Shown here: one piece after another, positions 1 through 37,540 of the stretch | Position numbering within the stretch: the stretch's first letter is position 1 | How the letters are laid out: each line of letters starts with the position of its first letter | From: a virus | IMG/VR virus record: IMGVR_UViG_3300045988_171251 | Reading direction: 5' to 3' (one strand) | Length of the DNA: 37,540 bases | Notes under the pieces: model-generated | Told to the model about the DNA's origin: nothing | Seen by the model: only the letters and a program-made list of their open reading frames with translations | Database searches by the model: none | Program-made: the position numbers and the translations under genes

Positions 1-119
1 AACCTGTTTCTGAATGGCTTGAACAGTTTAAAAGTCCATTTGCGGTTATTTCGTCTTATGAAGACATTCAGGAACTTTTAAGCGATTCAAATACTCCAAC
101 TGTAAAACCAAAAAAAAAC
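1..119. repeat. Terminal direct repeat: 1-119 is identical to 37422-37540, an assembly overlap that closes the genome into a circle.
   Basis: Base-by-base match of the first and last 119 nt. Position 120 onward and the base before 37422 diverge. Confidence 0.9.
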
Positions 120-146
120 AATCGAATGAAAAAGAAGAACCGGTAA
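1..146 (+). CDS. Tail assembly chaperone (gpG-like), 3' portion. It continues the ORF that starts at 37205, wrapping through the terminal overlap, and stops at TAA 144-146.
   Basis: Open frame with codons starting at 3, 6, ..., in phase with 37205..37540 through the 119-bp overlap. It lies between the major tail protein and the tape measure gene. Confidence 0.75.
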   Translation, partial: PVSEWLEQFKSPFAVISSYEDIQELLSDSNTPTVKPKKNNRMKKKNR

Positions 147-325
147 CGTTTCAAAAACTGATGATTGCATGCCTGAGAATAGGACTAAGTACATACGACA
201 TATATAGAAGTGATGTTGGTGAACTTTTGGATATCATCATCACTTTTAATAATGTAAATGATGCAGATCAATCTGATTCTAGAAAGGTACGTCAGGCAAC
301 TCAGCGTGACTTTGACAGATTTTAA
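113..325 (+). CDS. GT extension of the tail assembly chaperone, reached by a -1 programmed frameshift at the slippery heptamer A_AAA_AAA (110-116). It stops at TAA 323-325.
   Basis: A run of 9 A's at 110-118 sits near the end of the G ORF. The -1 frame (coordinates congruent to 2 mod 3) is open from 113 to 325 (KKQSNEKEEPVTFQKLMIACLRIGL...DFDRF) and ends 15 nt before the TMP ribosome-binding site. This is the canonical G/GT position. Confidence 0.65.
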   Translation, partial: KKQSNEKEEPVTFQKLMIACLRIGLSTYDIYRSDVGELLDIIITFNNVNDADQSDSRKVRQATQRDFDRF

Positions 326-340
326 TGAAAGGAGGAAGTT

Positions 341-3073
341 ATGGCCAAAAGTAAATTACAAGGTATTACACTTGAAATCGGCGGTGATACTACCGCACTT
401 TCAAAAGCATTAAAAAAACCAAATACCGAAGCATATGAATTACAGGGAAAACTTAAAGCAGTAAATCAGGCTCTAAAAGTAGATCCTACAAATATCGAAT
501 TACTTGCTAAGAAACAAAGGGTACTAGGTGAAGCTGTCGACAAAAATAAAGAAAAACTCAATATGCTAAAAGAAGCACAGCAGCAGTTTATAGACAGTGG
601 CAAGAACATTGACAGTGCTGAATACATAGAGCTGGAAAGACAGATCAAAAATACTGAACAGACTATAAAAAGACTTAGTGAACAGCAAAATGTATTTAGT
701 GAAAAGGTACAGGCTTTTGGAATCAAAGCTGAAAAAATGGGAACTAACCTCGAAAATGCTGGAAAGAAACTAACACCGCTCAGCATAGGTCTTGCCGGTG
801 TCGGTGGTGCAGCTACAAAAGTTGCAATAAATTTCGAAGATGCTATGTCTCAGGCAGCAGGGGCTTTAGATATTCCTGTTGGAAAGATGAATGATTTGCG
901 CGAACTTGCAATTCAGGTAGGACAGGATACTATCTTTTCAGCCAGTGAAGCCGGTCAGGCAATGACAGAACTTGCAAAAGGCGGGTTGAGTGCAGCTGAT
1001 ATAAAAGGCGGAGCGCTGGTTGCTACAATGGATCTTGCAGCATCATCACAAATGGATCTTGCCAATTCAGCGAATGTTGTGGTACAGGCTATGGGGGCTT
1101 TTGGATTAACCGCCGAAGATGTATCAGTAGCTGTAAATGCACTTGCTGGTGCTGCGGCAGCCTCATCAACTGACGTTGAGCCGCTTACTCAAGGTCTTGC
1201 TCAATGCTCTGCTCAGGCAAACAATGCCGGATGGTCCATTCAGGAAACAACAGCAGTACTTGGAAAATTTGCTGATGCCGGTATTGTAGGTTCAGATGCA
1301 GGTACGTCATTAAAGACTATGCTTCAAAGGCTTGCTGCTCCTAGTTCAGACAAAGCGGCAGAAAAGATTGAACAGCTGGGAATCAAAACGAGAGATTCAA
1401 GTGGAGAAATGCTAGGAGCTACTGAAATTGCTCAAGAACTTCAAAATAAACTAGGCGGGCTTGATGCAGCAACACGTGATGCTGCACTGCAAACCATTTT
1501 CGGCAGTGATGCGATGCGTGCTGCTACCGTTTTAATGAACAGCGGTGCAGAAGGACTTAAAAAATATACTGATGCAACAAATGATCAGGAGGCAGCTTCC
1601 AGACTTGCTGATTCTCAAATGAGTGAGTATTCCCGTGCAATCGAGGAAATGAAAGGCTCTATCGAGACGGCTGCAATTGCAATAGGTGGAACACTTGCCC
1701 CGATAGTTTCTGATGTTGCAAAAGTTATAACAGAGCTTGTGAACAAATTTTCTGCTTTGTCTCCGGCTACTCAAAAAGTTATAACAGTAGTAGGTTTGAT
1801 TGTGGCTGCACTCGCACCAGTCCTTATAATTGCCGGAAAAACTGCTCAGGGAATATCGAATATAATCAATCTTGGTACAAAGCTCGGACCGTCGTTTACC
1901 AAAGCATCAGGGATAATCAAAAGTGCTTTTGGCAGTATAGGAAAAGCAGTTTCGGGTGCTTTTAGTGCAATAACAGCACATCCTGTAATTGCAGCGATAA
2001 CAGCAATTATTGCAGTTGTTGTTCTGCTCTATACAAAATGTGAATGGTTTAGAGATGCGGTCAATGGGGTAATAAAATCTGTTGTAAACTTTTTTCAGGG
2101 GCTTGTCGACAGTATAGCTCTTTTTTTTACTGAGACAATACCGCAGAAAATAGAAGAATTCGTCGCGTTCTTTCAGTCTATCCCGGAAAGAATTGGAGAG
2201 TTTGTTAATGGAATAGTTACCTGGTTCAATGAACTGCCTTATAAAATTGGATTTGCTGTTGGACAGATAGTAGGTCATATCGTTCAGTGGGGAATTAACC
2301 TTTCAAACTTTATGACAGTAACAGTTCCTCAATTTATAAACAGCATAGTAACCTGGTTCTCACAGCTACCCGGAAAAATATGGGAATGGCTTGTAAATGC
2401 ATGGAATAACGTAATTCAATGGGGAACTAATACATACAACAGTGCCGTTGAGTGGATAAGTAAGACAGTAGACGGTATAATCAACTATTTCAGTCAGCTT
2501 CCAGAAAAAATGTGGAACTGGTTGTCGAATGCAGCAAATAAAATTGTTCAATGGGGACTGGAACTTTGGAACAAAGGAAAAGACGCCGCAGGAAAACTTG
2601 TCAGTGCAGTAGTTGAAGGTGTTAGTTCACTTCCTGGTAAAATGCTTGATATCGGAAAAAATATTGTTGAGGGAATCTGGAATGGAATAACAGGAATGGG
2701 AAACTGGCTCAAGGATAAGATATTTAGTTTTGCAGATGGCTTTTTGGGCGGTCTTATGAGTGCATTTGGAATACATTCACCGTCTAGACTTATGCGAGAT
2801 CTTATCGGTAAAAACCTTGCTGCCGGTATCGGTGTTGGTATTGAAGAAAACAGCGAACTTGCATTAAAGCCTCTTAGTCAGCTGCAGAGAGAAATGACAT
2901 CGTCATTTACACCAGATGTTAATGCAACAGTATCAAGGGCTCTATCTATGGATAGTAAGGCAGTAATAGAAATCCATAATACTGTTCCACTTGATGGTAA
3001 GCCAATCTATCAGAATATTGAACGCAGGATGACAAAGGTACAGCATTCTAAACTGGTATTTAAGGGGGTATAG
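341..3073 (+). CDS. Tail tape measure protein (910 aa).
   Basis: SD AAAGGAGG at 330-337. N-terminal coiled coil, central hydrophobic/TM segments, and C-terminal tandem ~40-aa Trp-containing repeats (LPxKIWxW...QWG). Sits after G/GT. Confidence 0.9.
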   Translation: MAKSKLQGITLEIGGDTTALSKALKKPNTEAYELQGKLKAVNQALKVDPTNIELLAKKQRVLGEAVDKNKEKLNMLKEAQQQFIDSGKNIDSAEYIELERQIKNTEQTIKRLSEQQNVFSEKVQAFGIKAEKMGTNLENAGKKLTPLSIGLAGVGGAATKVAINFEDAMSQAAGALDIPVGKMNDLRELAIQVGQDTIFSASEAGQAMTELAKGGLSAADIKGGALVATMDLAASSQMDLANSANVVVQAMGAFGLTAEDVSVAVNALAGAAAASSTDVEPLTQGLAQCSAQANNAGWSIQETTAVLGKFADAGIVGSDAGTSLKTMLQRLAAPSSDKAAEKIEQLGIKTRDSSGEMLGATEIAQELQNKLGGLDAATRDAALQTIFGSDAMRAATVLMNSGAEGLKKYTDATNDQEAASRLADSQMSEYSRAIEEMKGSIETAAIAIGGTLAPIVSDVAKVITELVNKFSALSPATQKVITVVGLIVAALAPVLIIAGKTAQGISNIINLGTKLGPSFTKASGIIKSAFGSIGKAVSGAFSAITAHPVIAAITAIIAVVVLLYTKCEWFRDAVNGVIKSVVNFFQGLVDSIALFFTETIPQKIEEFVAFFQSIPERIGEFVNGIVTWFNELPYKIGFAVGQIVGHIVQWGINLSNFMTVTVPQFINSIVTWFSQLPGKIWEWLVNAWNNVIQWGTNTYNSAVEWISKTVDGIINYFSQLPEKMWNWLSNAANKIVQWGLELWNKGKDAAGKLVSAVVEGVSSLPGKMLDIGKNIVEGIWNGITGMGNWLKDKIFSFADGFLGGLMSAFGIHSPSRLMRDLIGKNLAAGIGVGIEENSELALKPLSQLQREMTSSFTPDVNATVSRALSMDSKAVIEIHNTVPLDGKPIYQNIERRMTKVQHSKLVFKGV

Positions 3074-3075
3074 AT

Positions 3076-3774
3076 ATGTACTATATTTCACTGGATGATG
3101 TTACATCAGTTCAGATGGGACTTGCTGTAACAAAACGACCGGAGTTTCCAGCTCCGGTTAAAAACTACAAAGAATACAGTATTCCGGGCAGAAACGGGAA
3201 ACTTTATGAAGACATGGGCACATATGAAGATATACAGTTTGAAATCGAAATGAACTATATATCTTCTGAATACCAGTGGGGTATTAAATGGCACGAGGTT
3301 AAAAGATGGCTGTTTAAAAGCGGACATAAAAGACTATCGTTCAGTGACTGCCCTGATATTTACTACCGTATAAAAAGAATAGAACTCAGTTCAAATGAAC
3401 GCAGAGTGATAGAGAGCGGAGAGTTTACAGTTACCGTCACATGCGATGTATATGCTTATCTTAAGACTGGTTTAAAAGAATACGATATAGAGGATATTCT
3501 TTTAAACCGCCATGACGAAGCCGAACCTGTATATATCTTAAAAGGTGAAGGAACATGTATTTTAAATGTTAACGGGAATGAGTGTAAATGCAATGTCGGT
3601 CAAAATCTTACAATAGATACTGTTTTAAAGGTATCATACCGGGAAGACGGCACTTTACAAAACAGTGCTATCAATGCTGATTATGATGCTCTTATGCTTG
3701 TAGAAGGAAAAAACAGTATTACAATAACAGAAGGATTTGAGCTTAAAATAATACCAAACTGGAGGTACTTATAA
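3076..3774 (+). CDS. Distal tail protein (Dit, siphovirus tail component family).
   Basis: Immediately follows the TMP. Sipho_tail-like motifs (GLAVTKRP..P..K....IPGRNG, RLSFSDCPDIYYRIKRIE). SD AAGGGGG. Confidence 0.75.
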   Translation: MYYISLDDVTSVQMGLAVTKRPEFPAPVKNYKEYSIPGRNGKLYEDMGTYEDIQFEIEMNYISSEYQWGIKWHEVKRWLFKSGHKRLSFSDCPDIYYRIKRIELSSNERRVIESGEFTVTVTCDVYAYLKTGLKEYDIEDILLNRHDEAEPVYILKGEGTCILNVNGNECKCNVGQNLTIDTVLKVSYREDGTLQNSAINADYDALMLVEGKNSITITEGFELKIIPNWRYL

Positions 3775-5855
3775 TGATACAGGTTTACAGCCCTGAAAAT
3801 GAAAACTATGATATGAATGGTGATGCGGTCATTGAAGCAGAAAGCTGCGAAATTGAGTTTGAGATGAACAGTGCATGGGAGCTTGAACTAACTGCACCAT
3901 CTGAAAAAAATAAAGAGATACTCGTATATGAAGCAGTGATAAAAGTACCTACACCATATGGAAAACAGCTTTACCGTATCTATAATGTGCAGAAAGATGA
4001 TGACAGTATTACAGCATCTGCAAGACCTGTATTCATGGATGCAAAAGATGAAGTAATGGTGTGGGATACAAGACCGACAAAGGCTGATGGGCAGGGAGCT
4101 ATGGATTCTATATTCGATCCTGAGGGGAAGTATCATGGCCATTCAGATATAAAACTAGTTTCAACTGCATACTGGCAGCAGAAAAATGCTGTTGAATGTC
4201 TAATGAGTGATGATGAGAACTCATTTCTTAACAGATGGGGAGGGGAAATTTATTTTGATAATTTTGATATCTACATAAACGAAAGAATTGGAAGCGATAA
4301 TGGTCTGCGTGCTGAGTTTGGTTTCAATCTTACCGGTGTAGAAGAGAAAGTAGATATGAGCGAAGTAGTTACGATGATATTTCCTAAAGCGTACAACGGA
4401 TATATGCTTCCAGATAATGAAAGCATAAACAGTCCACTCCTAAATAACTATCAGAAAAAATACAAACGGATAATTGAATATCCTGATATTAAATTATCTG
4501 CCGATGTTCAGGAAGGTGATGAGTTAAATGGTGTTACGGTATGCGATACACTGGAAGAACTATATTCAGCACTGAGAAAAAGAGCTGCAGAAGAGTATGA
4601 AGCGGGCATTGACCTTCCGAAGATTGCCTACAATGTTAGTATGATAGATCTCTCAAGAACTGATGAATATAAAGAGTATATTGGACTATTGAAAGTGGTA
4701 TTGGGTGATAACGTTCATGTGAAACATCGAAAACTTGGTGTCGTTACGAATGCAAGAGTGATTAAAATGACCTATGACTGTATAACCGAAAAAGTAGAAA
4801 GTCTGACGCTGGGAGATTATGAATCAAGCTATATTAATGATACAACGTCCATTATTTCTTCTGTTACAAATGCGATAAGTCCCGGAGGTACAGTTATAGC
4901 AGAAAAGATAAAAGGTGTAATAGATTTGCTTAATACATCACTAAGAGCGCAGAAAGACATTGCAAAAAAGCAGGATGTAAGAGCAATTCTGTTCGAGGAC
5001 TTAGATGAAGAAAGCTCAACTTTTGGTGCACTCTGCATAGGGACTCAGGGAATTCAAATATCAAAAAAGAGAAACGAGACTGATACTGACTGGAAATGGG
5101 GAACGGCTATAAACTTTGAAAGTATAGTTGCTGACTACATAATTACTGGTATTCTAAGTGACAGGAAGGGCAACAGTTACTGGAATATGGATAGAGGAGA
5201 GCTTGTAACAAGATATATGAAAGCAACTGACGCTGAGTTTTCAGGTACCGTAAAAGGTTCTAAAATCGAAGGCGGAGAAATAAACGGAAGCAGTATATCT
5301 ACAAATAAGGATATTACGATAGGAAGAAATATATATTTTGCCGGCAATGGTGATTATGCCGCAATAATGGGTGGAAATACAGTGCTTAGATTTTTATCTT
5401 CAAATCCTCCTACTACTTCTGTAGACGGAACTAATATTCAGCTGTTGGCTTCAAATCATATTTTCCTTAGTGGTTCGAGTATTTCTTCATCAGTTCCAAT
5501 AAATGTCGGATCCGACATACGTTTAAAGAAAAATATCGATGATATAGATATATCCGCCCTTGTTGATGAAATAAAAATAAAAAGCTTTGATTATATAGGA
5601 AAAAGAAATAATGTTGTTGGTGTAATCGCAGATGATTTGAAAGACAGCAGATTTGCTGAGTACCTGATTACAAAAGATAAGGATGGTTATTTGTCTGTAG
5701 ATTATAATGCATTAGCAATGGCGTGCATTCAGAAGGTACAGAAACTTGATAAAAAAATAGAACTTTTAGAATCGGAATTAGTAAAAATGAAAAGTTTGGA
5801 GGTGGATAATCTTGGAAATAAAGATAAAAAGAAAGGAAGCCACGATAAGCAGTGA
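3774..5855 (+). CDS. Tail-associated lysin/tip protein (Tal-like) with a C-terminal intramolecular-chaperone (peptidase S74-like) domain.
   Basis: Sits after Dit. The N-terminal region matches the prophage tail endopeptidase fold. C-terminal ...SDIRLKKNIDDI...NVVGVIADDLKD...LSVDYNALAMACIQKVQKLDKKIELLESEL is typical of self-cleaving tail-fibre chaperone domains. Confidence 0.75.
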   Translation: MIQVYSPENENYDMNGDAVIEAESCEIEFEMNSAWELELTAPSEKNKEILVYEAVIKVPTPYGKQLYRIYNVQKDDDSITASARPVFMDAKDEVMVWDTRPTKADGQGAMDSIFDPEGKYHGHSDIKLVSTAYWQQKNAVECLMSDDENSFLNRWGGEIYFDNFDIYINERIGSDNGLRAEFGFNLTGVEEKVDMSEVVTMIFPKAYNGYMLPDNESINSPLLNNYQKKYKRIIEYPDIKLSADVQEGDELNGVTVCDTLEELYSALRKRAAEEYEAGIDLPKIAYNVSMIDLSRTDEYKEYIGLLKVVLGDNVHVKHRKLGVVTNARVIKMTYDCITEKVESLTLGDYESSYINDTTSIISSVTNAISPGGTVIAEKIKGVIDLLNTSLRAQKDIAKKQDVRAILFEDLDEESSTFGALCIGTQGIQISKKRNETDTDWKWGTAINFESIVADYIITGILSDRKGNSYWNMDRGELVTRYMKATDAEFSGTVKGSKIEGGEINGSSISTNKDITIGRNIYFAGNGDYAAIMGGNTVLRFLSSNPPTTSVDGTNIQLLASNHIFLSGSSISSSVPINVGSDIRLKKNIDDIDISALVDEIKIKSFDYIGKRNNVVGVIADDLKDSRFAEYLITKDKDGYLSVDYNALAMACIQKVQKLDKKIELLESELVKMKSLEVDNLGNKDKKKGSHDKQ

Positions 5856-6654
5856 CACTATAGAAATACCGGCACAGGGCAGTGCAAATATTCCGGTTAT
5901 TTTGGAAAAAGATTCATCGTACAGCAATTATATAAAAGAAGTCCACTGTGGATATTATTTAAATGGCGTATACTGCAAGGTTATACTGCCTATAGAAAAC
6001 GAAAAATATCTAATACCGCTTGAAGCCTTTAAATCCAGTGGTCCATTATATCTTGCAGTTGCACTTGTGAATGGCAAAGAAATAATAAAAACCAATCAGA
6101 TTAACTTTGTAGTAAGAGCTGCTCCAAACGGAAAAGTGATACTGCCTACAGAAAACGAATGGCATATCCTTGTAAAAAATTATATGGACAGTTTGTTTGA
6201 TAATGATTACGGAGACCGATTTGATGAGATAGGTACAAATCTTGAGGAACTGGCAGCAGAGGCAGAAAAACAGCAGAATAAGGCAGCTGAACAACAGACT
6301 GCTTTAGATAATAAGCTCAATGAATTATCTTCGTTGGAAGAAACTGTAAGTAAGAATGAAACAGTTCGTCAAAAAAATGAAACGAAGAGACAAAATGATA
6401 CCGCAGATGCAGTAAAAAAATGCAATGATACAGTTGATGAAATAAATACCAAGCTTGAAAACGGTGATTTTATCGGTGCGGTTGGTGCAACCCCTAAAAT
6501 TTCTATTGGAAATGTAACGACCGGCAATCCTGGTATAACAATACATGGAACACCTGAAGCTCCCGTACTGGATTTTACGATGCCGAGTGCCGGTGATCTA
6601 AGCTATGCAACTGATGCAGATATTGATGAAATGATTGTTGAAGTTTTTGGTTAG
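5812..6654 (+). CDS. Tail/baseplate protein with coiled coil. TTG start with SD GGAGGTGG. Carries a conserved C-terminal tail motif.
   Basis: SD at 5798-5805, then TTG at 5812. Coiled-coil middle. C-terminus ...LSYATDADIDEMIVEVFG is shared with the 7271..8377 protein. Confidence 0.6.
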   Translation: MEIKIKRKEATISSDTIEIPAQGSANIPVILEKDSSYSNYIKEVHCGYYLNGVYCKVILPIENEKYLIPLEAFKSSGPLYLAVALVNGKEIIKTNQINFVVRAAPNGKVILPTENEWHILVKNYMDSLFDNDYGDRFDEIGTNLEELAAEAEKQQNKAAEQQTALDNKLNELSSLEETVSKNETVRQKNETKRQNDTADAVKKCNDTVDEINTKLENGDFIGAVGATPKISIGNVTTGNPGITIHGTPEAPVLDFTMPSAGDLSYATDADIDEMIVEVFG

Positions 6655-6663
6655 GAGGCACAT

Positions 6664-7266
6664 ATGATCAATTATATTGATATCTTTTTAAAAGCTGATC
6701 ATTCTACTATAACTTCACGAAAGGTTGCGAACCAGTATGATAATGAAGTTACTGTCATTCGATTTTTAAATGATGATTTATTTAAAAATGATTATAAACA
6801 TGATCTTAAAATTGCATATAAGGGCAAGACAATAAAAGAGGTTCCGTTACATGGAAACTCTTTTATTATAACTGAGGACCTGACTGCTAATGCTGGGGTA
6901 TATACATGCACCATGATTGTCAGAGACAGCAAAGGACGAAGACGGGTAATGAATCCGTTTAAACTTGAAATAAATCAGGCTATGTTTACTAAGGATGTCG
7001 AAGAACTCCCTGTTGATCCGAATTTAGAATTTTTATATGACAAGATGCTTAATGCAGTAGAAGATTTGGAGAAAAGAGTAAACAACGGGGAGTTCGATGG
7101 ATTTAGTCCAGTTGTAGATGTAGTAGAGGATAATGTTGAAACTTACAAATTAAAAGTAACTGACAGATACAAAGAAATTATAACTCCAAATTTGAGACCA
7201 AGTTATAACTTCGCAAATGATGAAGATATAGACAATATTATAGAAAATATTCGAGGAGGAAGATAA
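6664..7266 (+). CDS. Tail protein (hypothetical). Its C-terminus carries a related DEDIDNIIENI motif.
   Basis: SD AGGAGG. Position in the tail/baseplate module. Ends ...SYNFANDEDIDNIIENIRGGR. Confidence 0.55.
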   Translation: MINYIDIFLKADHSTITSRKVANQYDNEVTVIRFLNDDLFKNDYKHDLKIAYKGKTIKEVPLHGNSFIITEDLTANAGVYTCTMIVRDSKGRRRVMNPFKLEINQAMFTKDVEELPVDPNLEFLYDKMLNAVEDLEKRVNNGEFDGFSPVVDVVEDNVETYKLKVTDRYKEIITPNLRPSYNFANDEDIDNIIENIRGGR

Positions 7267-7270
7267 AAAA

Positions 7271-8377
7271 ATGAGTAAAATTATTACAACTGATAATCTG
7301 CTTGATTTTGGACAGCAGTTAGCTGCCAAAGAGGATTTACTGCTTAATGGCAAAGTTGATAAGGTAGATGGGAAACAGCTGTCTACAAATGATTATACAA
7401 CTGCCGAAAAGAATAAACTAGCTTCTCTTAATAATTATACACACCCAACGGGCGATGGTAATATGCATGTTCCAGCGACGGGAACAACAAATAACGGCAA
7501 AGTTTTAAAAGCTGGTGCTGCCGCTGGCTCTATTGCCTGGGGGAATGTAACAAAAAGCGAAGTGGGACTTGGTAACGTAGACAATACAAGCGATTTAAAC
7601 AAACCTGTTTCTACTGCTACACAAAACGCTTTAGATGCTAAGGCCAATAAAACACATCAACACGGGAATGCGGATATTACGGGTATTGATGCAGGAAAAA
7701 TTAAAAGTGGTGTTATTGATATCGAAAGAATACCAAAAGGGGCATTGGAACGATGTATAGTTGTTGCTGATGATACCGCACGTAAAGCCTTAACCACTGC
7801 AACAGTACAAGTTGGTGATACGGTTAAGGTTACTGCTACGGGTCTGATGTATTTCGTTGTAGATGATACAAAATTATCTACTGATGAGGGATATGAGGTT
7901 TATACTGCTGGTGCTGCTACAAGTGTGCCTTGGAGCGGTGTTACGGGAAAACCGAGTACATTTACACCAAGTACACATACGCATGATGACCGTTATTACA
8001 CAGAAGCCGAAATGAATACCAAGCTGGCAGCTAAAGTTGATGTAGTCAGCGGTAAAGGGCTTAGTACAAACGATTATACTACGGCTGAAAAAAATAAATT
8101 AGCATCTCTTAATAACTATACTCACCCATCCTATACAAGCCGTGCAAGCGGATTATATAAGATTGTTGTAGATGCAACGGGACATATCAGCCAGGCTGCT
8201 GCGGTTACCAAAACAGATATTACGGCTTTAGGTATTCCCGCACAAGATACAACTTACAGTTTAGCCAGTTCTACTGCAAATGGTTTAATGAGTAAAGAAG
8301 ATAAAACAAAATTAGATGGTATGAGTTACGCTACAGATTCGGATATCGATGCTATCATTACAGAGATTTTCGGGTAG
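7271..8377 (+). CDS. Tail fibre protein with two copies of a 26-aa fibre repeat.
   Basis: SD GAGGAGGA. G(K)xLSTNDYTTAEKNKLASLNNYTHP occurs twice (nt ~7370-7447 and ~8051-8128). C-terminus ...MSYATDSDIDAIITEIFG. Confidence 0.7.
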   Translation: MSKIITTDNLLDFGQQLAAKEDLLLNGKVDKVDGKQLSTNDYTTAEKNKLASLNNYTHPTGDGNMHVPATGTTNNGKVLKAGAAAGSIAWGNVTKSEVGLGNVDNTSDLNKPVSTATQNALDAKANKTHQHGNADITGIDAGKIKSGVIDIERIPKGALERCIVVADDTARKALTTATVQVGDTVKVTATGLMYFVVDDTKLSTDEGYEVYTAGAATSVPWSGVTGKPSTFTPSTHTHDDRYYTEAEMNTKLAAKVDVVSGKGLSTNDYTTAEKNKLASLNNYTHPSYTSRASGLYKIVVDATGHISQAAAVTKTDITALGIPAQDTTYSLASSTANGLMSKEDKTKLDGMSYATDSDIDAIITEIFG

Positions 8378-8386
8378 GTGAACAAT

Positions 8387-9094
8387 ATGGACGATAAAAT
8401 TATAAGTACGCTAAAATTAAAACGCGCTTTAAATTCACTAAAATCTAAATTTATAGCAACGAATGGCGGTACATTAACTGGAAATTTAACTTTTAACAAT
8501 AACTTATCATTACTTCAAAAGAAAAATAACGGTAATACTGTAAGACTTTTAAAGCTGGATAATTCAAATATTCTAAACATCGGTGATACAGGATGTCAAA
8601 TAAACTTTAGTTCATCTAATAGGCCAAGAATAAACGTTGGACAAAACCCGTACGAGTTAGCATATATTAGTGATATTCCAACTAAACAAAAGATTATGGA
8701 TATGATTTATCGTGTTGGGGCTATATATATGAGCGTCGATTCTACTTCACCAGCCTCATTATTTGGCGGTACATGGGAAGCATGGGGTAAAGACCGTGTA
8801 CCAATTGGTGTTGGGAGCGATAGTGATTTTAATACCGTTGAAAAAACGGGCGGAAGTAAAGAATATGAACTTAGGGCATTGATAGGTGCAGTTGGAGGGA
8901 ATGTTAATACCATAGGCTATGACAGTGAACCCGTTGTATCGGGCTACGGTTCTTATGATATGGTGCTGGATGCTAGTGCAGGGGCTAAACCACAAGGAGC
9001 AAGCAATACTACCAGGGTTGTTAAAAGTGATGGTAAATCACCTACAACAGTACAGCCATATATAACCTGTTATATGTGGAAACGTGTTTCTTAA
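8387..9094 (+). CDS. Tail fibre tip / receptor-binding-like protein.
   Basis: ATG 8387 after an AGGTG SD (the ORF track's GTG at 8378 is the alternative). Motifs GGTLTGNLTFN and VGAIYMSVDSTSPASLFGGTWEAWG resemble fibre-tip domains. Last gene before the lysis cassette. Confidence 0.55.
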   Translation: MDDKIISTLKLKRALNSLKSKFIATNGGTLTGNLTFNNNLSLLQKKNNGNTVRLLKLDNSNILNIGDTGCQINFSSSNRPRINVGQNPYELAYISDIPTKQKIMDMIYRVGAIYMSVDSTSPASLFGGTWEAWGKDRVPIGVGSDSDFNTVEKTGGSKEYELRALIGAVGGNVNTIGYDSEPVVSGYGSYDMVLDASAGAKPQGASNTTRVVKSDGKSPTTVQPYITCYMWKRVS

Positions 9095-9106
9095 AGGAGA
9101 GCAAAT

Positions 9107-9478
9107 ATGAGAGTTTTTAATGAAGATAAAACACAGGAATTAAAAGAATATGATTTAAATAAAGGACATTTGGAACTGGATAAATTATTTATTAGACATC
9201 ACGAAGCTGTAGAAGAAATTAAGGAGCAATGGCACTACGAAACTATTGCGGAATATCCGAATGGTGGTAAGGATGTTGAAAAAATAATTGATGTTCCTTA
9301 TCAAGCCCCTAAAGAAGAGTATGACGAATATGAAGATATTTATGTTTATATTCCTTATACTGATGAAGAACTTGAAGAATTGAATAAACCAAGTGAATTA
9401 GAAATATTAAAACGAGAACAAGAAGTAACCGCACAAGCGGTTCAGGATTTAATTTTAACAATGATGGGTGGTGAGTAA
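9107..9478 (+). CDS. Hypothetical acidic protein in the XkdW-like position.
   Basis: SD AAAGGAGA. Lies between the fibre genes and the XkdX-like micro-ORF. Confidence 0.5.
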   Translation: MRVFNEDKTQELKEYDLNKGHLELDKLFIRHHEAVEEIKEQWHYETIAEYPNGGKDVEKIIDVPYQAPKEEYDEYEDIYVYIPYTDEELEELNKPSELEILKREQEVTAQAVQDLILTMMGGE

Positions 9479-9479
9479 A

Positions 9480-9605
9480 ATGGCGAATTTTTTAGTTTAC
9501 AGAATCTTAGATGAAAAATTAACGTATGACAAAGTGCCTCAAGCGTTAAAAGAGGAAGTTAAAAAAATCTTAATCGAGTTAGGGCATGAAGAATTAGTGC
9601 ACTAA
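9480..9605 (+). CDS. XkdX-like small protein (41 aa). Not in the ORF track.
   Basis: ATG at 9480, two nt after the upstream stop. Product MANFLVYRILDEKLTYDKVPQALKEEVKKILIELGHEELVH. Size and position (fibre -> XkdX -> holin) are typical of Firmicutes phages. Confidence 0.4.
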   Translation: MANFLVYRILDEKLTYDKVPQALKEEVKKILIELGHEELVH

Positions 9606-9660
9606 TCTGCTGATTCGATGACAACTGTATTCAATAAAATTTTAATTGAAGGTGAGGAAA

Positions 9661-10071
9661 ATGAAAAAAATGGAAAAAGTATTTAATAGTACTGTAGCTG
9701 TTGTGGCTACTTTTTTTACGTATTTATTCGGGGGCTGGGATGCAGCAATTGGTATTTTAATTGTATTTATGTGTTTAGATTATGCGACTGGTGTAATCGT
9801 TGCCTACCAAAACAATCTGTTAGACAGTGAAGTTGGATTTAAAGGACTTGTAAAGAAATTTATGATCCTTGTCATCTTAATTGTAGCAGTGATGTTAGAT
9901 AGATTAATGAATACTGGCACATGGGTATTTCGTACACTTGTGTGTTACTTCTACATCGCAAATGAGGGAATTTCTTTATTAGAAAACGTTTCTAATTTAG
10001 GAGTAAAAATCCCTGATAAATTAAAAGATGCATTAGTGCAGCTGAATAAAGATGAAAGTGAGGAAGAATAA
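9661..10071 (+). CDS. Holin (phage_holin_4/TcdE-like, 3 TM).
   Basis: Hydrophobic helices FNSTVAVVATFFTYLF, IGILIVFMCLDYATGVIVA and FMILVILIVAVML, with a charged C-terminus. Immediately upstream of the endolysin. ATG 9661 or 9670 after GGTGAGG. The track's TTG at 9646 is an alternative. Confidence 0.75.
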   Translation: MKKMEKVFNSTVAVVATFFTYLFGGWDAAIGILIVFMCLDYATGVIVAYQNNLLDSEVGFKGLVKKFMILVILIVAVMLDRLMNTGTWVFRTLVCYFYIANEGISLLENVSNLGVKIPDKLKDALVQLNKDESEEE

Positions 10072-10072
10072 C

Positions 10073-11188
10073 ATGGAAATCAAACAAATTTTTTTAGTAA
10101 ACAATGAATGTTATAAAGCAGGCAGAACTATTAAAGTTACAAAGTTAATGGTTCACTCTACTGCGTGTCCTAATGTGTCTGCTGCTGGTTTTGCAAAAGC
10201 ATGGAATACTCCAAGACCTGCTGGTAGACAAGTATGTGTTCATGCTTTTGTAGATGATAAAGAGGATATTCAAACTTTGCCATGGAATTATAGAGGTTGG
10301 CACTGCGGTGGTTCAGGTAATGATAATATGATTGGTGTTGAAATGTGTGAACCTGCTGATTATTCAGATAAAGCGTATTTTGATGCTGCTATTAAAAATA
10401 TGATTGAGTTATATGCTTATTTATGTAAAGAGTATGGATTAACTGCTAATGACATTATTTCACATAAAGAAGGTCATTCACAGGGTGTTGCTTCTAATCA
10501 TGGTGATCCTGATCACTGGTGGAAGTTCGTAGGATACACAATGAATGATTTTAGAGCTGATGTTGCTAATTATATTGCAAATGGTAATGTAGATGTTAGT
10601 TATGGTAATACTGTAAAACCTATTCAACCACAAACCAGTGAGGGATATACAACTGGTAAGACTTATACATTACAAACTGAACTGAAAGTCAGAACAGGAG
10701 CTGGTACAAACTATAGAGCTAAATCTCACAGTGAATTAACTGTAGACGGTAGAAAACATGATGCTGATGGAGATGGGGCTTTAGATAAAGGTACTAGAGT
10801 TTCATGCTTAGAAGTTGCAAAAAATGGTGATGATATTTGGATCAGAACACCATCAGGATGGTTAGCAGCTTATTACAATGGTAATAGATATATCTCTGGT
10901 GAGGCTGTTTCTGGTGGTTCTTCTACAAGTCAAAATAAGCCTTCTAGTGCATCAAAACCATTAGGTATTTATGAAGTTACAGCTAGTGATTTAAGTGTTC
11001 GTACTGGCCCCGGGACAAATTATCCACGTAAGACATATGCAGAGCTTAGTACAGACGCAAAAAAACATGATTATGATAAAGACGGATGTCTAAACAAGGG
11101 TACTCGTGTTACTGTAAAAGAATGGAAAAACGGGTTTGCACGTATTCCTAGCGGATGGGTAAGCGGAGATTATCTAAAAAAGGTATAG
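10073..11188 (+). CDS. Endolysin: N-acetylmuramoyl-L-alanine amidase (Amidase_2/PGRP) plus two C-terminal SH3b domains.
   Basis: HSTACPN...HAFVDD...WHCG...GVEMCEP amidase motifs. Two ~70-aa SH3_3 repeats (VRTGAGTNY..., VRTGPGTNY...). ATG 10073 with SD GAGGAAG. The track start at 10052 overlaps the holin. Confidence 0.9.
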   Translation: MEIKQIFLVNNECYKAGRTIKVTKLMVHSTACPNVSAAGFAKAWNTPRPAGRQVCVHAFVDDKEDIQTLPWNYRGWHCGGSGNDNMIGVEMCEPADYSDKAYFDAAIKNMIELYAYLCKEYGLTANDIISHKEGHSQGVASNHGDPDHWWKFVGYTMNDFRADVANYIANGNVDVSYGNTVKPIQPQTSEGYTTGKTYTLQTELKVRTGAGTNYRAKSHSELTVDGRKHDADGDGALDKGTRVSCLEVAKNGDDIWIRTPSGWLAAYYNGNRYISGEAVSGGSSTSQNKPSSASKPLGIYEVTASDLSVRTGPGTNYPRKTYAELSTDAKKHDYDKDGCLNKGTRVTVKEWKNGFARIPSGWVSGDYLKKV

Positions 11189-11192
11189 TAAT

Positions 11193-11432
11193 ATGTTTAA
11201 AAAAGAATTAGATAAAATGATAGTTTTTACTATAAGTGCCATAGCTTTATTTTTTGGATGTATTGCCATTTATCAGGAGTGGCAAGTTAATAATCTAAAA
11301 AGCAGTTTAGAATTAACAAAACAGGAATTACAAGAGACTCGAGACGATAGAGATTATTATAAATCTCAATACCAGAAATATTACGAGCTATCCGAAGAAC
11401 TCCAAAATCAATTAGGCGTTTACTGTGAATAG
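11193..11432 (+). CDS. Small single-pass membrane protein with coiled coil (lysis-associated or superinfection-exclusion candidate).
   Basis: TM segment MIVFTISAIALFFGCIAIY followed by a heptad-like QELQETRDD...SEELQNQL. Directly after the endolysin. Confidence 0.5.
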   Translation: MFKKELDKMIVFTISAIALFFGCIAIYQEWQVNNLKSSLELTKQELQETRDDRDYYKSQYQKYYELSEELQNQLGVYCE

Positions 11433-11584
11433 AATCTATCTAAAACACGGTGCTGAAGATGTTCATGGTAGCAAATTAAATACCCGAATAGAATACATCC
11501 TTATATATAAGGGACTAGTTCATAGTATAATAACTTCTGGATATGGCAAAAAAATATATATCAATAATAAATATTTAAAAATAT

Positions 11585-11620
11585 AACCTAACTCATTTTT
11601 TTGAGTTAGGTTTTTTTGCT
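11585..11620. terminator. Bidirectional Rho-independent terminator shared by convergent transcripts.
   Basis: Stem AACCTAACTCA / TGAGTTAGGTT with a T6 loop, followed by TTTTTTTGCTTTTT. The stop codon of the - strand RHH gene lies inside the stem. Confidence 0.7.
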
Positions 11621-11781
11621 TTTTCAATTGTTTCGATCATTGCTTCGCGAAATACTTCACTTTGCGAGATTCCTAGAGATTTACAAGCCGACTTGAATTC
11701 CTGTACAAATTCTTTTTTGTATTTGGCATTTACAAAAGCCATATTTTTTTTGTCGTATTTTTCCTGTGGCCGTTCATTCAT
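11593..11781 (-). CDS. Ribbon-helix-helix (CopG/Arc-like) DNA-binding protein.
   Basis: SD AAGAGGT 9 nt before the ATG. Beta-strand KNMAFVNAKY then helices EFVQEFKSACKSLGISQSEVFREAMIETIEKA match an RHH pattern. Confidence 0.6.
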   Translation of the reverse strand: MNERPQEKYDKKNMAFVNAKYKKEFVQEFKSACKSLGISQSEVFREAMIETIEKAKKPNSKK

Positions 11782-11944
11782 TCTTGTTTACCTCTTTTAA
11801 AATATAAAGACAAATTAAAACTGTCAATATATTAATGATTAATTTTACGATTCCTAAAAGTGAGTTGTTGAATTCAAGCAAATCAGGTATAGAATCTATT
11901 AGAATAAGACCGATCAAGAGATTTAAAATTTTTTCACTTTTCAT
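11774..11944 (-). CDS. 56-aa two-TM membrane peptide, translationally coupled to the RHH gene (ATGAATGA overlap). Not in the ORF track.
   Basis: MKSEKILNLLIGLILIDSIPDLLEFNNSLLGIVKLIINILTVLICLYILKEVNKNE. Its stop codon TGA overlaps the RHH start. No strong SD. Confidence 0.4.
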   Translation of the reverse strand: MKSEKILNLLIGLILIDSIPDLLEFNNSLLGIVKLIINILTVLICLYILKEVNKNE

Positions 11945-11961
11945 AGATATTGTTTTAAGTT

Positions 11962-11970
11962 ATGGTATAA
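11962..11970 (+). promoter_or_regulatory. Extended -10 element TGGTATAAT on the + strand, a candidate promoter of an RNA antisense to the 36-aa peptide gene.
   Basis: TGnTATAAT match at 11962-11970. Its transcript would run antisense across 11991-12101 towards the terminator at 12325-12360. Confidence 0.35.
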
Positions 11971-11990
11971 TATATTATAGGTAAGGGGAA

Positions 11991-12101
11991 TTACTTCCCC
12001 TTGTGAGACTTACGGTAGATATTATATGTTGCTAAAGCGATTGCAAGTTGAATTAGCTTATATACAATATCGAGTAAGTCTTTTAAATTGTTCTTATCCA
12101 C
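11991..12101 (-). CDS. 36-aa hydrophobic peptide with a basic C-terminus (type I toxin-like: MDKNNLKDLLDIVYKLIQLAIALATYNIYRKSHKGK). Not in the ORF track.
   Basis: GTG start at 12101 preceded by SD AAGGAGGT (+ strand 12112-12118 CCTCCTT). One TM helix plus an RKSHKGK tail. Has its own consensus promoter. Confidence 0.45.
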   Translation of the reverse strand: MDKNNLKDLLDIVYKLIQLAIALATYNIYRKSHKGK

Positions 12102-12131
12102 AACTTAATTACCTCCTTTCTTTACAATATT

Positions 12132-12160
12132 ATTATAACATACGTATATACGTATGTAAA
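12132..12160 (-). promoter_or_regulatory. Sigma-A-type promoter (TTTACA - 17 nt - TATAAT on the - strand). Its spacer is a 20-bp perfect palindrome ACATACGTATATACGTATGT (12138-12157), a likely operator.
   Basis: Read directly from the reverse complement: -35 at 12155-12160, -10 at 12132-12137. The palindrome fills the spacer. The SD and GTG of the 36-aa peptide lie about 20 nt downstream. Confidence 0.6.
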
Positions 12161-12324
12161 GTGTTTTTGATTACAAATAAAAAAATTGTGGAACGATTTT
12201 GGAATAAAAAGATAATTATTTTAATAGATAGGGGAAAATAAATGAAAATTAGACTAAGTAAAATAAAGTATTTATGATAAATAAAACATTAAAATGGTTT
12301 TCCCGTATAGAATACAGATATTAG

Positions 12325-12360
12325 AAACCCCTTGTCCCAAAGGGGTTTTTTCTTTTTTAT
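12325..12360 (+). terminator. Strong Rho-independent terminator on the + strand. No + strand protein gene lies upstream, so it is a candidate 3' end of the antisense RNA and/or a host-derived terminator within attP.
   Basis: Stem AAACCCCTT / AAGGGGTTT (9 bp) with loop GTCCCA, followed by TTTTTTCTTTTTT. Confidence 0.6.
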
Positions 12361-12363
12361 AAG

Positions 12364-12386
12364 CTCGTGGCACGGTCGTGGCACGA
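12364..12386. repeat. Tandem direct repeat TCGTGGCACG x2 immediately 3' of the int stop (candidate integrase-binding/attP element).
   Basis: CTCGTGGCACGG TCGTGGCACGA. GC-rich in an AT-rich spacer and adjacent to the integrase stop at 12413. Confidence 0.4.
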
Positions 12387-12412
12387 TTTTTTTTAAAAAT
12401 GGATTTATGACT

Positions 12413-13507
12413 TTATTCTAAATCATCTATAACGTTTAAAATTTCCTGACGTTCGCTAGGGAAAAGATGTCCATAAACACGTTCTACCATTTCTTTACTG
12501 TGTCCGAGTCTTTCGGCAATTGTTAAACTCTTCACTCCGCTATTTATCAAGATGCTAACGTGGCTGTGCCTAAATTCATGAAGTGTAATCCGATTAAGTG
12601 GTCTGTCGCTATGAAGTTCATTATATAACGATATATATGAATCTTTTAGGCGTGTAAAATACTGTTGGTAAATCACATCATAAATTCCGAAGATAAAGCA
12701 GTCGTCATTAAAACCGTCAATATTTTTATCTCTGGCGTATTTTTCCTTTAACTCCTTAATTAATATCCTGTTTAATAAAACGTGCCTGTGCTTGCCATTT
12801 TTTGTATCTTCTGATAATAAATGATTCTTTTCATCCCAGTTGTCATGTACATAAATATCTCTATTGTTCCAGTTTATATCGCTCCATTTTCTTGTCTGCA
12901 CTTCTCCTATTCGCATTCCAGTATGATAAAGCATATCAAAAAATAATCTGTCATCAGGGTCATTAATAACTGTTTTAAATGCTTTATACTCCTCATAGGT
13001 CCAGTATCTTATTTTACTACTGTTCTTTTTGTTTTCATGACGAACAAATTCAACATAATCAAACGGATTTTTATCAATTATCATTCTGCGTACTGCATGG
13101 TTTAATAACCGGTTCAGCATTGATTGAATTATTTTAGTGTAGCTGTTTGAATAATTTTTCTTTAATAACTCATTTTGAAAATCTTCAATGACAGGTATAT
13201 TTATTTTTTGAACTATCATTTCACCAAAGTAAGGCATTAACTGTTTATTTATAAGATATTCAAAATCTTTAAGTGATCTTGCTTTTACCCGAGTTGATTT
13301 ATAAGTGATAAAATCATTTATGAGTTGTTTAAAAGTTATCTGCTGCTTGATTATTTTATCAGACAGTCTATATGCTGCCTCGTAGTTGCGAGCAAGCTCT
13401 TTTGTTTCAAAACCTCTTTTTTTGTGTTTATGCGATTGACCCAATGAATCGGTGTAATCTATAGAAACAAACCACGTATTTCTTTTCTTGTCTTTGTAAA
13501 CTGGCAT
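12413..13507 (-). CDS. int: Tyrosine integrase (phage integrase family).
   Basis: C-terminal catalytic motifs ...RIGE..., HEFRHSHVSILINSGV, LGHSKEMVERVYGHL (R-H-R-Y). N-terminal SAM-like arm. SD GAAGGGAG. Confidence 0.9.
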   Translation of the reverse strand: MPVYKDKKRNTWFVSIDYTDSLGQSHKHKKRGFETKELARNYEAAYRLSDKIIKQQITFKQLINDFITYKSTRVKARSLKDFEYLINKQLMPYFGEMIVQKINIPVIEDFQNELLKKNYSNSYTKIIQSMLNRLLNHAVRRMIIDKNPFDYVEFVRHENKKNSSKIRYWTYEEYKAFKTVINDPDDRLFFDMLYHTGMRIGEVQTRKWSDINWNNRDIYVHDNWDEKNHLLSEDTKNGKHRHVLLNRILIKELKEKYARDKNIDGFNDDCFIFGIYDVIYQQYFTRLKDSYISLYNELHSDRPLNRITLHEFRHSHVSILINSGVKSLTIAERLGHSKEMVERVYGHLFPSERQEILNVIDDLE

Positions 13508-13579
13508 TGTAAAAAACTCCCTTCATATGTTATAATGGGAGCATAATAAAAAGTGTTAACCGGCCAAGTTAATTTTTTA

Positions 13580-13816
13580 TTATACTCGAATGATATTATC
13601 AGTATCATTCATTAGATCGCTGTTACCAGCAGTGGTCTTTTTTTTGTCAATAAAATTTTTTATGTAAAGCAGTTGTCGAGATTTTCTCGATAACTGAATT
13701 TTATAGATTATTATGGATTCTTTAATTTTATCTAGTATTTTTAAAAAGAAAATACCCCCTGTTACTATTGACAGGGTCAAGGATACTAAGACCACGTACC
13801 ATAATATGAATATCAA
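13580..13816 (-). CDS. Hypothetical small membrane protein (TTG start, weak RBS).
   Basis: N-terminal TM helix ILWYVVLVSLTLSIVTGGIFFL. Lies between the exonuclease gene and int. No convincing SD. Confidence 0.25.
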   Translation of the reverse strand: MIFILWYVVLVSLTLSIVTGGIFFLKILDKIKESIIIYKIQLSRKSRQLLYIKNFIDKKKTTAGNSDLMNDTDNIIRV

Positions 13817-13887
13817 AGGCGCATGACCATAATTCGATTATATGGTAGGCATATACAGTACTTGCATCAATAATTACAAAATCATAC

Positions 13888-15105
13888 TTATTCTTTGTTA
13901 TAATCATCAACTGCTAGAAATGGTAGTAAATCTTTTTCCTTTATAATTTTGATACTTGTTGATTTTTTTAATTCGAGTGCTTTTTCTATTTTTCTTCCGT
14001 AATTACCAAACTTCCATTGGGGTTCTTTATTTGTACCGACTATCAAATAGTCAGTTTTGCCTGATACAGCAGAAGTAACTTTACCGCCAAGAGATATAAT
14101 GTTTTCTATTAATTCAGCTTTTTCTATATAAATAAAATGACCAGTTAAAACAAATTTTGATTTTAAATTAATATCAGTAATTTCATCAAAATCTAATTGT
14201 GTTATTTCATCTGTAACCTCATCATCATTTTTATTTTTATCTAGGTAATCTATATTTTTAAGGTATTTACTAACTTCATTATAAATTTTTTCTGAATTAT
14301 TATTTTCTAAAAAAGTAAATAATTTTGGTGTAAATATTATTTTTTTATCAGTTGATAAAAATTCAAAAAGATGCATTAGAGCAATACAGTCATATCTGGC
14401 ACTATGTTGGTTCTCATAGTGAATACTAAAATGCTCACATAAATTTACTAACGAATATTTTTCTAACTCTGGAAATTTATTTTTGCATTCGGTGAATGTG
14501 CACACATAGTTAATATTTGGATACTCCAGATTATAATGTGTTAGAGTTTTTTTCAGGACATTAAAATCAAAATTTGAATTATGTGATATAATTACATAGT
14601 TTTCAAAAAGTTTTTTAATATTTGGCCATAATTGATCAAATGTAGGCGATGAAGAAACTTTATGCGCATCTAATTTAGTTATTTTTGTATTGATATAATC
14701 AAAGTTTGTTTCAGGATTTATTGTCGTACTATAGTCTTTGATTACTTTTCCGTTTTCAACGATGAGTAACCCAATCTGGCTAATTCTATCATTTTTTTTA
14801 TTTGGAGTTTCCACATCAAATATAGCATATTTATTTGGAAATTTTAGTGGATCACTTACTATTTTTTGTGTACTGTTTTTGGTTTCTATATTTGTTTCTG
14901 TTACTCTTTTGCTTTTATCTAAAAATATAGTTTTTTTTAATTTTAAGGTAAAAAAAGCACCTATACAAGACCAAACAATGTAGAATATTATACCAAAAAA
15001 ACCATATTTATTAAATTGAGAAATCATTATGATAATTCCTAATATTCCAAACAGAGTAAATAAAACAAGCGAATAAAAAATTCCCTTTTTAAATGTCATT
15101 TTCAT
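13888..15105 (-). CDS. Membrane-anchored DnaQ-like (DEDDh) 3'-5' exonuclease with a C-terminal BRCT domain. Sits in the lysogeny operon downstream of the cI-like repressor.
   Basis: SD AAGGAGA 6 nt before the ATG. Two N-terminal TM helices (aa ~10-55). Exo I FDVETP, Exo II HNSNFDFNVL, Exo III HSARYDCIAL. C-terminal FVLTGHF...GGKVTSAVSGKTDYLIVG...KIEKALEL is BRCT-like, as in LigA. Confidence 0.7.
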   Translation of the reverse strand: MKMTFKKGIFYSLVLFTLFGILGIIIMISQFNKYGFFGIIFYIVWSCIGAFFTLKLKKTIFLDKSKRVTETNIETKNSTQKIVSDPLKFPNKYAIFDVETPNKKNDRISQIGLLIVENGKVIKDYSTTINPETNFDYINTKITKLDAHKVSSSPTFDQLWPNIKKLFENYVIISHNSNFDFNVLKKTLTHYNLEYPNINYVCTFTECKNKFPELEKYSLVNLCEHFSIHYENQHSARYDCIALMHLFEFLSTDKKIIFTPKLFTFLENNNSEKIYNEVSKYLKNIDYLDKNKNDDEVTDEITQLDFDEITDINLKSKFVLTGHFIYIEKAELIENIISLGGKVTSAVSGKTDYLIVGTNKEPQWKFGNYGRKIEKALELKKSTSIKIIKEKDLLPFLAVDDYNKE

Positions 15106-15146
15106 AGATCTTCTCCTTAGATAATATAAAGTTATTTTGAGATAGA

Positions 15147-15782
15147 TTAAAATTTTCCTCTTAATTCAACCACTTTTCCGATTATTTGGACAGGTAATGT
15201 ATTTATTTCCTCTGCGTTATAGAAGATAGGTTCATATGAATTGTTTAACGGGATAAGCATAATACCATTGTCCATTTTCTTTATTTTTTTTACAGTCGCT
15301 TCATTACCGTTTACTAAAACAATTGCTATTTCACCGTTTTCAATATTACTCTGTTTTTTTACAATTACTACATCGCCTTCTAAAAATCTTGGGCTCATAG
15401 AATCACCTTTAATCTGCAATCCATAAAATTCGCCAGTACTAGCCAATTTTATATCAATTTCTTCATAATCTATTATTTCTTCAATTGCATCGATAGGTAT
15501 ACCTGCAATTACTTTTCCAACAACTGGAATACTAACACCACGACCACTCATATTTTGATTTTCTATTTTTTCAGTTAGATTCGATTTCCAAATTCCAAGA
15601 TAATCAGCTATAGCCTGTATTTTATCTATCCTTGGATATTTTTTTCCATTTGCCCATTCGGATACTATACTTGTATTGTATCCTAAGTCATCGGCTAAAT
15701 CTTTTTGAGTTTTGTTAGCAAGACTTAATTGATGTTTTAAATTTCTTGCAAAAATTTGTTTTTGTATATCTTTATCATTCAT
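15147..15782 (-). CDS. cI-like repressor: HTH_XRE plus S24 (LexA-like) autopeptidase.
   Basis: ATG 15782 with SD AGAGGTG. HTH QKDLADDLGYNTSIVSEWANGKKYP. S24 motifs GDSMSP and the lysine in VKKIKK. The track's longer start at 15857 lacks an RBS. Confidence 0.85.
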   Translation of the reverse strand: MNDKDIQKQIFARNLKHQLSLANKTQKDLADDLGYNTSIVSEWANGKKYPRIDKIQAIADYLGIWKSNLTEKIENQNMSGRGVSIPVVGKVIAGIPIDAIEEIIDYEEIDIKLASTGEFYGLQIKGDSMSPRFLEGDVVIVKKQSNIENGEIAIVLVNGNEATVKKIKKMDNGIMLIPLNNSYEPIFYNAEEINTLPVQIIGKVVELRGKF

Positions 15783-15813
15783 GTTTTCACCTCTATTCAT
15801 ATAATTATGATAT

Positions 15814-15893
15814 AACTTAAAGTGAGAAAAAACAATAATAATTTGAAGAAAATTCACTTTTTGATTGACAATTCACTTTAAGTGAGTTATAGT
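15814..15893. promoter_or_regulatory. Genetic switch region: three related operator sites (AACTTAAAGTGAG 15814-15826; TTCACTTTTTG 15853-15863; TTCACTTTAAGTGAG 15872-15886) plus the P(cro) promoter TTGACA (15865-15870) - 17 nt - TATAGT (15888-15893).
   Basis: Divergent intergenic region between the cI-like and cro-like genes. Site 3 is the palindrome CACTT-T-AAGTG and lies in the promoter spacer. Confidence 0.65.
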
Positions 15894-15921
15894 TTATGTG
15901 AAAGGAGGCTAAGATTGAGAG

Positions 15922-16188
15922 ATGAACAAAAGTGAGTCGCCTAAAATAACACTAAAAGCGTGCAGAATAAATTCAGGTCTAAAGCTATCTGCCGTCTCAA
16001 AAATAATAAATAAAACCGAGCGAACTTTAATTAATTGGGAAAATGGAATCTTTCTTCCTGATGAAGCTAATTTAGATTTGTTATCAAAAATATACGGTAT
16101 GCCTAAAGATTTTATTTTTTTAGGAAATAAATTCGCTTTAAGTGAACATTATTTGGAGTATCAGAGTAAAAATATTGCAAAAAATTAA
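15922..16188 (+). CDS. Cro-like HTH_XRE regulator.
   Basis: Divergent from cI. HTH motif LKLSAVSKIINKTERTLINWENG. SD AAAGGAGG. Confidence 0.75.
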   Translation: MNKSESPKITLKACRINSGLKLSAVSKIINKTERTLINWENGIFLPDEANLDLLSKIYGMPKDFIFLGNKFALSEHYLEYQSKNIAKN

Positions 16189-16248
16189 AATCACATCAAT
16201 CGATAGTTTATTCAAAACAGATTTAGAAGAATGAAAAGGAGGAATTTT

Positions 16249-16959
16249 ATGAATCAGTTAGAAATTATTGAACATGAAGGAATAAGAGTTTTAACAACTC
16301 AGCAACTGTCAGAAGTTTATGAGACTTCAACAGAAAATATTAAACAGAATTTCAAGAGAAATAAAGAACGTTTTAATGAGGGACGTGACTATTATTTATT
16401 AAAAGGTGAACAGCTTAAAGAATTTTTGCAGGTGACTAATAGTCACTTACAAAATCAATCAAAAATCAGAAGCATGTATTTATGGACAGAACGTGGAGCA
16501 AACCGCCACAGTAAAATCCTTGATACCGATATGGCATGGAAACAGTTTGATGTATTAGAAGAAACGTATTTCAAAGTAAAAAGCATGTCAGCAATGCAGT
16601 TGTTGAAATTACAAAATAAGGCATTAGTTGAAGTTGATGAAAAAGTTGAGCATATTGACAGTCGCGTAACTAATCTAGAAAACACAACTACCGTAGACAG
16701 TAGAAAGCAGTACACACTAAGAAAAATAGCGAGTGCAACAGCAGTTAGAGTCTTGGGAGGTAAAGACAGTCAGGCATATTTAGAGCTTCATCATAAGGTG
16801 TTCTGTCAACTTTGGCGTGATTACAAGGATTATTTCAAAATTCCAAGTTACCGCGATACCCTAAAGATAGACTTCGAAAGAGCTAAAGAATACCTGCAGG
16901 GATGGAGACCTGATCATAATCTAGAGATTGAAATTTCAAGTGTTAATGAGGTGGGCTAG
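16249..16959 (+). CDS. Antirepressor-like protein (ORF6N N-terminal domain plus ORF6C-like C-terminal domain).
   Basis: ATG 16249 with SD AAAGGAGG 6 nt upstream. N-terminal IEHEGIRVLTTQQLSEVYETS...GRDYYLLKGEQLKEF. C-terminal ...YLELHHKVFCQLWRDYKDYFKIPSYRD. Confidence 0.55.
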   Translation: MNQLEIIEHEGIRVLTTQQLSEVYETSTENIKQNFKRNKERFNEGRDYYLLKGEQLKEFLQVTNSHLQNQSKIRSMYLWTERGANRHSKILDTDMAWKQFDVLEETYFKVKSMSAMQLLKLQNKALVEVDEKVEHIDSRVTNLENTTTVDSRKQYTLRKIASATAVRVLGGKDSQAYLELHHKVFCQLWRDYKDYFKIPSYRDTLKIDFERAKEYLQGWRPDHNLEIEISSVNEVG

Positions 16960-17436
16960 ATGTCAAAACATCCAACGAGAGAGATTTTAGAGAGTGGTGG
17001 TATTGTTGAAGGTGAAGCGTTTGAATTAATGTTAAAAGAGGAATCACAAAGTGAAGTTATTAAGGAACTAAAAGAAATAAATCAGCACCTTATGGATATT
17101 AAGATACTGATGGGGTATAAAGATAAATTATATTGTGACTCTAATATTATTGATGAAAACAAAAAAGAGTATAAGCAAAATTCTAATGATATAGATATTG
17201 AACTGTATCTAGAGAGTATTAAAAGTAATAAAACACTTTTTAATGCAGAGATATTTCTTGACAGGATTTTGAATGTGGAACTCTGCAAAATGTTAAATAT
17301 GTTGTATCTTGACTGTAAAACTGAATGCGGATATTTCAACAAAGAGATTTTTATGAGAATGAGTGAAAATCTATATAAAAAAATATCAACCCGTTATGAG
17401 GGACTGGTGAATGCTTATAGCAATGGTGAAAAATAA
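16960..17436 (+). CDS. Hypothetical early protein.
   Basis: Continuous ORF with ATGA overlap to the upstream gene. No recognisable motif. Confidence 0.45.
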   Translation: MSKHPTREILESGGIVEGEAFELMLKEESQSEVIKELKEINQHLMDIKILMGYKDKLYCDSNIIDENKKEYKQNSNDIDIELYLESIKSNKTLFNAEIFLDRILNVELCKMLNMLYLDCKTECGYFNKEIFMRMSENLYKKISTRYEGLVNAYSNGEK

Positions 17437-17454
17437 ATCAAAAAGGAGTTACAT

Positions 17455-17673
17455 ATGGATATAGTAAAAGCAATTAAACAGGCTCAAACTGAAAATAAGT
17501 GTATCGCATTACCTAATAACGAGCAATGTATGGGAAATGGGTACAGGTTAAAATTAAAGCCATATCCAAATAACCTGATTTGTTTCGAATTTTATGGTGT
17601 GCAAAGAGCAATATCTCAGTACAGTATAGCTCCAAAAGAAATTATAAGTAATGATTGGATTATTGTAGACTAA
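17455..17673 (+). CDS. Hypothetical small protein.
   Basis: SD AAAGGAG upstream. 72-aa ORF. Confidence 0.45.
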   Translation: MDIVKAIKQAQTENKCIALPNNEQCMGNGYRLKLKPYPNNLICFEFYGVQRAISQYSIAPKEIISNDWIIVD

Positions 17674-17695
17674 AGCCATAGAAGGAGTGATTAGA

Positions 17696-17941
17696 ATGAA
17701 CGTAAATTTAGATTTAATAGGCTTGGAAATAAAAGAACAGGCTGATTCACTTGTCAGGGATTTATATAACGAATTAAAGAAAGAATGTGAAACATATGAT
17801 CAAATAGATGAAAAAATAAAAAAGATTATTAAATCCTTAATCTGGAGTGGGACATGTAATCTATGTTTTACAAAATATTTGAATGAAGAACTAAAAATAA
17901 TGTTAGAGCGTGAAAAAAGTGCGTTACAAATAGATGAATAA
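17696..17941 (+). CDS. Hypothetical small protein.
   Basis: SD GAAGGAG 8 nt before ATG 17696. The 3' end lies in a 9-bp-stem hairpin (17916-17946) shared with the convergent gene. Confidence 0.45.
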   Translation: MNVNLDLIGLEIKEQADSLVRDLYNELKKECETYDQIDEKIKKIIKSLIWSGTCNLCFTKYLNEELKIMLEREKSALQIDE

Positions 17942-17954
17942 CGCACTAAGAAAA

Positions 17955-18218
17955 TTAAATTAATTCAATTTTTACAATTGTTTTTGAACCATAAACTACA
18001 TTGTAATCATAATTCAAATAAAAGAAATCATTATTACAAACAAAATTCATAATTGAAGGGATTAACCCATTATGTATGTGAGTTTCAATTTTAATAGTCT
18101 TATCCATCGATGTAAATGGTTCATCTATATCATTTATACACGTAATTGGTATTATTTCATCTCCTTCGTTTAATATTAAATTCTCGTTATTAGAAAAGGT
18201 AATTTTAGCTTTATTCAT
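17955..18218 (-). CDS. Hypothetical protein encoded opposite to the early operon (moron-like).
   Basis: SD GAGGTG 5 nt before the ATG at 18218. Compositionally ordinary 87-aa ORF. Confidence 0.45.
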   Translation of the reverse strand: MNKAKITFSNNENLILNEGDEIIPITCINDIDEPFTSMDKTIKIETHIHNGLIPSIMNFVCNNDFFYLNYDYNVVYGSKTIVKIELI

Positions 18219-18244
18219 TATTTCACCTCGCTTTCATTTGAATT

Positions 18245-18330
18245 TCGACATGGCAGTGTCGATATATAAATTATAGCATTAAAAACCTTGGTCGGTTAAC
18301 TAAGCATAAAACATATAGCTTGGTCGGTTA
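18245..18330. promoter_or_regulatory. Divergent regulatory region: palindrome TCGACATGGCAGTGTCGA (18245-18262) plus two 12-bp direct repeats CTTGGTCGGTTA (18287-18298 and 18319-18330, 32-bp phasing).
   Basis: Read directly from the sequence. The region lies between the divergent genes 17955..18218(-) and 18358..18651(+). Each repeat is followed by an AT-rich box. Confidence 0.5.
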
Positions 18331-18357
18331 TTAAATTTGTGGAAAGGAGCAGTAACA

Positions 18358-18651
18358 ATGCGTAAAACGAAAGAGAATATAAATAATATAAGAGAAGAAA
18401 TTATATTTCAGGGACATGCCAATACTCAGGAAATACAGGCATTTATCCCATGCGGATACAAAGAAGCAACAAAGATAAAAAATGAAATTATTGAAAAAAT
18501 AAAAAAGAACGGCAAGACAGTGCTTGTTAGCGGGAGACGTGTATATATTAAACCGGTTCATCTTTTAGATTATATTGATATGACCGAGAAGCAGATACAT
18601 GAATACGCAAAAATGGAACGTGAAAAAGCTGCTATGTCCAGTAGCAGCTAA
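18358..18651 (+). CDS. Hypothetical protein (possible small regulator).
   Basis: SD GGAAAGGAG 8 nt before ATG 18358. The track's upstream start at 18337 lacks an RBS. Confidence 0.45.
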   Translation: MRKTKENINNIREEIIFQGHANTQEIQAFIPCGYKEATKIKNEIIEKIKKNGKTVLVSGRRVYIKPVHLLDYIDMTEKQIHEYAKMEREKAAMSSSS

Positions 18652-18709
18652 TCAATGAAACCACGTTAATTATAGACTATAAAAAGGAGTGTGTCAAAGA
18701 GTATCGAAA

Positions 18710-18847
18710 ATGGAAAAGTACATTAACAGGTTTAATGCCAGAGGTTTCTATACGATCGTTTTAATTATAATTTTGGTAGGTTTTATAGCTGCGGGAGCTT
18801 CAGGTATCATTCTCGATTTTATCGTCGGGATAATAAAAAATATATAG
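18710..18847 (+). CDS. 45-aa single-TM micro-protein (MEKYINRFNARGFYTIVLIIILVGFIAAGASGIILDFIVGIIKNI). Not in the ORF track.
   Basis: ATG 18710. A hydrophobic helix flanked by charged residues. A weak hairpin and T-run follow at 18855-18885. Confidence 0.3.
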   Translation: MEKYINRFNARGFYTIVLIIILVGFIAAGASGIILDFIVGIIKNI

Positions 18848-18913
18848 GTTTTTAACAGTGTTTTTAGGGTACTGTTTTTATTTGCACCATTTTTAGGAAA
18901 AAGGAGGGATTTT

Positions 18914-19417
18914 ATGGATAAAATCAAAGCGGAAATGGATTCTTCTCAAAATCCATGGATAAAAAAAATAGGTAATTATCTTTTATCAAGAAATGATTTA
19001 GAGGATAAATTGAATAATCAAAATAAGAGTTTAAAGGAGTGTTTTGATTATATTTTAATTGAGATATCAAAGCGGAGCGTAAAAGAGGGCGTTACTGGTT
19101 ATGCTGCCGGTGAAGATGATGAAATATACTCACTTGCTGTTCACTATTTTGATGAAGATAATCTTGAAATTGGAAAGAAGGATTTTACTACCAATGCAGA
19201 CGGCAGTGCGGAACTGTCAAGATTAATGCCAAAGGAACAAGATGTTAAGGAGCATGCAAAAGATATTGATGCAATTGTCAATCAAAAGGTAAAGGCTGAA
19301 CTTGAAAAAATCCGGGAGGAAGAAAAAGTAAAAAAACAGAAGAGAGAAGAGTTAAAAAAAGCAGCTAAAAAACATAAAGAGGATATGGAAAGAGCACAGA
19401 TGTCACTCTTCGATTAG
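18914..19417 (+). CDS. PcfK-like protein (tentative).
   Basis: SD AAAGGAGGG. ~165 aa with a charged C-terminal helix. Directly precedes the PcfJ-like gene, matching the pcfK-pcfJ order known from pCF10-type elements. Confidence 0.35.
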   Translation: MDKIKAEMDSSQNPWIKKIGNYLLSRNDLEDKLNNQNKSLKECFDYILIEISKRSVKEGVTGYAAGEDDEIYSLAVHYFDEDNLEIGKKDFTTNADGSAELSRLMPKEQDVKEHAKDIDAIVNQKVKAELEKIREEEKVKKQKREELKKAAKKHKEDMERAQMSLFD

Positions 19418-19426
19418 GTTGATTAT

Positions 19427-20839
19427 ATGGCAAATAAATTAAGTGAAAGTGACAAATTACTAAACAGACTGTCAAAATTGAAATTAAAACAGTACAAGGC
19501 CACGGATTTTAAAGAATATATGATAAGTGATGATGATCCATCCTGGAAACGCCCAAAAAAAGATACTGAAGTTTACGGATTCTATGTTGCAGTTTATGAA
19601 AAATGGAAAAATCGGATTATATGCCGTACCTTTTATATTTCGCAAAGATGGCTACATAAAGAGAAAGTTACAGATATATTTGAGGTTAAAAGGCAACTGT
19701 CTGGATGCAGCTACCAGCTAACACGGAGACTTTATGCTTCTATGGGTGGTGGAATCAAATGCTGGACATATGATTACTCATATCCTTTCGATTATCGAAA
19801 CAATAATGAATGGCAGATTCATAAGATTGGGACTTTTGATGTAAGTACAGAAGGCAGCATGTATTATGGACAGCGCTGGAAAAGGAGCAACTATTTTATA
19901 CATACGTCTGCCGGTGAACTGGCTTCACTGCTTGAAAATTCTGTTTATAAATACAGTGGATTTGAATACAGTGTTTACAGCATTGATGAACTGTTTGAAT
20001 ATCTGTCCATTTATGATAAACATCCGGAGGTTGAAATGATATCAAAAATAGGCTTGTCTTATCTTCTCAAGGACGATTTAAGGGTACTAAGATGGTCTAA
20101 AAAAGGAACTGAGATTCTGGGCATTAAAAAATGTGATATCGAGCGTTTGAAAAAGCTGCATATCCCGCTAAAGGAATTCAAAAAGTATAGAGATCTGATA
20201 TATAAATTTAAGATAGAGGACCGCAGTGATTTTAATGAACTGTTAAAACTTATCGAAATATCAAAAATTAAATATGCGGATATTAATATAAGTGTTTATG
20301 CACTTGACTATTTTAAAATGCAGGGTACTTCTTTGTACATAATAAAAGATTATTACAGATTCTGTGAAGAACTAGGACTTCCGATGAATCACAGCAACAG
20401 GTATCCGGATAACATAGGAGAAGCTCACGACAGATTAATGATACAGATTGAGACAAAAAAATCTGCTAAAGATGACCTGATGATTAGAGAAAGGGTAAGC
20501 AACGAGTTATCTAAATATAGATTTGCTGATGATGATTTTGTTATTACACCAGCGAATTCAATCGCTGATCTAATAAATGAAAGTGCAAAACTTAATCACT
20601 GCGTAAGGACATATGATAAAAGGTATGCCAGTGGAGAAACCAGTATATTTCTTATTAGAAAGCGTGATGATGTAAACAGTCCGTTTTACACATTAGAACT
20701 GTCAAGTAAAAATGAAATAAAGCAGCTTCGAGGAAAAAATAACTGCACTGCTGTTAATGAGGTTTTAGATTTTGTTGAAGGGTGGAGAAGAAAATTTAAC
20801 TTAAAAAGCAGTATTTTAAAACAAAATGAAGATGCTTAG
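19427..20839 (+). CDS. PcfJ-like protein.
   Basis: C-terminal conserved block ...ADLINESAKLNHCVRTYDKRYASGETSIFLIRK resembles the PcfJ domain signature (HCV..Y....G...IF.IR). Confidence 0.5.
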   Translation: MANKLSESDKLLNRLSKLKLKQYKATDFKEYMISDDDPSWKRPKKDTEVYGFYVAVYEKWKNRIICRTFYISQRWLHKEKVTDIFEVKRQLSGCSYQLTRRLYASMGGGIKCWTYDYSYPFDYRNNNEWQIHKIGTFDVSTEGSMYYGQRWKRSNYFIHTSAGELASLLENSVYKYSGFEYSVYSIDELFEYLSIYDKHPEVEMISKIGLSYLLKDDLRVLRWSKKGTEILGIKKCDIERLKKLHIPLKEFKKYRDLIYKFKIEDRSDFNELLKLIEISKIKYADINISVYALDYFKMQGTSLYIIKDYYRFCEELGLPMNHSNRYPDNIGEAHDRLMIQIETKKSAKDDLMIRERVSNELSKYRFADDDFVITPANSIADLINESAKLNHCVRTYDKRYASGETSIFLIRKRDDVNSPFYTLELSSKNEIKQLRGKNNCTAVNEVLDFVEGWRRKFNLKSSILKQNEDA

Positions 20840-20845
20840 AAAGGG

Positions 20846-21034
20846 ATGATATTTATGCCAAAACCGCCGGTTAAGTATCTATTGCTAGATATTAATGATG
20901 TTACAAATGTTTGCGGTTCTATATGGAGTGATGAGCTTAGTAAGCTGTTGAAAATAAAGCCAATCTATTTACCTGTATGGTTGTGCCACAATGGTGTTTT
21001 GGAAGGTAAGTATTACGTTGTAGAAGATGTTTAA
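20846..21034 (+). CDS. Hypothetical small protein.
   Basis: 62-aa ORF in the operon, overlapping the next ORF by 8 nt. Confidence 0.35.
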   Translation: MIFMPKPPVKYLLLDINDVTNVCGSIWSDELSKLLKIKPIYLPVWLCHNGVLEGKYYVVEDV

Positions 21035-21212
21035 ATACAACATTTACATAGAAAGTGAGGTAATTGTACTACCCTTAGTTATTTATGCAGAAACAAGGGA
21101 AATAGCCTATAAAAAGGCAGTAAAACAGTTTAGAAAGATATTTAAAAAGAAGAAAATTACAAGAGTTACTATCCACAAAGATCATTATTATTTTGGTGGA
21201 TTCGAATATTAA
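21027..21212 (+). CDS. Hypothetical small basic protein.
   Basis: 61-aa ORF, coupled to the preceding ORF. Confidence 0.35.
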   Translation: MFKYNIYIESEVIVLPLVIYAETREIAYKKAVKQFRKIFKKKKITRVTIHKDHYYFGGFEY

Positions 21213-21232
21213 AAAAAGAAAGGTTGAGAGAA

Positions 21233-21787
21233 ATGAAAAGCATTAAAGAAAACAGTAAAACATTATTATTAATTGTAGGAGGGGTTATTTCGGTAATTAT
21301 ATGCTGCTTTATCTGGATACAGACTACAGCGAATACAGCAATAGGATATGAGGAAAAAGTATCAAAAACTTTATCAGATATAAATGTTCAAGAAAAGCGA
21401 AGAATCGATCTTGTTTATAATCTTGCTGACTGTGTCAAAAATTATGATCAGCACGAAGCTGAAACACTAAAGGAAATAGCCGAAACACGGAGCAACACTG
21501 ATGAAATTGAGAATGTAAATACAATGATTAAAGCAACAGCTGAGGCATACCCGGATTTAAAAGCTGATAAAAATTATCAACAGTTTATGACCGAACTGTC
21601 AACAACAGAGAATTTAATAGCACAGCATAGAAAAAATCACAATTCATCTGTTGAGTCATATAACCGTTATGTAAAGAAATTCCCGCAAAGATTTTTTTTA
21701 TCGCTAGTGGGATATGAAAAAAAAGAATTTAAATATTTAGAATACAGTGCTTCAAGTGATGCTCCGCAAGATTTATTCGGTGAATAA
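21233..21787 (+). CDS. lemA: LemA family membrane protein.
   Basis: N-terminal TM helix. Motifs QEKRRIDLV, HEAETL, EAYPDLKA, ENLIAQHRKNHN, YNRYVKKFPQRFF and GYEKKEF are typical LemA signatures. ATG 21233 after AAGAAAGG. Confidence 0.8.
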   Translation: MKSIKENSKTLLLIVGGVISVIICCFIWIQTTANTAIGYEEKVSKTLSDINVQEKRRIDLVYNLADCVKNYDQHEAETLKEIAETRSNTDEIENVNTMIKATAEAYPDLKADKNYQQFMTELSTTENLIAQHRKNHNSSVESYNRYVKKFPQRFFLSLVGYEKKEFKYLEYSASSDAPQDLFGE

Positions 21788-21788
21788 A

Positions 21789-22541
21789 ATGAAATGGGAC
21801 AAGAAAGCATTTTCCATTAATGGTATAGAGATAAAGGCCAGAGAATTGATTTTCTGTATCACAATACTAGCTGTAATGATTTTTGTCGGTTTGTTAATAA
21901 ACGGAGCAATGGAGCAATCAAAAATAGATAAAGATGATCAGTATTTAAGTGCTTTGAAAGTAACAGATAAAGAAATGTTTGAATATGGTATCAATACCAA
22001 TGTTGGGGATGCATTTGCATATTCTACATTAGAAGCTGTTGATACTGTTACATATCCGGAAATTGGTGACAAATATATGTACATCGAAAAAGTAGAACAA
22101 CATTACACTATGCATACTAGAACGGTTTGCAGTGGGAGCGGCAAAAACAGAACATGTCGAACCGAAACATATTGGACGTGGGATACTGTAAGCCGGGAAT
22201 CTAAACATAGTAAAAAAATTAAATTTTATGATCATGTGTTTCCTTATAATAAGATAGATATGCCTGAAAGCAGGTATTTAAAGACAATTCATGAATCTGG
22301 AACAATAAGATATAAATATTATATTTTAAAGACAAAGTATAAAGGTACCATTTTTACTTCATTCAAAAATAATACAATCGAAGATAATTCAAAATTTTAT
22401 AAAAACAAAAAAATAAATGATGCTGTAGAAAGTTTAACCAGTGAAGACACATCATTAGTCGTATTTAGAATAATCTGGACAATTTTAACGATAGGTTCAG
22501 TGATTGGATTCATAGCAGCAGATAATAAATGGCTTGATTAA
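21789..22541 (+). CDS. Two-TM membrane protein encoded immediately after LemA (candidate LemA partner). The domain between the TM helices carries a CxSGSGKNRTC motif.
   Basis: ATG 21789, two nt after the LemA stop. TM helices ELIFCITILAVMIFVGLLI and VVFRIIWTILTIGSVIGFIAA. The track's longer start at 21747 overlaps LemA. Confidence 0.55.
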   Translation: MKWDKKAFSINGIEIKARELIFCITILAVMIFVGLLINGAMEQSKIDKDDQYLSALKVTDKEMFEYGINTNVGDAFAYSTLEAVDTVTYPEIGDKYMYIEKVEQHYTMHTRTVCSGSGKNRTCRTETYWTWDTVSRESKHSKKIKFYDHVFPYNKIDMPESRYLKTIHESGTIRYKYYILKTKYKGTIFTSFKNNTIEDNSKFYKNKKINDAVESLTSEDTSLVVFRIIWTILTIGSVIGFIAADNKWLD

Positions 22542-22572
22542 AAGGAGTAGTAAATTTAGAGGATAGAAAACC

Positions 22573-22680
22573 ATAAAAACTATTTTTATTAAAAATTCTC
22601 TCTAATCCGTTGGTACATATGGGGTTAGAGAGAAAATATAAATGCAATATAATATATAGGTTATATTGCACCAAAGGGGT
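22573..22680 (+). repeat. Copy A of a conserved ~110-bp two-hairpin leader element. Hairpin 1 is 22597-22633, hairpin 2 is 22643-22670. It ends in SD AAAGGGG ahead of the TTG at 22687.
   Basis: Near-identical to 28629-28740 in both stems and the flanks, with different loops. Confidence 0.75.
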
Positions 22681-22686
22681 GATAAA

Positions 22687-23337
22687 TTGGCAAGACGAAT
22701 AAAGCATTTTGGCGGTCAGCATGAAACCTTACCAATAAAAGACAAAAAGCAGCTTGATGAATTTATGTTCAATCTTCTAAGGAAAAGAGACAAAGCAAAA
22801 ACGCCAATCAAAAAATACCAAGCTGATCGTAACTGGATGATGTGCATGTTAGGCTTTAATACAGCTTTCAGAGCCGAAGATTTACTTCAACTAAGGGTAA
22901 TAGACGTAAAAAAAGGATACGTGCATATAAAGGAAAATAAGACCGCTAAGATGCAAAATTTTAAGATGAATAAGAAACTGCATAATGATGTTCTGGATTA
23001 CATAAATAGAAACAATCTAACAGACTATGATTATTTGTTTCTTGGACAAAAGAAGGTTCAGAAAGGTAAGAAATACGTTTATCCTATAACGCGACAGCGT
23101 GCACATAAAATTGTATCTAGAAATGCGAAGGAAGTGGGCATCGATTTTACTTTTGGTATGCACAGTTTAAGAAAAACATTCGGATATCAGTATTATGCCA
23201 ATGGTGGTAATCTTCTAACTCTTATGAAGATGTATAACCACGATGAACCCAATGTAACACTCCTGTATATTTGTTGGGGTAAAGAAGATGCGGAAAATGA
23301 TAGAGAAGCAGTTTACTTAGGAGGCGTACATAAATGA
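22687..23337 (+). CDS. Minimal tyrosine recombinase (catalytic domain only, ~216 aa).
   Basis: Catalytic residues: R in FRAEDLLQLRV, K in the IKENKTAKMQNFKM hairpin, HSLRKTFG (H, R), H in MYNHDEP, Y in TLLYICW. TTG 22687 after AAAGGGGTG, parallel to the copy-B arrangement. The track's start at 22666 lies inside hairpin 2. Confidence 0.6.
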   Translation: MARRIKHFGGQHETLPIKDKKQLDEFMFNLLRKRDKAKTPIKKYQADRNWMMCMLGFNTAFRAEDLLQLRVIDVKKGYVHIKENKTAKMQNFKMNKKLHNDVLDYINRNNLTDYDYLFLGQKKVQKGKKYVYPITRQRAHKIVSRNAKEVGIDFTFGMHSLRKTFGYQYYANGGNLLTLMKMYNHDEPNVTLLYICWGKEDAENDREAVYLGGVHK

Positions 23338-23450
23338 TAAGTGATTTTTGGTTAGGTGTGATCCTGACCATTGCAGCAGAAGCAATAATAACAATTTTAA
23401 TCATTGATTATTTAGGTCAGAAAGAAAAGGATGATGAAAATGTTAAATAA
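23334..23450 (+). CDS. 38-aa TM micro-protein coupled by ATGA overlap to the recombinase gene (MISDFWLGVILTIAAEAIITILIIDYLGQKEKDDENVK). Not in the ORF track.
   Basis: SD AGGAGG 10 nt upstream. Stop-start overlap ATGA. Confidence 0.35.
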   Translation: MISDFWLGVILTIAAEAIITILIIDYLGQKEKDDENVK

Positions 23451-23657
23451 ATTGATTTTATTTTTAATTAGAAAGAAACTTCATTTAAAAAAGTTTCAAC
23501 AATTTTATTTTAGTAATCAGGCAATTAAAATAGAAAAATATTATTTTGATAATTATGGTATTATGAAAATTTCAGTTTGTGGATTAGTCAAATCAAATTT
23601 ATCACTTAATTTCTTATTATCTGATGAGTGCAGGATCTTAATTAGGAGATAGGAATA

Positions 23658-23852
23658 ATGAAAAATAATGGCGTTTATAAGCACTGCATGAATTGTAAAT
23701 ATTTTAGATATAGTCATGTACATAATAGCGATTCTAAAAGTTATGTGTGTGAAATAAAGCATAAGTATTTTGATTTCTTTTGTAGATTAAGAGCCAAGTG
23801 GTGCAAATATTTTAAAGAAGGAGAAACAAAATTTTGGAAAATAAAGAAATAA
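23658..23852 (+). CDS. Small Cys-rich (zinc-binding-like) protein.
   Basis: SD TAGGAG. CMNC...C...C...C pattern. Confidence 0.5.
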   Translation: MKNNGVYKHCMNCKYFRYSHVHNSDSKSYVCEIKHKYFDFFCRLRAKWCKYFKEGETKFWKIKK

Positions 23853-24163
23853 CATTAGAACAAGCAATAGTTTTTTTAGAAATGAATGCATATGAAGGAA
23901 GCAATGCAAAAGCTGTTTTACGTATGGGTGATGTACATGAGGTATTAAAACCTATAAAGGGATTAATCGATAAATCGGCCAAAATGGAAAGACATATCAA
24001 ACGGTTGGAGCGACAAAATAAAAGACTGTTAAAAAGAGAAGAACCTCAAGAGCCATACATAATTGAGGGAAAAAAGTTTTGTCCTGAATGTGGTGATGAA
24101 TTGACCGACGTTGATCCAGACTTGTTTGAATACTGTTTTTATTGTGGAACGAAATTATATTAG
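23834..24163 (+). CDS. Protein with a C-terminal zinc ribbon (CPECG-x17-CFYCG).
   Basis: ORF plus a motif paralogous to that of the next gene. Confidence 0.55.
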   Translation: MENKEITLEQAIVFLEMNAYEGSNAKAVLRMGDVHEVLKPIKGLIDKSAKMERHIKRLERQNKRLLKREEPQEPYIIEGKKFCPECGDELTDVDPDLFEYCFYCGTKLY

Positions 24164-24169
24164 ATTGGA

Positions 24170-24547
24170 GTGATAAAGATGAGTAATTTAACAAAAAAAG
24201 AGCGTTTATTACATTCTTTAATTGGAATAAAACAATTATTTAATGATCTAGGCGCTGAGAATTTAAAAAATGAAATAGTGCTAAAAGATGGTACAACAGA
24301 AACAATAGATTGCTATAAAGAAATCGAGACATTTGTTGTTGATTTTATTAATAATGAAGTTGATAAAGCAACGCCTAAAAAAATCAGGTATGAAAATGCA
24401 CCAAAGCCTAGTATGGCATACATGTACTCCTGCCCTAATTGTGGAAGAATGCTAGGCGTTAATTGTAAGCCTACTTATATTAATTACTGTGACGAGTGCG
24501 GTATAAAGTTAGATTGGAGTGATTCAGATGAAAAAGATAATAGGTAA
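24170..24547 (+). CDS. Protein with a C-terminal zinc ribbon (CPNCG-x17-CDECG). Paralog of the previous gene.
   Basis: SD GGAGTGA. Same C-terminal architecture, ending ...CGIKLDW versus ...CGTKLY. Confidence 0.55.
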   Translation: MIKMSNLTKKERLLHSLIGIKQLFNDLGAENLKNEIVLKDGTTETIDCYKEIETFVVDFINNEVDKATPKKIRYENAPKPSMAYMYSCPNCGRMLGVNCKPTYINYCDECGIKLDWSDSDEKDNR

Positions 24548-24755
24548 TTTGCTGTATGACACTGAAAAGGCTGAAAAAATATACAGTTTCATGCAAAAAA
24601 GAAAAATATCAAGTTTTGGTGGAATGAATTTTTATGAATGGTATAGCGTTTTATCGAGGAATACAGTGAGCCGGAATTGAAAGAAATTCTTAAAAGAATA
24701 GACCCTGATAAGTATATAGAATTAGGATTTAATGATTTTGAAAATGCATAAAAAA

Positions 24756-24806
24756 GTACCCTGAAAGTGCGATTTTACGTAAATCAGGGGTACGGTAACT
24801 TTTTTT
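24756..24806 (+). terminator. Candidate intrinsic terminator (imperfect 9-10-bp stem GTACCCTGA...TCAGGGGTAC, then T7).
   Basis: Hairpin at 24756-24793, then GGTAAC and TTTTTTT at 24800-24806. Confidence 0.35.
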
Positions 24807-24941
24807 GAAAAAATAATAATGAATAATCGGCTAAGAGTGTTGATAGCTATAGAGTTTAAACGATTTATGTACTCTAACAAAAAAATTGACACTCTTAGGG
24901 ATTATGTAACTTTTTTTATAAGAGATTGGAGGAGTGGATTA

Positions 24942-25415
24942 GTGAAAATTTTAGATGCATGTTGTGGCTCAAAAATGTTTTGGTTTGATAAAGAAAATCC
25001 GAATGTTACATACATGGATATACGCAGATATAGTGATATTTTGTGCGATGGAAGAAAATTGGAAGTGCATCCAGATGTAATAGGTGATTTTAGAAATATG
25101 CAATTTTCTAATGATGAATTTGACTTAGTAGTATTTGATCCACCGCATTTAATAAAAGCCGGTAAAAATTCATGGTTGGCTAAAAAATATGGATTGCTGG
25201 ATTTTGCTAGTTGGCAAGATGATTTATCTAGTGGTTTTAATGAATGCATGAGAGTTTTAAAACCGTGCGGTACATTGATTTTCAAATGGAATGAAGAACA
25301 AGTAAAACTTAGTGAAGTATTGAAGTGTTTTAATCAAAAACCGTTATTTGGAAATAAGCGTTCTAAAACACACTGGTTGGTATTTGTTAAAAATGAGGTG
25401 AAAGAAAATGAGTAA
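24942..25415 (+). CDS. Small SAM-dependent DNA amino-methyltransferase (motif I then DPPH motif IV). An alternative upstream ATG at 24819 lacks an RBS.
   Basis: GTG 24942 with SD GGAGGAG 7 nt upstream. Motif I ILDACCGSKMFWF. Motif IV DLVVFDPPHL. Confidence 0.55.
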   Translation: MKILDACCGSKMFWFDKENPNVTYMDIRRYSDILCDGRKLEVHPDVIGDFRNMQFSNDEFDLVVFDPPHLIKAGKNSWLAKKYGLLDFASWQDDLSSGFNECMRVLKPCGTLIFKWNEEQVKLSEVLKCFNQKPLFGNKRSKTHWLVFVKNEVKENE

Positions 25416-25680
25416 TAAATTAAGACTACAAATTACAGAAAGATATAAACGAAATGTATTTATAAATGTAGTTGTTCCAGAGGGGAGATTATATGAATTT
25501 GATTGTATTTTAGATAACTATGAAAATTCATACAGCGATTACCAAACACTGATTGAAGAATTGTCTGATAAAGGTTTTAAAATATTATTTGTTGATGATA
25601 ACAAAATATTTGAATTTGAAGAAATACATGATATTGACTACTCATTTATCAATGAAGAGGTAAAAGAAAATGACGTCTAA
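25408..25680 (+). CDS. Hypothetical acidic protein.
   Basis: 8-nt overlap with the methyltransferase stop. 90-aa ORF. Confidence 0.4.
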   Translation: MSNKLRLQITERYKRNVFINVVVPEGRLYEFDCILDNYENSYSDYQTLIEELSDKGFKILFVDDNKIFEFEEIHDIDYSFINEEVKENDV

Positions 25681-25777
25681 ACAAATAGCATTCGTATTTT
25701 TTCTAATAATGTTTATTGCGTTTATTTTGTCGCTCGTTTTGGGAATTAGATATTTATTTAAGGAATGGAGGGGTTGA
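25670..25777 (+). CDS. 35-aa TM micro-protein (MTSKQIAFVFFLIMFIAFILSLVLGIRYLFKEWRG). Its stop TGA abuts the ATG of the next gene. Not in the ORF track.
   Basis: SD AGAGGT 9 nt upstream. One hydrophobic helix. Confidence 0.35.
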   Translation: MTSKQIAFVFFLIMFIAFILSLVLGIRYLFKEWRG

Positions 25778-26539
25778 ATGGCTTATTATTTTTATAGATT
25801 ATTTGAAGTTGATATGAATACTCCGATTGGAAAAAAATTAATTACTGATGATGTAATAATCAGTGATAATAGAGAAACAGCAAAACAGTTAATTATTAAT
25901 AAACATGGCAATCACCCTTTTAGAAAAACAAAAACGATGATATCAGGAGAACGTTATTACTATCTATCAGACAGCAATGAATACTGGTATAAATATCATC
26001 ACGAAGAATATAAAATGAAATGTGATATATGCGGAAAAGTATTTACAGTAATCGGAGGAAAAAATTTGTATAATCACCAAAATAAATATGGAAGTTATTG
26101 TTCTAACACGTGCCGTGATGAATTAATGAATAAAATACGTTCTAATGATCCATGGATTGATGAAAATGATCATTTAGGTATCCCTAAAGATAATGAAAAT
26201 AATTTAGCAGGATATATTTACAGGATAACAAATAAACATACGCTTAAAAGCTATATAGGTAAAACAATAAAACCGCCACTATTTCGATGGTGGCAGCATC
26301 TAAAAGTAAGTAATAAATTTGAACAGTATAATCTAAGCGACTTGGTTTTTGAAGTTTTAGAAATTGTAATTTTTGATGAAAAATCAGATGGTAAAAAATA
26401 TTCGTCAAAAGATGATAAATTGGCACATAGAGAAATGTTTTACATAACACATAATCAGACCGCTGATGAAGGATTAAATAAAATGATTGAAACATCTAAA
26501 ATTGAAACACAGCTTAGTTTAAAACTTGAAGAATGTTGA
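25778..26539 (+). CDS. GIY-YIG endonuclease-like protein (N-terminal Cys4 zinc finger, C-terminal GIY-YIG domain), a homing-endonuclease-type insert.
   Basis: SD GGAGGGG. CDICGK...CSNTCRDE. GYIYRITN...YIGKT...R..WWQH...E. Confidence 0.55.
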   Translation: MAYYFYRLFEVDMNTPIGKKLITDDVIISDNRETAKQLIINKHGNHPFRKTKTMISGERYYYLSDSNEYWYKYHHEEYKMKCDICGKVFTVIGGKNLYNHQNKYGSYCSNTCRDELMNKIRSNDPWIDENDHLGIPKDNENNLAGYIYRITNKHTLKSYIGKTIKPPLFRWWQHLKVSNKFEQYNLSDLVFEVLEIVIFDEKSDGKKYSSKDDKLAHREMFYITHNQTADEGLNKMIETSKIETQLSLKLEEC

Positions 26540-26551
26540 GAGGTGAAAGTG

Positions 26552-27217
26552 ATGGAGACTAAAGTTAGACAAAGCAACTACATAACAATTTTAGGATGGA
26601 TGATATCAGATTTAAAGTTAAAAGGTAATGCACTGCTTATTTATGCAATTATTTACGGCTTTTCACAAACACAAGATTTAGCATATACAGGAAGTAGACA
26701 ATATTTAGCGGATTGGACTAATTCAACACTTCAGGGAGTATCTAAATGTCTAAAAAAATTAGTAGATGATGGTTTTATCAGCAAGAAAGAAAATGTAATA
26801 AATGGTGTTAAATTTTGCGAATATAAAGCAGTAGTTCCCGAGTTGCTACCAGTAAACAAAGTTTACGGGGGTAGGCAACAAAGTTTACATAATAATATAG
26901 AATATAATACTAGTAATATATATAGTGCAAAATTTGATAAAAATGATGCATTTAAAAGATTCTGGAGTGTATATCCAAGACATACGAACAAGAAAAAAGC
27001 ATTTGATGTTTTTGTTAAAAAATGTACCGATGAAACTGTACTGCAAAAGATGTTAAGCGCAGTTGTTGATTATAAAGAGACAGAACAGTGGCAGAATGAA
27101 AGATTTATACCTCACGCTTCCACATGGCTTAACGGCGAAAGATGGGAAGATGAAATCAGTACAGTTTCTAAAAACAATACAAATGATGATAATGGATGGA
27201 TGAGCGGATATGAATAA
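26552..27217 (+). CDS. Phage replisome organizer / DnaD-like replication initiation protein.
   Basis: ATG 26552 after GAGAGGTG. N-terminal wHTH region (LLIYAIIYGFSQ). C-terminal FWSVYPRHTNKKKAFDVFVKK...WLNGERWEDE signature. Confidence 0.65.
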   Translation: METKVRQSNYITILGWMISDLKLKGNALLIYAIIYGFSQTQDLAYTGSRQYLADWTNSTLQGVSKCLKKLVDDGFISKKENVINGVKFCEYKAVVPELLPVNKVYGGRQQSLHNNIEYNTSNIYSAKFDKNDAFKRFWSVYPRHTNKKKAFDVFVKKCTDETVLQKMLSAVVDYKETEQWQNERFIPHASTWLNGERWEDEISTVSKNNTNDDNGWMSGYE

Positions 27218-28403
27218 TTATCAGGATGATCTAATCGGTATGTTTCTTGTTAAACCGCAGCTTCTGGATTTAACTATTCTAAAACCGTCATATTTCGATA
27301 AGAAGCATCGCGATATATTTACTGCTATAAAAAAGTCGTATAAGGAAAATAAAACTATTATTTTAGAGGATATCCTAGCAGTAAAGGGAATTGATGTTGA
27401 TCTTGTTATTGCCTGTTCTACAAGTACCGCAACAACTGCTCTATTTGAACAGTATCAGGATTACGCGATTAAGGAGTATAAAAAGAAAGCCTTATTGGCA
27501 ACTGCTAAAAAGCTCCAGAATGAAGAAATTACAATTGATGAATTTTACAAGGATACAAACAATTTTGCATCTTTAGGGTCTTATTCATCGACGAGGCTTA
27601 CTAAAGAACTGTTAAAAGGTTCTATCACTAAACACAAGAATAATATCAAATTTACTAGATTTACAATTTTGGAAAAGAAACTAAATCTAAAAGAGAATGA
27701 TTTTGTTATACTTGCCGGTGCTACCGGTGTAGGTAAATCAGGTATAGCTATAAATCTATTAGATGATCTGTCTCACAATTATCCTTGTGTATATTTCAAT
27801 TTCGAAATGGTAGAAGAGGAGCTGTATCAAAGGCTTATTTCAATTAATTCAAAATTAAATCAAAAAATGTTAGAGAGTTATGAAACATTGCCACAAAAAA
27901 ATATGAGCGTTGTTAATGATGCAATTGATGATATTTCAAAAAGACATATTGATATTATCAATCATTCATCAACATTGGATAAATTAAGATCGTTTATTAT
28001 GAGCTACAAAAGCGATAAGCATTTTATAGTGTTTGTGGACCATGTAGGGCTTATTGGTGTATGTGTTAAAAACAGTTATGAAAAAATGACAGAAGTAGCC
28101 AAGGAGCTAAGAAAAATGAGTTTGGATAACAACTGTACGATTATTGGACTTTGCCAATTAAACCGGGAAGCAACTAAAAATGCAAAACAGCCTAATTTAT
28201 CAATGTTAAGAGATTCAGGTGAGCTGGAACAAAGTGCAAGCAAGGTTATATTTGTCTGGAAGAACGAAAAAGACTGCGCAGAAGATTATTATCTAGTTAT
28301 CGAGAAAAACAGAAGCGGTCCTAAATCAATTATTCCAATAGGCTACAACAAAGAAAATCAAATTGCCTATGAATTAAGCAATAAGAGAGATTTAAGGACA
28401 TAG
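27210..28403 (+). CDS. dnaB: DnaB-family replicative helicase.
   Basis: Walker A LAGATGVGKSGIAINL. FNFEM. VFVDHVGLI. GLCQLNREA. LSMLRDSGELEQSASKV. Confidence 0.85.
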   Translation: MNNYQDDLIGMFLVKPQLLDLTILKPSYFDKKHRDIFTAIKKSYKENKTIILEDILAVKGIDVDLVIACSTSTATTALFEQYQDYAIKEYKKKALLATAKKLQNEEITIDEFYKDTNNFASLGSYSSTRLTKELLKGSITKHKNNIKFTRFTILEKKLNLKENDFVILAGATGVGKSGIAINLLDDLSHNYPCVYFNFEMVEEELYQRLISINSKLNQKMLESYETLPQKNMSVVNDAIDDISKRHIDIINHSSTLDKLRSFIMSYKSDKHFIVFVDHVGLIGVCVKNSYEKMTEVAKELRKMSLDNNCTIIGLCQLNREATKNAKQPNLSMLRDSGELEQSASKVIFVWKNEKDCAEDYYLVIEKNRSGPKSIIPIGYNKENQIAYELSNKRDLRT

Positions 28404-28416
28404 GAGGATTTAGAAA

Positions 28417-28629
28417 ATGAACAAAAGCGAAAAGCAATATAAAGATGAAATTATAGATAAAAATAGCATTTTTGATGAATTACTTGTACAAGATGATAAA
28501 ACACATCTTTTTATAGTAAAAACATCAAACCAAGGTACTGTTATTGACCCAGGTGAACTAACCGTAGTTTTAATTAAGGATGCAATAAAAAAAGATGATT
28601 ATATCTTTATAAAAAGAACAGAAATTTAA
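28417..28629 (+). CDS. Hypothetical small protein.
   Basis: SD TAGGAGGA. 70-aa ORF. Confidence 0.4.
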   Translation: MNKSEKQYKDEIIDKNSIFDELLVQDDKTHLFIVKTSNQGTVIDPGELTVVLIKDAIKKDDYIFIKRTEI

Positions 28630-28740
28630 TAAAAACTATTTTGATTAAAAATTCTCTCTAATCGCATATGTAACAAGGGATTAGAGAGAAAATATAAATG
28701 CAATATAACATCTTGGATATATTGCACGTTTAAAGGAGTA
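28629..28740 (+). repeat. Copy B of the two-hairpin leader element. Hairpin 1 is 28653-28689, hairpin 2 is 28699-28726. It ends in SD AAAGGAG ahead of ATG 28745.
   Basis: About 85% identical to copy A, with stems conserved and loops replaced. Confidence 0.75.
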
Positions 28741-28744
28741 AAAA

Positions 28745-28969
28745 ATGAAAATAAATAGAACAGATGATTTAGGTATAAGTAATGAACTGTTAGCGGATTA
28801 TATTAAACGATATGAGGCAGCTGTGAATCATGTGTTTAAGGATTACCCTAAACAGCCATCAATTTACAGTCATGAACGGCAGGAGTACAGTGGACTAGAC
28901 ATAAATACATATATCTATATCGCAGATAATTATGAAACATTAAAGGAGAGGCTTAATGGAAGAAAATGA
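28745..28969 (+). CDS. Hypothetical protein, first gene of the late-regulator operon.
   Basis: SD AAAGGAG 7 nt upstream. 74-aa ORF. Confidence 0.45.
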   Translation: MKINRTDDLGISNELLADYIKRYEAAVNHVFKDYPKQPSIYSHERQEYSGLDINTYIYIADNYETLKERLNGRK

Positions 28970-29387
28970 AGTAACAAAAGCAGATATTAAACAGTTTATC
29001 AGAGATGTAACATCATGCGGTTATTACAACCGTAAAATCATATCTTTAACTAATCAGTTAGAAGCAATACATGTTCAGCTTGTGGGGGTAAAATCAATAG
29101 CGCCGAAAGAGTACCATGTTGAGAACAAAATACCGTTCAGTATGCAGGGAATAAATTCTTTACTCATTGATGAAGAAAAATTAATATTAGAACGTGATAA
29201 ATATATTCGTAAGATAAATGAGGTAAGAATACTGTTCGATCAGTTGCCTATTAACATTCAAATCATGATGGTGGAACTGTATGTTTGTGGTTACAATCAT
29301 ACAAAGGTAGCTAACCGTTATAACTTTGCTAGACAGTATTTATATAAACTTATTAATAAATCAGTAAAAAAAGTTTTAAAAAAATAA
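28956..29387 (+). CDS. RinA/ArpU-family late transcriptional activator (sigma-70 region-4-like C-terminus).
   Basis: C-terminal MMVELYVCGYNHTKVANRYNFARQYLYKLINKSVKKV HTH. About 140 aa. Positioned just upstream of HNH and the terminase. Confidence 0.5.
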   Translation: MEENEVTKADIKQFIRDVTSCGYYNRKIISLTNQLEAIHVQLVGVKSIAPKEYHVENKIPFSMQGINSLLIDEEKLILERDKYIRKINEVRILFDQLPINIQIMMVELYVCGYNHTKVANRYNFARQYLYKLINKSVKKVLKK

Positions 29388-29482
29388 AAGAGGTGACAAT
29401 GTAACCTACTTTTATGTGTTATTATGATATTGTGGAAGTTTTGAAAGAACGCCATAACAACAGTTAATCAACACTTTACAGG

Positions 29483-29512
29483 AAGAAACTCGAAAGGGTT
29501 TCTTTTATTTTA
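29483..29512 (+). terminator. Rho-independent terminator after the late-activator gene.
   Basis: Stem AAGAAAC / GTTTCTT with loop TCGAAAGG, followed by TTATTTT. Confidence 0.6.
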
Positions 29513-29588
29513 AACTGTCAATCATGTATGACATTCCTCTCCCTCAAGTCCTGCATGGCTGGCAGTTTAAAATGAGGTGACAGAAAAG

Positions 29589-29945
29589 ATGGATGAGAAA
29601 CTACTTGAATTTATTAACGAGTGTATAAGGAAAGACGATATGCATGCATTCTATATTCGCAGCATATGGAAGAATAAAAGAAAGCATATTATCGAACGTG
29701 ATCACTGTGAATGTCAGGAGTGTAAACGAAACGGTAAAGTAACTATCGTCAAACCTAAAGCAAAAGAAAAATCACAGCGGGCATATGTTCATCATATAAA
29801 GCATCTGCGTGATTATCCGGAACTTGCATTAGAGGACAGCAATCTGGAAACTTTATGCTTCAGCTGTCACGAGCTGGAACATACAGATGAACGCCATAAA
29901 TTTGAAACTGGAAAGGATAAATTTGTAAATGAAGAAAGATGGTAA
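29589..29945 (+). CDS. HNH endonuclease (terminase-associated).
   Basis: HCECQECKRNG...YVHHIKHL...LCFSCHELEH. SD TGAGGTG 9 nt before ATG 29589. Confidence 0.8.
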   Translation: MDEKLLEFINECIRKDDMHAFYIRSIWKNKRKHIIERDHCECQECKRNGKVTIVKPKAKEKSQRAYVHHIKHLRDYPELALEDSNLETLCFSCHELEHTDERHKFETGKDKFVNEERW

Positions 29946-30039
29946 TAAGAAAACTGTAACATACTATAGAGGACATGAAGTCTTTGTAGTCGTGCCAAAG
30001 AAAAAAAGAAACAGTAGAAATAAAAATACAAAATAATTT

Positions 30040-30160
30040 TATTTTTGACCAGGTTGTAAAACAGATACCCCCCGTCAAAAAAATCCGGTCTTTAAACATG
30101 TTACTGGAGAACGGGGAGTGGGGATGACATTTCATAAAAAATTCGCGCGTGTACATGAGG
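30040..30160. other. Candidate cos region: a GC-rich island (CCCCCCGTC...GAACGGGGAGTGGGG...CGCGCG) between HNH and terS in an otherwise AT-rich genome.
   Basis: The HNH + P27 terS + terL arrangement is typical of cos packaging. The intergenic 225 bp holds the G/C runs at 30068-30076, 30109-30123 and 30144-30149. Confidence 0.3.
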
Positions 30161-30170
30161 AGGTGATTTT

Positions 30171-30509
30171 ATGCGGATACCGAAAAAAAATCTAACAGCA
30201 GAGCAGTCTAGAATTAGAGAAGATTTAGAAAATCAGCTTAAGTACAAAGGGCTTGATGGAAAATATTTTCAGGACCTTGTAGAAGATTATATCTTTCTTC
30301 TTGTTAAAAAGGATACTCTTCAGGAAGATATCGATGAAAACGGTGTTAGGATCACAACCTATAATTCTAAAGGACTGCCAATCGAAAAGAAAAATGAAAG
30401 TTATGATCTGCTGCTTAAATATAATCAGCAGATGATTAAAATTCTGGAATATCTGGGAATAAAGCCAAGTGAAAATACTGTATCAGGAGGAAGTGACGAT
30501 GAATTGTAG
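30171..30509 (+). CDS. terS: Terminase small subunit, P27 family.
   Basis: About 110 aa. P27-like pattern ending ...LEYLGIKPSENTVSGGSDDEL. SD GAGGAGGTG. Confidence 0.75.
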   Translation: MRIPKKNLTAEQSRIREDLENQLKYKGLDGKYFQDLVEDYIFLLVKKDTLQEDIDENGVRITTYNSKGLPIEKKNESYDLLLKYNQQMIKILEYLGIKPSENTVSGGSDDEL

Positions 30510-32187
30510 ACTTCCTTTTTTTGTTGAAAGATATTTTGATTTTATGGATGATCATTGCGAAAAATTCTGCGAAGATCAATGGGCACTTAGAAAATTGATA
30601 ATCAGAACTTTTGAAAATGATGATATTTATGTTGATATAAAACAGGCAGAAAGTTATTTTGGATTATCAAAATATTTTGATTTTGAAAGGATGTTTGAAT
30701 GGCAGGAATTTGTTCTGGGGCTGCATTTATGTACATACTGGAGGAATTCCGGGCTTCCAAGGTGGCCCGATGCATTGATATTGATGGGACGTGGAAACGG
30801 CAAAGATGGTACTATATCACTTGAATCTCTTTCGCTTATAAGTCCATACAATCCTGTTAATGAGTATGATGTGGATATATGTGCAAATAATGAAACACAG
30901 GCAAAACGACCTGCAAAGGATATCGTAACAGCCTTTGAAAGAAACAGAAAGAAGATGCTGCGTTTTTTTCACTGGACTCAGGAGAGTATAAGAGGACTTA
31001 AAAGAAATTCGTTTATTCACGGACATACAAACAACGCCAAAGGAAAGGACGGTCTGCGTTCAGGCTGTGTTATTTTTAATGAGTACCATGCTTATGAAAA
31101 TTATGACAATATCAATGTTTTTACTACTGGACTTGGAAAAAAGAAACATCCCAGGCGTACGATCTACACGACTAATGGAAATGTGGTTGACGGTCCGCTT
31201 GATGAACTTATAAAAAAATGTGAAGGAATACTTTATGAAGATAAGCCGGATGACGGACTGTTTCCGTTTATATGCCGGCTGAATTCAAAAAATGATGTGC
31301 ATGATGAAAAGAACTGGTATATGGCTAATCCATCACTCTTTTACATGCCGAATCTGTTGAACGAAATCAGAAAAGAGTATCGTGAATGGAAAGAAAATCC
31401 TGCAAGACTTCCGGATTTTATGACAAAACGAATGAATATAAGAGAGTCCAACAGTGAACTTGCGGTCACAAGCTGGGAGAATCTTGAAAAAACAGACAAA
31501 ATATATGACGGAAAACTTCGCGGTCATGAGTGTATAGCTGGCATCGATTTTTCTAAAACTACCGACTGGACAGCTGTAAATCTTCATTTTAAGGATGGAG
31601 ACATTAGAATCGATATGAATAAAGCATGGATATGCATGAACAATCCGGAAATTTCACGACTGACATGTCCGTATATGGACTGGGCGGAAAAAGGATATGT
31701 TGAGCTGGTTGATGATGTCGAAATCAGACCTAAAATGATTGCTGAATATATCAGGGAAAAAGGAAGAATCTACCGTATCAAAGCCATCTGCCTAGATGAC
31801 TACAGATATGATATTTTGCGGGACTGCCTTGAAGAAATTGGATATTCGATTGAAAGAAAAAATATTATTCTTATAAGACCAAGACATATCATGAAGATAT
31901 ACCCGATAATCGACCGATGTTTTGCTAATCAGTATTTTTACTGGGGTGAACAGCCTCATTTAAGATGGGCAACAAATAATACAAAACTCGTTCGCACAAA
32001 AAAGTCAACGCTTGCCACAGATGGTGAGCTTGATATGGGAAACTTTCTTTTTGGAAAGATCGAACCAAAATCACGAAAGACGGATCCATTCATGGCACTT
32101 GTGCATTCGATGTGCGGTGAAGATAAGCTGTCACCTGTATATAAAGTATCAAGAGCACGCAAAAGAGTACGCGTGAGTACCTTTTAG
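30499..32187 (+). CDS. terL: Terminase large subunit (Terminase_1-like ATPase plus nuclease).
   Basis: ATG 30499 after AGGAGG. ATPase region LILMGRGNGKDG (Walker A). Correct size and position. Confidence 0.85.
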   Translation: MNCRLPFFVERYFDFMDDHCEKFCEDQWALRKLIIRTFENDDIYVDIKQAESYFGLSKYFDFERMFEWQEFVLGLHLCTYWRNSGLPRWPDALILMGRGNGKDGTISLESLSLISPYNPVNEYDVDICANNETQAKRPAKDIVTAFERNRKKMLRFFHWTQESIRGLKRNSFIHGHTNNAKGKDGLRSGCVIFNEYHAYENYDNINVFTTGLGKKKHPRRTIYTTNGNVVDGPLDELIKKCEGILYEDKPDDGLFPFICRLNSKNDVHDEKNWYMANPSLFYMPNLLNEIRKEYREWKENPARLPDFMTKRMNIRESNSELAVTSWENLEKTDKIYDGKLRGHECIAGIDFSKTTDWTAVNLHFKDGDIRIDMNKAWICMNNPEISRLTCPYMDWAEKGYVELVDDVEIRPKMIAEYIREKGRIYRIKAICLDDYRYDILRDCLEEIGYSIERKNIILIRPRHIMKIYPIIDRCFANQYFYWGEQPHLRWATNNTKLVRTKKSTLATDGELDMGNFLFGKIEPKSRKTDPFMALVHSMCGEDKLSPVYKVSRARKRVRVSTF

Positions 32188-32201
32188 AAAGGGGGTGAAT
32201 T

Positions 32202-33368
32202 ATGGCATTCAATTTTTTTAAATGGCTTGCAGGCAAAGATACTGCTCCCAAAAAAGCAGATACCAAAGCTGTATGTTTTCAGCTGGCAAGTGAGATTATG
32301 GTTAGGGAACTGGCCTTTAATCTTATTTCCAACAAGATAGCAAATGCGGTTTCAAAATGTACCGTAAATGTATATGAAAACAACAGGCGGGTAAAGAATG
32401 ATGAGTGGTACAGATGGAATATTCAGCCAAACAGGAATCAAAGTGCTACACAGTTCTGGGCAAAACTGATCAATCATCTTTATGAAAATAATGAAGCACT
32501 TGTAGTAGTGAACAATGAAGAGCTTTATGTTGCAGATGACTATCAGCTGAATGATGATTCTGCATTTTTCGAACACTATTTTCAGCATGTTACAGTAAAC
32601 AGTTTTACATATTCCAGAAACCTCAGAATGAGCGAGGTTTTTTATTTTAAGCTGAATTCTAAAAATCTTAGAACCTATCTTGACGGCACTCTTTCTCTTT
32701 ATGCTGGTCTTATCAATGCGGCGTATTCAAGCTATCTTGTTGCAAACGGCAACAAGGGAATTTTGAAAATAGACCAGTTTGCAGAGCAGGGTGATGAGTT
32801 TGAAGATTATTTCAAACAGCTTGTCAATGAGGATTTTAAGACATTCTTTTCAAATGCAAATGCTGTCCTGCCTTTATTTGAGGGGTATGAATATAAGCAG
32901 CTGGAGAACAAAGGAACACAGTCTACTACAAGGGATTTCAAAGCGCTGCTTGACGATGTCATATCTCTTACGGCAAATGCGTTCAATGTACCCTCAGCCA
33001 TAGCCAACGGCGATGTACAGGATACTTCAAAAGCAGTTAATGATTTTCTGACATTCTGCATTGATCCGCTGATAGAGATGTTCAGCGATGAAATGAACAG
33101 AAAACTGTTTACAAAAGGACAGATACTGAAAGGCACATATGTAAAATTTGATACAAAAGCAATCAAACATATCGACCTGCTTGATGTTGCTACAGCAATT
33201 GATAAGCTCATTTCAAGCGGATTTACTTGTATCAACGATCTTCGTGAGATTTGCGGTTTTGACAGAATCGACGAATCATGGGCTAATCAGTTCTTTATGA
33301 CCAAGAACTATTCTACAGTCGAAGATCTCATGAAAGCACTGAAAGGAGGTGATGAAGATGAAGAATAA
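32202..33368 (+). CDS. Portal protein (HK97 family).
   Basis: SD AAGGGGG. 388 aa. Lies between terL and the protease. Confidence 0.8.
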   Translation: MAFNFFKWLAGKDTAPKKADTKAVCFQLASEIMVRELAFNLISNKIANAVSKCTVNVYENNRRVKNDEWYRWNIQPNRNQSATQFWAKLINHLYENNEALVVVNNEELYVADDYQLNDDSAFFEHYFQHVTVNSFTYSRNLRMSEVFYFKLNSKNLRTYLDGTLSLYAGLINAAYSSYLVANGNKGILKIDQFAEQGDEFEDYFKQLVNEDFKTFFSNANAVLPLFEGYEYKQLENKGTQSTTRDFKALLDDVISLTANAFNVPSAIANGDVQDTSKAVNDFLTFCIDPLIEMFSDEMNRKLFTKGQILKGTYVKFDTKAIKHIDLLDVATAIDKLISSGFTCINDLREICGFDRIDESWANQFFMTKNYSTVEDLMKALKGGDEDEE

Positions 33369-34041
33369 TTTTTATCAGTTGACTAATCAGGATGAAAACA
33401 ATGCTGAATTATATATTTATGGAGATATCACCTCATATAAGTGGTATGAAGATGAGGTGTGCGCCTATGACATGGCAAAAGAACTTGCACAGCTTGGTGA
33501 AAAAGACTTATCTGTAAGAATCAATTCCTATGGCGGTGAAGTAGCTCAGGGACTTGCAATTTACAATCTTTTAAAGAATTACAAGGGAACTGTTACAACA
33601 TTGTGTGACGGCTTTGCATGCAGTGCAGCATCGGTTATCTTTATGGCTGGAACTGAAAGAAAAATGCCACGGTCAAGTCTGCTTATGATCCACAATGCAT
33701 GGACTTATGCAGCAGGTGATTCAAATGCATTAAGAAAAGCTGCTGATGATATAGAGAAAATCACTCAGCCTTCTGTTGAAATCTATAAATTATGTTCCAG
33801 TCTCAGCGAGGAACAGATTAAAGAGATGATGGACCGTGAGGAATGGATAACAGCAGACGAAGCACTCAGTTATGGTTTTGCAACTGAAATCGTAGAGGAC
33901 ACAGTCAAACAGTCACTGCACGACGGTATACTAGCAAAACTCGTACTTAGGAATAAAGAACTTGAAAAACAGTTGAACAATACTCAGCCGTTACAGAAAA
34001 AAGGCTGGTTTTTTAAATGTCAAAAAACAGAGGAGGAATAG
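33358..34041 (+). CDS. Prohead protease, ClpP-like (S14).
   Basis: INSYGGEVAQGLAIYN...GFACSAASVIFMAG...MIHNAW (Ser/His/Asp-type ClpP motifs). ATG 33358 is 8 nt after AAAGGAGG. Confidence 0.85.
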   Translation: MKNNFYQLTNQDENNAELYIYGDITSYKWYEDEVCAYDMAKELAQLGEKDLSVRINSYGGEVAQGLAIYNLLKNYKGTVTTLCDGFACSAASVIFMAGTERKMPRSSLLMIHNAWTYAAGDSNALRKAADDIEKITQPSVEIYKLCSSLSEEQIKEMMDREEWITADEALSYGFATEIVEDTVKQSLHDGILAKLVLRNKELEKQLNNTQPLQKKGWFFKCQKTEEE

Positions 34042-34045
34042 ATAA

Positions 34046-35278
34046 ATGACATTAGCAGTTATGAATCAAAAAAGAGCAGAGATTTTAACGAAGATGGTTG
34101 AAGCTATGCATAACGAGGACAGTGATGCATACACCAGCTGTTTAAATGAGCTTGCTCAAAATATCGAAGAGAACATTTTAGAAAGAGCTAATGAGTTAGC
34201 TGGTAATAATGATGCTCAGATTCTTGCACAGAGAGGAGTAAGACAGCTTACATCATCTGAAAAGAAATATTATGAAAAGCTGGCAGAGGCATTTAGGGCA
34301 TCGGATACTAAACAGGCATTAACAAATCCTGAACTTGTTATGCCGGAAACAGTTATTAATTCAGTGTTTGAAGATTTAAGAACTCAGCATCCACTGCTTG
34401 AAAAAATCAATTTTCAAAATACTATGGGAATGATCAAATTCCTTGTCAACAAAAATGGATATGTTAAAGCGGTATGGGGAAAATTAACAGATAAAATCAC
34501 TAAGGAGCTGGAAAGTTCTTTCAGTGAAGTTGATATGACATTTTTGAAATTATCTGCTTTTATTCCAGTGTCACAGGCAATGCTTGATTTAGGACCATCA
34601 TGGCTTGATACATACGTTAGAGAAATCATGTACGATGCATTAGCAAACGGACTTGAAGATGGAATCATCAATTCATTGAGAACAGATCAGGGTCCAATCG
34701 GGATGATTGCTAATCTGACATCAGGAAGCGCACAAAGCGGATATGTTCAATATACTGCTAAATCAGCAACCGTTATTAAAGATTTTCAGCCGGCAACATT
34801 AGGTGCAGAAATCGCAAAATTAGCAGTTGATGACAACAACAAAACACGAACCATCAGAGATGTAATTTATATCGTAAATCCTGTTGACTATTTTACAAAA
34901 GTATTCCCAGCTACAACAGTAATGGGTGGCGATGGCACCTACAGAAATGATGTTCTTCCTTACCCGATGACTATCATTCAGTCACCGGCAGTTGCTTCAG
35001 GAAAAGCTGTTCTAGGATTAGGATACAGATATTTTGCGGGTATCGGTATGAGTTCAAAGGACGGTAAACTTGAATTTGATGACAGTTGCCAGTTCCTTGA
35101 AGACAACAGGGTATACAAAATCAAATTGTACGGAAACGGTATGCCTATGGATAACAATGCATTCCAGTACCATGATATCAGTCAGTTGAAACCAGCGGTT
35201 GTAAAAGTCGAAGTAACTAATACCGATCCAATCACTACAACGGTAGAGGGTACAGTAAAAACTCAGGCGGCAGGATAG
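34046..35278 (+). CDS. Major capsid protein (HK97 fold).
   Basis: SD GAGGAGG. 410 aa. Follows the protease. Confidence 0.8.
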   Translation: MTLAVMNQKRAEILTKMVEAMHNEDSDAYTSCLNELAQNIEENILERANELAGNNDAQILAQRGVRQLTSSEKKYYEKLAEAFRASDTKQALTNPELVMPETVINSVFEDLRTQHPLLEKINFQNTMGMIKFLVNKNGYVKAVWGKLTDKITKELESSFSEVDMTFLKLSAFIPVSQAMLDLGPSWLDTYVREIMYDALANGLEDGIINSLRTDQGPIGMIANLTSGSAQSGYVQYTAKSATVIKDFQPATLGAEIAKLAVDDNNKTRTIRDVIYIVNPVDYFTKVFPATTVMGGDGTYRNDVLPYPMTIIQSPAVASGKAVLGLGYRYFAGIGMSSKDGKLEFDDSCQFLEDNRVYKIKLYGNGMPMDNNAFQYHDISQLKPAVVKVEVTNTDPITTTVEGTVKTQAAG

Positions 35279-35287
35279 AGACTCTGT

Positions 35288-35581
35288 ATGGAAGAGGAAC
35301 TGTTAGAACTGACAAAGGATTTTCTCGGGCTGGCATGGATTGATGAATCAGCGGAAAAAAAGCTGAAAATCATTATTTCTAACTCCGTAGCTGATCTTGA
35401 TGAAAAGAGCGGAGTTAATAATATTTATACGGAACCAGGAAAAGCGCAGCGCCTTTTCCTGAACCGTGTAATGTATGAACGTGCAAACGCTCTTGATGAT
35501 TTCTATGTAAATTACAGAAAAGAAATCATAGCATTTATCAATAAGGCAAAGGTGAGAAAATATGCTGGCAAGCAGGAATAA
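35288..35581 (+). CDS. Head-tail connector (gp6-like DNA packaging/connector protein).
   Basis: MEEELLELTKDFLGLAWIDESAEKKLK... matches the gp6-like N-terminus. Position is right. Confidence 0.6.
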   Translation: MEEELLELTKDFLGLAWIDESAEKKLKIIISNSVADLDEKSGVNNIYTEPGKAQRLFLNRVMYERANALDDFYVNYRKEIIAFINKAKVRKYAGKQE

Positions 35582-35945
35582 AGCACAAAATGAGCAGTTT
35601 AATGATGGCGTAATAAATGTTTTAGAAGCTGAGGATGGTATCATCAAAAAAAATCTATTTAATGAGATATCTTTTGGAAACAGGACATTCGGAGTCAAAA
35701 GATTTATGGATGCAAAAGTATCTGGAAATACGATAGAAAGAATGATATCAGTACCGATGGAGTGTGTAGATGTGTTTGAACGCAGCAATATTATCGAGAC
35801 AAGAGACTACAGAACAGGAAAGAAAGGACTGTATGAGATTGTTTTAAAACAGCCGAAGTATGACACCGCACCACCGAGCATATATATCACCCTGAAAGGA
35901 ACAGATATAAAATATGTCGATAAAAGAAATAATCAACAGACTTGA
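35562..35945 (+). CDS. Head closure / head-tail joining protein.
   Basis: SD AAAGGTGAG. Pattern ...TFGVKRFMDAKVSG...ETRDYRTGKKGLYEIV. Confidence 0.55.
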   Translation: MLASRNKAQNEQFNDGVINVLEAEDGIIKKNLFNEISFGNRTFGVKRFMDAKVSGNTIERMISVPMECVDVFERSNIIETRDYRTGKKGLYEIVLKQPKYDTAPPSIYITLKGTDIKYVDKRNNQQT

Positions 35946-36228
35946 AAATTATACTGTTCAGTGCAGATTCAGTCATTTAAGCAGAGAGGTAGCACCTCCG
36001 TTTATGGTATATCTCGTACCTGATAGTGATAATTTCAATGCAGACAATAAAGTTTATTACAGTACTAAAAATGTTCAACTGGAATTATACACAAGGGAAA
36101 ATACTCTTGTGGAGGAAGAAAAACTGGAATCATACTTCGATAACTGCGGTATCATCTGGAATAAATCATCACAGTCATGGCTCGATGAAGAAAAGGTAAT
36201 GATGACAGTCTATAGTCTATATGGCTAA
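35914..36228 (+). CDS. Neck/tail-attachment protein (hypothetical).
   Basis: 104-aa ORF in the conserved order. Confidence 0.45.
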   Translation: MSIKEIINRLENYTVQCRFSHLSREVAPPFMVYLVPDSDNFNADNKVYYSTKNVQLELYTRENTLVEEEKLESYFDNCGIIWNKSSQSWLDEEKVMMTVYSLYG

Positions 36229-36625
36229 AAAAATCAAAGTCAGTCAGCTTGAAAAAGCAATCATGAACTGTCTTGAGACATACAGTGATGAAGTGACCAC
36301 CGCAGCAAAAAGTGCTGTAGATGAAATTTCCGATGAGGCATTGAAAATAGTTAAGGATCATGCTCCAACTGATAAAAGAAAAATCAAGAGAAAAGGAAAA
36401 TATAAACGCTCATTAAAAACACGTACAATGTATGAAAGTGTTACTGAAAAGAAAAATGTTATATATGCCAGTGGTGACGAATATCGGCTTACTCATCTGC
36501 TAGAAAACGGTCATGCACTGACAAAGGGCGGAAGAACTGCCCCGCAGCCGCACTTCAAATACGGCGATGATTATATAAATAAAGAACTGTTAAAAAGAAC
36601 AATAAAAAAAATAGGAGGAAAATAG
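36221..36625 (+). CDS. HK97 gp10-family tail component.
   Basis: LKIVKDHAPTDKRKIKRKGKYKRSLK... pattern. About 130 aa. Confidence 0.55.
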   Translation: MAKKIKVSQLEKAIMNCLETYSDEVTTAAKSAVDEISDEALKIVKDHAPTDKRKIKRKGKYKRSLKTRTMYESVTEKKNVIYASGDEYRLTHLLENGHALTKGGRTAPQPHFKYGDDYINKELLKRTIKKIGGK

Positions 36626-37198
36626 ATGTCTGAAGAAAACAAAGTAAGATTTGGACTGTCAAACGTCCATGTAGGTACAGTAACTTTAAGTGATGGTACT
36701 CCATCGTTCAGTATCCCAAAAAAATATCCCGGAGCAGTAAACCTTACAATGGATGCAGAAGGTGAAACAAATACATTCTACGCTGATAATACAGCATATT
36801 ATGTTACTAATACAAATAACGGTTATACTGGAGAGCTGGAAATGGCAGAAGTTCCAGACTGGTTTGAAACGGAATATCTTGGTGCTGTAGCTTCGCAGGA
36901 AGGGCTGGTTGTGGAAATTTCAAACCCGGTACAGAAATTAGCATATTTCATGTTCCAGTTTGAAGGAGATAAAAACGCAACAAAATATATTATTTACAAT
37001 ACAACTTTTAGCAGACCTTCGATTGAAGGAAATACAAAAGAGGATACACTTGAGCCAAATACGACCACAATTCCGTTTACATCAGTTCCGCTGGTAACAG
37101 AGTTTGGTAATATCGTAAAATCCAGAGTTCCAGTATCTTCAGAAAAATATGCTGCCTTTTTTACAACTGCTCCAACTGTTCCAACGAAAGGAGAATAA
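36626..37198 (+). CDS. Major tail protein.
   Basis: SD AGGAGGAAA. 190 aa. Immediately precedes G/GT. Confidence 0.75.
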   Translation: MSEENKVRFGLSNVHVGTVTLSDGTPSFSIPKKYPGAVNLTMDAEGETNTFYADNTAYYVTNTNNGYTGELEMAEVPDWFETEYLGAVASQEGLVVEISNPVQKLAYFMFQFEGDKNATKYIIYNTTFSRPSIEGNTKEDTLEPNTTTIPFTSVPLVTEFGNIVKSRVPVSSEKYAAFFTTAPTVPTKGE

Positions 37199-37204
37199 AA
37201 AGAG

Positions 37205-37540
37205 ATGTATAAAGTAATAAAAATTGAAGATAAACAGATTCCCATGATGTCAAATGGCGGTACTTTAAGAGAGTATCGCCATTTTTTTAAGAGAGATATG
37301 CTTACGGACATTCTCAAAATGGAAACAGCATTTAAAAATCAAAAGTTTGATGATATTGAAGTTGCAGAAATTTTAGAAAATATTGCGTGGGTACTTGCTT
37401 ATAAGGCGAATCCAAAAATCGAACCTGTTTCTGAATGGCTTGAACAGTTTAAAAGTCCATTTGCGGTTATTTCGTCTTATGAAGACATTCAGGAACTTTT
37501 AAGCGATTCAAATACTCCAACTGTAAAACCAAAAAAAAAC
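37205..37540 (+). CDS. Tail assembly chaperone (gpG-like), 5' portion. The ORF runs off the window end and continues at positions 120-146 via the terminal overlap.
   Basis: SD AAAGGAGA. Frame in phase with 3..146. Confidence 0.75.
   Translation, partial: MYKVIKIEDKQIPMMSNGGTLREYRHFFKRDMLTDILKMETAFKNQKFDDIEVAEILENIAWVLAYKANPKIEPVSEWLEQFKSPFAVISSYEDIQELLSDSNTPTVKPKKN

What the first reader, a model, noticed from the sequence alone, without database searches (positions are those of the whole stretch)
28629..28740. Copy B of the two-hairpin element sits directly in front of the late-activator (RinA/ArpU-like) operon, suggesting a shared control point for replication and late-gene activation
Exactly two transcription-unit starts in the genome carry the identical leader: the early/replication unit (22687...) and the unit encoding the late activator (28745-29387). 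That is the expected signature of a common regulator such as an antiterminator, a middle-gene activator or an RNA-binding repressor. Translation-level control is also possible, because the 3' arm of hairpin 2 ends about 10 nt before the SD. The copies are direct, not inverted, so this is not a classical invertible switch, even though a recombinase gene follows copy A.
Basis: inference. Interest (0 to 1): 0.7.

Follow-up and report, generated by a model that had tools for sequence, protein, structure and literature searches.

The report
Repeated two-hairpin spacer flanking phage replication genes
A conserved ~100-base non-coding element with two hairpins occurs exactly twice in this gut-bacterium (Thomasclavelia-type) phage and its close relatives, at the start and the end of the replication gene block; it is real and unlisted in the databases searched, but nothing shows that it is a shared on/off switch, and its function is still inferred.

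Summary
Copy A (22573-22672) and copy B (28629-28728) are direct repeats, 83/100 identical. Differences are concentrated in the two hairpin centres, and there are only two copies in the window.

About 100 further copies were found in related viral and gut-metagenome contigs. There are always two per genome, 5.0-7.3 kb apart, bracketing a mosaic replication module.

The element is an island of conservation. What lies upstream, downstream and between the copies varies:
- two unrelated tyrosine recombinases after A;
- different initiators and helicases between the copies;
- 0-3 small ORFs, then different sigma-region-4-like regulators, after B.

So its partner is probably a host factor.

It contains no conserved sigma-A promoter, and no + strand terminator precedes or follows it. 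"Transcription-unit start" is therefore not supported.

Both hairpin centres occur as exact reverse complements in some relatives, which is DNA-level loop flipping. Covariation is not significant. Wobble pairs and folding energies mildly favour folding of the sense strand.

Best guess (about 0.35): a sense-strand intercistronic RNA element, a processing or 5'-stabiliser site acted on by host RNases.

Rivals: a DNA operator, a put-like antiterminator, a recombination site, a minus-strand terminator.

Interest is moderate to low.

The parts
22573..22672 (+). Copy A of the element (A/T-rich 5' flank, hairpin 1, linker, hairpin 2)
   Evidence: Direct repeat with 28629-28728. It folds with z = -5.0.
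22573..22595 (+). Copy A, 5' flank ATAAAAACTATTTTTATTAAAAA. On the minus strand this reads as a U-rich tail after hairpin 1.
   Evidence: AAAAACTATTTT and the A-run are invariant in 64 distinct copies. Only three positions are polymorphic.
22596..22634 (+). Copy A, hairpin 1. Arms at 22596-22607 and 22623-22634, 15-nt centre at 22608-22622 (orientation 'O2').
   Evidence: The centre is the reverse complement of the copy B centre.
22635..22642 (+). Copy A, invariant single-stranded linker AATATAAA
   Evidence: Invariant in all 64 distinct copies.
22643..22670 (+). Copy A, hairpin 2: TGCAATATAA-TATATAGG-TTATATTGCA. The loop is the A-specific type.
   Evidence: The loop is found exactly flipped (CCTAAATA) in L138 and L190.
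22687..23337 (+). 216-aa catalytic-domain-only tyrosine recombinase, first gene after copy A
   Evidence: PF00589 E = 1e-18; phrog_216 E = 2.5e-39. R, HxxR, H and Y residues are present.
26543..28403 (+). Replication genes inside the A-B interval: DnaD-like initiator (26543-27217) and DnaB-like helicase (27210-28403)
   Evidence: phrog_270 E = 2e-29; phrog_19 E = 2e-56.
28417..28629 (+). orf70, last gene before copy B. Its stop codon overlaps the first base of the element.
28629..28728 (+). Copy B of the element (the finding)
   Evidence: It folds with z = -6.5.
28652..28690 (+). Copy B, hairpin 1. Arms at 28652-28663 and 28679-28690, centre GCATATGTAACAAGG at 28664-28678 (orientation 'O1').
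28699..28726 (+). Copy B, hairpin 2: TGCAATATAA-CATCTTGG-ATATATTGCA. The loop is the B-specific type, the same in nearly all B copies seen.
28733..28747 (+). SD AAAGGAG and ATG of orf74
   Evidence: Read directly from the sequence. The distance from element core to start codon is constant at 60-63 nt in most copies.
28745..28969 (+). orf74, small ORF of unknown function that overlaps the regulator gene
   Evidence: Homologues precede the regulator in relatives.
28956..29387 (+). 143-aa putative late regulator with a C-terminal sigma-70 region-4-like HTH
   Evidence: AF2 model pLDDT 86.6. BFVD fold matches are small phage proteins named 'Sigma-70, region 4', DUF1492 or ECF sigma. No sequence-family hit.

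Best explanation
The element is a cis-acting, sense-strand RNA module that lies inside the long rightward early transcript. It is not a promoter or operator.

Inferred mechanism: RNA polymerase coming from upstream reads straight through both copies. In the mRNA the two hairpins fold, and the invariant A/U-rich 5' flank and linker stay single-stranded. A host endoribonuclease then cuts the polycistronic RNA at the element, either of the RNase Y type in the A/U-rich flank or RNase III in the 12-17 bp stem of hairpin 1. The downstream RNA then begins with stable hairpins placed just ahead of an exposed SD. In Firmicutes such hairpins protect against 5'-to-3' decay.

This would give the replication block (after A) and the late-regulator block (after B) their own mRNA stability and translation, uncoupled from the variable genes upstream.

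Because the element is the only sequence conserved among otherwise mosaic relatives, it also acts in practice as a homologous-recombination linker at which modules are exchanged.

Shown: the anatomy, the copy number and placement, the conservation pattern, the lack of a promoter or terminator, and independence from the neighbouring phage genes. Inferred: that it acts as RNA, the cleavage, and the stabilisation.
For: 1. There are always two copies, in the same orientation as the genes, immediately 5' of an RBS. The core-to-start distance is 60-63 nt in most copies.
2. The element has no conserved sigma-A promoter, and no + strand intrinsic terminator lies between the PR-like promoter at 15865 and 30.6 kb. 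Both copies should therefore be transcribed as internal parts of an operon. Copy B abuts the stop codon of orf70.
3. The stems are kept while the loops drift: 89.6% of cells are paired, against 38-53% when the partner is slid, and A/B differences sit in the loops (p = 2e-7).
4. There is a strand bias. G.U-type pairs on the + strand fill 108 cells, against 7 A.C cells. The path C-G to U.G to U-A is seen at pair 36-52. The + strand RNA is more stable than the - strand RNA in 56/64 copies (-27.6 against -24.0 kcal/mol). An internal GxG mismatch is kept in 57/64 copies in both loop orientations, and CxC appears only in the 2 exact flips.
5. The single-stranded flank and linker are as invariant as the stems, as expected for a recognition or cleavage site.
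6. The element does not change while the following all change in relatives: the recombinase (216 aa or 283 aa, 27% identical), the initiator (45-98% identical, or absent), the helicase (42-97%) and the regulator (143, 159 or 177 aa). The cI/cro operator CACTTTAAGTG is unrelated to it. The partner is therefore most simply a host factor.
7. The hairpin 1 duplex length is within the 10-36 bp range of mapped B. subtilis RNase III substrates (PMC11780869).
Against: - There is no expression data of any kind.
- Covariation is not significant: only 2 pairs show double changes, and shuffles do as well. All sequences come from one narrow clade.
- Most + strand wobbles sit at helix ends, and A.C mismatches also occur at 6 positions.
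- Compensatory changes and loop flips can arise from DNA-level template switching in palindromes, without any selection on RNA.
- The stem sequences themselves are invariant, not just complementary. That is equally expected for a protein-bound DNA site.
- The hairpin 2 loop is conserved within each position type (A or B), which a pure 'the loop is irrelevant' model does not explain.
- A sister phage manages with no element.
- There is no Rfam match.
Confidence: 0.35

Rival explanations
1. Double-stranded DNA regulatory site. The two palindromes are operators, or an activator site with a non-canonical promoter, bound by a dimeric protein. The protein would be a host factor or an unidentified conserved phage protein. 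This would give the replication and late-regulator blocks a common transcriptional control, which is the first reader's 'middle-gene activator/repressor' idea.
For: - Both arms of both palindromes are invariant in sequence, while the centres are free to vary and even to flip. That is the pattern expected for dimer-binding half-sites.
- Other phages carrying the homologous recombinase have repeated promoter segments at comparable places: L121, L123 and L126, with TTGACA promoters duplicated 2-6 kb apart.
- In L098 the recombinase follows a 52-nt spacer after a gene on the opposite strand, the arrangement of a divergent promoter region.
- Copy A has TAGAGA-16-TATAAT, a 10/12 match.
Against: - Copy B has TATAAC, which lacks the key final T of the -10 hexamer, in all B copies.
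- That candidate promoter would start transcription inside hairpin 2.
- The arms are 10-12 bp long and 15 or 8 bp apart, which is unusual for HTH dimers.
- The strand bias of the wobble pairs and the kept GxG mismatch are not explained.
- There is no co-varying phage regulator, and the cI/cro operators are different.
Confidence: 0.2
2. Processive antitermination RNA of the put / EAR / canT type. The nascent two-hairpin RNA binds the transcribing host RNA polymerase in cis and makes it resistant to pausing and termination, including Rho-dependent termination, through the replication block and the roughly 20-kb late operon.
For: - It has two stem-loops, in two copies per genome, in the sense orientation at the heads of two long gene blocks. 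This matches the layout of putL and putR (own knowledge; put, EAR and canT are summarised in PMC11658703).
- No phage-encoded partner is needed.
- The + strand folding bias.
Against: - No + strand intrinsic terminator is predicted anywhere downstream of either copy until the end of the late operon, so there is no obvious terminator to overcome.
- No similarity to any Rfam family.
- The loops are free to flip to their complement.
- A sister phage with the same gene order has no element.
Confidence: 0.1
3. Site-specific recombination sites for the adjacent tyrosine recombinase. Hairpin 2 (10-8-10) or hairpin 1 (about 15-7-15 with mismatches) would be a lox/dif-like core. The different centres in A and B would keep the two sites from recombining with each other, which would delete the replication genes. 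A x A and B x B exchange between phages would still be possible, amounting to a natural cassette exchange, or the sites would serve dimer resolution.
For: - A tyrosine recombinase with intact catalytic residues is always the first + strand gene after copy A.
- Hairpin 2 has lox-like geometry with a position-specific 8-bp centre.
- The A and B hairpin 1 centres are never identical within a genome.
- The interval between the copies is highly mosaic.
- One hybrid copy exists, with B-like left half and A-like right half (L245).
Against: - The same arms serve genomes whose recombinases are only 27% identical.
- 40 loci holding 53-90% identical homologues of the 216-aa recombinase have neither the element nor any comparable palindrome upstream.
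- The recombination breakpoints lie at the outer edges of the element and in the 28-nt identical block between the hairpins, not at a fixed crossover point.
- No inverted or excised arrangement was found among about 100 copies.
- L245 sits at a contig end and could be an assembly chimera.
- In L189 a gene on the other strand separates A from the recombinase gene.
Confidence: 0.08
4. Minus-strand intrinsic terminator, acting as an insulator. Read on the minus strand, hairpin 1 is followed at once by UUUUUAAU.AAAAUAGUUUUU. The element would stop antisense transcription from entering the replication and early regions.
For: - The conserved A-run of 5-7 A directly 5' of hairpin 1 on the + strand is a U-run 3' of the hairpin on the - strand.
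- In L189 a minus-strand gene ends right at the element.
Against: - The wobble pairs would be A.C mismatches on the - strand, and the - strand fold is weaker in 56/64 copies.
- There are no minus-strand genes near either copy in the window.
- This does not explain hairpin 2, the invariant linker or the constant distance to the next RBS.
- The scan tool did not call it a terminator, because the loop exceeds 8 nt.
Confidence: 0.1
5. No dedicated molecular function. The element would be a conserved leftover intergenic sequence that persists because it is the homology patch at which modules are swapped, as a recombination linker in the Botstein sense or as a selfish palindromic repeat.
For: - Homology between relatives stops at both edges of the element, and crossovers also occur inside it.
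- The element is confined to one narrow clade and is dispensable in a sister phage.
Against: - A/B divergence is concentrated in the loops, which shows purifying selection on the stems, flank and linker (p = 2e-7).
- The A-specific and B-specific hairpin 2 loops are maintained across all genomes.
- It is not a genome-wide repeat: only one MAG was hit among 185,579 species genomes.
Confidence: 0.1

Closest known systems
PeSL cassettes (promoter-early stem-loop) of T4-type phages (Arbiol et al. 2010, PMC2839356; Comeau et al. 2014, PMC4122927)
   Same: Both are short conserved non-coding cassettes containing a stem-loop, repeated in one orientation. They flank variable genes and coincide with insertion, deletion and replacement boundaries between close relatives, and they act as patches for homologous module exchange.
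   Different: A PeSL is defined by a strong sigma-70 promoter plus a stem-loop that terminates sense transcription. This element has no conserved promoter and no sense-strand U-tract. PeSLs occur in dozens of copies in hyperplastic regions. Here there are exactly two copies, bracketing the replication module, each with two hairpins. Mini-circle formation was not tested.
putL / putR of phage HK022, and other processive-antitermination RNAs (EAR, canT, conAn2; reviewed in PMC11658703)
   Same: Two-stem-loop RNA, two copies per phage genome, sense orientation, at the heads of two operons, with no phage protein needed.
   Different: No sequence or Rfam similarity. No downstream intrinsic terminators are predicted. 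The loops flip freely. The host is Gram-positive. The function is untested.
RNase III processing sites of T7 early and late mRNAs and of Bacillus phage SP82 early mRNA (own knowledge); B. subtilis RNase III substrates (PMC11780869)
   Same: Conserved hairpins repeated between cistrons of long phage transcripts, just upstream of the next gene. The duplex length is within the known substrate range. After cleavage a hairpin is left at the new RNA end and stabilises it.
   Different: There are only two sites. No cleavage data exist, and no sequence similarity could be tested. A second hairpin and conserved single-stranded segments are part of this element.
lox / FRT / dif-type core sites of simple tyrosine recombinases
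   Same: Inverted 10-15 bp arms around an asymmetric 7-8 bp centre, next to a tyrosine recombinase gene. The centres differ between the two sites, as in heterospecific lox pairs.
   Different: The arms stay the same when the recombinase is replaced by a 27% identical one. Homologous recombinases elsewhere have no such site. No recombination products were seen.
Small hairpin-loop inversions in plastid non-coding DNA (e.g. PMC12371153) and quasipalindrome template-switch mutations (own knowledge)
   Same: The loop between short inverted repeats is found as its exact reverse complement in close relatives. Here this is seen in both hairpins.
   Different: That is a mutational phenomenon, not a function. 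Here it occurs in a phage regulatory or boundary element.

Membership tests
PeSL cassette | Strong sigma-70-type early promoter inside the cassette | tested here: not met
   The only candidate is TAGAGA-16-TATAAT in copy A (10/12). All B copies have TATAAC. The number of promoter-like sites is no higher than in shuffles.
PeSL cassette | Stem-loop that terminates sense transcription | tested here: not met
   On the + strand, hairpin 1 is followed by AAAAUAUAAA and hairpin 2 by CC/CG plus a mixed sequence. No terminator is called. A U-tract exists only on the minus strand.
PeSL cassette | Copies flank variable genes and coincide with indel or replacement boundaries | tested here: met
   Homology to the window ends at the element edges. 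At least 3 kinds of sequence follow A and at least 5 follow B. The A-B interval varies from 5.0 to 7.3 kb.
put-type processive antitermination RNA | Two adjacent stem-loops in the nascent sense RNA, one copy per operon | tested here: met
put-type processive antitermination RNA | Lies between a promoter and terminators that must be read through | tested here: not met
   The simple scan predicts no + strand intrinsic terminator from 15.9 to 30.6 kb. Rho-dependent sites cannot be predicted with these tools.
put-type processive antitermination RNA | Acts in cis on RNA polymerase | not testable with these tools
   This needs a reporter or in vitro transcription.
lambda-type nut site | boxA plus a short boxB hairpin with a conserved loop, and an N-like protein | tested here: not met
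   The loops are variable and can flip. No Rfam hit. No N-like gene was recognised.
RNase III processing site | Intramolecular duplex of roughly 10-36 bp (B. subtilis) | tested here: met
   Hairpin 1 has 12-13 perfect pairs plus 2-4 inner pairs. Hairpin 2 has 9-11 pairs. The substrate range comes from PMC11780869.
RNase III processing site | Staggered cleavage giving a 2-nt 3' overhang in vivo | not testable with these tools
   No RNA end data are available.
Simple tyrosine-recombinase core site (lox/dif type) | Two inverted arms around a 6-8 bp asymmetric spacer | tested here: met
   Hairpin 2 is 10-8-10. Hairpin 1 fits only as 15-7-15 with mismatches.
Simple tyrosine-recombinase core site (lox/dif type) | The site co-varies with, and is specific to, its recombinase | tested here: not met
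   The arms are identical whether the 216-aa or the 283-aa recombinase (27% identical) follows. The element is absent next to 53-90% identical homologues.
Simple tyrosine-recombinase core site (lox/dif type) | Recombination products (inversion, excision circle, deletion) exist | tested here: inconclusive
   No inverted arrangement was found among about 100 copies. There is one hybrid copy at a contig end (L245), which may be an assembly artefact.
RinA / ArpU late activators (for the 143-aa protein named in the finding) | Match to the family's sequence models | tested here: not met
   No Pfam or NCBIfam family at E <= 0.01, apart from a sub-threshold HTH_7. phrog_36 matches at E = 8.5e-4. 34 homologues carry no Pfam domain.
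RinA / ArpU late activators (for the 143-aa protein named in the finding) | Small protein with a C-terminal sigma-70 region-4-like HTH, encoded just upstream of the packaging genes | tested here: met
   AF2 model at pLDDT 86.6, with two long helices plus a 3-helix C-terminus. BFVD matches are annotated Sigma-70 region 4, DUF1492 or ECF sigma, with E from 9e-5 to 1e-3. The gene lies before HNH-terS-terL.
Rfam RNA families | Score at or above the gathering threshold for any of 4227 models | tested here: not met
   0 hits at the gathering threshold. The best sub-threshold hits have E > 0.5 and are to unrelated families.

The most novel reading that the evidence does not exclude
The two copies are heterospecific recombination sites: the same arms with position-specific centres, like lox variants. 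They bracket an exchangeable replication cassette whose first gene is the recombinase. This would be a natural recombinase-mediated cassette exchange system that lets related phages swap whole replication modules while preventing self-deletion. The frequent flipping of the centres would then reset site polarity and compatibility.
Probability: 0.05. Interest if true: 0.8.

Novelty: new variant of a known kind. Interest (0 to 1): 0.35.

Why it matters
If the element is an RNA processing or stabilising module, it would be a compact and portable signal by which a Gram-positive temperate phage sets expression of its replication and late-regulator blocks using only host enzymes. It would also be a ready-made insulator part for synthetic operons in Firmicutes.

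Whatever its function, it is a clean natural example of a conserved non-coding island that marks module junctions in a mosaic phage clade. It also shows both hairpin loops flipping to their reverse complements, which is a caution for anyone aligning or assembling such regions.

The clade is narrow, the mechanism is untested, and comparable phage intergenic hairpin cassettes are already known, so the general significance is limited.

Tried and rejected
- **Known RNA family.** Rfam gave 0 hits at the gathering threshold and only noise at E <= 10.
- **Known phage.** blastn of both regions against 50,697 GenBank phage records found no match.
- **Sigma-A promoter in or before the element.** Rejected. 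The -10 candidate is TATAAC in every B copy.
- **Sense-strand terminator or attenuator.** Rejected, because there is no U-tract.
- **Extra cI/Cro operator.** Rejected. The operators are CACTTTAAGTG.
- **Replication origin bound by the phage initiator** (two origins, as in SPP1). Rejected, because the element is unchanged where the initiator is 45% identical or missing.
- **Leader peptide.** The invariant ATG in AAATGCAAT opens MQYNI* in A. In B variants the length differs or the frame fuses to the next ORF. It is not conserved, so it was rejected (read).
- **Host-genome MITE/REP-type repeat.** Rejected. Only one Erysipelotrichaceae MAG was hit among 185,579 species genomes, and both hits are phage A copies.
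- **CRISPR-repeat mimic.** Rejected on anatomy, because the 12-bp complementarity is terminal.
- **Covariation proof of RNA structure.** Attempted on 64 distinct copies but not significant.
- **Hairpin-2-like hairpins elsewhere** (L180/L222, L211/L212). One pair is coding and the other pair lies in an unrelated non-coding stretch, so they are treated as chance.
- **Analogous repeats in 40 loci with more distant recombinase homologues.** Only ordinary duplicated promoters were found.
- **afdb50 fold search.** Not available.
Full report
**What the window is**

The window is a circularly assembled temperate siphovirus genome of about 37.4 kb. Bases 1-119 repeat at 37422-37540. The gene order is as follows:
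- Lysogeny module on the minus strand: integrase 12413-13507, a DEDDh exonuclease-BRCT protein 13888-15105, and an S24 cI-like repressor 15147-15857.
- A PR-like promoter (TTGACA-17-TATAGT at 15865) with a cro-like gene.
- Antirepressor and small genes, then a block of accessory genes running to 22541.
- The interval 22687-28629, which holds a 216-aa tyrosine recombinase, small ORFs, a DNA methyltransferase, a GIY-YIG protein, a DnaD-like initiator and a DnaB helicase.
- orf74 and a 143-aa protein.
- HNH, terS and terL.

The host is probably Thomasclavelia or another Erysipelotrichaceae member.

**Checking the observation**

The two copies are real. 22573-22672 and 28629-28728 are direct repeats 6056 nt apart. 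They are 83/100 identical, and similarity drops to background on both sides.

Each copy has four parts:
- an A/T-rich 5' flank;
- hairpin 1, with 12-nt arms and a 15-nt centre;
- an 8-nt linker;
- hairpin 2, with 10-nt arms and an 8-nt loop.

Both copies fold far better than shuffled controls (z = -5.0 and -6.5). No third copy or half-copy exists in the window.

Thirteen of the 17 A/B differences lie in the 23 loop nucleotides (p = 2e-7).

**Relatives**

Nothing similar is in GenBank phages or in Rfam.

Pattern scans of IMG/VR and of metagenome contigs recovered about 100 true copies, 64-70 of them distinct. All come from one group of human-gut phages and prophages.

Every genome with enough flanking sequence has exactly two copies in direct orientation, 5.0-7.3 kb apart. 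The element is restricted to phages whose 216-aa recombinase is 98-99% identical to the window's. Forty loci with 53-90% identical homologues have no element and no analogous palindrome.

One of these, L098, has a 90% identical recombinase and homologous DnaB, orf74-like and regulator genes, but none of the element. The recombinase gene follows a 52-nt spacer after a gene on the opposite strand, and DnaB, two small ORFs and the regulator gene are packed without spacers. The element is therefore an optional addition to this genome architecture.

**An island of conservation in a mosaic**

The sequence upstream of A comes in at least four kinds. Downstream of A there are three arrangements:
- the 216-aa recombinase;
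- an 85-nt extension followed by an unrelated 283-aa XerC/D-like recombinase, 27% identical in the catalytic domain;
- in L189, a minus-strand gene and then the 216-aa recombinase.

Downstream of B come 0-3 different small ORFs, then an orf74-like gene, then a 143-aa regulator or alternative proteins of 159 or 177 aa, and then HNH-terS.

Between the copies, the initiator is 45-98% identical or missing, and the helicase is 42-97% identical.

Homology to the window typically stops at the element's outer edges. Crossovers also occur inside the element: variants of the 5' flank and of the hairpin 1 centre are shared between A and B positions, while the hairpin 2 loop stays position-specific. The A loop is TAT[A/T]TA[G/A]G. 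The B loop is CATCTTGG in essentially all B copies.

Two conclusions follow. First, the element is in practice a homologous-recombination linker at module junctions. Second, whatever recognises it does not co-vary with the recombinase, the initiator, the helicase or the late regulator. It is also not the cI/cro operator, CACTTTAAGTG. A host factor is the simplest partner.

**Is it a transcription-unit start?**

I found no support for this. The only promoter-like match is TAGAGA-16-TATAAT in copy A. All B copies read TATAAC, and transcripts starting there would lack hairpin 1 and half of hairpin 2.

The phage's recognisable promoters are near-consensus, and relatives duplicate true TTGACA promoters.

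No + strand intrinsic terminator is predicted between 15.9 and 30.6 kb. Copy B begins on the stop codon of orf70. Both copies are therefore most likely transcribed as internal parts of a long rightward operon.

On the minus strand, hairpin 1 followed by the conserved T-run looks like an intrinsic terminator. That reading is kept as a rival.

**RNA or DNA?**

Complementarity is strongly maintained: 89.6% of cells are paired, against 38-53% when the partners are slid. Covariation is not significant at this shallow depth, with two pairs showing double changes and shuffles doing as well.

Three observations lean towards folding of the + strand:
- G.U-type pairs outnumber A.C 108 to 7, and the path C-G to U.G to U-A is visible at pair 36-52.
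- The + strand RNA is more stable than the - strand RNA in 56/64 copies.
- An internal GxG mismatch is present in 57/64 copies in both orientation classes of the centre, while CxC appears only in the two exact flips.

There are three caveats. Most wobbles are at helix ends. A.C mismatches do occur at six positions. The sequences are closely related.

Both hairpin centres are found as exact reverse complements in otherwise near-identical copies. For hairpin 1, L035 and L237 are flipped relative to L080. For hairpin 2, L138 and L190 have CCTAAATA where others have TATTTAGG. Both orientations of the hairpin 1 centre occur at both positions: A has O2 30 times and O1 4 times, and B has O1 29 times and O2 14 times.

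This is the small-inversion behaviour known from short inverted repeats. It shows that the loop sequences are not read in a strand-specific way. It also warns that DNA-level template switching could generate apparently compensatory changes.

**The protein named in the title**

The 143-aa protein has no RinA/ArpU or other family match by sequence.

A confident AlphaFold model (pLDDT 86.6) shows two long helices plus a C-terminal three-helix bundle. Its best matches among viral structures are small phage proteins annotated Sigma-70 region 4, DUF1492 or ECF sigma.

Together with its position before HNH-terS-terL, "late-activator-like" is reasonable as a class assignment. It is not a family membership.

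**Mechanism**

I favour a sense-strand intercistronic RNA element that works with host machinery (confidence about 0.35). The proposed steps are:
- endonucleolytic cleavage in the invariant A/U-rich flank or in the hairpin 1 duplex, whose length is within the 10-36 bp range of mapped B. subtilis RNase III substrates (PMC11780869);
- hairpins at the new 5' end protect the downstream message;
- the SD 6-12 nt after hairpin 2 stays exposed.

This accounts for the orientation, the placement directly before an RBS, the lack of a promoter or terminator, the invariant single-stranded parts, the free loops, the host-only dependence and the strand bias.

It does not explain why the hairpin 2 loop is position-specific. 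It also rests on no expression data.

Rivals, with confidences:
- a duplex-DNA operator or unconventional promoter, 0.2;
- a put/EAR/canT-like processive antiterminator, 0.1; the architecture fits but there are no terminators to overcome (PMC11658703);
- a minus-strand terminator or insulator, 0.1;
- a linker with no function of its own, 0.1;
- recombination sites for the adjacent recombinase, 0.08; this is weakened by the unrelated replacement recombinase and by the absence of the site next to homologues.

**Comparison with known systems**

The closest described analogue in behaviour is the PeSL cassette of T4-type phages (PMC2839356, PMC4122927). However, its two defining parts, a strong promoter and a sense terminator, are both absent here.

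The closest in architecture is put of HK022, but its functional context of downstream terminators was not found.

I therefore class the element as a new variant of the known kind [quoted passage not shown]. It is restricted to one clade and its mechanism is unproven.

Noticed in passing
window 22608-22622 vs 28664-28678; L035, L237, L138:7128-7231, L190: The centres of both hairpins occur as exact reverse complements in otherwise near-identical copies. Hairpin 1: CCCTTGCTACATAAGCG against CGCTTATGTAGCAAGGG. Hairpin 2: CCTAAATA against TATTTAGG. Within every genome seen, the A and B hairpin 1 centres differ from each other.
   Followed up: partly
window 22687-23337; L049:1205-2056, L010, L015, L065: The first gene after copy A is always a tyrosine recombinase, but of two unrelated kinds: a 216-aa catalytic-domain-only protein, or a 283-aa XerC/D-like protein that is 27% identical. 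This is in addition to the normal integrase at 12413-13507. Homologues of the 216-aa protein sit near the start of the early or replication region in many other phages. Its role is unknown.
   Followed up: partly
L245:3900-4180 (contig OGUQ01007697.1): A hybrid copy: a remnant of the orf70 end, a B-type hairpin 1, an A-type hairpin 2 and the leader of the 283-aa recombinase. The upstream 4 kb matches none of the window's proteins. The copy sits at a contig end, so either real recombination or an assembly chimera is possible.
   Followed up: partly
L189 (contig OLPB01000001.1, 196 kb): In one prophage a 217-aa gene on the opposite strand is inserted exactly between copy A and the recombinase gene. 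It ends right at hairpin 2.
   Followed up: no
window 1-119 and 37422-37540: An identical 119-nt terminal repeat. It is either a circular assembly overlap or a direct terminal repeat.
   Followed up: no
window 29388-29576 (inverted repeat 29507-29532 / 29548-29573): A 190-nt non-coding gap between the regulator gene and HNH-terS holds a 26-nt imperfect inverted repeat. It is a candidate late promoter or cos region, and it is unrelated to the element.
   Followed up: no
window 18669-18697 (minus strand) and 18331-18651: A perfect consensus promoter, TTGACA-17-TATAAT, lies on the minus strand in the middle of the rightward early region. ORF calls on the two strands overlap here (76 aa on minus, 104 aa on plus). 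This may be a second divergent control region.
   Followed up: no
window 15800-15895: The cI/cro intergenic region carries repeated CACTTTAAGTG-type palindromes (likely operators) around the PR-like promoter.
   Followed up: partly
window 13888-15105 (minus strand): The lysogeny module encodes a 405-aa protein with a DEDDh (RNase T / Pol III epsilon-like) exonuclease domain fused to a BRCT domain. It lies between the repressor and integrase genes.
   Followed up: no
window 25778-26539: A 253-aa protein with a zinc-finger-like N-terminus and a GIY-YIG nuclease domain lies inside the replication module. It is present in only some relatives, so it may be a homing endonuclease.
   Followed up: no
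window 7352-7447 and 8033-8128: A 96-nt direct repeat (77% identical), one copy in the 368-aa ORF (7271-8377) and the other in the same ORF 681 nt downstream, within the tail and fibre region. It looks like an internal duplication in a tail fibre-like gene.
   Followed up: no
L121:9307-9370 / 11403-11468; L123; L126:2150-2234 / 8623-8707: Other phages carrying the homologous small recombinase have duplicated canonical TTGACA promoter segments 2-6 kb apart. Repeated regulatory cassettes are therefore common in these genomes, but those are true promoters.
   Followed up: no
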